A DNA stretch of 63,092 nucleotides, the filler included, from Aduncisulcus paluster (lineage: Eukaryota): assembly GCA_024181965.1 (NCBI GenBank). It is 5 parts of 5 records of this genome, joined end to end, with 100 filler letters (N's around TTAATTAATTAA, not from the genome) between each part and the next. Parts side by side here need not be neighbours in the genome. Positions count along the whole stretch, not along the records: positions 14,983 to 28,478 come from BQXS01011313.1; 4 more parts are not named here. One strand, 5' to 3'. Under the pieces are notes generated by a model, which did no database searches, was not told where the DNA came from, and saw only the letters and a list, made by a program, of their open reading frames with translations. The first letter of the stretch is position 1. Every line of letters begins with the position of its first letter. Position numbers and translations under genes: made by a program. Shown piece by piece: positions 1 to 63,092 of this stretch.

Positions 1-87
1 AACATGCTTTACGTCTGTCATGTTGCTTATCTATCTGAATATCTTTATTAGACACCGAAACACACGGTCAAATGTCATCATTCGTGA

Positions 88-3000
88 CTATTTCGCGGCA
101 TCGTCAACGTTATACTGCCCCGGAGAGAAAGGATCAGACATCCCATCACTCGCAGAGAAAGAGGAATCCATCCCATGGGGAGCTCTTGGCGTCCTCAGAG
201 GAGTGCCAGGAGACATCGACCCAGACATCCCTCCGAAGGCCGTGGAAGGGGTGGATTGTGCACCAGAGAAATGAACGTGGCGCTGAGAGGACGAAGGACG
301 GACACTCCCAAGTTCATGAATGCCCGAGACAGGCGTCCCAGAGGATTCCATCCCACTGGCTCCATAGGGAGTCATATTCATGGCGGGGGTGAAACTGGCA
401 ATGGGGGTCGCAAATCGAGACACGAATGGCGAGGACGCAACATATTTTGGGGTCCTCAAATGACTCCCAAACCGAGGAGTGGGGACATATTTATGCTGCG
501 ACACCTTCTCGCTCGTGTCCTGGGGTTCAGCAAACGTGACCCTGCGATGGGTTGAAGCTTTCCTCTTCACAGCTCCCTCATGCACAGAAGAGGGATGGGG
601 AGAGTTCGTGCTTGCAACGGACGGCTCAAAGAAGCCAACTCTCTTGGGACTATCGTGAGGTAATGACAATGGCTGAGGCGAGAGTTGACCCACGCCAGGG
701 GCACTGATAGATGAGACTCCAAGGGTGTATGAAGAGGTCAAATGTCCGGAAATACTAAGATCATCTCGACCAGAATACTCAGCCAAAACCCACTCACGAA
801 TCCAAACGGCAATCGTTTCACACACAAGAGCACCACGTTCGACGAGCTCCTTCTGTTTCATACGAGATGGAGACTTTGAAGCATCAGAAGTTCTTGAATC
901 ATTCCACCCAGAATTAGATTTGAGAAGAATAATTTTTCCAATATCCCTCAACAAATGACAAGCTCTCATCAATGTGCTTCGATATTCCCGACTAGCTGCA
1001 CCAGACTCTTCAACGGCCTTTGTTGCTCTCTTTCTCACCTCAAGGCATGCCCATTGCCACACACACTCGCTCAGCTGACATGGAGTGAGTTCCAGCAACT
1101 CAGCAAACGCATGGGTATCTTCACTCATCTCTCGCTCTGCAGAATGAATACTAGGATATTCCATGCAAGTACCAACCTCGGTATCATCTCGTATTTTCTT
1201 GACACGAACATTGAGGACAGGGCAGCATAGAAAAGACATGCAATACAAAGGAAGGGTCTGGATTGAAGCCAAAGCACATAGACGGAAAACATCCAGGAGA
1301 TGGAGAGGTATTTTTGAGGAATAGAATAGTTCCGAAGAAGTCCCTTGCCGAAGACACGAGAAACAGAGTTGCTGTACACTTGACAGGAACAGAGAGAGAG
1401 GGGATAGCAGAGGGAAAGAAACATCTTTGGGAAGACCTAGGACAGAATAGATATCTCTCGATATTGGAGAAACAAAAGCTCCACGTGTTTTGCTAATCTG
1501 ACGTAATCTAACTTTCCTCTCATCATCTTCATCTTCATCAGAAATAATACATGGCTCTCCTCGTCCAATGATAGCCACTATTTTCTCCTTAGGCATTCCC
1601 ACAGAGCCCTGAACGACAACCATCATATCTTGAAGTATCTCAAGAGCATCAGAAACATACCCACAATGTCCCATGATAAGCACAGCAAGCGAGAGCTCAT
1701 ACAAGGAGGGTTGGAGAGAATCAAAAAGACCAAGACGCTCTTCTGATGAACGTAACCTTCGGCAGAGAGTCAGGGAGGCAGAGGGTCGCGAAGGAGAGGA
1801 AAGAACAGCAGTTGAACCGGCAACAATTGAACCAGATACTGACTTTGACCCAATAAATCCATTGGCCACAGAGAGTTGGGCTGGAGATTGAGAAAACTCA
1901 GGGCCAACGGCAGGAGAAATAGTACTAGAAATTCCAAAAGACTCATCAAATGCACCGCTTGTGTTGCGAGACACAAAGAAAGAAGAAGAGGAAGTTGTCA
2001 TGGCACTTTGGATACCGGGAGAAACCGGTTGACTTTGCTCCGATGCAGAAGACATTGAATTTGGATTCGCTGAATTGGAAGGACTATCATGGAACCTCAA
2101 ACGTTCAGGATCAGAAGGAGACGCGAAAGTATAGTTCCCATCAATATCAGCGGCAACCCTGACACGCTCACACTCAGATAACACTTCTCTCGCCTCATTA
2201 CTCTCTCCAATACTCGCAAGAGCAGCACTCACGAAAAAAGGAGAAAGACAAGTGTCCAAGAGGATTCCACAGAGAGTTGAAGAGAGATGGAACTTAGATA
2301 ACGCACGAGATAGAGAGGAATCGGCATCAGTAGACTCAGAAGGTTCAATACTCTCTTCTTCCGTCTCAGACTCGGTCGATTCATCGGACTCTTGGCTTCC
2401 ACGAGTGATTGTGCACAATTTACGATCGATGGATAACAAAAGCATGGCAAATTCTTCCTCATCTTTATCAAATAACTCATCGAAAGCTATCATTACGTGA
2501 ATAGAATCATCAGAATCGTCCTCTTCTTCCGAGGAGTGATCCTGCAATCTGCGATCACTCCAAGAATGAATTAAATACATTGATAGAATAGGAATAGAAT
2601 ATATATGTGTTTCATTAGCATAAAGAGATATAGAAATAAGATCACGAAGGTTTTCGGGAAAAGATATAGGAGGATGTGAAAAATATTTAAAATCCTGATC
2701 TTCATCGAACGTTTCAGAAATTCTATTGAATATCTCATTAATTAAAACATTATTTGAATCAGCGTTAAACGAATATTTCTCTTCAGCTTTACCTCCAGCT
2801 CTAAAAATTGTAGACAGAAGCATGCAACCTCTAGCAATACGTTCGGCTTTAATTGCTGATTTACGCAGCTTTTCTTTACCTTTCGATACAATATCAGAAG
2901 ATTTAGCAATCCCTAATAGAGTTTTAGTAATCTTTTCGGCAGAATTGCAGAGCTCATTGAAAAACATTCCATCATTTTCGCATTCTTCTCTTATATATCC

Positions 3001-3153
3001 ATAATCAAATTTAGATTGTGAAACTTTAATAACTCTATTCGATCCAATAGCCTTATCTACTGATTTACCTTGGCAAACCTGATATAACACATGCTCTATG
3101 GATCCAATCACTTTAAGACAAAAACGAAAAATAGTATGTCTGTCAAATTCCAT
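88..3153 (-). CDS. Hypothetical 1021-aa protein: helical N-terminal part, Ser/Thr/Pro-rich C-terminal tail with many TP/SP sites
   Basis: Long ATG-initiated ORF with protein-like composition. No family recognised. Confidence 0.8.
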   Translation of the reverse strand: MEFDRHTIFRFCLKVIGSIEHVLYQVCQGKSVDKAIGSNRVIKVSQSKFDYGYIREECENDGMFFNELCNSAEKITKTLLGIAKSSDIVSKGKEKLRKSAIKAERIARGCMLLSTIFRAGGKAEEKYSFNADSNNVLINEIFNRISETFDEDQDFKYFSHPPISFPENLRDLISISLYANETHIYSIPILSMYLIHSWSDRRLQDHSSEEEDDSDDSIHVMIAFDELFDKDEEEFAMLLLSIDRKLCTITRGSQESDESTESETEEESIEPSESTDADSSLSRALSKFHLSSTLCGILLDTCLSPFFVSAALASIGESNEAREVLSECERVRVAADIDGNYTFASPSDPERLRFHDSPSNSANPNSMSSASEQSQPVSPGIQSAMTTSSSSFFVSRNTSGAFDESFGISSTISPAVGPEFSQSPAQLSVANGFIGSKSVSGSIVAGSTAVLSSPSRPSASLTLCRRLRSSEERLGLFDSLQPSLYELSLAVLIMGHCGYVSDALEILQDMMVVVQGSVGMPKEKIVAIIGRGEPCIISDEDEDDERKVRLRQISKTRGAFVSPISRDIYSVLGLPKDVSFPLLSPLSLFLSSVQQLCFSCLRQGTSSELFYSSKIPLHLLDVFRLCALASIQTLPLYCMSFLCCPVLNVRVKKIRDDTEVGTCMEYPSIHSAEREMSEDTHAFAELLELTPCQLSECVWQWACLEVRKRATKAVEESGAASREYRSTLMRACHLLRDIGKIILLKSNSGWNDSRTSDASKSPSRMKQKELVERGALVCETIAVWIREWVLAEYSGRDDLSISGHLTSSYTLGVSSISAPGVGQLSPQPLSLPHDSPKRVGFFEPSVASTNSPHPSSVHEGAVKRKASTHRRVTFAEPQDTSEKVSQHKYVPTPRFGSHLRTPKYVASSPFVSRFATPIASFTPAMNMTPYGASGMESSGTPVSGIHELGSVRPSSSQRHVHFSGAQSTPSTAFGGMSGSMSPGTPLRTPRAPHGMDSSFSASDGMSDPFSPGQYNVDDAAK

Positions 3154-3526
3154 TTTTGGTCCGTGAAAGGTATCAGAAAAGGGCCAAAACTTTGAATCTT
3201 TATTAATTTATTTAATTTACTGAAAAAAACTGATTTCACTGGATAAATCAAGCTCGCATAGAATATTAGTTGAGGGATATAATTTGATAATATCCCAAAA
3301 AGTTTGAGAAACCGCATATAGAATCGTATTTATCCTCGGGGCAACTACTTTAATGCACAAAATAATTATGAATAAAATACATTTATGTAGCATATACACA
3401 TAGATTAAATCCTGTTATAGTCATTTTTATTGCTTAAGTCAATAGAAATTTTTAAAACTACGGGTTTTGCCCTAATAAGTCCATTCAAATTTATTTTTAA
3501 TAGTTTAAATTCAAATAATATTAATA

Positions 3527-6500
3527 ATGTCGGACGATTTAGACTATTTACAAAAAACTATTGATGAAATTGACGACATGGATGATTTTCTCGATGAGAA
3601 GCTCCTAGAAGACTTTTCCTCGTTTGGTGATGATGACGGTGGCGCTCCTCAAGGTAAATCAGATGAATCAAGTAGTGATGCCGATGATATATTGGGGGAA
3701 AAGAAGGATATGAAGAGTGAACAAGAAACAAAGAAAGATGATAAAAAAGAGGAGGAACATAAAAAACCGATAGAACCAACCACGAATAAGAGACAAAAAG
3801 AGCACCAATCAGGATTTTCTGAAGGGATGAAACAAATTCCTCCACAAACCAAACCCACAGAAAAACCCTCTCGTCCAATTCCAAATAGAATATTTAGACG
3901 CGGAAAGGAATCATTTTCCCGTGATAAACCGAAGGATGATTCAGAAATTCAGCGTATTAGTGGCAAAATGTCAGGTCTTAAAAGTGATGAATCAGCCACC
4001 AAAGACTCATCTTATGAGCTTATCGAAGAAGAAGTATACGAATATGAGGAAGAATACATTGAAGATAATGAACAAATAGGAAATCAAACATTGTCAAATA
4101 TTTCGCGGAGAAATTCAGGTATGAAAGAATCTGAACGTTCCGCTGGACATATTGCTCGTGACTCAATCCCATCAAGAGGCACCAAAAGTGGTTCTGTCTC
4201 CTCATATGTCTCTAAACCTACTGCTTCTATATCATCAAATACATCTGCTCAATCTCAATCTTCAGTTTCTCAACCAAGAGCAACAACTCGATCATCTGCT
4301 CCTGGAAAAGGATCCAAACCTTCATCTTCGGGGTACGCAAGACCCGTTAGTCAGAAGATAAGTCCCTTCTCATTCGCCACCGGGGCATCTCCTTCTTCCT
4401 CCTCCTCGACTATTCCCCCCTCTGTGACTAAAACAGTGGCATCCGAACGGCAGAGATCAGCGTCAACTCCACCGACAGATTCCCCATTTGTGTCTCAGAG
4501 AAAAGCAGCCGATATCTACTCCCAGAAAACTGCCGTATTTCTCAAACAATCACAGTCTCACTCAGATCTTGGAAAAGGAGTTACCAAGGGTCGTGGTCCA
4601 AGTCCTCTTGGGTCGAACAAGAGCAGAGATCAGTATCAACCGCCCCAACAGACCCCCATGGAGAAAGAAGATACTTCGTCACTCTCTTCTGTCCAGAAAG
4701 AAAAACAACCTACTGTCACGACTCCAAGGCGGAATGCCTCCTCGATATCTAGTTTATTTCTCAAAGGATCTCGCCGTATTGCTTCTTCTTCTGCTTCCTC
4801 TTCTGCCAAACCATCACCTTCAACATCTATGCAACAACTCAATCAGGGATCTCCACGTTTGGATTCTGATAGAACAAAGCCTGTTTCGATTCCATTGATG
4901 AGATCGCCAAGTGGGGATAAACAACCAATTAGTTCTCAATCAACACGTGGGTCCACTACTTTTTCCTTCACTTCCCCTTCCAAGTCCCAAAAAGTGGCTG
5001 ACACTCCCCCCTCCAGTCAGCTCCACCCTCAACAATCAGAATCAAGAGAGAACAATAGAACAACGGTATCAACTCCTCCTTTGTCTCCAAAAATAGTAAG
5101 GAATGAAGAAACAAGAATGAAGAAACAAGGGTCAACAACAATGCTCCCACCTGGCCGTTCTATTTTGACTCCTACAGTTGGTATTGATCAAAGATCTCAA
5201 GATGAGCTCATTGATAGGGTAACCTCCGCTTTAACCTCCAATCTTTCGTCCTCTCTGCAGTCTTCGTGTGGCTCCTCAATATCATCGATGATAGAGTCCC
5301 TTGTTCCGCAACTTGCTTCTCAACTCACAAAGCAAATGAGTGACCAACTTAGCGCAAGTATCGGATCTGTTCTTGCTTCCTCTCTCACAAGTGCTCTTGC
5401 AACCTCCTTGAGCTCTTCACTGAGTCTTGCAATCGTTGACACTGTCCCTTCGAGTGTGGCGAGTTCCTTGACCTCAGCTCTCTCCTCTTCCACTTCTTCT
5501 CTCTCTGAAGCTGTTTCTGGAGTGTTTATAAAGAACATGTCCAAATTGGATAATATTATGCATGAAAAGGTTAGGGACATGGAAAGTGTCAAAAATTTGC
5601 TATCAAGGTTTCTGTCCCATTCCCATTTTACTCAAGAGGAGAAATTAGACGCTTTACGAAAGGATTTAGAACGTAAACAGGAAGAACTAAGTATCGACAG
5701 GGTCAGGCTTGTTCAAGAAAGAGCAGATATCAAGGCAGCCAAAGAATGTATTGAAGTGGAAAAAAGGGTCCTTCATGAACGTGTTGATGAATTGAAAGAG
5801 GAGAGACGCTCCCTCCAAGACAAAGAAGAGAGTCTTGGGAGAAAACAACATTCCCTAGATCATCGAGAAAGAGAACTCGTGGACCGGGAGGCTATTCTCC
5901 GTGCTGCTCAACGATCATCTGAGCAAAATCTGCTTGATGCCAAAGAGATACGACGTCACGTGGAAGAAGAGAGACAACGTCTGGTGAGAGTTCGAAGTGA
6001 GTTGGATGGTTTACAACTAAGAATTAATTCGGAGCGGATCCAACTTGTCAAAGAAAGAAAAGAGATGAATCTGGAACAGGCGAAAGCTCTTGCGTCGATT
6101 TCTGCCGCGTCAGTTCGTTATCATTCAACCTTGCAACAAGCACATGGATTTGATAGTCAAATTCCTATCCTTCGTTCCCTTCCAGCTGCTAATTCAATGC
6201 CATCGTATCACCCCTCTTCTGGAAGCCATATACCTGCTATTCACGGTATTCATGGATCACAATATGAGATGTATGAAGCTGCGAATTATGGAGCAGGGAT
6301 TGCTGCTCCCTCTGTTGCCATGATTATGAGAGATATGGAAATGAAAGCAGAGAGAAGAGCAGAGAGGAAATCACGGCATAGGTCAAGGTCCAGGTCTCAC
6401 AGGAAATCAAGGAAACATCACGAAGATATCGTATTCATTGATAATGATGATGAAGATGAAGAATTTGACCTTCCAAAGAGACATGCAGAAGCTTCAGTCA

Positions 6501-7258
6501 GGATTGATGATCACGAACGCATTGTTCCGTCAAAGCATTCATTATCTCGAACTAGAGAGGAGAAACAACATGAAACAGCCCGATCGATGGGTATAAATTT
6601 TTCAGATTCACAAGCTCTTCCTTCCTCTCGGTCTCTTCCATCTTCCATGCGTATTGATCCGGTGCTGCAATCTGATCTTGAAGTAGATGCCCATTCGTCT
6701 CACATCACATCCCAAGTGTCTTCCAATCAGCAGTCAGACAGACCTAGTACAATTCATGATCCTTGTGATGAAGAAATGAAGGATGAAGATGACAAAACCC
6801 GTCAAAGCATTCATTATCTCGAACTAGAGAGGAGAAACAACATGAAACAGCCCGATCGATGGGTATAAATTTTTCAGATTCACAAGCTCTTCCTTCCTCT
6901 CGGTCTCTTCCATCTTCCATGCGTATTGATCCGGTGCTGCAATCTGATCTTGCGCATTGTTCCGTCAAAGCATTCATTATCTCGAACTAGAGAGGCTCAC
7001 ATCACATCCCAAGTGTCTTCCAATCAGCAGTCAGACAGACCTAGTACAATTCATGATCCTTGTGATGAAGAAATGAAGGATGAAGATGACAAAACCATCA
7101 GAGACACATCGCTATCATCATGTTTACCAACAGTTACTCGTCTCGATACAACTATTGGAAATTTAGAGAGCCCTTCGGTACCTGAAAATAGGAATTCTGA
7201 ATCAAGTTCTTTTAGAGAACAAAACTCCACCGAAGAAGAAAATTCAACGATAGAGTGA
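3527..7258 (+). CDS. Large low-complexity/coiled-coil protein; 3' end scrambled by a mosaic duplication
   Basis: ORF 3527-6868 has a long coiled coil (about 5640-6090). Removing the duplicated patch 6799-7096 joins it in frame to the tail ...EDDKTIRDTSLSS...NSTIE* ending at 7258. Confidence 0.75.
6518..7096 (+). repeat. Mosaic exact duplication, probably an assembly artefact
   Basis: 6799-6952 copies 6527-6680, 6953-6995 copies 6518-6560, and 6996-7096 copies 6699-6799. Confidence 0.9.
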
Positions 7259-7401
7259 TATATAAATCTTAGAGAATTAAATTTCATTAATCATATTTCT
7301 TAAATAATTTACCAATAGATCTGGGTGTAAGGATCTCATGTTAATTTGTGGATACCATTTTGATTTTTTTGTTGAAAATAAACAAATTCATTCATTCTTT
7401 C

Positions 7402-7855
7402 TCAAAATATAACAAGATTGTCGAAAGGACTAACAATAATGCCAATTTGGCATTCAATGCCGCAACGATTGCAAAGTTGAAAGACAATAGCTATAGCAAG
7501 AGGCATCAGTAGCCGACTGAGGTGGCTCATAAACAGCACTTGCGCGCGATTGGGCACAGATACCCTCACCGACTTCTTACCATAGTCAAAGATGAATTTT
7601 CCAAGGAAGGAGGCAGCACGACGACCCATGACACCTGAAGAGGAAAGGGCAAAAGGAATAATATTAAAACGCTTTCCAATCAGTGACCTTAGGTCAACAT
7701 GCACAACAGGCCTCTTACGAGAAGGGCCGTCATGATTCGATCCCTGGGAGTCTTGGGAAGCAGAAGGGCCACCAACACGTTGGCGATTCTCTGCCTCCCT
7801 TTCAGTCAGTGTTGGCTGACCAGGATCCTCCATTCCAAAGACAAGGACCACAGAG
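7402..7855 (-). mobile_element. 5'-truncated fragment of an RLE-endonuclease non-LTR retrotransposon (CRE/R2-like), C-terminal part only
   Basis: Translation TLTEREAENRQR...FNIIPFALSSSGVMGRRAASFL...LSRLLMPLAIAI resembles the RE..K..KY / F.P...E..G..G..A..FL / L..AL tail of RLE domains. GC content is higher than in the flanks. Confidence 0.55.
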
Positions 7856-8452
7856 CACAAATCTCAGTATCGGATGATCAGGATCTGGCATTGGAGTTGG
7901 AGTTGGATTTGACTGCGGGGAAATGTCATGTTCCATGAAGCATCAGGGGATTAGATTCGTAGCAGTATACAGACATACGTATACTATCGTATTCGGAGTT
8001 CTTGATATTTTTGATTGTAAGCAAAAGCAAGTGAAAATGAACAGAAAGGCAAGGATAAGGATAGAAATGAAATGGAAATATATCCATGTTATTGAATAGC
8101 ATTGAAATCGTTCATAAATGTTCTTAACACGTGAAATGGAACTATATCCAGTCCTGAGGGGTTCCAAAAGGCCTGAGATATCGAGAATAAACATGGAAAT
8201 GAAAATAAAACATGTTTTTATCATTTATTGGCATTGGACTCGTTTATGTGTGTTTTTTTAAATTTCTAATCTTATCTATTGAAGGGTTGCTTGCTCGGTC
8301 CTCCATTTTTTCGATTTCTTGGCAAACAAACAAATTGTATGTTTTCTATATGTTGCATCTTTTATTAAATGCATATTAAGAAATATTTTACGGATTCATT
8401 CATTATTCTGCTTGTTTTTATTTTTTAGATAAGAAATTCTATCTCTATTCAA
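7856..8452 (+). repeat. Conserved ~600-nt upstream region of the repeat-domain gene family (copy A), including a predicted 5'UTR intron 8337-8428
   Basis: Colinear high similarity to 59476-60131, e.g. CACAAATCTCAGTAT, GAGTTCTTGATATTTTTGATTGTAAGCAAAAGCAAGTGAAAATGAAC and TTCTATCTCTATTCAAATG. GTATGT...TAG is present in both copies. Confidence 0.9.
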
Positions 8453-10112
8453 ATGCGTTCATCCACAGATGCTATTATTCAAACTGTGGATCCTGAGTTC
8501 GTTCATAAAGGAGATAGGTCTTGTTGTCCAATTCCCCTCGATGCCCCCAATGTTAAGAGTGCAGAGTTTCCAACTATCGAAGCAATAGATGGAACCAAGG
8601 AAGAAGGTGATGAAAAGTACGATCAGAGTTCTAACGCACAAAAGATAATGAAAGGAGAGAATAATAACAGACTCTTTACCCATATCTCCATTCCTTTCTC
8701 CTCATCTTCCCCAATGAAAGGGGCTTATATCTGTCTACATGGTGATTATTTACCTCCATCACACCTTATCTTCACTCTCACATCTTCAAAGGGTGAGAAA
8801 ACATCCAAGAAATACAAATTTCCTGGATTTAACGGGTTTCATTGGTATTTCCTTCCTGTTGATCTCCCTGATGTTGTTCTGTGTGAGATTACAGGGAAAG
8901 GAAGAAGGACAGAGAATTTTGGAATCGAATCCTTTGTTTTCATTAGTAGAGAAGAAACCCATGAAGAAATCACATCTCGTGAAGCTAGAGAGAAACTATG
9001 GTCTGAAGCTCCAGTTGTGAAATCAGAGTTTGTTAAGGAAGGAGGTAGAAAATCTATTCCCATTCTACGAGATGATCCAAAGCTTGTAGATCCTTCATTT
9101 TCAATGGTTAAGTTCAAGAATGATGTGTATAGTAAGGAATCTAAGTGGTATGATCAGAGTTCAAATGCACAAGCAATGTTAAAAGGGGAATGTGATGTTT
9201 GTTTATCCCATCTTTCCATTCCTTTCCCATCACCTAGTCCAATGAAAGGTGCTTATATCTGTGTGGGTAAGCGTGATAGTTCGCCCTCTCTTCTCTTCAC
9301 TTTCACTGATTGTGATGGTAAGAAGACATCCAAGAAGTATGAATTCACAGAACCTAAACATGATTATGAATGGCACTTCCTTCCTATTGATTTGGATAAC
9401 GTTGTATTGTGCGAAATTGAAGGGAGAGGAATGTGGCGGTGGAAGAATAGTCGATGGTTCTGGATCTACTCCCTTGTTTTTCTTCGAGGTGATGATATTC
9501 CCACTTCTACTCCTCTTCTTACTCCTGTTTCTGTTCCTTCCAGTTCCTCCAAGACACTCACATCAACTTTGTCTTTGCCATCAAAACCTGTGAAAAAACC
9601 TGTGAAAGAAGCTTTGCCTGTGAGAAGAAGAAGAAGAAAAACAAGAAATTGTTATTAAAGGAAATGATAAGGATCCAACACCAAAAGACACCAAACAGAA
9701 GAAACATAAGGATAAAAAGAAACATAACCCCAAGGATGGCAAGCCCAAGTATAACCCCAAGCACGACTCGCTAACCCTGACATCTGCATCCACGTTGACT
9801 TCACAGTGCATCATTGGCAGTGGTGGGTTCGGAGAGGTTCTTCTTGTTCTTATTGATGGCATTCCTTTCCCATGTGTTCTGAAGAAGATGCTTCGGATTG
9901 CGGACAAAACTGTTGTGAAAGGGTGTCGGAAGGAGTTTAAAGTGCAACTCAAGTTGTTTACGAATCCCAAATGTTTCAACCGTATCCCACGTCCTCTGTA
10001 TATCCTTGACCTGCTTGATTGCGATATGAAAGGTGTGTATGGCTTCCTGATGGAGTTCTGTGTTGGAGGCAGTGTGAGTGCGTTTGCTAAGCGTTGGTGT
10101 GCTGATGGCAAG
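8453..10112 (+). CDS. Two tandem ~170-aa DOC/APC10-like (jelly-roll-like) domains, a linker and a protein kinase N-lobe; frameshift at ~9623; truncated at the contig end
   Basis: Repeated motif SHxSIPF..SPMKGAYIC...SKKYEF...WxFLPxDL..VVLCEIxGKG. A +1 shift at 9623 continues into EEEEEKQEIV...IIGSGGFGEVLLV...CVLKKML...LMEFCVGGS (kinase subdomains I-V). Confidence 0.8.
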
Positions 10113-10147
10113 CATCAGAGACACATCGCTATCATCATGTTTACCAA

Positions 10148-10247
10148 NNNNNNNNNNNNNNNNNNNNNNNNNNNNNNNNNNNNNNNNNNNNTTAATTAAT
10201 TAANNNNNNNNNNNNNNNNNNNNNNNNNNNNNNNNNNNNNNNNNNNN
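10148..10247. other. Artificial contig linker (N44-TTAATTAATTAA-N44)
   Basis: 100-nt spacer with stops in all six frames; identical at four places in the window. Confidence 0.97.
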
Positions 10248-10746
10248 TTCTTTCGTTTTCTCTTATTTTCGCTTCATCTATTTCCATCTTCTCTTTATCA
10301 CTTTCACTCTTCATCTCTCTCTCTTTTTCTTCACTCTTTTTCTTGTGACTCACTTCAACTTTATGATCAATATCTTTCTCTGGGCTTTCTTTTTCCTCCG
10401 ACATGTCCGCTATTTCTGAAGAAGAGGTCTTCCAACCGCTACTTTCATCCCATTCTTCAACACTTGATGCAGCCATACTCGAGGAAGCTGCGGAAGAATT
10501 CGGTGAGGGTTGATATGGACTTGATTCAAAGGGAGAAGCATTAATTGGGACTGAGGATTTTTTAGGAGATTTTTTTGGGGATTTTTTAGGAGATTTTCTT
10601 GGAGATTTCCTGGAAGATCGTCTTGGTGACCTTGGAATTTCTTTGGTGTTATCTGTTTGAAGTTTTGAAGGTTTTGTTGATGGTGCAAAGGTTAATCCAA
10701 CATTGGATTTTCCAATTCCAAATCCACCAAATCCAGTAAATGACAT
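10248..10746 (-). CDS. N-terminal fragment of a low-complexity protein (FG-containing start, SPRK/SPKK repeats, acidic tract)
   Basis: Reads MSFTGFGGFGIG...SPRKSPKKSPKKSPKK and runs into the linker. Confidence 0.65.
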
Positions 10747-11035
10747 TTGCAACAAAAAAAGGCAGTTCTTTTGACAACTTCTATTTTAGCTCGATATTAC
10801 AATAAATTTTTTGCAAGAAAAATGCATAATTCATCCTATAATTATTAATTTTCGTAATTACATTAAAATGATTGATCGATTTAACGTGATGCGCAACTCC
10901 GTTCAAAGAAAAATTCCATATTGATGTTTAAACATTGAAAATGAAGGCTGAATCGGGATTTATATGCCGATTTAACCCAAAATTCCTGCAACATATTTAT
11001 CTCAATCCTATATTTCAACTTTTCATTATTTTCGA

Positions 11036-14000
11036 TTGCCTGATTGCTACAATACAAAAAGGAATAAATCAAAAACAAAAATCCCACTTATATACCACAT
11101 TAAGGCAAATCAAAAAGATCAATTTGCTATCAAATCAGTTTTTGAAAATAATCAACTTGATCTATTGTTTGCTGCATCTGATGCAATAATGAGAAAGAAT
11201 GTTGCCGCATTGAAAGATTACCTTTCAAGCTATTATAATTGGCTTATAACTTATAAGAAAAAACGGAAAGAACGGCTTCAGCAGCTCCTCCGTTCATTGG
11301 AGGAATGTAAGATGCATAAACGGCTGGCTGCCGAACTTATTTTTACATTCAGAGCCCGAGAAACAATGTTTTTAAGATCTCGCCGGTGTGGTATGAATAT
11401 GAAATCGTTCCATATCCTTTCCCCCATCTCTAAAGGTGGATACAGTACAGTATATTTAGTTAAACATAAGAATTCTGGCAGAATCTTTGCATTAAAACGG
11501 ATGAAAAAGGCTAAGTTTAAAGGAGATAAAGCCATGAGGGTTCGGACTGAACGAGCAGTCATGTTGTTTGGTGCTGATCATCCTTTTATCATTAAATTAC
11601 ATTTTGCCTTCCAAGATGGTGACAATTTATGTCTTGTTATGGATTTCTGCCCTGGAGGAGACCTTTGTCAGTTGTTATCCCTCGTCGGTGCCTTCGATGA
11701 AGAGAGCGCAGCCTTTTATATGGCAGAAATCCTTGCTTCGATTCAATCAATTCACAAAGAGGGCTTCGTCCACCGAGATCTGAAGCCCAGTAACTTTTTA
11801 ATTAACGAGAAGGGTCATCTTATCCTTACTGACTTTGGACTTGCAAAGAAAGTCATGATGACAAAACAGCGTCCTATTTCCAAGAAGAAAGAGAAAGAAA
11901 GCGCTAGTCACACCTCTGCAGACACCTCACAAGACCAGCAAAATCACCAAGAAGATCCCCCTCAATACTCTGCCCCTTCCTCTACGCGAGTATCTCCCTA
12001 TTCTGGCTCTCCCCCATCCTCTCCGGATCATTCTGCGAGCTCTTCTCCCCCCAATCCTCTTTCCTTCTCTGTTGTAGGCACTCCCAACTACATAGCCCCT
12101 GAAGTCCTCATGGGTGAGGGCTATGGTCGTGCCAGCGACTATTGGAGTGCCGGATGCATGTTATTTGAGCTCATATGTGGCTATGCCCCGTTTATTGGGG
12201 ATTCCCCACAGAGCGTATTCAATAGTATTCGTGCTCGAGGCTACAACCCTCCTCCCCGTCCTCCAGATTTAGTTAGTGATCTGGCCTGGGATTTAATATG
12301 TAATTTATTGACTGAACCTTCGAACAGACTTGGTGTTGGGAAAGAAAAAGACCAGCGTGGCTTTGACTCTCTAATGCGTCATCCTTTCTTCGATTGCCTC
12401 CATGAAAAGGTCAAAACAGCACTCAAGTCATCTAAGAAGGAAGAAGAACAGAAGGAAGAAGAGAAGGAAGAAGAGAAGGAAGGATCTGTGGATTTATCCA
12501 AGAAACAACAGACTTTGGGGTTTCAACTCTTACATCATATTTCCCCTCCTTTCATCCCTCAACTATCTTCTTCCACCGACTTGACCTATTTTGCTGATGC
12601 CATGAAAGGAAAAGGCAGCGTAAGCCTTGAAATCGATGATATTCCCCTCTTCCAAGTCGATTGGGAAGAATCTGATGATGTTAGTGGCGAGCAAAGGATG
12701 ACTTCGCATATCGTCGATGGTGAAATTAGTACTTCTGCACGGAATGAGGAGTATGAAGATCGTGGAGAGCGTTCACCAGGCTCCGATTCATCCACACAAG
12801 ACACTGACTGGACGGAAGAAGAGGAGGAGTCTGATGGAGACTCGCAGCCATTTCATTTAGATGAGCTTGAACAATCACCTAGAACCCCACAGGACTCTCG
12901 TGATCTATCTTCCCTCCTTGCAGAGCATCCTGCCTTTACATCTGCCCTTTTGTACACCCATAAGGCGAATCGCAGAGGGAGGGAGAAGAAACGGCGAAGA
13001 AAGGCCCGGAAACGGTTAAAACCGGCCAAAGAACATTCGAGTGAAGCCGAAGGAATGACTCGATACAAATCAAAGACTTTCCCTCGCTCTAATGCTACTC
13101 TAAATCCCCAACCCACTGACCCAGGCCTTGATAACACTCCATTGGCGGAACCTAAACGTATCAAGCGTGCTGTTCTGGTTGAAGATATTCCTCATGGCGG
13201 TCTGAGTGAGGCTGACGATGGCTCTACTGAGGAAAGTCAACATGCAGTATCTGAGTCAGCATCTTCCTCCCCCGTTCCTCAACAAATCCCTCTTCACCCA
13301 ACGACTTCCCAACCTAATCTGCTTGAGGAAATGAGCGAGTCGGACGATGAAGTTCAAATAGTGGCTACAATCCCTCATCAGGCTCCATCCTCTCACTCAG
13401 AGTATAGTGATGTCATTATGGACGATCACGATGATGCTAGTTTTGACAGTGCTGAGTATGAATATAGTTTTGGGATTGATCCAAGTATCAGCGAAGTCAC
13501 GAATGGGGATTACTTGAGTGCCGTTCCTCACCATCTCTTCTTAAATCGTTCTTCTACTCCCTCATCTCCAAACATGAGCCGTGTTTCTCTAGGTGCTGGT
13601 GATAGTGTGAGTCTCCATCAAAGCCAGTCAGGAGGTCAGTTCATGCCTTCTCTTCTCTCCTCTCTCTCTCATTCACATACTCCTCATCACACATCTGGTT
13701 CATACTCCCGTCGTGTCAGCCTTGACCATACCAATGAGGGAATCGATCCAGGTGTGTCAGGGAGTGTGTATATCCATGGTCTTGCATCCGCTCGCAACAC
13801 CTCGAGCAAGGACTTGATATCTGCTTCCTCGAGGACAGATAGCAAACAGGATATCAGCAGTGATGGTACAAGTTCAGTGCCTTCTGCATCTGGCGGGATT
13901 GATGGGCAAGTGATTGAGGAGAACTCTGATGAGAACTCTGAGAAATGGAACAAGAATGTCCGTGATCCATTCCTGGAGGACATAGCCGATATGAGTGACC

Positions 14001-14882
14001 CCCAGAGAAGGGACAGTTCTAGTCGAGACAGTGAGCATCGAACATCTGTACCTGCACTGTCTTCACTCCCTTTCCAGTCATATTTCTCTTTCTCCCCTCT
14101 GACTTCACCAAGAGAGGATGACGAGACAACTCATAAGAATAAGACAGGCGGATCTCAACAAGCAGATCAGAAACCAAGACGTAGATCTTCATTGAATGCT
14201 TACAACGGTAAAGGTGGCTTAAAACCTGGACCTATCTCTCCAAGAAGTAGATTTGAAATGGAGATTGCTACGGCATCGTCTTCTTCTCGTTCTTCCACCC
14301 CCCAGAACATTGTTGACGATATCTACTCATCAAATCCCATCCTCTCAACTCAAAGCGAGGCCGAAAAAGGCTCTCGCCCTCACATTCCTCGTTTAGATGT
14401 TCCCAATCGTCAATCCTCAACTCATATTTCAAACGTATCGTCATTTAGATCGTCTCAACACTCGAGATCTCGGTCATCTTCAAGCATTCACACAACTTCT
14501 CTATCTTCTCGATTGCCTCCCCACATGTTACCTTCCTCTCCAAAAGCTCCCCTTCTCTCCTCTTCGTTGTATTCATCATTCGGCAAGAAAGAGCATAGGG
14601 ATAAGTCCTCACGCAGGAGAAGAAACAAACCAAGATCCTCGAACCTTAGACTCAAGCACTCTGGCAGTAATCCTATCCTCAACTCCTCTGGAAGCATCCA
14701 TGAACTTGAAGATCCCTTCGATTCTACTGATCTCCCCCTTCCTTCCTCTCCAAAGCAAAGCAGTTGTCGCTCAGCCAGGGAAACATCCAGAATCATTGAC
14801 ACATCTAACTTGACTGCACCTCTCCATGATGAGTCTGTGAATTCATCTGATATTCTCCCGAGCTTAGAAGCCAGTGGAAGTG
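11036..14882 (+). CDS. NDR/LATS-family (Dbf2/Sid2-like) AGC kinase with a long disordered C-terminal tail; 3' truncated
   Basis: MOB-binding N-terminal region (R..R...ETMFLRSRR), GGYSTV, ALK, HRDLKPSN, DFG, an activation-loop insert, SVVGTPNYIAPE and the AGC tail PPFIP...DLTYF. First in-frame ATG is at 11189. Confidence 0.88.
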
Positions 14883-14982
14883 NNNNNNNNNNNNNNNNNN
14901 NNNNNNNNNNNNNNNNNNNNNNNNNNTTAATTAATTAANNNNNNNNNNNNNNNNNNNNNNNNNNNNNNNNNNNNNNNNNNNN
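14883..14982. other. Artificial contig linker
   Basis: N44-TTAATTAATTAA-N44. Confidence 0.97.
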
Positions 14983-16201
14983 GAGAATGACGGTATCCCT
15001 CTCTCGAAGAATGGAATGAGGAGCCAGGTTCCTTAATAGCAGAAGGAGGATGGACTTTATCAGGAGCTCCAACAGTTGTTCCACTAACAAATTCATACAC
15101 TTCTCCGTTCTTTTCACGAACCCTCCACACAATACCTTCCCCAAGAATAGCCGTCGCGGCAACCTTAAGAGCTTCCATCCCCGTTTTCTTGAGGATAGAG
15201 AAAGGAATCACTTTGTTATTTTTAAGACAACGTTTAGTGTGGGCACTGTCTCGAGTGCTTAAATACTTATATAGACCGCTCTTGATATACTTCTTGGGCC
15301 TTGTAGATGATGTTGACACAGAGAACTGGACAGTACCTGGCTGACTCTGAAAGGATGTCAAACCTTGGGACCCATTGCTGCCCATTGCAAGGGAGGAGAG
15401 AGCTGTTGCAGATGAAGAGTGTGAGAGAGTGAGAGATGGATGAGTTGAGGGGAGAGGGGCTGGGAGGTTATACACACGAGTGAGCATAGAACGAGATGAG
15501 GCCAAAGATGAAGATGATGTTGATGTTGTGGTGGCATGGGAAGGTCCAGTTGATGATGATTCACGCCTAGGGGGACGACCCCGCCGTCTCCTACGCTGTT
15601 GTTGCATCTGCTCAATACGCTGTTCTTCTTCTTCTTCCTCCCTTCGACGTTGTTCGTGTTGTTTTTGCAAGGGATATTGATCACAACAGGAAGCAGGTAC
15701 GACAATAATCTTGGGAATAGCTTTTTGACGGGATCTTTCACTATCCGCCTTCCTTTTCTTCTTATTTTCCAATGTTGAAATGATTTGATCTATTTTCTTT
15801 TTCTCACGGGCAATGGCCTTGGACTTTTTCTTCTGGAGCAATTCTTTCTCTTCCTGATCACTACGAAGATTTCGAATTGCCATTTTCATCTCTTTATATT
15901 TATAATTCATACCTTTTTCGAATTTAATTGAATAAGAATATATTTCAGACCTCGCATCATTGAATTTCTGAGCATTTGTACTAATCAAACGAATGTCTGA
16001 CATTACCTCATCAAAAGTAAAATATTTATCTTCTTTTAACTTATTTTTAATTGTCATTAGATCCATAGGATGTTTAATAGCCTTCAAATATGTTGGAAAA
16101 GCTTGAACATCAACAGGCTGATAAAATAGCTTATAAGAATCTAAACTAAATGCGGCCTCAATGAGTTCATTGCATGTCCGCTTTAGATCGATTGAACTCA
16201 T
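14983..16201 (-). CDS. Bromodomain protein with an AT-hook; 3' truncated
   Basis: FYQPVD..FPTYLKAIKHPMDLMTIKNKL...Y.TFDEV..D..LI..NA.KFN bromodomain signature and RRGRPPR AT-hook. ATG at 16201. Confidence 0.88.
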
Positions 16202-16397
16202 TGGGTGCGTTTCGAAAAAGACAAATAACCGTTGGGAGAATAGTGGAAAAGATAGAGAACTAGGGAAAATGATCAAACAATGAATATACGCAATTTATCA
16301 TTTTTTCTTTCAATTGATGATGCCCCGATTGTGAGTATCCTCCAGAAACGATAAATGGCTTCTTTTGGCTCACTTGGGGATTATTTTATTTTAAATT

Positions 16398-19300
16398 ATG
16401 ACTAAATTAGTCCAAAAAAATAATTCTTGGCCTGAGTTGAGGATAGCTGTCATATCTGATACTCATTTAGGACTTTACGATGATGATACAAAAAACAAAC
16501 AAAGGGAAGATGATTCGTTTCGGTCTTTCGGGGAAGCTTTGAATGTAGCTCAGATTTGGGATGCTGATTTGATTCTTCATGCTGGAGACCTCTATCATAA
16601 GATTAAACCAGAACCTTTCACAGTTGTTAAGACCATGCAAATGCTACGCCATTTTTGTATGGAAACGCCAAAACAGCGACATGTGTGTAGAGAAAAGTCG
16701 AAATTATGTATAGTTAATGATTTATTAGGCTATTATCATATTCCTTTCTCAAGCTCAATTGGTGGTGGTCTTTCTCATTTTTCACAAGCTTCCATGCCTT
16801 TTTCATGCATTTGGGGGAATCATGATTTTGGAACAGGTCTGAAAAAAGTATCTCCACTCCATTCATTATCTGAAAGTGGCCTCTGTGGTCTTCTTGAAGT
16901 CACTGAATGCCGAGAATCTTCCAAACGATATGTCGGCAAGCAATCATCCAAAAGAGATGCTGGAACATGGATTTCATCCCTTTTATCAGATGGATCAGAT
17001 GATTTAGATGAAGATTCTGATATTGTGGATGTGATGGAAGTTCACAGTTCACGCCCCGTTCCAAATCAAAGACCATCTTCCCACCGTACTCCCCGTGCTC
17101 CATCGAAGAAACCCAGTGTATCATCGCCCTCACGTGATGTTCCAGATGTGTTCTCCCAGACTACTGTCACTGTTCATCCTCTCATGCTGTATCACCCTTC
17201 AACCCAAATTCTTGTATGTCTCTATGGTTGTGGATACCTCCCTGAGGATCTTTTGTGGGATCTAATCAATGAGAGTAAGAATGCCGGAACTGTATTGCAG
17301 GACGATATATCCGCTAAGAGGGCTCAAGAAAAGAGTAGGGCTTCTGGTGATAGACGCCAGAGTGTGAGTTCTGAACGTCATAGTCCCTCTGGTCTTGAGC
17401 TGATCCCCACAGATTGTCCCCGAGGAATATGGTTTGTCCCTCCGCCGTCCTTGGAGGAGATTAACTCACGTCTCCAAGCTCTTAAAGTTCACAGTGGTAT
17501 TCGTGGGGCGACATGTCATGATGACCCCATCATCGAGATATCAGCAATTGTTCCTATTCTTCTTGTGCATCAAAACAAACAAAAACGTGGACATGACGGT
17601 CATAAGAAGATATTTGAACAAAAATTTGTTCCTCACTGGATAAACCTCATAATATGGGGCCATGAACACGAAGGAATGAAGAATGTTGAGTGCTTTTCTC
17701 GTAATAGTTCTCTCGGCCATAGCAAAACCCATGTGATCATGACTGGGAGTTCAATTGTTACCAGTGTGAAAGAGTGTGAAGACTATGTCATCTCATGTGA
17801 TAGAGGAAATGCCAAGGGAGTCCACTTGATTCAAATATCATCGAGGACTCAAGGACAGACAGCCTCCACATCATCAAAGGGTACCCCGACAATAGAGTCT
17901 GGATCGCCTTCAACAATTCACCGTCATGATGATGATTACCGATCTCTATATCGAAGGCTCCAAACACTATCAAATAAGATAAGAATATCCAAATTTCCTC
18001 CTTCTCCTTCCTCATTATGTCTAACTTCATTCTTCCAGCCCTTATTCCGACACCGATCGGTTTCCGATTCTCTATTTTTAGAATCGATACGAGACCATTC
18101 CCTTGTTAAGATGGGTTGTTTCCTTTCTTTCGGCACCCCTTGTCCTATTCCTGTCTCATTTCGATTCAAACATTGGAAATATCGTTCCCTTAGGGCTGTA
18201 ATATGGGAAAGGATTGATTTTCCTGACTCTTCGATGGGAGAGGAATCCATTCTGGAGAATATCGGTCTTAGAATACACAAGAGGCATCAAGAATATAACA
18301 GGGATATTATCCAAACAGTTCATCGTGAAATGGGAATGAAACGGGCCATACAAGCTTATTTATCCACCCCTAGTCCAGATGCTGCACTCAAACAGCAGTA
18401 TCAATTGGCCAAGAGTGAGATTATGACCAAACATAACGGCCGCAGTGTTATAAAACAAATATATTCGAAGGAACCTGTGCTTGACGTGATTCCATACCTT
18501 CCTAGGTGTTTTCTTAAGACCCCACACCCTCCTATATTTATGCTCTCTCTCGGATTACCGCTGAGATATGCTAAGCTAGTCGATAGTTCCAAAAAGATCA
18601 TTGTTGACAAAGGCCTAGCTATCAATGCGTCCGATTGTGTTAGAAGGAGGCAAGCAAAGATACCGAGTGTGAATGGAATGAGTGGTTCAAAATCTTCAAG
18701 GACCCTCCTCCCAGATTTGAAACGATCTGCCCACATTGATTCCGTTCCTCTTGTTGAAGACGATGAGGATGAGGCTGCAGCGCTATTCGAAAGCATTCTG
18801 GTTGATTGCCTTCTCGATGAGATGCAGGTTCAAAAGAAGATAGCCACGCTCCCACTCCCTCTTGCCGAGGATGAAGAAGATCCCTCTAGATCTCATCATG
18901 GACAGGGTGATATTAATGTTAGAGAGGAAGAAGACTCATCCAGCAGTATGCATGAGGACTCCACGAGTAATGATGATGATGATTGGCAGATTGGCAAGAG
19001 TAAGAACAAGAAGGGTGGTAGGAAAAGTGATAGCCATCGTTCTTCTTCTGCAAGAGGAAGGAGAAGATCTTCGGTACATTCTGCTGCTCACTCGAAGTCC
19101 TCTGTGGGATCCAGTACTCCTCGTCGAAGTGCCGATCAGTCTCTGTTGGAAAAGACCGATATTGATGCTATTCTTAAGACATTTAGAGTTGATGGTGACA
19201 AACGAATCCTTATTCACGATCGCTTACTTGATATGATGAGACATCAAGCACAGGATAGTCAAGTGACGGAAGACTATGAATCCAAAGCAACTGACCTTGA

Positions 19301-20192
19301 CGGACACGTGAAGTTTGTCAAAAGAGTGCATCCAGATCAGAGTGGAGAGGCACGTGTGTTCGGACATATTACGTATGCTGAGGATAAAGCTGAGATTATG
19401 CATGTCACATCAATGTTAATGCAAAAACATGATAGGTTGCAATTATCCCAGCTTATTGATGGCAAACAGCAGCAGCAAGGAGCGACAAGCAACAAACATC
19501 TTAGAAGATCGTCTCTTTTGATCCCTGACGATACTTCGATACCTACAGCCTTGTCTGTGATCAAGAAACCTTTTCAAATGAATACCACCAGTGACCTTCT
19601 CAAACTTGTCAATAGTATACGCCTTAAGAATGTCAGTTATTGGCGAAAATTGGTAGGAAATGATGATGAAGACGAAGAAGATGAAGAATCGACACCAACC
19701 AAGACGAAGAAAAGATCAAGAAAAATGAAAACAAAACAGAAGAAGCCAAGATCAAAAGATATTGATTATGGTGAAATTGTCCTTGAGTCTGCCCTTTCTA
19801 GACTACGTGAACAGGTCTCCAAGAAGAAGTCATCATCCGCCTCTTCATCAAGAGGTTCCTGTCGTCCACCAAGCATTCTAGGCGGTCCCTCTGATTTAAA
19901 ACGCTTCCAACAGGACATATGGATGCAAGAACAGGAACATTGGTGTGACCGTGAGATATATCACTTTAGGAACGCTCTGACGCAGCAATTGAAAGAAGAA
20001 GAAGAGAAGAGCAGACGTAGATTGGCACAAATGGACGGAGAGGAAGAGGATGAGGAAGAAGAAGAGTTTCAGGTTTCCCAAAGGAAAGAGAAACAGAGGA
20101 GAGATGAAGTGGCAAAGCGTCAGCTAATATTGAGGGGACAAGCAAAAGTTCGTGAAGAAGAGGAAAGCAGCGGGCAGGAACTTGATTTTTAA
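16398..20192 (+). CDS. MRE11: Mre11 double-strand break repair nuclease with large insertions
   Basis: All five phosphoesterase motifs in order: SDTHLG, AGDLYH, GNHD, LVHQN, WGHEHE. Also R.DDSFRSF.E typical of eukaryotic Mre11. Confidence 0.9.
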   Translation: MTKLVQKNNSWPELRIAVISDTHLGLYDDDTKNKQREDDSFRSFGEALNVAQIWDADLILHAGDLYHKIKPEPFTVVKTMQMLRHFCMETPKQRHVCREKSKLCIVNDLLGYYHIPFSSSIGGGLSHFSQASMPFSCIWGNHDFGTGLKKVSPLHSLSESGLCGLLEVTECRESSKRYVGKQSSKRDAGTWISSLLSDGSDDLDEDSDIVDVMEVHSSRPVPNQRPSSHRTPRAPSKKPSVSSPSRDVPDVFSQTTVTVHPLMLYHPSTQILVCLYGCGYLPEDLLWDLINESKNAGTVLQDDISAKRAQEKSRASGDRRQSVSSERHSPSGLELIPTDCPRGIWFVPPPSLEEINSRLQALKVHSGIRGATCHDDPIIEISAIVPILLVHQNKQKRGHDGHKKIFEQKFVPHWINLIIWGHEHEGMKNVECFSRNSSLGHSKTHVIMTGSSIVTSVKECEDYVISCDRGNAKGVHLIQISSRTQGQTASTSSKGTPTIESGSPSTIHRHDDDYRSLYRRLQTLSNKIRISKFPPSPSSLCLTSFFQPLFRHRSVSDSLFLESIRDHSLVKMGCFLSFGTPCPIPVSFRFKHWKYRSLRAVIWERIDFPDSSMGEESILENIGLRIHKRHQEYNRDIIQTVHREMGMKRAIQAYLSTPSPDAALKQQYQLAKSEIMTKHNGRSVIKQIYSKEPVLDVIPYLPRCFLKTPHPPIFMLSLGLPLRYAKLVDSSKKIIVDKGLAINASDCVRRRQAKIPSVNGMSGSKSSRTLLPDLKRSAHIDSVPLVEDDEDEAAALFESILVDCLLDEMQVQKKIATLPLPLAEDEEDPSRSHHGQGDINVREEEDSSSSMHEDSTSNDDDDWQIGKSKNKKGGRKSDSHRSSSARGRRRSSVHSAAHSKSSVGSSTPRRSADQSLLEKTDIDAILKTFRVDGDKRILIHDRLLDMMRHQAQDSQVTEDYESKATDLDGHVKFVKRVHPDQSGEARVFGHITYAEDKAEIMHVTSMLMQKHDRLQLSQLIDGKQQQQGATSNKHLRRSSLLIPDDTSIPTALSVIKKPFQMNTTSDLLKLVNSIRLKNVSYWRKLVGNDDEDEEDEESTPTKTKKRSRKMKTKQKKPRSKDIDYGEIVLESALSRLREQVSKKKSSSASSSRGSCRPPSILGGPSDLKRFQQDIWMQEQEHWCDREIYHFRNALTQQLKEEEEKSRRRLAQMDGEEEDEEEEEFQVSQRKEKQRRDEVAKRQLILRGQAKVREEEESSGQELDF

Positions 20193-20536
20193 AGAAAGAA
20201 ATTTGAAGAACAAATGCAAGTTTCTCGGTTAGGAAATATATAATTTGAACCATCATTCATTTATTAATATCAACATAGTATATCAGCTTTTACGAGCAAT
20301 GATTTGTATTTATTTAATAATTATTAGATAAATCGAATAAAATTTCATGTCTGATCAAGGTATCAACCGAATAAATAACATGCCAAACCTTTGGGGGGAG
20401 TATTGTAATTTCGACATCAAATATCGATATAACCTTTAAAATATTTATTCAATAATTCATGATATTATCGCATACAGCCAAAATCCCAAGGGAAAAATAT
20501 CCTCTTAGCAATAATTCGAGAATCGAGGAGATGCAA

Positions 20537-20821
20537 TCAAAATGCTTTGGTAGCTATTAATCCTTTGGCTTTTAACTCTTCCTGGAACATCTTTTCCTCA
20601 CGTTTAAGCAACTCTTTAAGTTTCTGGCGATTTTCAACCAATTGTGCTTTTCTACTAAGGAATTGTTCCCTTTCAAGCTCAATATGAGTACGAAAACGTT
20701 TTGATCTATCAATTACTTTTGAATGTTCAGCACAAAACTTAGTCCTTTGAGCATCGAGAGCCATTTGAGATACATTAATTTCTGGCTTTGTATAATCAGT
20801 TTTACGGAACATTTGATACAT
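20537..20821 (-). CDS. Small coiled-coil ciliary protein, CFAP141 (C1orf189)-like
   Basis: About 94 aa. The C-terminal E...RKAQL..NRQKLKELLKREEKMFQEELKAKGL matches the pattern I recall for this family. Confidence 0.55.
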   Translation of the reverse strand: MYQMFRKTDYTKPEINVSQMALDAQRTKFCAEHSKVIDRSKRFRTHIELEREQFLSRKAQLVENRQKLKELLKREEKMFQEELKAKGLIATKAF

Positions 20822-21033
20822 TTTTAACAATTTTTATGCGATATGGAAGATATAATTTTTATAATAACTCAATTTAGTGCTGAAGATTGGCGTCAGTGGA
20901 GCAAAATCCAAAGCAGAGAGTGGAAACTCAGGTTAAACCGTATTATGAGGAAATTTTTACAAAGATACAAGCTTTAGGGAGAATATTGACGAATTTTATT
21001 TTCATATTTCTGCTTTGCAGCGGTGTGCGATAG

Positions 21034-21820
21034 CACTGCTATTTCGGATGGTTTTCTCTCGCCTTAAAGGGTTTGGCGACATCACGGCTTTTACCTTTGG
21101 ATTGGATGTGGTGGCGTGTAGAGCCTAAGAATTTACAAATATATTTCATTAGTGAAGATGAACACAGAAAGGTATTTTCTCTTTTCGTATTTTCATCCCT
21201 TATTTGACATCATAGCTATTAATCTTTAGATTTTATGGAAATAGGGCAGATTTGCAACATCTATATTGGGATATGATGTTTCATTCCCATATTCTCTTTT
21301 GTTTAAACCTTTTGAATATAAGGTTTCCAAGGATCTTATCCACCAAGGAAAAAAATATTCTGTCCCAAAAGAAATTTCTCTCATTCTTATGAATGAACTG
21401 GTATTATCGAGGTTTGCAACCCCTCATTTTGCTGTTCATCTTCCCTTTACCCTCGGGTTTGTTTATTTTGTCTATCTTAGGAGTGACGGTTATCTGCGAG
21501 ATATATATAAGAGAGATTTGAGAAGATGGATAAATCAATTAAGGTCCGGTTTGGTTGAAGCAAAATCAATGTTTAGTGTTGTTGTATATATTGACATATC
21601 CCACCAAGATATTCAGAAATCGGAAGAAGAGAAGAAATTGGAAATCGACGAATTTATTTATGATATTGATATTTCTTCTTGCTCGAAATTGTGTCCTATT
21701 ATGGCAATGTCATCGAAAGAGGATTCGAATGCTGTATTTGAACAAATGGTTGTTTTTATGTTGAGACACAAGAAGACTGATAAGTGGTCTGATTGGTTGC
21801 GGTGTGGTATATGTGAATAA
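21034..21820 (+). CDS. Spliced gene, possibly a degenerate small-GTPase-like fold; predicted intron 21172-21244; 5' end unresolved
   Basis: GTATTT...AAATAG joins ...IYFISEDEHRK to GRFATSILGYDV... in frame with ORF 21266-21820. Pattern FVYFVY...LRRWINQL...MSSK..SNAVFEQM loosely resembles Ras-family G-domain strands. Confidence 0.45.
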
Positions 21821-21847
21821 TGGGCAGATCATTGTCATTCTTTATTT

Positions 21848-22135
21848 TTGTTTGTCCGATGCCACAAAAGATAATTCATGGTGGGGGAGAAATCACGAAA
21901 CCACGATTTTACACAAAAAAATAATATAGAGCTGCATGTGACCCTGTTTTCAAGGGCCATTTCCGCAATCCCTGGTTCATCAAGGATAAAAACGTTGACT
22001 CAACGTTATCGGATAACATTGGACTCTGGTTGTCATCATGAAGGACACCGTGATTCTTCAGCTGCATTAAATATTGCTGAATTTGGTTATTATGAGTTTC
22101 TAGGTATCCCAAGACCTCCAGAATTCGGATTCTGA
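21848..22135 (+). pseudogene. Fanzor/TnpB-like nuclease C-terminal remnant (zinc-ribbon end plus RuvC-III)
   Basis: GCHHEGHRDSSAALNIAEFGYYEFLGIPRPPEF matches C...RD..AA.NI...G..RP..F. A frameshifted FVCP/RCHK first Cys pair is possible at 21848-21870. Confidence 0.65.
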
Positions 22136-22290
22136 TCTCATGAATTAAACGAACCAACCAAGCTGGATCCATTGAAAGAATAAAAAAATCTCAACTAAAT
22201 TGGATCCATTTTATTCGACAAGTTAATAACACTCGCTATACAGTGCCCAGTGGGCAAGAAAGTGTTTACAGGAAGAATTAGACAATTATC
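22136..22290 (+). ncRNA. Candidate omegaRNA scaffold downstream of the Fanzor remnant
   Basis: Stem TGGATCCA 22164-22171 with TGGATCCA 22201-22208. Nested stem AACACT 22228-22233 with AGTGTT 22261-22266 enclosing TGCCC-AGT-GGGCA. Position is that expected for an omegaRNA. Confidence 0.35.
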
Positions 22291-22454
22291 AGGGCAAAAA
22301 ACTCCACATTCTTCATCATATATCTTCATATTTCAAATTCTCTTGCCCAATATAAATCGATGATGGCCAACGTGATGATCATGCCTCGAGTTGTCTTTTT
22401 GCCTTTAATACTTGCCGCCACAAGGGTATTATCATTGTTGAAAGATTAAATCAA

Positions 22455-25400
22455 ATGTTTAGCTCTTTGTTACAGGCTAGTTTTGTTGTATATATATCCT
22501 ATGTCATGGATAATGGTTCAAATTCTCTTCCGCGTAATTTTTATGTATTCCTTGGATTTATACTGACAGTTGGCCTTTTAATACTGTATTTATTCTCAAC
22601 TTTCCCCGAGTCTACCACTTCAATTAATTATTTTGAAGATTTGCCCGAGCTCTCTGAACTCACAGGTTCTGGCTGTTATACGCCCTTCCCACTCAAAATC
22701 TGCAATCCTTTTGCTCTTCAAGATGGTTATTGTAATCATTATACCGATCTTCATGTTATTGATTCCAAAGATAGTATTCTTTCTTTTTCTTCTGTTTCTT
22801 GTGGTTCTGTTTATTTCTTTTCCTTTGTTGTCAATTATCAAATCAAATCATTATCCTTCCAGCCAATGTCAAAGTTGAAATTTCTATCAGACCATTGGTC
22901 ATCCCTTTATTTAGCCTTTAAAAGGGACCATTCAAACCTATCGTCTCCACTTAGTCTTCTCCTTGTTTCTGCTCTCTTCATGTCTCTTGTTTTTGTTGGT
23001 CTTGTTCTTATTGTCATTTTTATTTTTTTTATTTTTTCTATTATTTGTTTCCTTGGAAATAGAATGAGATCTATTTCTCCAAGTCTTATATTTTTGGTTG
23101 TTTTGAGTGTTTCCTTGCCCTTTGTTCTGGGTTTCGGTTTTTCTGAAGAATGCGCCATGTATATCTCTGGAGATGATCATTTGGAGTGCAATGAGGTATA
23201 TCCTGGTCGTTATGCGCCCGAGTGTATAGATGGGTATTATTATGACCAAGGAGAGTATTCGTGTGTTGAAGATAACAGCAATTACTGTCCCAATGATATG
23301 AATGATCATCAAATGTGTGTGAAAACGACTGGTGATACCATTTCATCTGACTGTCGATCTGCATGGTATGGAGTTGATTGTGACCAATTGTATTCCGTGC
23401 ATATCCCTGACATTTTATTTAGAGGGAGAATTTGCGCTGCTGCTGGATATACGGTTGATGCTTGTGATGTCACAGTGTTCGAGATGGCCGAGATAAGTGC
23501 ATTTTGGGCTGGGAATATTCATATTAAGACATTAGAGGGTGCTCAACATTTGTTAAATGTTTATTTATTCAATTCAATTAACAGTGATATTACTGGTGGC
23601 AATGTTCTTGCTTCCTTGGGTCAATTGACAAATTTGTATCCTGGCGTTGATACTGGGGGGTATACGATAAATATTTATGATATTAATTCGTTAATAGGTC
23701 TTAACAGGTTACAAAAATTTTATATTTATGGCAATGAAAGGATTTATGATATCTCATTGGCATATAAAAACATTGGAATGTATCAATTTCGTACAAGTGT
23801 TAACTATGGAAATTTTTCAAAGATTCCACTTTGTCATTCTGAAGACAATTCTACATATCAGAGTTTTATTCTATCGATATTTCCGGGATATGATACCTCT
23901 GATATGAATATATTTATGTTGCCAAACAGCTGTCCACTGAATACTACTCAATTTTACTGTAGCTCAATGTCTTTTCCAAGCATATGCCCCTCAATTGTCC
24001 GTAATGAAGTTTACAATAGTCTTGATGGAATTAATGCAAAGGAATGTGCTTCCATTGCAAAAACAAGTGGATCTGTGGCTAACAATGATCTTACTTGTTA
24101 CACTGTTCACGATGATTCGATTCGAGACTATCTTATTACTAATTGTTTAAGTACTGGTGCTCTTGACTCCGGAATCATCAGTGTTGCCACGATGCGAAGT
24201 GTTTTATCATGTCTTGATCCTGATAATAATGAGTCGCTGTCAATACCATCAATTGCTTCAAGCAGGCTCTTATCCTCTGTGAATTCCATCACGACTCTGC
24301 AAGGTCTTGAATATGCCACTTCACTGAAATTTTTGACCCTTGATGGGTATGACTTGAGCGGTAATGTAAATGCCAATGCTGAGTACGATAAGTTGGTTGT
24401 TCAGATTTTGGCAAAGGCTGTTGATTTTGGATCATTTAACTCCGGTCTCACATTTTTATCTGCGAATGACTGTGGTTTGAGTGCCATCAGTGATATTCTT
24501 GATTTAACTCCCATTCATTCTGAAGATATTGCCACCCGACCATTCAAACTGTCATCTCTGTGGCTTTCAAACAACTCCATCTCTGATGTATCAGTATTAA
24601 TTACAGAACCTTTTTTTCCTGAAAATGTTCTTTCATCTCTAGATATTAGTGGGAATAATATTTGTGATATTGATACTGTGACGAGTGCTCTTATTCTCCA
24701 TTTCACGAATTTATCATCTTCCAATATTCTCTCATCTAGTCAATCATCATGTCCATGCACTGACCTCTATCCTCTGTCTTTCTCCAAGCATAGAACTTGT
24801 CGAAAGACTTCTGCTGGAGTGTATCGAGTTGAATGTTGGAATGGGTATTATTGGGATAAGAACTCATCGACATGCATTGAAGCTACATCAGATAATGATA
24901 AACTTCGATGTCAAGTTTGTGAACGTAATGGAACAGTGCCAACAGTTTATATGGATAGCTCTGAGATTTTGTGTGGAATCTGTGGCCTTGGATATCATGG
25001 AGATACATGTGAATACGTTGACATTCCCGATTCCAACCTTCGAAGTGCTTTGTGTCTGGCTGTTACCAATCCAAGTGCTCACGATTCCTCCTGTGATGAT
25101 TTAACTATTGCAGACATGGCTACTGTGACTTCTGTGAGTGCTTCACTTGTGGACTCCTTTGAAGGTCTTCAACATGCTGTGAACCTCACATCTTTATCCA
25201 TCTCTGGCACTTCATCTAGTTCTGTGTCCATTGGGAATACTGATCTTGCTTACCTTCCTTTGTCATTAACTGATTTAACTCTTGAGGCTGTCTATCTTGA
25301 TGCTGATAGTGATTTCACATCATTTACAAATATTACAACACTCTCTTTGAAGAACAATTCTTCGTATGATTTGACTAATTCTGCTCTTTTTCCATCTACA

Positions 25401-28400
25401 TCAACCTTCACATCTCTTGATGTTAGTTACACAGCATTGTCTTCTTTCTCTTCCATTCCAACCTCAATCACGACCTTGACTGCAAACAACTGTTCCTCAC
25501 TGACGAGTTTTTCAACCATCTCCAATCTCACGAATCTTGTCTCTCTTGATGTGAGTTATGCCTCAAATGTATCAGACTTTTCTTCTTTGCTATCTAATAT
25601 TCCACTATCAACATCTATTCTCTATGCCAATGGATGCAATGTTGCTGCCAATACTGATTTTTCAACATTTACAGCTCTCACGACACTCTCTTTGAATGGC
25701 AACACAGATTATGATATCACCGAGTCTGGCCTTTTCCCTTCAACAACAACTTTCACTTCTTTCAGTGCCAACAACACTTCAATCTCTCTGTTGTTCCATC
25801 TTGTTGCTAGCATGCCCAATCTGACTGAACTATCTCTGAACAACAATAACATCTCTGATCCTTCCCCATTGTATGCATTATCCAGTAGCTCTTTATGGGA
25901 CAGTATCGATCTATCTAACAATGCTATCTGTGAGGATGGAATCGATGATGCTCTGAACGTTCTTAACAATATATTTACTTCTTCCCCTGATATTGTTATC
26001 AGTGTTGGTACTCAAGACTGTCACTGTTCGACAGATAATCCAAGTTTATCTGATAACAAGGTGTGTGATGAGACCAAGCCTGGGTCTGGTGTATGGTATG
26101 TTGTGTGTGCCAGTAATTCATACACGTCATATACATCTGCTGAGGACTTTACATGCATTTCTCCAGGTAATGTTGATGGTACATATGGATGTTCTGGAGG
26201 GTGTGAGTATGGGCAAGAGTGCAGATATGACTCAACCTCAACTTCAACATCGTGTCAGCAAGTAATAGTCGATGAGAACTTACATGATTGTGTTGCTGAC
26301 ATGTTTGGAGCTAATGATTACTTACATCGAACAGAAGATGTTCCTTCCCTTTTCAGCGTCGCATCCTTGAAAACTCTTGTAACTACTGAACTGTCCGATG
26401 GGACCTTTGTAAGAGGACATATGTATTACAATCATTCTTCCAATTTCATCACTAGTCTCTCCGGAATTGAACATCTGGCTTTTGTTACATATATTTTTAT
26501 TCGATATTTCGACATTTTAAATGATAACCATGTCAATCTCTTGTCAACCCTTACCAACCTCAAATATCTTTATTTATACTCCCATGGTTATGGTTCATCC
26601 TCCTTTTCTTTGCCAGATTTCCCAAATATTTCTGGTCTTGAGACTTTATATCTCAATAATTCAATCATAACTTTTCCTTCAGATGAGTATGTTCTTCCCT
26701 CCTCCCTCAAAANNNNNNNNNNNNNNNNNNNNTCCGGAATTGAACATCTGGCTTTTGTTACATATATTTTTATTCGATATTTCGACATTTTAAATGATAA
26801 CCATGTCAATCTCTTGTCAACCCTTACCAACCTCAAATATCTTTATTTATACTCCCATGGTTATGGTTCATCCTCCTTTTCTTTGCCAGATTTCACAAAT
26901 ATTTCTGGTCTTGAGACTTTATATCTCAATAATTCAATCATAACTTTTCCTTCAGATGAGTATGTTCTTCCCTCCTCCCTCAAAAGGTTATTGATTGCAA
27001 ATTGTAATATCTCTCAGGCTGGGTTTGAAAAGAATGTTGGCAGTGAGAATCTTTCTAATCTTGAAGAGTTGTATATGCGAGACACTTCCTTGTCTCTCCC
27101 TTCAGGTGAGAATATTCTTGCCTCTACGATTACTATTTTAGATATCTATGCAACTTTAATCGACCAGGATGGGTTTGATGGGAATATTGGAAATAATCAC
27201 CTGCCATATCTTGAATTATTATACTTTGGAGGAGAATATAATACAGTTACTTCAATTGAATCTTTATCCGTGGATCAATTAGCATCCATTAGCAGCTTTT
27301 ATTTTAGTAACTATCCAATTTATGATGGATTTAATGAAGTTATTTCAGAAATGACTAATTTGAATTTGATGTATTTAAATAGTTGTAATCTCCTGAATAT
27401 TCCTGATTTGTCAAAGAGTGCATCTACTTTGACGGAAATCGTCATTTATTACAACCCTGATATTACATCATTGGCTCCATTGGCTGAAATGGGATTATAT
27501 TCATTAATTACTCTCAACTTTGGAGGGTGTTCAATTTCTGATCTTTCTCCTTTGTATGATTTCCCTGAGATTAATGGTGTTAATTTTTCTAGTAATAATA
27601 TCTGTTTTGGAAATGAGGGAAGTTCTGAACTTCAGAACAAGTTTTCACAATCATCTAACATTAACCCCATTTTAGGATCACAAACATGTGAATGTTCCTC
27701 TGATGACCTCGGACCAACTCCGATCATTGACAATATTGTCTGTAGTGAGACCAAGCCTGGGTCTGGTGCATGGTATGTTGTGTGTGCCAGTAATTCATAC
27801 ACGTCATACACATCTGCTGAGGACTTTACATGCATTTCTCCAGGTAATGTTGATGGTACATATGGATGTTCTGGAGGGTGTGAGTATGGGCAAGAGTGCA
27901 GATATGACTCAGATTTAAATTCAACATCGTGTCAGCAAGTAATAGTTGATGAGAACTTACATGATTGTGTTGCAAATATGTTCGGAACAGATTCCAATGG
28001 AGATCCTATTTATACCCACAGAACAGATTCCACTCCTTCTCTATTCAGCGTGGCTTCTCTCCATACCCTTGAATCTATGTTGGACTCTGAAACTGGTGAG
28101 TCCTCTCCTTTCATCACATGCTCTGATAGCTCAGTATCTGATGTGTCTGGTGTTGAACATCTTGGCAAGATTACAGAGTTTTCATTGGATAACAACCTTC
28201 TCTCCGATGTATCCAATCTTTCCCTTCTCTCCACATTATCTAGTCTTACGGCATTGTATTTGTCTGAAAACGCTTCGTTATCAACTCTTCCGGATCTTTC
28301 CAGTGTTTCTCTTGTTTCTCTTGGGATTAACGGAACATCTATTGCATTATCCGATACATCCGACTCCACTTTGTTAATCCCCGACTCTTTGGTCCAACTG

Positions 28401-28478
28401 CGTATGTACGACACTCCTACTGTCCAAGCAGGGTTTGACACTCAGGTCGGTTCGAGTCACCTTAGTGGTTTGAAGATG
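22455..28478 (+). CDS. Large secreted/surface LRR (internalin-like) and Cys-rich modular protein; likely start 23064; 3' truncated
   Basis: Many LxxLxLxxNxIxDxSPL repeats, IPDSNLRSALC caps and EGF-like Cys modules. Signal-peptide-like MRSISPSLIFLVVLSVSLPFVLG at 23064. Confidence 0.85.
26460..26985 (+). repeat. Duplicated flanks around the 20-N gap 26713-26732 (unmerged overlap)
   Basis: 26460-26712 is repeated at 26733-26985 with one visible SNP (CCA vs ACA). Confidence 0.9.
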
Positions 28479-28578
28479 NNNNNNNNNNNNNNNNNNNNNN
28501 NNNNNNNNNNNNNNNNNNNNNNTTAATTAATTAANNNNNNNNNNNNNNNNNNNNNNNNNNNNNNNNNNNNNNNNNNNN
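28479..28578. other. Artificial contig linker
   Basis: N44-TTAATTAATTAA-N44. Confidence 0.97.
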
Positions 28579-28921
28579 CAGCACCACGAGATTTACGATA
28601 GTAACTTCTAACGATAGCTCTGAACTTCTCTTGGCCTCCTGAATCATAAAATGTAATGGTAACATCCTTGCCATCCATTTTTTCTTTCCTTATGTACGTT
28701 TCCACACCAGCAGTTGATCCGAAAGTGCTGAAAAACCTGTCGGATTGATATCTTTCTAGAACACATGTTTTTCCAACTCCTGAATTTCCCAAGAAAATGA
28801 CGCGTATTCCCAGTTTTTCAATATCATAGACGGGTTTGTGAGAAGATTTAGCCTTACATTCTGTAACGACTTCTTCTTCATGTTGGATCATGTTTTCTGT
28901 CTTACTCATTCCTCCCCCCAT
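28579..28921 (-). CDS. Rab-family GTPase, N-terminal half
   Basis: GNSGVGKT P-loop, switch I STAGVET, DSGGQEKFRAIVRSYYR (RabF motifs). Truncated by the linker. Confidence 0.88.
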
Positions 28922-29448
28922 TTTTTACAACTATAGTTACTATACAGGTTTGCTTATGAACAAGGAAAAACGACCACCATGCGCTATCTGCTCACTTTTC
29001 CAATGTGTATAAGTATGATAAATGTGAAATGTGTTTAAAAATAATGGTAATTGTAAATAATGATTTTATATTTGTGTTTGGGTTCATCCTTGTGATTAGA
29101 TTTTTCAAACACCTCTTTTGGATGGGAAAGAGGGAAATAGGATTTAATGAAAGTCTTTGAAACGTTATTATTTTTAGTATAAGGCATGTTGGCACATAGT
29201 TAATGGCTGTATCGTGGATAGATCCTCTAGAATGAAAATTCGAAATGGTATTGGTTTAATCATCCATAATTTACTCCATTGAGCTTAAAAATATACGATT
29301 TGTGCTGTTATTAAATGTGTATATCCGAAAAAGCTTGATATTTATGAAAATCCAATTTCTGACAAAATTTGTTAACTTGAAGTTCTCCAGATAAAAATAC
29401 ACTCATATACAAAATAATTTACTGAATTAAGGCTGAATAGTGAACATA

Positions 29449-32036
29449 TTACTTATCTTTCAGCGGAATATCCTTCCTTTTTATGGCCCTTGGGCAGGAA
29501 ATAGTTCCATACCATTCATAGAATTTCTCCCAAGCACCACAATTCACGCACATATAATCCTTTCCTTCCTCTAAATCTGATCTTAATGTGCCATTGTGTG
29601 TGAATAATGCATCATTTGAGAGAGGGGGTGGAAGTGAAGCTTGTGGATACTGAACAAAGGCAAACCATTTGTTTAACCAAGCCTTACTCATCACAAAAGA
29701 ATCTCCATCAACAATCTTGGCCTCATCGGGACTGCTCTGACCATCTTCAGTACCTTCATAACCAGGTTTTAGACTCGTATAATCAGAAAATTGTTCACAG
29801 ATAGCACCCATAACCCCCAATTCAAGCCGTTTACGGTGGTTTCGAGCATGATATTCACACATATTAATATCGTCCTCACTTTCAAGTCCTCCAGATCTGC
29901 TGTGTCGTCTTTTGCGGCCAACATCGAGTGTATGCGTCTTGTACTCTTCTCCATGACTCACCATCGAGTCACGTGAAATGGATGATTTCTTCGTCACAAT
30001 TTTGGATGAGCCAATATGAACACTTTCTCCAACGCATCCATACACACAACACAAAACATACAAAAGCCTGCCCGTGACAACAAAGGCTGCTGGCATCTCT
30101 GAAGAAATAAAACGAGATCGATTCATTGAAGAGGAAGAAGAAGAGGACGTAGAGGCTTGAGAAGTTGAAAGCTGATGAACAACTGAAGAAGGGGTAGCAG
30201 GAACAGTATCATGCCCCTCGGATTCGAGAGATGTTTGCGCCTTTCTTGTTGATCCATGCTGGTGGAAGGAAGGAGATAGGAGATAACGAATGTTAAGAGG
30301 AGGAACACTAGGATTATAATGGATACAACGGAGCGAATGGAAAGAGATTGGTGGTGGGAATGATGTTGTGTTAAGGAAATATACCCATGAAGACGGAAGA
30401 AGGAATAAAGAAGACAAATAAGCGGGCGGAAGGGGAAGATATATAACCTGTTTGGTACCTGCAGATGCGGCATATTGCATACGTCTTGCCTTCTCTCTCG
30501 AGCTACTTTTACCTCGTTTCGTAGTGCCCCAAACCCCTATCATCGGACACGATTGTCCATTGGAATCGAGAGCTTCATTGTGCAAGAACAAGGAAGAAGG
30601 TGGAAAAGATGGCGGTAAGTGACCAGCTTTAATGCAAACATGGAAGAATTGTTTCAAATTCCTCTGTACATCTGTCTGCATCTTCATATATGCAACCATA
30701 TAAGCATTTTGTCTCTTAACCTCAGTACTGTCCACATGAACGACATTTCCTTGCTGTTCTGGCTGTGGATACACAACAGGAGAGCTTTGGATATCCTTCG
30801 AATCCTTGCTCTTGGCAGAAGTATTCGATGAATAACTGCCCATGGAAGGTCTCCCACCACATCGTTTCCACACATCCCTTGAAGTCACTCTGCTTCCTAT
30901 CTTCTGTGTCTTTGAGGAACGAACATAGGCCGAAAACTGGTATGGGTATTTGGAATGTGTAGATAGAATTGAAGAAGATGAAGAGGAAGAAGAAGAAGAA
31001 GAGGAAGAGGAAGAGGAAGAGGAAGAGGAAGAGGAAGAAGAAATTGTCGTTGAGGATGAGCCTGAGGGGGGGGGAATGGCATTATTATTAGGTTCTTCCG
31101 AAGGCGTGTATCCATGGTGTAAAGATGATGAAATAGGGACTTCTTCCTTCAGATCATCAACATTCACAATCAATTCACTATGATCACTCCCTTGGAGTCT
31201 TTTAACGCTTGAAACAACACTCGACGGTGCACTTCCCGACTCTGAACCGAGGAACTCTACGCCTGGGCCATCTTTGTGACTGAGTGTCTTCGGGGTATTC
31301 TCAGAAACACTGATAATACCAACACATTCATACTGGAAGGAGTGTTGAAGGTGTTCTCTGAGGAGGTTTGAGGTGGGAGAGTATGGATTCTCAACAATTT
31401 CTTGAAGAATCTTACGAATACCGTCTTCTCCTTTTGTTGCCAATGTCATCTTGACACGGCCTGATTTCTCTCTGACAGACATCAGTGGAGCCACATTTGA
31501 TATCGTAGGGACGTCTACAAGGGGAGAATGGGGAGAAATTGGTGCGTTGACAAAATATTTCATAGGTTTTCCTTTGATTTCCTTCTTTCTCTGGATGTGA
31601 ACCATGAATATCTCTGGAAGAGTTTTAAAGCAGTATGAACACATGACATTCTTTCCGCATTTGGAACACCCTTTGAAACCCTTATCTGAGGATAAATGCT
31701 GCCGAATTAGAGTGATAACAGGCATAAGAGAGGAGGATGACTTTCCACTGGACCTAGACTCCTTAAATATCAAGGGAATGGTATATACGAGGGTGTCATT
31801 GATGGTATTTCCTTGGTAATCACACACAGTGCAGATCTTATCCATACCAGTCACACCACGAAAGAGATCAACTATTGAACATGTCAAAAACGAACGAAGG
31901 GATGGAGGTTTCATTGGAGGGATTTGTAATTGAGGGGTTTGAATGGGAGTAGACATTGATTTGTGAGAAACAGACGATTTGGAAGAAAATTGATCACCAC
32001 TCCCTGAGACACGTTCTTTGCGGATTCTAAAACTTC
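29449..32036 (-). CDS. USP-family deubiquitinase-like protein, C-terminal part with DUSP domain(s) (USP20/33-like architecture); 5' truncated
   Basis: C..C, C..C, LPEIFMVHIQR, YECVGII, SAYVR, NAYMVAY, followed by DUSP SKAWLNKW...PPPLSNDAL...GKDY...AWEKFYEWYG. Confidence 0.75.
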
Positions 32037-32136
32037 NNNNNNNNNNNNNNNNNNNNNNNNNNNNNNNNNNNNNNNNNNNNTTAATTAATTAANNNNNNNN
32101 NNNNNNNNNNNNNNNNNNNNNNNNNNNNNNNNNNNN
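32037..32136. other. Artificial contig linker
   Basis: N44-TTAATTAATTAA-N44. Confidence 0.97.
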
Positions 32137-32137
32137 G

Positions 32138-34420
32138 AAAGAGAGAGAAGATAAATTAAATACCTTAGAAAAACAACGTGAAGATGCCCAAGAATCTGAT
32201 CGCCAAAAAGAGGATAGCTTCAACTCCAAGCTTGCTGAAGACAATAAGAAGTGGGAATCTCTCCTTGAAAAGGTCAAATCTGCTGAGGAAACAGAGAACA
32301 AGAAAGTATCTGCACAAAAAAAGAAGTTTGAGGCAGAAAGAGCTGCCGAAGCTGAAGCCGATAAGAAAAGGCTTGAAGAAGAAGAGAACGCTCGACTTGC
32401 TCGCCTTAAGGCAAACGCAGACAAAGCAAAACAACGTCAAGAAGAAGCTGAAGCCTTTAGAAAAGAGCTTGAGAATATCAAGAAAACAAGGGAACAAAAT
32501 CGAGAAGAGAAGAAGAAGAAAGAAGAAGAGGAAGACAAAAAGCTTGAAGGCGAACTTTCTCGCTTAATTGCCGAACTTGAAGTTGAAATTCACGTAAAAG
32601 AAGAAGAGCTCTCAAAGAAACTCTCGGATAATGAAGAAAAGCGAAAGCTATTTGAGCAACTTAAGGCTGAGTTTGAGCGTGTTGAAAAAATTGCCGAAGA
32701 AGCTGAACAATCCTCCCTTAAGGTTAGTCGTGCAGCTGATGCCATCACTAAGCAATTGGGAGACAAAGCTGATGAGCTTGAGGCCAACAGAAAGATCAGC
32801 AAGTCCACTAAAGAAGACCAAGAGAACGTTGAAGACCGTTTGGATAAGGTTGAGCGTAAAGTAGTCATGTTACGTGGGAAACAGGCAGACGACGATAGAA
32901 TTGAGAAGTGTAAGACTCAGATTTCTGAGCTCAGTTCTGAATATGCCACTCTCAAGGAACGAATTGATGCTTTTCTTGCTATTGTCAATACAAAACGAGA
33001 AGAGGTTGCTGCTCTCAGAGCTGAGAAGAATTCCCTGTATGAAAAGGCCCTCAAGTTGAAGGATGACACTGCGAGAATGGGTGAAATCAAGGAGGAGAAG
33101 AAGAAAATGGAGGAAGAAGTACGCCATCTTGAAAGAAAGCTTGAGAGGAGCAAGGCCAAAGTTCAATTAGCTCACCAAGCCCTTGAAAAGGAAAGATTAG
33201 CTCGTAAAAGGTTCCACAATCAATTATTCGAGATGCGTGGACATCCCAAGATTGTCTATGCCTGTAATATTCCCAATAACGATGTAGCTGCTTGTCCAGA
33301 CATGTGTACTGTCGTCGTAGCTGGAGGAGAGAGAGAATGTGTGCTTGATGGCGTTGTTGATTTCGAGCATGTCAAGCGTGAGGAGCTTGTAAAGGCCAAT
33401 GGAGACGCCAGTGAAGAACCACGTGCACTTGGTGATGCTTATTCAGCCATTCCCACTGACGGAAAGACACTGTCACTCGCAGCCAAGTGTAAATCAGCTG
33501 CTTACAACGCTCTCACTGGTTTTACAAGCACAATCGCTCTGTGGTCCATGCCAGGGAGTGAAAAGATATCCGAATCTCTCTTCTTCTCTCCTTCAACAGA
33601 CGATGGACTGATACCTTCTTTGTTAACTATTTTGTTCAAGAAAATGGCTTCTCTGAAAGTTTGTAAGTTCAGGGTCGTTGGTTGTGCTCTGATTGAAGAC
33701 GAGACGGATAACACTTTTTCTTGTGCAATCACAGGGAACAAATGTGGTGTATATAAAGACGTAAACTCAGTACAGCAGGTGTCTGGTGCCAAAATTATGA
33801 ATATCGAAGGTCCAGATAGCGTTAAAGAGTTATTGGGACCAGTGCAAGCTAAATATAGATCTTCCAAAGGTCAGTGTGGAGCAGTTGTATACCTTCAAAT
33901 TCTCAACGAGCACGTAAAAGAACGTAAATTATACACTGGTGGTATCACTTTTGCTTATCTTCCTTCTCCTGCTACTTCAAGGGGACAACTTATTGAGAAA
34001 TCTTTGGTTACAATCGCCAAGAAATCCAATGAACTGACCAACGATGGCAAACGTGAACTTAACGCTGCTCTTTCGACTCATCCTGATCTCTCTCCTCTAT
34101 ACACAGCCTCTGGTCTTCTGCGCCTGTTGAAGGGAGCCTTTGGAGGCAATGATAAGCCCTGTTTCGTTATTGTTGGCAGCAAGACGGATGACATTGAAGG
34201 TGGAAAGAAGGCTATTCGAAAAGATATGGAAATTGTTGATAACCTTCGATCTGTCGTTTGTAAAACTGTCCAAAACGTTGATACCAAAAAGACTATTATT
34301 TTAAAGAGAAAAATTGGGAAAGTTTTGTCTGCTATCTCCTTGAAGGATCCTGAAGGGGAGTTGGGACCCCTTGAATCTTCCTCTTCCTCTCCTTCTTCGG
34401 AAGATGAAGATGAGAAATAA
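32138..34420 (+). CDS. Coiled-coil stalk plus a degenerate C-terminal kinesin-14 (KCBP-like) motor domain; 5' truncated
   Basis: Frame is open from the linker. Neck ERLARKRFHNQLFEMRGHPKI and loop-12/helix-5 region LYTASGLLRLLKGAFGGNDKP are recognisable. Confidence 0.75.
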   Translation, partial: KEREDKLNTLEKQREDAQESDRQKEDSFNSKLAEDNKKWESLLEKVKSAEETENKKVSAQKKKFEAERAAEAEADKKRLEEEENARLARLKANADKAKQRQEEAEAFRKELENIKKTREQNREEKKKKEEEEDKKLEGELSRLIAELEVEIHVKEEELSKKLSDNEEKRKLFEQLKAEFERVEKIAEEAEQSSLKVSRAADAITKQLGDKADELEANRKISKSTKEDQENVEDRLDKVERKVVMLRGKQADDDRIEKCKTQISELSSEYATLKERIDAFLAIVNTKREEVAALRAEKNSLYEKALKLKDDTARMGEIKEEKKKMEEEVRHLERKLERSKAKVQLAHQALEKERLARKRFHNQLFEMRGHPKIVYACNIPNNDVAACPDMCTVVVAGGERECVLDGVVDFEHVKREELVKANGDASEEPRALGDAYSAIPTDGKTLSLAAKCKSAAYNALTGFTSTIALWSMPGSEKISESLFFSPSTDDGLIPSLLTILFKKMASLKVCKFRVVGCALIEDETDNTFSCAITGNKCGVYKDVNSVQQVSGAKIMNIEGPDSVKELLGPVQAKYRSSKGQCGAVVYLQILNEHVKERKLYTGGITFAYLPSPATSRGQLIEKSLVTIAKKSNELTNDGKRELNAALSTHPDLSPLYTASGLLRLLKGAFGGNDKPCFVIVGSKTDDIEGGKKAIRKDMEIVDNLRSVVCKTVQNVDTKKTIILKRKIGKVLSAISLKDPEGELGPLESSSSSPSSEDEDEK

Positions 34421-35401
34421 GTTGTATCCAAAATTAGATCAATCTAGAATTAATTTCAATCTAAAGAAATATATTAATATATATATATCGTCGATCTGCC
34501 CGTTTTCATTCACAAACAACTGTAATTTATCATGAAAACTTTCATTCTTTCGTTGCTTTCTATTTTCATTTTCATTTTTATAGGTCACATGTCCAACATG
34601 TTTTCTACAAGTCGTAGATTTTCTTTTTTATATAATATAAGACATGTTTTTCCCTTTTAAACTTTTATTTTAGATTAATGTTCTTAAATTCTGGCTTTCT
34701 TTTATTGCGTATGTGTTCGTTTATAGCGGTTTTTTGTGGGATGAATTTTTTTTGCGACTATGTCGCACTGCGACTTTTTCAATATTCTAAAAACGTTAAA
34801 ATTAATATCCTATGATACCCTTATTCATTTATTATTTTTTTATTTTTATCTGATTGCTTAATAGCAAACTTGATGAATCCAAAAATCTTACACGCGGGAA
34901 TGTGTATATTTACAATAGATCCATATCATGAGAAGATATCTCTCAGTAAATCTTCAGTTTTATCGCCAATTCCAAAAATAAATAGTGTCTGGGGAGTGAT
35001 TTTGGTTGGAGGCGAAGATACGCAACTCTAAGAGAACTCTAAAAACCATTCTCTCTTACTTCCATGGTCATAGAACCATTTCATATGATCATAAAGAGCA
35101 CATATCATTGGATTTTGGGCAAATTTCTTGATATAATGGAATAATCCAATTCTTAGCATATTATTATGCATCAATTCAAGAATTTCTACTCAATGAAGTC
35201 AAAAATTTCATCACAGGACGTCTGGATTGGCTATCCAAAAAAAAAAAAAAATTTCCATGGCTGTATTGAGCCAATAAATTAATTTCTTAACACATTAAAT
35301 TATTGAAATGTAAATAGTCGCCATTATATAATATTTATTTATAAAATTTCTTTCAAATTTCAACGACTTGCAGAAAATTTTTACAAATTTTGTCACAATT
35401 T

Positions 35402-36342
35402 ATGGGACTTCATGTTATAAAACAACTTCCTACAAGGGTTTGTATGTATTTTAATTTAATTTTATGCATAAAAAGTAGTTATTTGATCGATTCTAACATC
35501 TCAAATTCAATCATTCCATTTTCGCCACAAATACTAATGTTATTGTCTAATTTTATTGGGATATTAAATTATAAATAGTACCTCGACTGCAAAAAGTCCA
35601 TGGAAAGGGATTTGGTTTAGGGAAAGTACCTAAAATATTAGAAGAACCTGTAAAACTCGAAAAACAATCAGAAATTATTTTATCAAAGAAAAAAATTCCT
35701 TCATATAAGTCAACATTTAAGAAAATATTAGTTAATCGATGGGTTTCAATGAAACGACCAAAGAAACCACCTAAATCACAGTGGTTTGTATGTTGTTGTC
35801 AAGGAGAATGTGGTCCAGATTGTGAAAATAGGTTTATTCATGCAGAGTGTCACCAATCAACATGTCCTTGTGGACCTAAATGTGCTAATTCCGCACTTCA
35901 ACGCCGAGATTATGCTAAAACTGAAGTTAAATATGCTGGAAAGAAAGGATTTGGCTTATTTGCTAAAGAATTTATCCCCGAAGGACGACTTATAACTGAG
36001 TATATTGGAGAAGTTATTGATGAAGAGGAATTACTCGATAGAGTGGGAGCAAAGAAACCTGGAGATCACGATTATTTTCTTGAGGTTCAAAAAGGAAAAC
36101 TATATATAGATTCTCAATATTACGGGAACGAATCCCGATTTATTAATCATTCATGTGAACCAAACGCTGAGAGGATAAATATGCAAGTAGGTTCTGAAAT
36201 CAGAGTTGGAATTTATGCTTTTACAGATATAGAAAAGGGAGAAGAGATTTCATTCGACTATGAAATGAAAAGAATGCAAAAAGAACGGCTACCTTGTTAT
36301 TGCGGGTGTGAATCTTGTCGAGGCTTTATGGACATTGAATAG
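35402..36342 (+). CDS. AWS-SET-postSET histone lysine methyltransferase (SETD2/ASH1/NSD type); intron 35442-35578
   Basis: CENR...EC...CPCG..C.N, KKGFGL, EYIGEVI, RFINHSCEPN, EEISFDY, C.CG...CRG. A GTATGT donor, TACTAAT branch site and TAG acceptor restore the frame from ATG 35402. Confidence 0.9.
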
Positions 36343-36594
36343 CCGTTGGTTTGACATTTTTATGCTTTCTTTTGAACATTTATTGGTAAATAAAACAATA
36401 TAACAACTTGTTTGAAACAACAACAGGATATTGAAGAAGTGGTGGCGTATGTGCCATTCTAGTTTCACTAAGAAAATTTAATTGGATTTTCCAATTATTA
36501 TAATGTTCTTTTGATCACATTTCTCACATTTTATTGGTATATATTGATATCTTCCAATCATTCTTGTTTTTTCTGACTCTCGCAGATCTTGGAA

Positions 36595-39500
36595 ATGTAT
36601 CGTCGTTGTTTTCAAGAAATTTTCGTTTTTACATTCATTTTCTTGATTTTTTTCCGTGATATTTATTGTGAATATGCAACAGTTGAGGATGATGCTCTTC
36701 TTCAAGCCCTATGTGGCTATGCTGGCCTATCTCCTTCCTGCTCACAGATAACCGTTGATGAAATTAATAGTATTACTTCAAATCCTCTTGATCTTGCGAA
36801 TCTTTCTATATCCAATATATCTGGCTTAGAAAATCTTTCAACCGCTATTACCGAAATTTTATTACAGGATAATGTATCCCTTGTTGATATTACACCCATT
36901 TCTTCTCTTCTTAGCCTTTCTTCTTTGAATTTATCCAATACTTCTGTTAATGATTTGAGTTCTTTCTCTAATTTGAATTCTCTTACTTCATTATATTTAG
37001 GCTCTTGCCCAATTGATTATTCTACATTTAATTTTTCGTATTCTCTTGAAATTTTGGATATTTCTGATACTGGAGCCGTTGATTTCGCTGTTCTAGAATC
37101 ATTTACCGATTTATCTGTTTTAATTCTTGACAATTGTGAAATTACAAATAACGATCTGAATGATTTCTTCAATACTTTCCCTTTCCCAGTACTTGATTTC
37201 CTATCACTCTCGGGCCTTAATCTTGAATATATCCCAGATTTCAATATTTCTACTTCCAGTATTACAACTCTTGACCTCTCGAATAACTCCATTGAGGATC
37301 TTCTCCCGCTTTATTACATCACAGGCCATAATTTTGTTGAGTTAGATCTTAGCTCCAACCTTATTGCAGACCCAACTCCATTGTTTCTTGTATCGTCACA
37401 ACTCGAATATCTTTCAATAGGAAACAACTATATTTGTGGAATGGATGAAGATTGGTTGGTGGAAAATCTACAATCTATATCACCTATAACTATTAACGAT
37501 GACATATTGGAGCAAACATGCAACTGTGCCACCAAATATTCATGTCATGAATCATTTGCGACTGACTTTGTCGTATGTAAGAAGATCCAGAATGAGTATT
37601 GGGCATCTTGTGCTTCTGTGGCATATTACACTCCTCCATCGCTGAGCCAATATGCTAATCAACCTATTTCATTCAGTGAAATACTATTCGAGTGTAATTT
37701 TGACCCTTCTTTTTATTATCTAGTCATCTCTCGGCCCTACGATAGAGAAACAAGTATGATTGGGACAGTGACATATTGCATATTTGGATGGTATGGAGAT
37801 GAATGTGATGATCCGTGTCCTATAAATTCAGTCGATATCACCGCTGGACACTCTCATTGTATTGATGATATGGATATTGGCAACGTATGTCACAGTGTTG
37901 AGCATTATTGTGAATGTGGTGGAGTACTAACTGGAAATGCTTGCAATATTATTGAATTCGAGTGTAATTCCATGAAAAATCGAATATTGGATGTTATTGG
38001 CAAGTCTGCACCTTCGGTCGTTTATGTGTATGAATTGTACGATTATTCAGGCCATCTTGATCTTTCAAATGACGGATGCACTGATATTTCTGGATTACGG
38101 TATGCCGCTGGGGTTAGTTCCTTGGATCTGAGCAATGCAGAATACAGTTCTCTTGAAGATATTTCTGAGTTAAATCTCATCCCGTCTTCACCACTGGTCT
38201 CTCTCAATCTTAAAGGTACATGTGTGCATGATTTAATCAATTCAATTCCAAACCTTCATGAACAAATCATCGAACTCCATCTCCGTGCCGCTGGAACATC
38301 TTATGATGATGATGATGAACTGACTCCTAGCTATGAGGAATGGTCAAATATAGATCAACTGGAACCATTTATAAATCTTGAAACATTAGGTTTGTACCAA
38401 GGGGATTCACATGTCACTGATTTGCTGTTCCTCCAAGAATTACCAGATACTGTCACATCCTTATCTTTTCAATCTCTCTCTGTTAGTGATATCTCTCCAT
38501 TGTATTTGTATAGAGATAGACTTCAATACCTAGATATTGATGATCTTTATGTTAATTTCAATGAAGAGGAATATTCAGATGAGATTGAGATTTTTCGTTC
38601 CTATTTTTCGACTCGAGATACGCTCGAAATTATTGCAACTGATAATAGTTTCCAATGTTGCATTGATTCCTACGCCCTTTTATCTGATAACCAGTGTGTA
38701 AACGAACACGGCTCTCTCAAATGTACTGAAACATCGTATGTTGATGCTCGTACAATGAATTACGATGCCGTTCCCGATGATTTGGTTTGTAACTTTATCG
38801 ATCCTTTCGAACAAATTGATTTACACAATCAGTGTTTTGGATTATCTCAGGAATCAAAGCGATGCGTTGGAGTGACCGATGATGGTACGATTGATGATGT
38901 ATTTGTGGAATGTCAAGAAAAAAGATACGGAGAGAATTGTGATGGGTGTATTTATGATGAAATTGGTAACGTGTGCCCAGAGGCTGACTTTTGTAACAAT
39001 CCGACTTCTTACACTAATCCTTCTTGTCGGTGTGATGATAGTAATGGCCTTGACTGTAATGCTAAATATCGTGCATTAATCGTTGAAACGACTGGAGATG
39101 ATGACCTTGCTATTGCTGTTTGTGAATCCATGGGTCTTTTCTCTTGTTCATCAACTGAAGCTGATTCTGTTAACAAGAACATGACATTTGCCAATCTGAT
39201 AAAATTAGAAAAGCTCATATTTCCAGCGTCTTCTGATTCATCATATTTATCTCTTCCTTATAAACTCAAAGTCCTGAGTTTTGAAGAAGGAACTCATCTA
39301 GAAGATCTTTCATTTATTGCTCGAATGTGGCACTTGCGATCCCTTGATCTTGGTAATGTTCAGGGCATAAATAAGTCAATGTTTGAAGGGCTTGTGCAAG
39401 CTGTTTTGGATCGTTCCCTTGAAATGGAATTGGATGATAACTACAGTGCCTCTGAGACATATTGTTTTGGATCCTGTCACCTGAGGTATCTAAACTTATC

Positions 39501-41957
39501 AGGACAGAGCCTTGGCCTTGACATCAACGATTCCTCAAACTCCTTCTCATCCACCTTATCCCTTGTCAATGGATTCGCCATTTGTTCTGGGGATTGTTCA
39601 AATGGGGAAGATATCTATCCTCTCGGTAAGCTCTTGACTCACGTTGACCTGTCGAGTAACTCCATCTATGATCCCTCCATCATTGGAATTCAACCATCAT
39701 TCCGTCGTTTGACTCACATTGACCTGAGTGAAAATAACATTAGTGACATTAGTCTCGTCGGAGCTCTCATACAGAGTCTTGATTACATCCATAATCTCGA
39801 TCTCTCTGGCAATATGTTGCCCTGTGCTTCTGACAACGAATGCAATACTCTTCTCCAAGAAACAATGCCTTCAATCGACATTAGTGGTGTTACATTGACA
39901 TTTGAACCTCAATATGAGCTTGTCTGTGGAAGTGAGAGCTGTGGAGGTGAAAATATGACATGTATTGTTCAAGCTGGATCACCAACATGTGCCTGTCTGA
40001 CTGGATATTATCTCTTGGGTGAGTCTTGTATTGAGGATGTTGATGGCTATTGTTCCTCTTCATGTACTGGTGAAAGAGGAATTTGTAAAGTTATTCAAGA
40101 TGACACCGATTCCTCTGATTCCCTTGATCCTGTTTGTGTCTGTTCTGATGAATGGTATGGAGATGACTGTGACTTTGCATGTCCGATTGATAACGATGGC
40201 TATCTATGTGGAAATGACCATGGATCATGTGATATTATGAGTCATTCATGCTCATGTGATGGTTATACAGGTTCTTCATGTGAGATTGAATGTGATGCTG
40301 ATGTTCAGTGTAGTTCCAATGGATTATGTTCCTATTTCTCAGACGTTGAGAATGGAGAACAATTCGAAGTTTTGATATGTGAATGTGAATCTGGGTATTA
40401 CGGTTCTATGTGTCAATCCTCGGTACCCGTGGAGATATTTATAGAAAATGGATCAGTCACTGATTATATTTGTGGAAGAGATTATTCCTCTCCTTCTTCA
40501 CAAGGTGATTATTCTTCCCTTGTCAATGAAATCAGTCATTCTTGCGATTGTTCAGACAATGGTTTTGCTGTGTCTGCAGAGGGATTCTGCATCGATCCTT
40601 CAACCCACCCTGATTATAAGGATATTGATGGAAATGACACCGCCTGTGTCAGGTGTGGGATCTCAGAATTGAGTCATGGATCATGTGTGATTCATTCGAG
40701 TGGATTGGCTATCTATGTGGAAATGACCATGGATCATGTGATATTATGAGTCATTCATGCTCATGTGATGGTTATACAGGTTCTTCATGTGAGATTGAAT
40801 GTGATGCTGATGTTCAGTGTAGTTCCAATGGATTATGTTCCTATTTCTCAGACGTTGAGAATGGAGAACAATTCGAAGTTTTGATATGTGAATGTGAATC
40901 TGGGTATTACGGTTCTATGTGTCAATCCTCGGTACCCGTGGAGATATTTATAGAAAATGGATCAGTCACTGATTATATTTGTGGAAGAGATTATTCCTCT
41001 CCTTCTTCACAAGGTGATTATTCTTCCCTTGTCAATGAAATCAGTCATTCTTGCGATTGTTCAGACAATGGTTTTGCTGTGTCTGCAGAGGGATTCTGCA
41101 TCGATCCTTCAACCCACCCTGATTATAAGGATATTGATGGAAATGACACCGCCTGTGTCAGGTGTGGGATCTCAGAATTGAGTCATGGATCATGTGTGAT
41201 TCATTCGAGTGGATCTGCTTTCTGTTCATGTGATTATGGCTATGGAGAAGAAGCCATAGACGATGATTCTGAATCATTTGCATCCGATACCGTCCTTTGC
41301 TCGACATTTATCTGTGGAGTATCTTCATCTCTTGACCTCGGAGCTTGCAATGGCCATGGAAGTTGTCTGTTGAACTCTCGAATGTCGTACGAATGCCAAT
41401 GTGACGGTGTTTGGTCAGGAATAAGTTGTTCTTTGACATCAAATGAAACTTCACTCCTTCAATGGTTTTTGATTGTTTCAATATTTGTTCTGTGTGCTTT
41501 GATAATATCTTTGATTGTATTTGCAGTCATACGCCGAGAAAATAAGAAATATTATCTCAAAACAACAATTCTTGACTCTGAGAATCTTGTTCAGAAAACC
41601 GATACTGAGAAAGAACGTTCTCCAAAAATAGGAGAGATGATATTAAATCCTTCCCGTCTCCCTGACTACCTCGAACACTTTGAAGAAGATCAAATGGAAA
41701 CAGTTGTTGCCGCTCCACCACCCCAATCATCATCTGAAGAAGATCGAATGGAACAACCAATTAGATCCATTCCTGAAATAGAAGAAGAGGGAGGAATGCA
41801 TAAAATAATTAAAAGGAAAAGGAAAAAGATTAAGAAACGAGATGTCAAACTTCCGATTGTTGAAATGTCAGAGATGAGAGCGAAGAATTCAGAAGTGGAG
41901 TCGGTGCCTGGTCCAAAGAAAACGGTGAAGAAGAGGAGGATGAAAAAGAAAAAGTAG
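36595..41957 (+). CDS. Type I membrane protein with LRR blocks and EGF-like repeats; split by a 509-nt duplication
   Basis: Signal-like N-terminus, LRRs, C.C..G..G..C EGF repeats, TM helix WFLIVSIFVLCALIISLIVFAVI and a basic cytoplasmic tail. Removing the duplication fuses ORFs 36589-40749 and 40653-41957. Confidence 0.85.
40197..41214 (+). repeat. Exact 509-nt tandem duplication that causes a frameshift
   Basis: 40197-40705 equals 40706-41214; 509 is not a multiple of 3. Confidence 0.92.
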
Positions 41958-42147
41958 AAGGATCACATTTGATCGTCCTATAAGAATATTATAATCTCAT
42001 CAATGCAATTTAAAAATAAAGCATTAATATTAATAATATTATATCAACTGGATTTTATACTTAAATAATCCATTAGGGAATAATATATTTGATCCAACCA
42101 GTCTCGAGCAAAGAAGTATCACGTTTGCTGCTGTCATTCAATTAATA

Positions 42148-42288
42148 ATGACCAAAGATGAAATTTCAGTTGAAAAATACATTCATAATCTAGTTGATGA
42201 AATGTGTAAAAAAATAGATGAAGTTACAGAGAAGGAAGTGAAAAAGATTGAAATTTGTGCTAAATCAATGATTGATGAGCTTAAATGA
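42148..42288 (+). CDS. Putative 46-aa single-helix microprotein
   Basis: ATG-to-TGA ORF MTKDEISVEKYIHNLVDEMCKKIDEVTEKEVKKIEICAKSMIDELK with heptad-like amphipathic pattern; below the ORF-track cutoff. Confidence 0.4.
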   Translation: MTKDEISVEKYIHNLVDEMCKKIDEVTEKEVKKIEICAKSMIDELK

Positions 42289-42660
42289 ATTAATTCGCAG
42301 TAATAATGTGTTTTAACCAATAATATTGATGTATTTCCTTTGTGCAAATAGTCTTTCAAGTGAATGACTTAAACCTTAGTTTCTCCACTCCCTGAAAGAA
42401 AAATTAAATATTGAAATGGTAAAATTTTTTTATAATTCGTATTATTAACAAGAAAAAACGATCAATTTTTTTTTCTTTGTGGATTCACTTCCAACTCCTT
42501 CGAACTGAAGCCTTCAGTACTAATTGAATTAGTTAAACTCCGAGGTTCAGTTTTCTTAATTCCAAGATTTTTTCAAATATCTTGACTGAACCTTTCTTCG
42601 GTTTATTTTTAAGAGATGTTAATAAATGAATATTCCTAGTAGAAATTGAATGTTACAACA

Positions 42661-43738
42661 TTATCGATACGGTGATGGCCTTGTGCATTTGGATTTATAC
42701 ATTATAGAACTGCTTAACGAACTATAGCCCAATAAAGTGGGCGTTGAAGCAATAATATCAGTTGGTTTGGTTTCAGTTGGGCGGATCGATTCTGACATAT
42801 GACTCGAAGATTGAGATGAGTGGCTTGATTGTAAAGAATGACCAGGCTGTGATATACGGGCCGATTCGCGCGCAGAGCTAACAACTTTAGCTTTCTCCTC
42901 TTCAACACGAAGAGTAAGCTCATTGGATTCTCTTGGAATTGGGCGAATGACTTCTGACGCAAGAACTCGCCTTTCTTTACCTTTTTCAGCATTGCGTTCG
43001 AGACGTCGTTTGAGATTTTTAGCTAAAATAGTGTGATTACATTGTCCAAGAGTTGGCTGAAGAACATCAACAGCCTTCTTGGCATAAAATAAAGCTTTCT
43101 GAGTCTTATTGGTCAAAGTTAGTGTTTTTGCAAGATTATACCAGGATTTAGCAGTATCCGGGTGATTTGTTCCAAGTAATTCCTCTCGGACATGTACAGC
43201 AGATTCAAACAATTCTAGAGCATCTCCATAACTCATTTCCTCACACAATAAACAGCCTAAAGCATCTTTAGTAGCTGCAGTGTCGATATGATTCTCCCCA
43301 AAAGTTCTTTCCCTTATTCTTAATGCCTTTTTAAGATAAGAAAAGGCCTCATCCTTCTTTCCAAGCTTAATATTAACAAATCCAAGATTATGAGAAATGG
43401 CACCCAATATTTTTCTAGTTTCAATCCCACCACGACTTGGCAGAAGTGCAAGTGCTCTATGAAGTTCATGTGATGCTTTAGGCCACTCTTCTTTAGCTAT
43501 GTATATAAGAGCGATATTAATGTGAATAGGTGCGGTAATATCAGAAGCTCTACCAAGTTCATGATGTAATATTTTCAGAACTTCCTCAAAATGACCCAAT
43601 GCTTGAGTGAATTTTTGATTTGAAAAATTCTTTTTTCCTTTCTCAAATTCTAAGGTATAATAAGAATAAAATTCATCAGAAAATAAAAATCATTGAAAAG
43701 TACATACCTTCTGCAACAGCTTTAAGAATGGAATCCAT
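42661..43738 (-). CDS. TPR protein with kinesin-light-chain-type TPR repeats; intron 43650-43707
   Basis: ALRIRERTFGENHIDTA and VREELLGTNHPDTAKSWYNLA repeats. A GTATGT...TAG intron joins MDSILKAVAE to EFEKGKK in frame. Confidence 0.85.
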
Positions 43739-43947
43739 GTTATAGTGTCGAAAAATAGATGGGAATCGAAATCTAAAGGGATAATAGAGATAAGATGAAA
43801 GTAATTTAATATTCTTACTTTAAATTCAGCATTATTAAAATTTTAGATTTTATTCTACTTTTTTTCTGCTCCAATGCTGCGGAACAAACAAGTAGATATT
43901 ATCATCAGTTATAGACGTTATTAGTTTATTATTGTTAATTATTTCAG

Positions 43948-44877
43948 TTAAATTACCTCTTCTTGATCAACATGAATTGCATTACCATCATCAAGGCGTT
44001 CATAACCAATGGTAGCAGGAGGCGTTTTCTTACAACAGAAAACAAACATAATTCCATCCTTAATCAAAGAATAGAAAGTGGCCCACATTTCAGCATGAGG
44101 AGGGAATACAGGATCCTCTTTTTGTACGGCATTCACAATGGTTCCAACGATAATATAAATTCCGAAGAAGACGAAGAATACGAGACAGAAATAAGATCCC
44201 CATGTCCAATTGGAAAATCCTGGCTTTGAGTGTACAGGGCATCCATAGGTCGATTCGATTATAAAATCATATCGAATGCTCGGATTTCCATCTCCATCAT
44301 ATGTTGGCGCATGTTCTTCCACAAATTGCATCTCAAATGTATCAATTAAACTATTACATTTGACGCTGATATGAGCGTATCTGTAATTTCCATCGGAGAT
44401 TCCGGGAGTTTCAACAGGTGTATAAGAGATCGAATATCCCTTGGACAAATCAGAACTATCATAAACCCAGAAAATTGTAACATCAAAATCATCATTACCT
44501 AAAGTGTAATATTCCCATGGTAATGTACCAGCTGGTTCATTTTGTCTATCACAAGCTTGACAAAAATGAGATCCTTCACATGAATCAAACAAATAGTAAT
44601 CAAAAGGAGGACTATCAAAGATGGTTGTATCAATTTGAGTCTCAAGATTAAAGAAATAATAATATGAAACATCAATGGGATCAATGTCATCTTCTTCAAT
44701 TTGTTGACTTATCAATGGAGAAAGATCATACTTATATAAGGATCCATCATCGATACATTTGGTTATTAGATATTGTCCATTCATAGTGAGTTCCAATTCA
44801 GTACAGGCAAAGACTAAGATGCTCTGACATGCTAAAATGAGAAAACTCGTAAAAAGAAGGGTGATTATTGATTTCAT
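43948..44877 (-). CDS. Mannose-6-phosphate receptor domain / ATG27-like type I membrane protein
   Basis: Signal peptide, YDLSPL, YYYFFN, R.AHISVKC, YDF.IES.YGCP, TM with GIYIIVG, PHAEMW...LIKDG and GYERL sorting motif. Confidence 0.8.
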   Translation of the reverse strand: MKSIITLLFTSFLILACQSILVFACTELELTMNGQYLITKCIDDGSLYKYDLSPLISQQIEEDDIDPIDVSYYYFFNLETQIDTTIFDSPPFDYYLFDSCEGSHFCQACDRQNEPAGTLPWEYYTLGNDDFDVTIFWVYDSSDLSKGYSISYTPVETPGISDGNYRYAHISVKCNSLIDTFEMQFVEEHAPTYDGDGNPSIRYDFIIESTYGCPVHSKPGFSNWTWGSYFCLVFFVFFGIYIIVGTIVNAVQKEDPVFPPHAEMWATFYSLIKDGIMFVFCCKKTPPATIGYERLDDGNAIHVDQEEVI

Positions 44878-45317
44878 TTGGCCCAACAACAGAGTCAATT
44901 TTCAATAATTATAACAAGGAATGTAATGGTAAAGACTAGAGTTATGATATCATTTATATTCATATTAATTTGAATTTAAATATTTTATTTTTGATTTATA
45001 TGTGATCTTCACCGAGAAATTCTTCGGTGGCAAATAATGCCTGAAATAAAGGCTTATAATTATGATGGATAAGCAAGATGTTTGTCATAGATATTTTTCA
45101 TGAAAAATATTTGGCGTAGAATGCTAAAAAACCATTATTCCTATACTTATGGATTCATTCTTATATTTCTTGAATAGAAACAATTTTGGGTAGTTTTATG
45201 AAATCATTCAAATCAATAAAGAATTCCTCAAATATTTCTATCCTCAATTAATGCCTAATACCAAACCCATGATGATTGATCTGTTTTTTCCTTATTTCTG
45301 CACGTTAACAATCCAAT

Positions 45318-46652
45318 ATGGTGTTTAGTTCATCCTCTTCAGGTGGGATTTTCAGTGGATCAAGCAATAGTGGCGGTTCAAATAGAGGAGGTGGTATTTT
45401 TGGAGGATCCGGTAACAGTGGAGATTATCGTGGCGGGGGAATATTTGGTGGACGAAGTAGTGGATCTTCCGATCATTCAGGTAGTTCAGGCGGTATATTT
45501 GGTGGCTCTAGTGGTTCAAGTAGTAGCGGAGGCGGTATATTTGGTGGATCAAGTAATAGTAGGAGTAGCGATGGAGGAATATTCAGCGGACAGAGTGGAG
45601 GATCTTCTTCCAGTAGCACAAGTAACTCTGGTGGGATTTTTGGTGGGTCTAGCAGTGGTAGTAGCAGATCCAGTAGTGGGGATGGTATTTTTGGCGGATC
45701 CAGCAGTAGTAGTGGATCAAGTAGTGGTGGTGGAATATTTGGTGGTGGACAAAGCCGTGGATCTGATCATTCAAGTTCTGGCGGTATCTTTGGGGAATCC
45801 AGTAGAGGATCTGGTGGCCCAAGTGGTGGTGGAGGAATATTTGGTGGCAATAGTAGTGGATCTGGTAGTGGTGGAGGGGATATATTTGGAGGGAGTGGGC
45901 AAAGCTCTTCTTCTTCTTCTTCCACAGGAGGTGGAATATTTGACTCATCTCCAGCTCGCCAACAATCCTCAGGTTCTGGTGGAGATATATTTAGTTCTTC
46001 CTCCTCAAGTTCCTCTTCAAATTCTGGATCAGGTGGTGATATTTTTGGATCTTCGACTATCTCAACACAATCTTCTGGTGGAGGAGGCGGAATATTCGGT
46101 AATCATGACAAAAAAACTGGTTCTGGAATGGGATCTGACCATTCTGGTGGCGGTATCTTTGGAACCTCTGATAAAAAGCGTGGAAAAGGAAGTAATGGAA
46201 AAGATAGATCCGATGATTCAGGTTTCAAGACACCTCAGCCCAAACAAAGGAGCGGTGGTATATTCGGGGCTCTCCCAAGATCTTCTGGTGGATCTGATGA
46301 CAGTGATAGTGGACGAAGTGAAGGTGGCAATATATTTGGCGGCCCTGTTGATCGTTCTGACGATAATTCGGATGATCAGTGGGGAGGCAGCGAAGGACGA
46401 ACCGATGTCACTATGACAGACGTTGATGCCATTGAAAAAGCGCAAGAACTGAAACAGAGTCAACCTGAGAAAATGCCACCTGGTTTTAAACATGCGGGTT
46501 ATACTCCTTCAAGCATAAAACCTGAGGATATTGTTGATCTTATTGGTCCTATGAAATGCCGAAAAAGAGATAAGGATGGGAAATTGATAGATATTAAGAT
46601 ATGTCTTCATGAAGTTCCTCGGGGAGTTGTGGTTGTTTCAAAGAAGAAATAG
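45318..46652 (+). CDS. Gly/Ser-rich protein with ~20 GGIFG-type repeats; FG-nucleoporin-like
   Basis: Regularly spaced GIFG/DIFG/GIFS motifs with S/G spacers and a short globular C-terminus. Confidence 0.7.
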   Translation: MVFSSSSSGGIFSGSSNSGGSNRGGGIFGGSGNSGDYRGGGIFGGRSSGSSDHSGSSGGIFGGSSGSSSSGGGIFGGSSNSRSSDGGIFSGQSGGSSSSSTSNSGGIFGGSSSGSSRSSSGDGIFGGSSSSSGSSSGGGIFGGGQSRGSDHSSSGGIFGESSRGSGGPSGGGGIFGGNSSGSGSGGGDIFGGSGQSSSSSSSTGGGIFDSSPARQQSSGSGGDIFSSSSSSSSSNSGSGGDIFGSSTISTQSSGGGGGIFGNHDKKTGSGMGSDHSGGGIFGTSDKKRGKGSNGKDRSDDSGFKTPQPKQRSGGIFGALPRSSGGSDDSDSGRSEGGNIFGGPVDRSDDNSDDQWGGSEGRTDVTMTDVDAIEKAQELKQSQPEKMPPGFKHAGYTPSSIKPEDIVDLIGPMKCRKRDKDGKLIDIKICLHEVPRGVVVVSKKK

Positions 46653-46666
46653 AGGCCATAATATAC

Positions 46667-46710
46667 AAAAACAATATATTAAAACAATATATTAAAATAA
46701 TATATTAAAA
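46667..46710 (+). repeat. 13-nt tandem repeat AAAA(C/T)AATATATT x3
   Basis: Read directly just after the stop codon at 46652. Confidence 0.8.
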
Positions 46711-47280
46711 TTCCCTGATGGAAACAACTTTTATTTGGTTGAAATCATTTATTTAGCAAAGCTGATCTTTAATATAGCTAATAGCTATATCTGTTGATGT
46801 AATTTGTATGATGCTGACAAAACAAATACTATAATATAAAGGTGATGCATAATATCAATCGAGTATTTTTTGTTGGATTCCAATGCCATGTTGATACTAA
46901 ACAAGATTGAGCATGACTGTTAAATATGAGTGTTGATTTGATAATTATATCATTATTATATATCTATATTTATTTTGGAAGTAGTAATATCACTCTTGAT
47001 CTTTGAACCTCAGAAGCTCAAGACTTCTCACATCTGATAATGATTACAGATAATCAAACTTTGCTACCTCCCCCCCCCCACTGTGTCAGTATAGTACAGT
47101 ATAGGCTCCTGTCAGATATTATTATCTGAGTGAGAGATAGGTCAAAATGCTGAACTTGGTTATCAATGATAAGTCTTATCATCACAATAACAACCATTAA
47201 TGTGGTTTGCAAAGGCATATATAAGATCCAATGGATTGTGAAATAAATATGAACAAAACATTAAACAGAAACACCATAAT

Positions 47281-50200
47281 TCACAGAAATTTCTTCTTTT
47301 TTGCAATTAGCTGAAGCTGGAGAACATCAGAATGCCGCCTGCTAAGCGGAGAACCTGCCGATATCCGAAGAGAGCCATCATACAGTCGGTCTGTTCCATC
47401 AATCAGTCGTTGAGCAGCTTCATCTGCAACTGTCTTTTTCCTTTCCTTCCTTGGGGAGTCAATGAGATCCTCGGCATCAAGGATAACATGGGACCCGATC
47501 AAGGGACCTCCATTATTCTTTTTCTTTGTCTCATTCCCTCTCCCTTTCACTTTTACAGAACGTGCCATTGGTGTAATCAATCGAGATGTTCCCTTCTGAT
47601 CCTTTGTAAAAATGTTATCAAAACCATCATGAGATGTAGATAATTCACCAGAAACATGGCCAGAAGGGGCTTCACCAGATAAATCATCTCCATCTTCACG
47701 TCGAAGGATCTTTGATTCATCAATATCAAGGAATTGTGAATCAGGAGAGAAGGACGAAACTCGCCATTTTGCATCCCTTTCCTTTCGTTTCTGGATCACA
47801 GATTCCTTATTTTTCTCAAACTCAGGGATTAAATAAGCCATTTTGCCTTGATGTTCCTCAAGAACTCTCTTCATTGTTCGCAAGACCTGTTGGATATTCG
47901 AATCCCCAGAGATACAGCTTAAAATGGCCTCTCCATGTATGCTACTCTCTGGTTCGTCCAATAAACCACGAATAATACTCACAACGGAATCAAGATCGAT
48001 CATATCGACCATTCGTGAGAAAACAACACTAACAAGATGTGACACAAGGTCTTCATTTGCAGAAGTCACATAATACTTCATACAGAACAATACAAGAGCA
48101 GAGGAAAGGGCATTGCCGATAGAGACAAGTTCATATCGTCTCCCTTCATCAAATAGGCCAGAATATGTGGAAATATCAACGAATTGACGTGATTGGACAT
48201 CCTCGGAGCGAGAAGAAGATGTCGAGGGAGCTGAGGGGGGTGACACAGGGCGTTGTCCAGGAGAATTAAGATCTGTGATGGTTAGGGATCCTCTCCTCCC
48301 AAAACGAGGAGATATTAAAGAATGTTGTTCCTTTGCTGCTTCAAGCTTCAATTTAATTCCTCTGATCCGAGCTGCTTCTTCCTGCTTTTTCTTCTTCTTT
48401 TCCTCTTCTTTCCTCTTCAAAGCATGTTCTTCTTTCGAATAAATAATTCCACTTCTATGCTTAAGATTGATATTTATATGCTCTCCAAACGTTCTTCCAT
48501 ACCCTCCTTCGTTCTCTTTTCTGATCTGGATGGCTCTGGCATGAGCAAGTTTCATCAATATCCCTTTCAAAGTCTTTCCACTCTGACTGATCGTGTACAC
48601 ATCATCGTCCACCTCAGACTTTGTAGACTGGGCAGTGGATGCACGAGAACCACCATCAAACCCAACGCCAGAAGCATTCTCGATCATTGATTGTCTCTGG
48701 ATCTGCATCCTTTCCTCTTGGACATTCTTGATACGATCCATGAGTTTGTTCCCACCTCCCCGACCTCCACCACCCTTGAGATTCTTTATACCTTCCTTAT
48801 AGTTGATGTCCAAGATGGCTGGCTTCTCTCGCGACAAGTCAAACTCATGGGCGGTGTGGAGCATCGTTTCAATATAGTTGTTCAACCCAGACAGTTCTTT
48901 GTCAGTATTCTTTTGGATTTCCACTGTAAGATGGATCAGATCCATGGGGGTCATATGCAGCGACTCGAGAGATACTTCTTTCTTGGGATCAACGGGTTCA
49001 ACATGAAGAGACTTCCGAAGTTTCATCTTATCAAGAGCGATCACATCATCAGTGGGAATAGCAGCAACATGGGAGTCGGATTCAAGTTCAGGCGGGACAC
49101 GGATCTGTGATTCAAAGTTCGTTAGTTGCCTCTCGACCAATCCGAGTTTCTGAAAAACTTTGTCAACCTTCGATGTGTTTTCAGTCAAATCTTTAAATAA
49201 ACCAATCTTTTTGTCAGTTCCAAATGTTTGATATTCAGAATGATGGATCTCACTGACAAGCCTTCCCAAGGTCTTAAAGTTCTTAATTCGAGTTTTGGCT
49301 GGTTCAAATCTGACTTCGTACTCATCCTTCTTCTTCCTTCTCCTCGACATCACACTAGAACTCCTTGACGAACTCATACCAAGACTTGACCTTGGCCGAG
49401 CTCTTGGTTGGGGAGTCTTCGAACGTTGGCGATTACTGACGGCTTCCTTCAATGATTTAGCATATCCAGACACATTTGCTGCGAGTTTGTTGGCCATACG
49501 ATAACTTTGCATTGTTCTTGCAGGAGATATCGCAGATAAGTAGTGAGTTGTTGAGTGAGGTCTATGAGAAACATAAGGGGATGGAGAGTTCTCTTGATGT
49601 TTGTCAGAGACAGCTTTGATAGGGAATATGTTGGGCCTTCCATCTGAATGCTCACTCAATGAGGGTTCATCGATTATTCCAGAAGAAAGATCATCCACAG
49701 ATACTTCTTGGATATCTCCAATCGTCATTGGATGGTCAAACGGAGCGTGTGAGAGTGTAGCTGCAATCGCACTCCCAGGTCTTTTTCTGAAACCAGGAGC
49801 AAGGCTAGGCGATGGAACAGTGGACCGTGACGTGGATCCCTTTCCAGGAATTCTTGCAAGCATTGATGAGGGCCGTTTAATAGTGGCTGCTGCGAACATG
49901 GAAGACATTGTGGCACCTCCTTCCTTCACTTCCTCACGTGTGATGTCATCACGATGGAGTTCTTTCAAGACTTCCTCACGGTCGGCAACAGAGAGTTGCG
50001 AAGAATTGAGGATATCTTTCATTGGAACTCTCCTCTTCTTTCTCATCTCAATTTCCCTTGAATGAAGAATTTGTTTTGTTAAGGTGTATATCTGTCCGGC
50101 GGGATCGGCAGAGAGCATCGACAAGGAATTGGCAGAGTTGTTCATGAATATCTTATGACGCTGATAAGTCTTCTCTCGTCCGGCTGCAATATCTTTCAGG

Positions 50201-52960
50201 TTGGTGCGATGTTTGTGAATGGTCTCTTTTCTTTTTCTAGAGATCACATTGTCTTGGGCATCACGGAGAGCTCGTTTCGTAGAATCATACACGGAGAATC
50301 CTTTCTTTGCCAAATGCGCATTAGTAACTTGGGAAAGAAGCTCATTTCTTCTGATTTGGACTGTAATATCCTTGACTTTTTCAGATAACTTTTTCTGACC
50401 CCCAATAATCAAATCGACTTTCTTCCCCGTGTCAGCTCCAATCTTCTTTAGATGTGATCGTTCTTCAGTCGAGAGACGGTGTAATGTCCGTTTGTGCGTC
50501 TCTCTCTGATGTTTCAGCTCCCTTTCCATCAATTCAGTGAACATAACATGTTGATCCAACGCAGATACAGTTCGTCTTGGAAGGAAAGGAAGATCCCCAT
50601 CGATCTCCATACTTTCTCCTTGCTCATTGGTGGTGGATTTGTACGAGGCAAGGGCAGAGGCGGCACGAACAGATTGACTGGCACCTTCCAACCTCTTGGC
50701 CTTTTCTTGCTTATCTAGATCTCTCAACACTTTCTTAACTCGTCCTGTGGGGGTAATAGCTCGTTCGAATGTTATTTCTTCATCTTCAAACGCAAGAGGA
50801 GCATTCAACAGCCGTGTAGTCAGAATATGTGGTTCCAAATGGGCTTCACCATACTCATCTCGGTCTCTATTCTCATCAATGGCTCGTTTCTTAAATGTTT
50901 CCATCTTTGTGTGATTCATAACTTCCTTCTCGGCCTGTCTACGAGTGTTTCTGCTTTGCACGGCTATGTGAGAAGCACTGATCTCCTGTTCTTGGTCCTT
51001 TTCCCTTGGTAATACTTGGGCGATGGCATCCAAAAACGTATCTTTCTTCCTCCTACGCCTTGAATATGGCGGAATCGGAGGAGGAGTGTCAGGGTGAACA
51101 TGAAGAGAGAGGAACAACTTCTCAGAGTCTGTTGCTCTGCTTCCAGGTCGAACAAGGGAGTGTGGAGAAGGCGGGGAGTCATCATCACCAGGGAATGTCA
51201 CTTTTGACGCAGGTCTGAGTTGCCCAGGAGTTAATGGAGCTTTGTTGGGCAGGGGACTCTCAAGAGCAGACATGGCAGCAGCAGCGGCGGCATCCCTGAT
51301 TCGTTCATCCTCTTTCCTTCGTTTTAAAGCAGCTCCAAGCTTCTCTTTGGACATCTTATCACCTTCATGGAGCACATCTCTCACGTCTGGTAAATATAAC
51401 CTTTCTTCGTGTTTTCCTTGTTCTTTTTCTTTCCTTTCNNNNNNNNNNNNNNNNNNNNATGGCAGCAGCAGCGGCGGCATCCCTGATTCGTTCATCCTCT
51501 TTCCTTCGTTTTAAAGCAGCTCCAAGCTTCTCTTTGGACATCTTATCACCTTCATGGAGCACATCTCTCACGTCTGGTAAATATAACCTTTCTTCGTGTT
51601 TTCCTTGTTCTTTTTCTTTCCTTTCCTTTGTAAGCCTGTCCATCTTAGATTTCTCGTAAGGAGTTGGATGTACAAGTTCGTTTGATGGAGATGTTGGTCT
51701 GAATGCATTTCCAGTCATATATTGTGTTGTTCCGCTTTTAAAGTCGTCGCCATGGAGTCTGGAGCCAAGACGGGAGGATTTTTTACGTTCTTCATCTCGA
51801 ATGGTTAAATCTGTGCGATCTGTTAAGAAACGCCATTCTTCTTCGTTGTAGAGAGAGCGAACACTGTCCACATCAGCTGGAGAGCGAAGAAGAGAGCGGA
51901 CACGCTTGGCACTCTTGACTTTCTTTTTAGTTTCAACAAGAGCTTTTTGCTTGGCTCTTTGACGGGCTTGGAGTATTCTTGAAGTGAGAGGTCCCGACAC
52001 AGAAGGAGGATTCCGATAAAACACCATATGTGCATCTTTCCAAGGTTTACGGGCCAATTGTATCGTTTGCAGTTGTTTTGTGGCGGCTTTTACACCCTGA
52101 TCAAGCTCTTCCATGGTGATATCCTGCTTGTTGAGGCTAATTAGATTGGGGAAAGGTCCTGATCTTGGAGTTGGCACAGTTTCCATGTCAAAATACACGT
52201 CGAAGTCACCACGACGCCCTACCTGGGAGTCTAGCACGCTTGATGGTGGATTGTGACCAGGAATTACCCCAGAATATGCGAGTTTTGCCATCGAACGTGA
52301 TGTAAAAACTTTCGAGTGGATGATTCGATGAAGAGCATCAACTTCTTTTGATTGAGATATTTTTGATGATATATTAAGAGTTTTTTTGCGAGATTTTGTA
52401 CCCATTTGATCATTAGAATTGGTTGAATCAAGTTGATGTTTTGGTTTTGGAGTTTTCTTTTTCTTAGGTTCATATTTTTCAGGTTCTATTCCGCTAAGGA
52501 GATCTTTAATTGGTATCACATCCCTTTCTTCCAGAGCATCTTGAGTTGAATATGGAATACGACATAAAAGATGATCAATCAAATGAATTCTGGATTCAAT
52601 GAGAGGGATGGGATTTCCTATTATATTAAGCTCTTTTAATTGTTTTAACTGTCCAAGAGCTGCAATGTCTTTGAGATCTATAATTAAATTGTAACTTATA
52701 TCCAGAGTTTCAAGGAGAGGGAATGACTGGCTAAGAAAAAACCCTGGCAACACTTCTATCTTATTAAATGAAATATTTAATGACTTTAAACCCCTGAAAA
52801 CTTTCAAACTTTTTGGGAAATATGTAAGGGACGCCCTTCGTAAGAATATTTCTTCGATACCCTCACGGATTTCTGGGAGTAAACCAAACAACTTCTGTAC
52901 AGATTCGGGAAGATCTGATATATCAAATGAGTATGAATCTTCTATTACATCCTCATCCAT
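47281..52960 (-). CDS. Very large protein with N-terminal LRRs and long coiled-coil/low-complexity regions; one gene split by the 20-N gap 51439-51458
   Basis: LKSLNISFNKI, LETLDISYNLI, LKELNIIGNPI. The segment ERKEKEQGKHEE...RDAAAAAA occurs on both sides of the gap (51272-51438 and 51459-51625), so the two ORFs overlap and fuse. Confidence 0.8.
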
Positions 52961-53359
52961 TACTGTCAAAAGATGAAATTTGTTTTTCGAGAATTTTCTA
53001 TTGAAAAAGTTCACATATTAACCTATAGAATGCACTATTATGGTTTGTTTGGTAATAAATTTTACTTAGATTCTTAATTTAACCAATGAATAAAGGAGAT
53101 ATCGTTAAGTTCATTTTTTGATTGTTATAAAGCATTTATCAGAATTTAAGGAAATAAATACTTTTCTACGATCTGTAAACTCTAAGAATACTGAAATTTA
53201 TCTTAAATTAGTGGAGGAATGAAACATACCTTCTTGGAAGTGAAAGAAAGTCAAAAAACATCCAAATATATTTTTTATATCTTCAAACCATCGTCAAGAA
53301 ACTTACCTTCATAAAGATATCTTTGTTGAAAACATAAATGAACGAATCCTGACAATTCA

Positions 53360-55537
53360 TTCACCTTCCGAAACCCCATATTATTCCTCCTAAATAAAAA
53401 CCAATAACATACAAACCATTTCCAATCCCGAGAACGATCAAATGGAAATAAATACAATAATATGATAAAATTAAATAGATTAAACGTACTGTCTGCTAAT
53501 AATTGTAATTCTGTTGGCACTCTCACACCGTTTCCGCTGGATGTAAGAGCATACACAAGATCCTCTGCAAATTTCATCTCTGATTCCATAATAAATGTTA
53601 CTGATACACCTGTTCTTGCAGCTCTTCCCGTTCTTCCGACTCTATGGACATAATCTTCAATATGGGAAGGAACAGAGAAGTTAATTACAAGACCAAGACC
53701 TGGTACATCGATTCCTCTTGCCGCAACACTTGTTCCAACCAAAATATCTATCTTGTCATCTTCTGAGCCTTCTCTCTTGCTTTGTGCCTGATGATAGAAA
53801 GATAATGAGGAAAAATCTATTTCTTCTTCGTGACTTTGTTTGAATCGTTGAAGAACCTTGACTCTCTCATCTTGCTCTTCTCCTCCATGGATGAGACCAA
53901 CTCTGAATCCAGCAAGGATTAGAGTGGCAGTTAGGGAGGTGGCTTCCTCTTGAGTTGTCGTGAATATGAGAACTTTATGGATGTTTGAAACCCACGTCTC
54001 ATCACAAAATCTATATATAGATTCATTCTGTCCCTTCTTCTTCTCTTTCCTCCTCTTCTTCTCTTTCCTTCTCTTCTTCTTTCTCTTCTTCTTTCTCTTC
54101 TTCTGCATGTCTTTTCTTGTCTGTCTCACCATCAGTAACTTCAAGAGAGCCAAATGCACAGTTAACTTCTTCAACCAGTGCTCTAAAAATAGAATCGGAG
54201 TCAGCACCAGAGCTATGGCGAACGGCAGCAGGAAGATCTAAGCTTATCTCTTCTTCCTTACCGACTTTGTCTTTAAGAGAAGATCTTTTGAGCCGTTCTT
54301 GATGCACCAAAATCTTTGAATGGGCCCATATTTTCAATACTCTTAGACATTCATGAAGTCTATCTTCCTGACGAGAAAGGACACACACAAATTGCTTGAC
54401 ACTTCTCGATGGAAGCGCTCGACCACCGACGAATACTTCACAGTGCATTTGGTGTTTTTTCTTCTCCTTGTGGATAGTGTGATACAGTTTGTTAAGACGC
54501 TTTGTAATCGAAGTTAATGACATTTTTGAAGTTGGATCTGCCGTTAAATTTTCCTTTTCACACGTTTCTTTAGCCTTTTTCAGTTTCTTCACCTCAAGGT
54601 CGAGCTGTTTGACTCTTTCTTTCTCAGCGGCCAATTCGTCCTTATCTCGACCACGAGAGAACAATTCATTAGCTAATTTAGATAAATACTTTGGAAATGT
54701 TGCAGAGAACATGCATAATTGTCGATCGGGTCGCAATATTGAGAAAATAGTCTGAATTTGAGGCTCAAAACCTTCATCGAAGATTCGATCGGCTTCATCC
54801 AAAACAACGAATGAAACCCGGTTTAAATTCGTAATTTTCCCATTGCTAACTGTTAAGGTCTGCAATAATCGACCTGGAGTACAAATAACAATCTCACAAC
54901 CTCTTTTTAAAGAACTCATTTGAAACTTCACTTCACTCCCTCCAAACACACAAACGACACGTATTTTAATACTTTCAGCAAAATCTTGAATTTCCTGTGC
55001 AATTTGAATAACCAATTCACGGGTATGAACGAGTACAAGAGCGATTGGACCTTCCCCGGGCAAAGAACGACGTTGAGCACTAACATGACGAAGCATGGGA
55101 ATAGCATATGCCAATGTTTTACCACTTCCTGTTTCAGCACAGGCCAACACATCACGACCATGAAGGAGTAATGGCAAAGCTTGCATTTGGATAGCTGTTG
55201 GATTTTTGAATCTTTTGGCTTTGATAACATTCATAAATGGAGTAATCAAACCCAATTGATCCCAATTTTGAATTGGAGTAAGAACATCATTTCCAGCAAC
55301 ACGAATCTGATGAGTGGAGCGAAATTCATCAACTTCACATTTTGTCATCTCTGCTAGAGATTCTACTTCTGAATAAAATTCCTTTTCTATGGGTTTTAAT
55401 TCAATTTTCTTTTGAGAAGACAACAGAACGGATCTTCTCTTGAGAACTCGGTCTTTAGATAGTTCTTCATGTGATATAATTTTTGGTTTAAATTTCTCTC
55501 TTGTATTCCAACATCCAGGCAACGGTTCTTCGTACAT
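53360..55537 (-). CDS. PRP5: DEAD-box RNA helicase Prp5/DDX46; frameshift at about 54030-54070; 3' end probably spliced
   Basis: PTAIQ, AETGSGKT, TREL, TPGRL, GKITNLNRV..VVLDEADR..D.GFEPQI and SATFP. The second frame has GTSVAARGIDV and DYVHRVGRTGRA. GTACGT donor at 53489. Confidence 0.82.
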
Positions 55538-55598
55538 ATATATAGTAGATGCGGCAAAATTGCATGATTAAATCAAAAATCCATTTGTCAACCATTGA

Positions 55599-58500
55599 AT
55601 GGATCGATCATCATCTATTCACGAAACTGAGGAAAAAATACGTGAATATGCGTCCAAACTAGTTTCTTTATGCGATCACATTCAGGATCAGCTTGTTAGA
55701 GAAGAACGTCTCGTATCCTCTTCAAAAACAAAAGTAATGGATGTACACTATATTGATTCAAATGGTGACAAAAGAAATGTATTTAAATCCCTCGGATTAT
55801 TAAGCTCTTATCATGATATTGCGTGTGGTCTTGAAGAAACGTTAAAATCCTCCGTATCTGATCATTTTCAAGGCATATATAACGAAAAATTTAAGGAATT
55901 ATTGGCATTTTATTCCATTCCTGATATTAAAAAAAGAATAGCCGAAGTTAATTCGATAAATAAGACAATCAGTTCATATTCTGCCGGTACATGTTCCACT
56001 GATGATGAAGCTGAAATTAAGTCGATTATGGATCTCATAGTTAACTCTCTTCGTGGAATCCCCGTCCCTCCCAGCGTGTTTGATGAGTTTGATAAAGAGT
56101 ATGGTGGCAAGATATCTGAAATCATCTCTCAGATTATAAAAGAACTTAAAACTCCTCAAAAATTGGCACAAACCATTGTGGGTCAGGGTTCAGATCCGGC
56201 TAATCCTGCGATTGCCCATTTATTGGAACAACACATCTCAAAATGCACTAAAACTTGCGTGTATAAAGGTGAAATAATTCCCTTATTAGAAAGACGATTG
56301 TTATGTATTATTGTAAAAGAACATCTTAAATCGCTTCAGGAAGCACAAGTACTTGCACTGGATTCCAAAATTAAAGACTTGGAACGTGGGAAAAAAGATG
56401 ATTCTCGAAAATTTGACGAGAAAAAACGTAAAACGATGTCTCAATTGAGATCTCAAGACATTGTATCTGCATTATATGGCTTGTTTGATGAACACCCTCC
56501 AAAGGGTTCAATATCTTTCATTTCTCAAAGATTTAAACAAACCATAAAAGAAAAACAGAATCAACATGATGTTTTTGGAGATAAACCCCATGATAAAGCA
56601 TCAGTTTCGACAGCTGACAAAACCTTTGGCCTAACCTCACAACAGTCAAGAAGCTGCTCTCGTTCTTCCTTGCCTACCATCTCAGCCCAAAATACATGGG
56701 ATAAATTAAAGGATTATTTCTCATCCTTGTCTAATATATCAAATAATGGTCTATTATCACTCAAACAAACCCAGATGTCATATTCTGAAGGGTCTCTGGA
56801 AGTGGATCTTCTCTTGTCAGTCAATGAGGCTTCTGTGAAACCCACTTACAGTGAAGATGTGAAATCTACAAGTCAAAGTTCACAAGGGAAGGGAAAAGAA
56901 GGCGAGCAGGAAGAGAAGGAAGACTCTATTGTAAAGGAGAGTCGTGCTGAAGAACTCACAGAAGTCAGAAAGGATGAAGAGGAGGAAACCCACGATGGAA
57001 GTGTTTCTCAAGTTCCAATTATAACTTCTGATAGCCATTCCTCAAGGGCATCTCTGTCAAAGCTCTTCCCGATGGAAATCCACATCTCCTTCTCTCCTTC
57101 TCTTGAAATTAGTGCAATGTTACGCACAGCTGCAATTCCTGAACCCATTTCTATATCTCGAATCCTTACTCTTATGGGCGGTGTCCAAATACCTTCCAAA
57201 CCAGTGCATCATTCTTCCTCTTCCTCTTCCTCTTCCTACTCTGAGTTATATTCAAAGTCTTCAGCCAGAAAGAGGAGATTTAGCAGTGCTGTAGACAGAT
57301 ATGACCAATTAAACGCTTCATATGGACATTCTCAAACAATGCATTATCACGACAGTTCTGAGGGTGCTTCTGGTTCTTTGCTATTGCCTCCCTCATTGCG
57401 AATGTTCTCTTCTTTGCCCTCATCGGCACAAGAAATCTTTGGCTTTCAGGATAAAGTTTCAACGTTTTATCCCATTTCAGATCCCTCTTTTCCTGTGTTT
57501 GTACCCATTGTTAAGAATATATGTCAGCGTCTGCTTGAAGCGTGTTCATACATATTTCACTGGGAAACATCTGTCACGAAATCCAATGAAAGTATATCCA
57601 TTGCCAATGATCTTTCTCAACCTCGTCTATCAATAGATTCCTCACTTTCTTCCCTCATTGTTCCTTTGTTAGAAAGTATGCCGACTCTTGATCCGTCAAA
57701 TCCCGCCCAATTCAGTCCTTTTGATGAACATGTTATGTTCGCACGATTGCTATGCAGCGATTTAATTGTTCAGAATGAGATTATTGCAGTGCGATACTGC
57801 TGTCCAAATGTAGGATCCCAGAAGGGGTCTAGCAAAAAGAGGAAGAATGGATATGACGAGGATTCCAAACAATCAGTATCTCAGGCACCATTTCCTTTAC
57901 CCTTATCAAGCTCTTTCGAGATAGTTTCAGACCTTGTTCGCGTTGAACTGTTCGATGATATCATTGCAGAAGATCAAGATCAAATTAAAACTGACGTGGA
58001 ACAAGAAAAAGACACTCACCGACAACAAGGAACCGGTCACAAGTCGTCAAAACTATCCAACGCAAAGAGTTATATTATGACGAATGCAGTGGCTTTTCCT
58101 CACCCTGGATGTGGAATTATTCACACCATTCAAATGCATTTCTCTCAATTCCTCTGTGTTGGTCTAAAAATAGACATTCTCAATGGATGTCAATCTATTT
58201 TTATCACCTCTACCAAAGGTTCCCCTTCTCTCAGTGTGTATGAACGTGAGATCCTTGAGATGCTGACCCACTTGAGTTTCAGGAACTCAGTCATTGAATT
58301 TGATACATCCAAACGGGGACTTAAGAAGTTTATTATCCCATTTTCAGCCCTTCACTCAATATCCCGTGTTCCTTATCTCACTGGAATGAAATCTATTATC
58401 TCAAGTTGTATGGTAGGTCTCTTTCGAAGTTGTCAAGACGTTTGGAATGGCATTGAACTGTGTAATCGTGAGGGTAGATCTTTGGACTCGTTTGAGGCTA

Positions 58501-58946
58501 CAAGGGAGTTCTTCAACATTAATCCTCCTTGCACTATTCCGGCATTCTCTTTCCTCTTCTTCCTCGTGTATGCCTTGGTCGGTGTGAGTCTGTGTTCATC
58601 GGTGTGTAAATGTCCTTCCTCCTCAATCTCACATCTCATTGATAATCTTCAGATGTTACGGCCTTCCCACACTGCTGGAAAATATCGAAATGGAACAGAA
58701 ATCCGGTTTAAACTTCAAAACTCACAAATTGAACAAGAAAAAACTGACGAAAAACAGTCATACGTGGAAACAGAAATATATGGCGTTAGATCATGGAAAA
58801 CTGATTCAAAACATAATTTTCTGACATTTTCTTCGCCATTTTTAAAATATATTCTCTATGATTTCCCAGATTTCGAAGAAAAGATACCATTTCCAGTCAT
58901 GACTGGTGAAATGCAATTTGACACAAAATTCCACATTTATCTTTGA
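55599..58946 (+). CDS. Hypothetical 1115-aa protein
   Basis: Long ATG-initiated ORF. No family recognised. Confidence 0.8.
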   Translation: MDRSSSIHETEEKIREYASKLVSLCDHIQDQLVREERLVSSSKTKVMDVHYIDSNGDKRNVFKSLGLLSSYHDIACGLEETLKSSVSDHFQGIYNEKFKELLAFYSIPDIKKRIAEVNSINKTISSYSAGTCSTDDEAEIKSIMDLIVNSLRGIPVPPSVFDEFDKEYGGKISEIISQIIKELKTPQKLAQTIVGQGSDPANPAIAHLLEQHISKCTKTCVYKGEIIPLLERRLLCIIVKEHLKSLQEAQVLALDSKIKDLERGKKDDSRKFDEKKRKTMSQLRSQDIVSALYGLFDEHPPKGSISFISQRFKQTIKEKQNQHDVFGDKPHDKASVSTADKTFGLTSQQSRSCSRSSLPTISAQNTWDKLKDYFSSLSNISNNGLLSLKQTQMSYSEGSLEVDLLLSVNEASVKPTYSEDVKSTSQSSQGKGKEGEQEEKEDSIVKESRAEELTEVRKDEEEETHDGSVSQVPIITSDSHSSRASLSKLFPMEIHISFSPSLEISAMLRTAAIPEPISISRILTLMGGVQIPSKPVHHSSSSSSSSYSELYSKSSARKRRFSSAVDRYDQLNASYGHSQTMHYHDSSEGASGSLLLPPSLRMFSSLPSSAQEIFGFQDKVSTFYPISDPSFPVFVPIVKNICQRLLEACSYIFHWETSVTKSNESISIANDLSQPRLSIDSSLSSLIVPLLESMPTLDPSNPAQFSPFDEHVMFARLLCSDLIVQNEIIAVRYCCPNVGSQKGSSKKRKNGYDEDSKQSVSQAPFPLPLSSSFEIVSDLVRVELFDDIIAEDQDQIKTDVEQEKDTHRQQGTGHKSSKLSNAKSYIMTNAVAFPHPGCGIIHTIQMHFSQFLCVGLKIDILNGCQSIFITSTKGSPSLSVYEREILEMLTHLSFRNSVIEFDTSKRGLKKFIIPFSALHSISRVPYLTGMKSIISSCMVGLFRSCQDVWNGIELCNREGRSLDSFEATREFFNINPPCTIPAFSFLFFLVYALVGVSLCSSVCKCPSSSISHLIDNLQMLRPSHTAGKYRNGTEIRFKLQNSQIEQEKTDEKQSYVETEIYGVRSWKTDSKHNFLTFSSPFLKYILYDFPDFEEKIPFPVMTGEMQFDTKFHIYL

Positions 58947-59475
58947 ATATCTTAAATAAACAACGGAATTTAAAGAAAATAAAATTAATAAAATCAATAA
59001 AATTCACTCTGGATGTCACATTCATTGATACGGTATCAAAATCTGAAAATTTGACATTGGATAGACCAATAAAGCTCAAATTGTGTGTGTGAACAACTCT
59101 CCAGAATATATTTGGTACAGAGTCTGTACAGACAAACGTGTTCTATCGTGTCCTGAGTTCTCTTCATTTTTGTTTCCAAGTAAAAGATAGTTCTGGTGGC
59201 ATTGTATATCGGTAAAAAATTTTGAATGATCTCAATACTCGGAGTATTATGAAATCATACATTTGAGCTCCCGTGACAAAATTCACAATAGTTATTAAAA
59301 TTAATTATACGGTACGCGATTCTTTCAATTTTAAGGTTGATTCCGAAGCAGTTGCCTACTAGACATATTATAATATAATAGGAGTCCTATTTTTATGTGA
59401 AAACTCATTCCAACTACAAAACGTACGATATCACTTTCCACGATTGCCATGTTATCAATCCACGGTGAAATAGCA

Positions 59476-60131
59476 CACAAATCTCAGTATCAGATGATCA
59501 GGATCTGGCTTGGAGTTGGGGTGGAGGAAATGTCGTGTTCCAAAGCATCAGGTGATTAGATTCGTTACAGACATATGTATACCATCGTATTCCGAGTTCT
59601 TGATATTTTTGATTGTAAGCAAAAGCAAGTGAAAATGAACACTAACTAAAATGAACAGAAAGGCAAGGATACGGATAGAAATGAAATGGAAATATATTCA
59701 TGTTATTGAATGGCATTGAAATCGTTCATAAATGTTCTTAACACGTGAAATGGAACTATATGGAGTCCTGAGGAGTCCACGGAGCCTGAAAGTCGAGAAT
59801 AAACATAGAAATGAAAATAAAACAGGTTTTTATCATTTATTGGCATTAAACTCGTTTATTTGTTTTTTAAAATTTCCAATTTTATCAATTAATATTGAAG
59901 GTGAGGAGTCCTCCATTTTTTCTTGGCTTAAAAACAAATTGTATGTTTACTATATGTCACATCTTTTTTTAGATGTATATTAAAATTTATTTTAATTGGA
60001 TTCATTCAATTATACTAACTATATTGTGCTGTGTGGTCGTTTCTTGTTCGTTTTGTCTTTTTCTCGGACTATTCTCCTTGAAATTCATAATTCTATTTTT
60101 ATTCTAGATATAATATTCTATCTCTATTCAA
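59476..60131 (+). repeat. Conserved upstream region of the repeat-domain gene family (copy B), including a predicted 5'UTR intron 59941-60107
   Basis: Colinear with 7856-8452. GTATGT donor, TACTAAC branch site at 60013-60019 and CTAG acceptor. Confidence 0.9.
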
Positions 60132-63092
60132 ATGAGTTCATCCACTGGCTTTATTCAAACTGTGGAACCTGAGTTTGTGCATGAAGGACTGTGTTTTTGC
60201 TGTCCAATTCCTGGAGATTCCCCCAATATTAAGATCCCAAAGTATGAATCGTTGAAAGCTAAGGACCAAACCAAGAAAATACTGTTTGTGAAAAAAAAAG
60301 AGTACTATCAGAGTTCTAATGCACAAGAGATGATGAAAGGAGAGGGTAATTATGGACAATTTACCCATATCTCCATTGCTTTCTGTTCATCTTCCCCAAT
60401 GAAAGGGGCCTATATCTGTCTTTTTGTTTCTACTTATTCTTCGCCTCCATCACACCTTATCTTCACTCTTACATCTTCAAAGGGTGATAAAACATCCAAG
60501 AAATACGAATTTCATGAAATTAAAGATGGTGGTTGGTATTTCCTTCCTGTTGATCTCCCTGATGTTGTTCTGTGCGAGATTACAGGGAAAGGAAGAGAGG
60601 AAGAGTATTTTAATATCCGATCCCTTGTTTTCATTAGAGAAGAAACTCTTGAAGAAATCGCAGCTCGTGAAGCCAGAGAGAAACTATGGTCTGAAGCTCC
60701 AGTTGTGAAACCAAAGTTTGTTAAGGAAGGAGATAGAGAATCTGAAGGTAGAGAATCTATTCCCATTCCACATGATGATCCAAAGCTTGTAGATCCTTCA
60801 TTCTCAATGGTTAAGTGCAAGAATGATGGGTTTTGTAAGGAATCTTGGGATTTTGATCAGAGTTCAGAAGCACAAAAAATGTTAAAAGGGGAAGGTGGTG
60901 TTGTTTCCTTTTACTTATCCCATCTTTCCATCCCTTTCCCATCACCTAGTCCAATGAAAGGTGCTTATATATGTGTTCATAAGAATTGTAGTTCACCCTC
61001 TCTTCTCTTCACTTTTACTGATCGTGATGGCAAGAAGACATTCAAGAAGTATGAATTCACAAGACCTAAACATTTATATGAATGGCACTTCCTTCCTATT
61101 GATTTGGATAATGTCGTATTGTGTGAGATTGAAGGGAAAGGAAGGTGGCATATGAAGAATAGTCGAAGTTTCATTATTAACTCCCTTGTTTTCCTTCGAG
61201 GTGATGACATTCCCATTGCCCCCAAATTAACAAGGTGGCTGAAATGTGCTGGGTTTTCCTCAGACAAGGATTCTTTGTCCAAGTCAACAAGTTCACAACA
61301 ATCTTTTGATACTATCAAAATGTATAGTATACAAATCCTTATTCCCTCGTTTATTCATGAAGGAGCTTGGTATTGCAGTCCAATTCCTCGAGATGCTCCC
61401 AACATCAAAAATCCAGAGTTTTCAACCATCAAAGCACATTCTACGAAGGCTAATCAAAGCCGTTATGCACAAGCTATGATGAAAGGAGAGGTAAATGATA
61501 TACCCTTCAGTGAGATCTCCCTCCCTTTTGCTCCTACTCCTTTGAAAGGGGCCTATGTCTGTCTAAATCGTGATGATTTGCCTATGAATTGTCTTATCTT
61601 CATTTTTACATCTTCTAAGAGAAAAAAAATGTCTAAAAAATATGATTTTGAAAGGAAATGTGATGGTTATGGTTGGTATTTCCTTCCAATCGATCTCTCC
61701 GATGTTGTTCTGTGCGAGATAGTTGGAAGCTCAGAGAAAAGTGCGAATTTTAAAATTAAAGCCCTATTTNNNNNNNNNNNNNNNNNNNNCTGTCTAAATC
61801 GTGATGATTTGCCTATGAATTGTCTTATCTTCATTTTTACATCTTCTAAGAGAAAAAAAATGTCTAAAAAATATGATTTTGAAAGGAAATGTGATGGTTA
61901 TGGTTGGTATTTCCTTCCAATCGATCTCTCCGATGTTGTTCTGTGCGAGATAGTTGGAAGCTCAGAGAAAAGTGCGAATTTTAAAATTAAAGCCCTATTT
62001 TTCATCCGTGAAGCAAGCTCTGTGGAATTATCAAAATTTTCGCACCTATGGCTTACAACTTTACCTACTAAATCAGAGTTTATTAAAGAAGGAGGAATAT
62101 TTTCTTGTCCTATTTCACGTGATCATTCATCAATATTACGGCCTTCATTTTCTAAAGTGATGGGAAAGGATGACTCATATTGCAAGGAATCTACAAGGTA
62201 TGATCAAAGTTCAGATGCAAAGAAAATGGTGAATTTGGGAGGGAGTGTAGCATTATCCCATCTTTCTATCCCTTTTATATCACCTTCCTCTATGAAAGGT
62301 GCCTATATCTGCATTGGTAAAGATTATGGTCCCCTCTCTCTTCTATTCACTTTCACTCATTCTGATGGTAAAACGCTGATCAAAACAAAGAAGACATCCA
62401 AAAAGTATGAATTCTTAGAACCTAGAAAGCTATTTGAATGGCATTTTCTCCCTATTGATTTAGATAACGTTGTTTTATGTGAGATTGAAGGGAAAGGAAC
62501 ATGGATTGAGAAAAATAGTCGATCTTTTTCCATATACTCTCTTGTTTTTATTCGTGGTGAAGCAAAGGGTACCAAATTACCATCAAAATTACTAAAATGT
62601 GCTGGGTTTTCCTCAGACAATCCAAAAGATTCTTTGTCCAAGTCAACAAGTTCACGGCAACAAAATCCTACCACTCGAACCACGTTGCCAGTTCTCATCA
62701 ATAAGGGCGGGTATGATTGTATTCCTATTCCTCGAGATGCCCCAATAATCGTAGAGCCACAATTTTCGAATATTCAGTCAAGAAATGAAACACAAAGCAT
62801 AAAAAGTGCTGAATATGATCAGAGTTTTAATGCTAAAAAGATGATGAAAGGAGAGGGTAATTCTGGATTTTCCACACATATCTGCATTCCTTTCTCCTCA
62901 TCTAGCTCTATGAAAGGAGCGTATATGTGTCTCTCGAGTTATGAAACACCTCCTTCCTATCTTTCTTTAATCTTTACAACATCAAAGAGGAGCAGAATAA
63001 CCAAAAAATACGAATTTCCTCATTTTGAAGGAATGCATTGGTATTTCCTTCCGGTTGACCTTTCTGATATTATTAAATGTGAAATCGAAGGA
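60132..63092 (+). CDS. Paralogue of the 8453 gene with at least five tandem DOC/APC10-like domains; runs off the window end
   Basis: Manual translation from ATG 60132 gives MSSSTGFIQTVEPEFVHEG...SPMKGAYIC...WYFLPVDLPDVVLCEITGKG. The frame is kept across the gap 61770-61789. It is absent from the ORF track, consistent with no stop in the window. Confidence 0.85.
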   Translation, partial: MSSSTGFIQTVEPEFVHEGLCFCCPIPGDSPNIKIPKYESLKAKDQTKKILFVKKKEYYQSSNAQEMMKGEGNYGQFTHISIAFCSSSPMKGAYICLFVSTYSSPPSHLIFTLTSSKGDKTSKKYEFHEIKDGGWYFLPVDLPDVVLCEITGKGREEEYFNIRSLVFIREETLEEIAAREAREKLWSEAPVVKPKFVKEGDRESEGRESIPIPHDDPKLVDPSFSMVKCKNDGFCKESWDFDQSSEAQKMLKGEGGVVSFYLSHLSIPFPSPSPMKGAYICVHKNCSSPSLLFTFTDRDGKKTFKKYEFTRPKHLYEWHFLPIDLDNVVLCEIEGKGRWHMKNSRSFIINSLVFLRGDDIPIAPKLTRWLKCAGFSSDKDSLSKSTSSQQSFDTIKMYSIQILIPSFIHEGAWYCSPIPRDAPNIKNPEFSTIKAHSTKANQSRYAQAMMKGEVNDIPFSEISLPFAPTPLKGAYVCLNRDDLPMNCLIFIFTSSKRKKMSKKYDFERKCDGYGWYFLPIDLSDVVLCEIVGSSEKSANFKIKALFXXXXXXXCLNRDDLPMNCLIFIFTSSKRKKMSKKYDFERKCDGYGWYFLPIDLSDVVLCEIVGSSEKSANFKIKALFFIREASSVELSKFSHLWLTTLPTKSEFIKEGGIFSCPISRDHSSILRPSFSKVMGKDDSYCKESTRYDQSSDAKKMVNLGGSVALSHLSIPFISPSSMKGAYICIGKDYGPLSLLFTFTHSDGKTLIKTKKTSKKYEFLEPRKLFEWHFLPIDLDNVVLCEIEGKGTWIEKNSRSFSIYSLVFIRGEAKGTKLPSKLLKCAGFSSDNPKDSLSKSTSSRQQNPTTRTTLPVLINKGGYDCIPIPRDAPIIVEPQFSNIQSRNETQSIKSAEYDQSFNAKKMMKGEGNSGFSTHICIPFSSSSSMKGAYMCLSSYETPPSYLSLIFTTSKRSRITKKYEFPHFEGMHWYFLPVDLSDIIKCEIEG
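61559..62000 (+). repeat. Duplicated flanks around the 20-N gap 61770-61789
   Basis: 61559-61769 is repeated from 61790. Confidence 0.9.

Follow-up and report, generated by a model that had tools for sequence, protein, structure and literature searches.

The window analysed here, meaning the whole 63,092-base stretch of DNA, comes from the GenBank assembly of Aduncisulcus paluster, a free-living protist that is a fornicate (Fornicata), as the first-pass annotation had guessed. Record BQXS01011313.1 supplies positions 14,983–28,478 of the window. Here, a spliced, expressed gene is followed by a small open reading frame (ORF) whose last part resembles the C-terminus of Fanzor1 nucleases. The features of the locus and its setting are:

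10976–14938, strand not given: kinase in the window, an ordinary eukaryotic gene.
16395–20192, strand not given: metallophosphatase-domain ORF, an ordinary eukaryotic gene.
21106–21171, plus strand: exon 1 of the upstream expressed gene, the first 22 codons of P0002 (tblastn, 100% over residues 1–22).
21172–21244, plus strand: intron 1, 73 nt, GT..AG.
21245–21820, plus strand: exon 2, a 191-codon ORF, with TAA at 21818–21820 if there is no further splicing.
21802–21954, plus strand: predicted intron 2, GT..AG, through which the public model connects the 191-codon ORF with the Fanzor tail.
21875–22135, plus strand: 86-codon stop-to-stop ORF, of which the last 33–37 codons are Fanzor-derived and the first ~36–50 codons have no relative.
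21926–22034, strand not given: segment shared with another A. paluster locus (1 mismatch, 2 indels).
21983–22156, plus strand: broadest similarity to the family at protein level (P0009 residues 389–446, P0007 residues 194–246), reading through the stop.
22027–22125, plus strand: core block of 33 codons (GCHHEGHRDSSAALNIAEFGYYEFLGIPRPPEF), matched by other A. paluster contigs, genomic and RNA-type, at a DNA identity of at least 80%.
22133–22135, plus strand: TGA stop, premature.
From 22356, strand not given: leucine-rich-repeat ORF, an ordinary eukaryotic gene.

The window contains four runs of N at 10148–10247, 14883–14982, 28479–28578 and 32037–32136 (pairs of 44 N with 12 bases between), as well as runs of 20 N at 26713, 51439 and 61770. 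The same stretch of ~70 residues of the leucine-rich-repeat ORF stands on either side of the gap at 26713–26732, which looks like a scaffolding or duplication artefact.

The 86-codon ORF ends, as the first-pass annotation had quoted, in DSGCHHEGHRDSSAALNIAEFGYYEFLGIPRPPEFGF followed by the TGA. Within the core block lie the final Cys of the second zinc knuckle and the Asp motif of RuvC-III, the latter reading HRDSSAALNI at 22046–22075 and aligning to HRDSLAALNI of the family; the sequence motif of RuvC-III with its catalytic Asp (RD..AA.NI) is present. Together, HRD..AALNI and GIPRPPEF are kept in the ORF tail as in the C-terminus of A. paluster Fanzor1. The second knuckle reads DSGC against CPGC or CTDGC in the family, so that its first Cys has been replaced. 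Longer copies run ~20 codons beyond the position of the stop (..EFCYSHQDLHHPRP..), and the flanks of the core block within 21983–22156 bear a weak likeness to the Fanzor1 family.

The window has a G+C content of 39% and uses the standard code, its long ORFs terminating at TAA or TAG. Under genetic code table 6 (TAA and TAG read as Q), a 381-codon ORF spans 20990–22135 in frame 2, where six TAA/TAG stops and no TGA occur before 22133. We judged this ORF to be a product of chance. Table 6 lengthened the long ORFs of the window only slightly, and it was rejected because the standard code gives these ORFs TAA/TAG ends. A read-through translation of 20990–22132, with X at the stops, was likewise set aside: its only Pfam match was to DOCK-C2 (E 0.2), and it had no match in the PDB.

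Next, the 86-aa peptide was compared with known proteins. A phmmer search against 1,835,955,588 representatives returned three proteins at E<=0.001. These were the peptide's own public model (P0002), the 559-aa protein P0003 of the same genome (E 9.9e-11, 67% identity, query positions 41–85), and a repetitive protein of 2048 aa (E 3.8e-4), which contains nothing TnpB-like and was judged spurious. A word-indexed search among longer proteins scored two of 69 candidates, again P0002 and P0003 (E 3.1e-10). By BLASTP, the peptide and P0003 share 31/49 identities (63%, E 5e-17), rising to 88% in the 33-residue core, and hhalign aligned 37 columns, of the tail only, with a probability of 98.6 and E 7e-16. 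The fragment accordingly has significant homology to a member of the Fanzor1/TnpB superfamily. The first-pass annotation had proposed a profile search, and its outcome was divided. The fragment alone scored 13.8 bits (E 0.068) on PF07282 (Cas12f1-like TNB), covering profile positions 43–60 of 60 and falling below the gathering cut-off of 26.3, while P0003 passed it with 37.7 bits. Because the fragment is below the Pfam threshold, its identification rests on its same-genome relative P0003. The comparisons support the proposal, made at first pass, that the fragment is what remains of a gene for a Fanzor/TnpB-type nuclease.

The surviving part of the gene was delimited with six family proteins. 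In tblastn searches of the window, four of the six (P0003, P0007, P0008 and P0009) matched one place, from 21983/22028 to 22144/22156, in the frame of the ORF and with E 1e-16 to 1e-17. The remaining two, P0005 and P0006, had no significant match, their best hits (E 0.58 and 0.017) falling in low-complexity sequence. Residues 1–488 of the family found no match in the window in any frame, and RuvC-I (G.D.G), RuvC-II and the first CxxC knuckle were not found there in any frame by the same method. A frameshifted CP/RCH Cys pair had been suspected upstream. The letters do exist (CP in another frame at 21853–21858, RCH in frame) and have no homology support; the distance down to the surviving knuckle is ~57 codons, where the family has ~20, and they are not colinear. 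Since no frame upstream of 21983 matched any of the six family proteins by tblastn, the pair is left unsupported.

The borders of the fragment were examined with contigs of two sequencing runs of the same sample, a DNA run (X1) and an RNA-type run (X2), whose assignment to RNA is a guess. At 80% likeness, 25 X1 and 9 X2 records were obtained, 14 of which were listed. Among these listed matches, contigs of other copies fitted the window only at 22027–22125 and diverged abruptly at both borders; their loose ends, before 22026/22027 and behind 22125, continued as family sequence (..TRLRKCTD and CYSQQHHH.., respectively). At positions 22059, 22079, 22081 and 22082, every other copy among the matches listed differed from the window, and five of the listed X1 contigs carried the family-type letters at these positions. 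The four differences change three residues (S/L, E/N, F/L), and all are amino-acid changes. No contig among the matches listed had the letters of the window at 21965, 22059 and 22079–22082, which we did not count as evidence, and the same applies to 20904–21020 and 22191–22424, where X2 gave no cover. The summed contig depth rose over the Fanzor block, a rise that does not represent a copy number.

The fragment had been taken for the 3' end of a transposon. It stems from close to the 3' end of the ORF, and no transposon end, inverted repeat or guide-RNA part was seen beside it, which is a weak test. Inverted repeats bracketing the fragment were not found, only short pairs that we took for chance; Rfam yielded no matches, and BLASTN of 20200–22400 against the window returned only the region itself and a 26-nt palindrome. 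Other copies diverge at 22125, inside the ORF and hence before any right end. Judged by its sequence, the fragment is a piece of ~100 nt, at most ~175 nt, that is catalytically and structurally incomplete.

Longer homologous ORFs of the same genome, whose existence the fragment had been thought to imply, were found in P0003 (GKT25273.1, 559 aa) and P0008 (GKT20938.1, 560 aa). By reading, both carry all motifs: LGIDPG, LLAYGD, VDEYHTSKLCPYC, C(TD/P)GC and HRDSLAALNI. The RuvC segments of P0003-type proteins were likewise assigned by reading (GIDPG, AYGD/DEYHTSK, HRDSLAALNI), and profiles cover only the last ~60–100 residues. Such proteins combine a eukaryotic genome with a TNB domain above threshold (PF07282). 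Four family proteins, including the two of ~560 aa with all motifs, are 94–95% identical, and the A. paluster Fanzor1 genes form a young, multi-copy family. The last 58 positions of the NCBIfam model guided_TnpB (NF040570) matched the family (E 5e-11 for P0009), with a score of 42.5 against the family cut-off of 100 bits.

The nearest language-model clusters of P0003 (0.98) consist of proteins from giant viruses that carry PF07282 and PF26935, and P0003 matched a giant-virus Fz1-like ORF with E 9e-7 over residues 436–530. Against the PDB, the sequence of P0003 gave two chance matches only (E 0.19 and 1.3), and the family profile reached only Cas12f (E 0.74), with no detectable match to solved Fanzor or TnpB chains. 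The fold test of a P0003-type protein gave a predicted structure with a mean pLDDT of 30.2. Searches for wider relatives of P0003 retained 3/7999 and 3/1502 candidates, all from A. paluster, and a viral scan with P0009 gave five pattern matches and no relatives. A motif scan returned 11 loci: two copies of the giant-virus Fz1-like ORF, eight TnpB-like ORFs of ~400 codons, among which L002 alone was scanned against Pfam, and one locus of noise. The relatives of the giant-virus Fz1-like ORF are three loci on one contig, and are therefore too few for a profile.

These three loci (L001, at 1815–4031 on the minus strand, L005 and L014) are copies, 99–100% identical, of a 634–739-codon ORF on a giant-virus contig of 335,593 bp. 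The ORF carries SADPG, LFGKASF, VNEYNTSKMCPGCG and DRDDVGSTNI, scores 27.2 bits on PF07282, and is a virus-borne Fanzor1-like gene. In A. paluster itself, several gene models combine parts of a Fanzor with unrelated sequence. P0005 shares 82% identity with P0003 across its first 59% before diverging; P0006 contains VGIDPGRS and a shared block of 40 residues; and GKT24803.1, a row of the supplement, is a 1577-aa model named 'Malic enzyme' that holds Fanzor parts and unrelated sequence. The three fusions are probably due either to insertions within or beside genes or to errors in the models.

The public model of the upstream gene, ADUPG1_009729 (P0002, 267 aa), consists of exon 1 at 21106–21171, exon 2 at 21245–21801 and a tail from 21955. 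In one X2 contig of 793 nt, intron 1 is removed and 21169/21171 is followed directly by 21243/21245; no X1 contig skips this intron. As the spliced joint is absent from the DNA run, we treated the X2 contig as a transcript, and as the contig lacks 73 nt that the DNA run keeps, intron 1 is real. The same contig is colinear with the window from 21243 to 21955, with no differences and no gaps, so that predicted intron 2 is retained; it ends at 21955 because repeated sequence begins there. The reading frame of this transcript ends with the TAA at 21818–21820, yielding a 213-codon product. Given that predicted intron 2 is read through, the Fanzor tail is more likely to be 3' untranslated or downstream sequence, and the last exon of the public model is probably false, an annotation artefact. 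Contigs of this kind cannot show a minor spliced isoform or the 3' end of the transcript. The 191-codon ORF has no significant similarity to the Fanzor family.

Two further duplicated segments lie in this region. The segment 21926–22034 (109 nt) overlaps the Fanzor block by 8 nt and differs from its second copy by one mismatch, a 6-nt insertion and a 15-nt deletion. The second copy lies at the end of a 12,348-nt contig from the DNA run and is also present in one RNA-type contig; neither of its flanks is related to those in the window, with loose ends at 21926 and 22034. For the segment 21710–21779, a look-alike in inverted orientation, with 5 mismatches and a 9-nt deletion, stands ~5.2 kb further upstream on one and the same DNA contig of 7,871 nt and is found in a 2,060-nt RNA-type contig as well. 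BLASTN did not find this look-alike in the window, and it may consequently fall in or near the N run at 14883–14982.

What is shown is the homology and how far it extends, which parts are missing, intron 1, and that predicted intron 2 is read through. The best explanation, to which we assign a probability of roughly 0.83, takes 22027–22125 (weakly, 21983–22156) for a dead piece of the 3'-proximal part of a Fanzor1 ORF belonging to the young, multi-copy A. paluster family. The piece has lost ~500 upstream codons, comprising WED/REC, RuvC-I, RuvC-II and the first zinc knuckle, together with the last ~20 codons, and retains the aspartate motif of RuvC-III, a single Cys from the second zinc knuckle and the GIPRPPEF tail. 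With these parts lost, as well as any candidate transposon end or guide RNA, it can neither act as a nuclease nor move. It lies 200–300 nt behind the stop codon of the expressed, spliced 213-codon gene, most likely in the 3' UTR or downstream sequence. It may have originated by truncation or rearrangement of an inserted copy, or as a short copy captured in break repair, and it presumably has no function. The spot resembles a patchwork of short, well-preserved duplicated pieces, which in our reading points to rearrangement or to filler that was copied in, and not to gradual erosion. Simple decay leaves unexplained both the abrupt borders and the 8-nt overlap with another repeated segment. Several facts speak against the dead-piece explanation: the fragment alone scores below the Pfam threshold, the frame is open for 86 codons and is shared with the upstream ORF, the public annotation has the tail as its last exon, and the upstream ORF has the D....SKLCP likeness and the PF26935 neighbours described below.

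The strongest of the alternatives, and still an unlikely one, holds that the whole of 21106–22135 is a strongly diverged, expressed and perhaps domesticated RuvC half of a Fanzor1, with ~280 nt of repeats inserted behind SKLCP and a tail refreshed by gene conversion. The frame is indeed the same throughout, with two TAA codons between the upstream ORF and the tail, and motifs can be lined up by eye in colinear order (LGYD/LGIDPG, VVVYID/LLAYGD and D....SKLCP/DEYHTSKLCP). For the last pair, six positions of the upstream ORF are identical to the family sequence, at a BLASTP E of 4.1. The segments 21710–21779 and 21926–22034 have look-alikes elsewhere. Moreover, the language-model neighbours of P0002 residues 1–207, the tail excluded, are at 0.88–0.90 clusters in which 12–76% of members carry PF26935 (DUF8286), from Mucoromycota, Chlorophyta and giant viruses, and the nearest clusters of P0003 share PF26935. 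This is a weak lead only. A language-model score of 0.9 arises for 4–10 in 100 shuffled proteins. Smith-Waterman alignment of residues 1–207 with P0003 residues 280–500 gave a score of 31, which 469/1000 shuffles reached; hhalign aligned the tail only, and the upstream part had no Pfam or NCBIfam match. Finally, the core block has only four common differences from other copies while the body yields no alignment, so a near-identical core beside an unalignable body needs an extra event, conversion.

We consider it less probable still that the tail is a genuine exonised coding exon, such that ADUPG1_009729 ends in a captured Fanzor C-terminus. Although splicing at the GT..AG borders 21802/21954 would preserve the frame, the ORF has no stop before 22133 and intron 1 of the same model is confirmed, the only contig with intron 1 spliced, among the matches listed, runs unspliced through 21802–21954 into the TAA at 21818. 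The captured piece would also be a broken half zinc knuckle with an isolated RuvC-III strand and no evident fold, and all its consistent differences from the family are amino-acid changes. Least probable is an assembly artefact in which a block from a Fanzor copy elsewhere was joined through short repeats: the long contigs of both runs do stop at 21955, and the DNA run resumes at 22097, but in one X1 contig (contig 7) the final 29 nt of the block (22097–22125), the length to be expected where a unitig begins with the first unique 31-mer, are joined with 0 differences to 875 nt of downstream sequence of the window, and the 8-nt overlap is too short for assembler joining.

Read as a dead piece of a Fanzor1 ORF, the fragment itself is one more relic of a transposon-borne nuclease gene, from a family already listed for the species. 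The A. paluster family, which had no detectable sequence relatives outside the species in these searches, may merit testing as a candidate RNA-guided nuclease from a deep-branching anaerobic lineage. The patchwork of preserved duplicated segments may reflect break repair with copied filler DNA. Public models of the assembly (ADUPG1_009729, P0005, P0006 and the 'Malic enzyme') fuse Fanzor pieces to unrelated sequence. If the upstream gene at 21106–21820 were a diverged Fanzor1 core after all, it would be a possible example of a Fanzor derivative transcribed, and perhaps domesticated, by a fornicate host.

The first-pass annotation suggested that Fanzors are not known to be characterised from fornicates. 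This holds for the main texts, none of which discusses any; three A. paluster proteins, among them P0009 (GKT27103.1), were nevertheless already listed as FZ1 in Supplementary Table 1 of Saito et al. 2023 (PMC10432273). The main texts of PMC10432273, PMC10711439 (Yoon et al. 2023), PMC10530073 (Jiang et al. 2023) and PMC3627910 (Bao and Jurka 2013) contain none of the metamonad terms sought, nor does one supplement of Jiang et al. 2023. In the portion of the supplement of Yoon et al. 2023 available to us, there is an entry for Carpediemonas membranifera, with GFDPG, CPHC and HRD.SAA.NI by reading. Nothing in the literature searched combines Fanzor with Aduncisulcus or a metamonad, and further supplements may list more. 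The A. paluster Fanzor1 family is already catalogued, yet unstudied, and since its longer copies were catalogued in 2023, the fragment is an ordinary molecular fossil.

Among known systems, the fragment is closest to the Fanzor1 copies of A. paluster, with which it shares the core (88% over 33 residues), HRD..AALNI and the GYYEFLGIPRPPEF tail; it differs from them in holding only ~6–10% of the gene, in three core residue changes, in its premature stop and in having no RuvC-I/II. With Fanzor1 at large, eukaryotic homologues of TnpB (SpuFz1, GtFz1; PMC3627910, PMC10432273), the A. paluster family shares the ..EY.TSK.CP.C.. knuckle, a second knuckle and RD..A..NI, and a Tribonema minus FZ1 row has a G..RPPEF-type end like the family. 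TnpB of IS200/IS605 (ISDra2) and Cas12f share the C-terminal TNB zinc ribbon and RuvC-III with the family; the match to them is confined to the C-terminus, whereas the A. paluster proteins have long eukaryote-type N-terminal regions. A parallel for the fragment's state is found in S. punctatus, for which Saito et al. 2023 (PMC10432273) count 42 loci whose Fz genes are either full-length (19) or partial. According to the same paper, ghost Spu-1 loci still have their two inverted repeats and a guide-RNA scaffold that works, whereas the similarity of the A. paluster fragment ends inside the ORF (22125). Like the fragment, the partial Fz genes and ghost loci described there are truncated leftovers of a multi-copy Fanzor1 family, scattered in the host genome.
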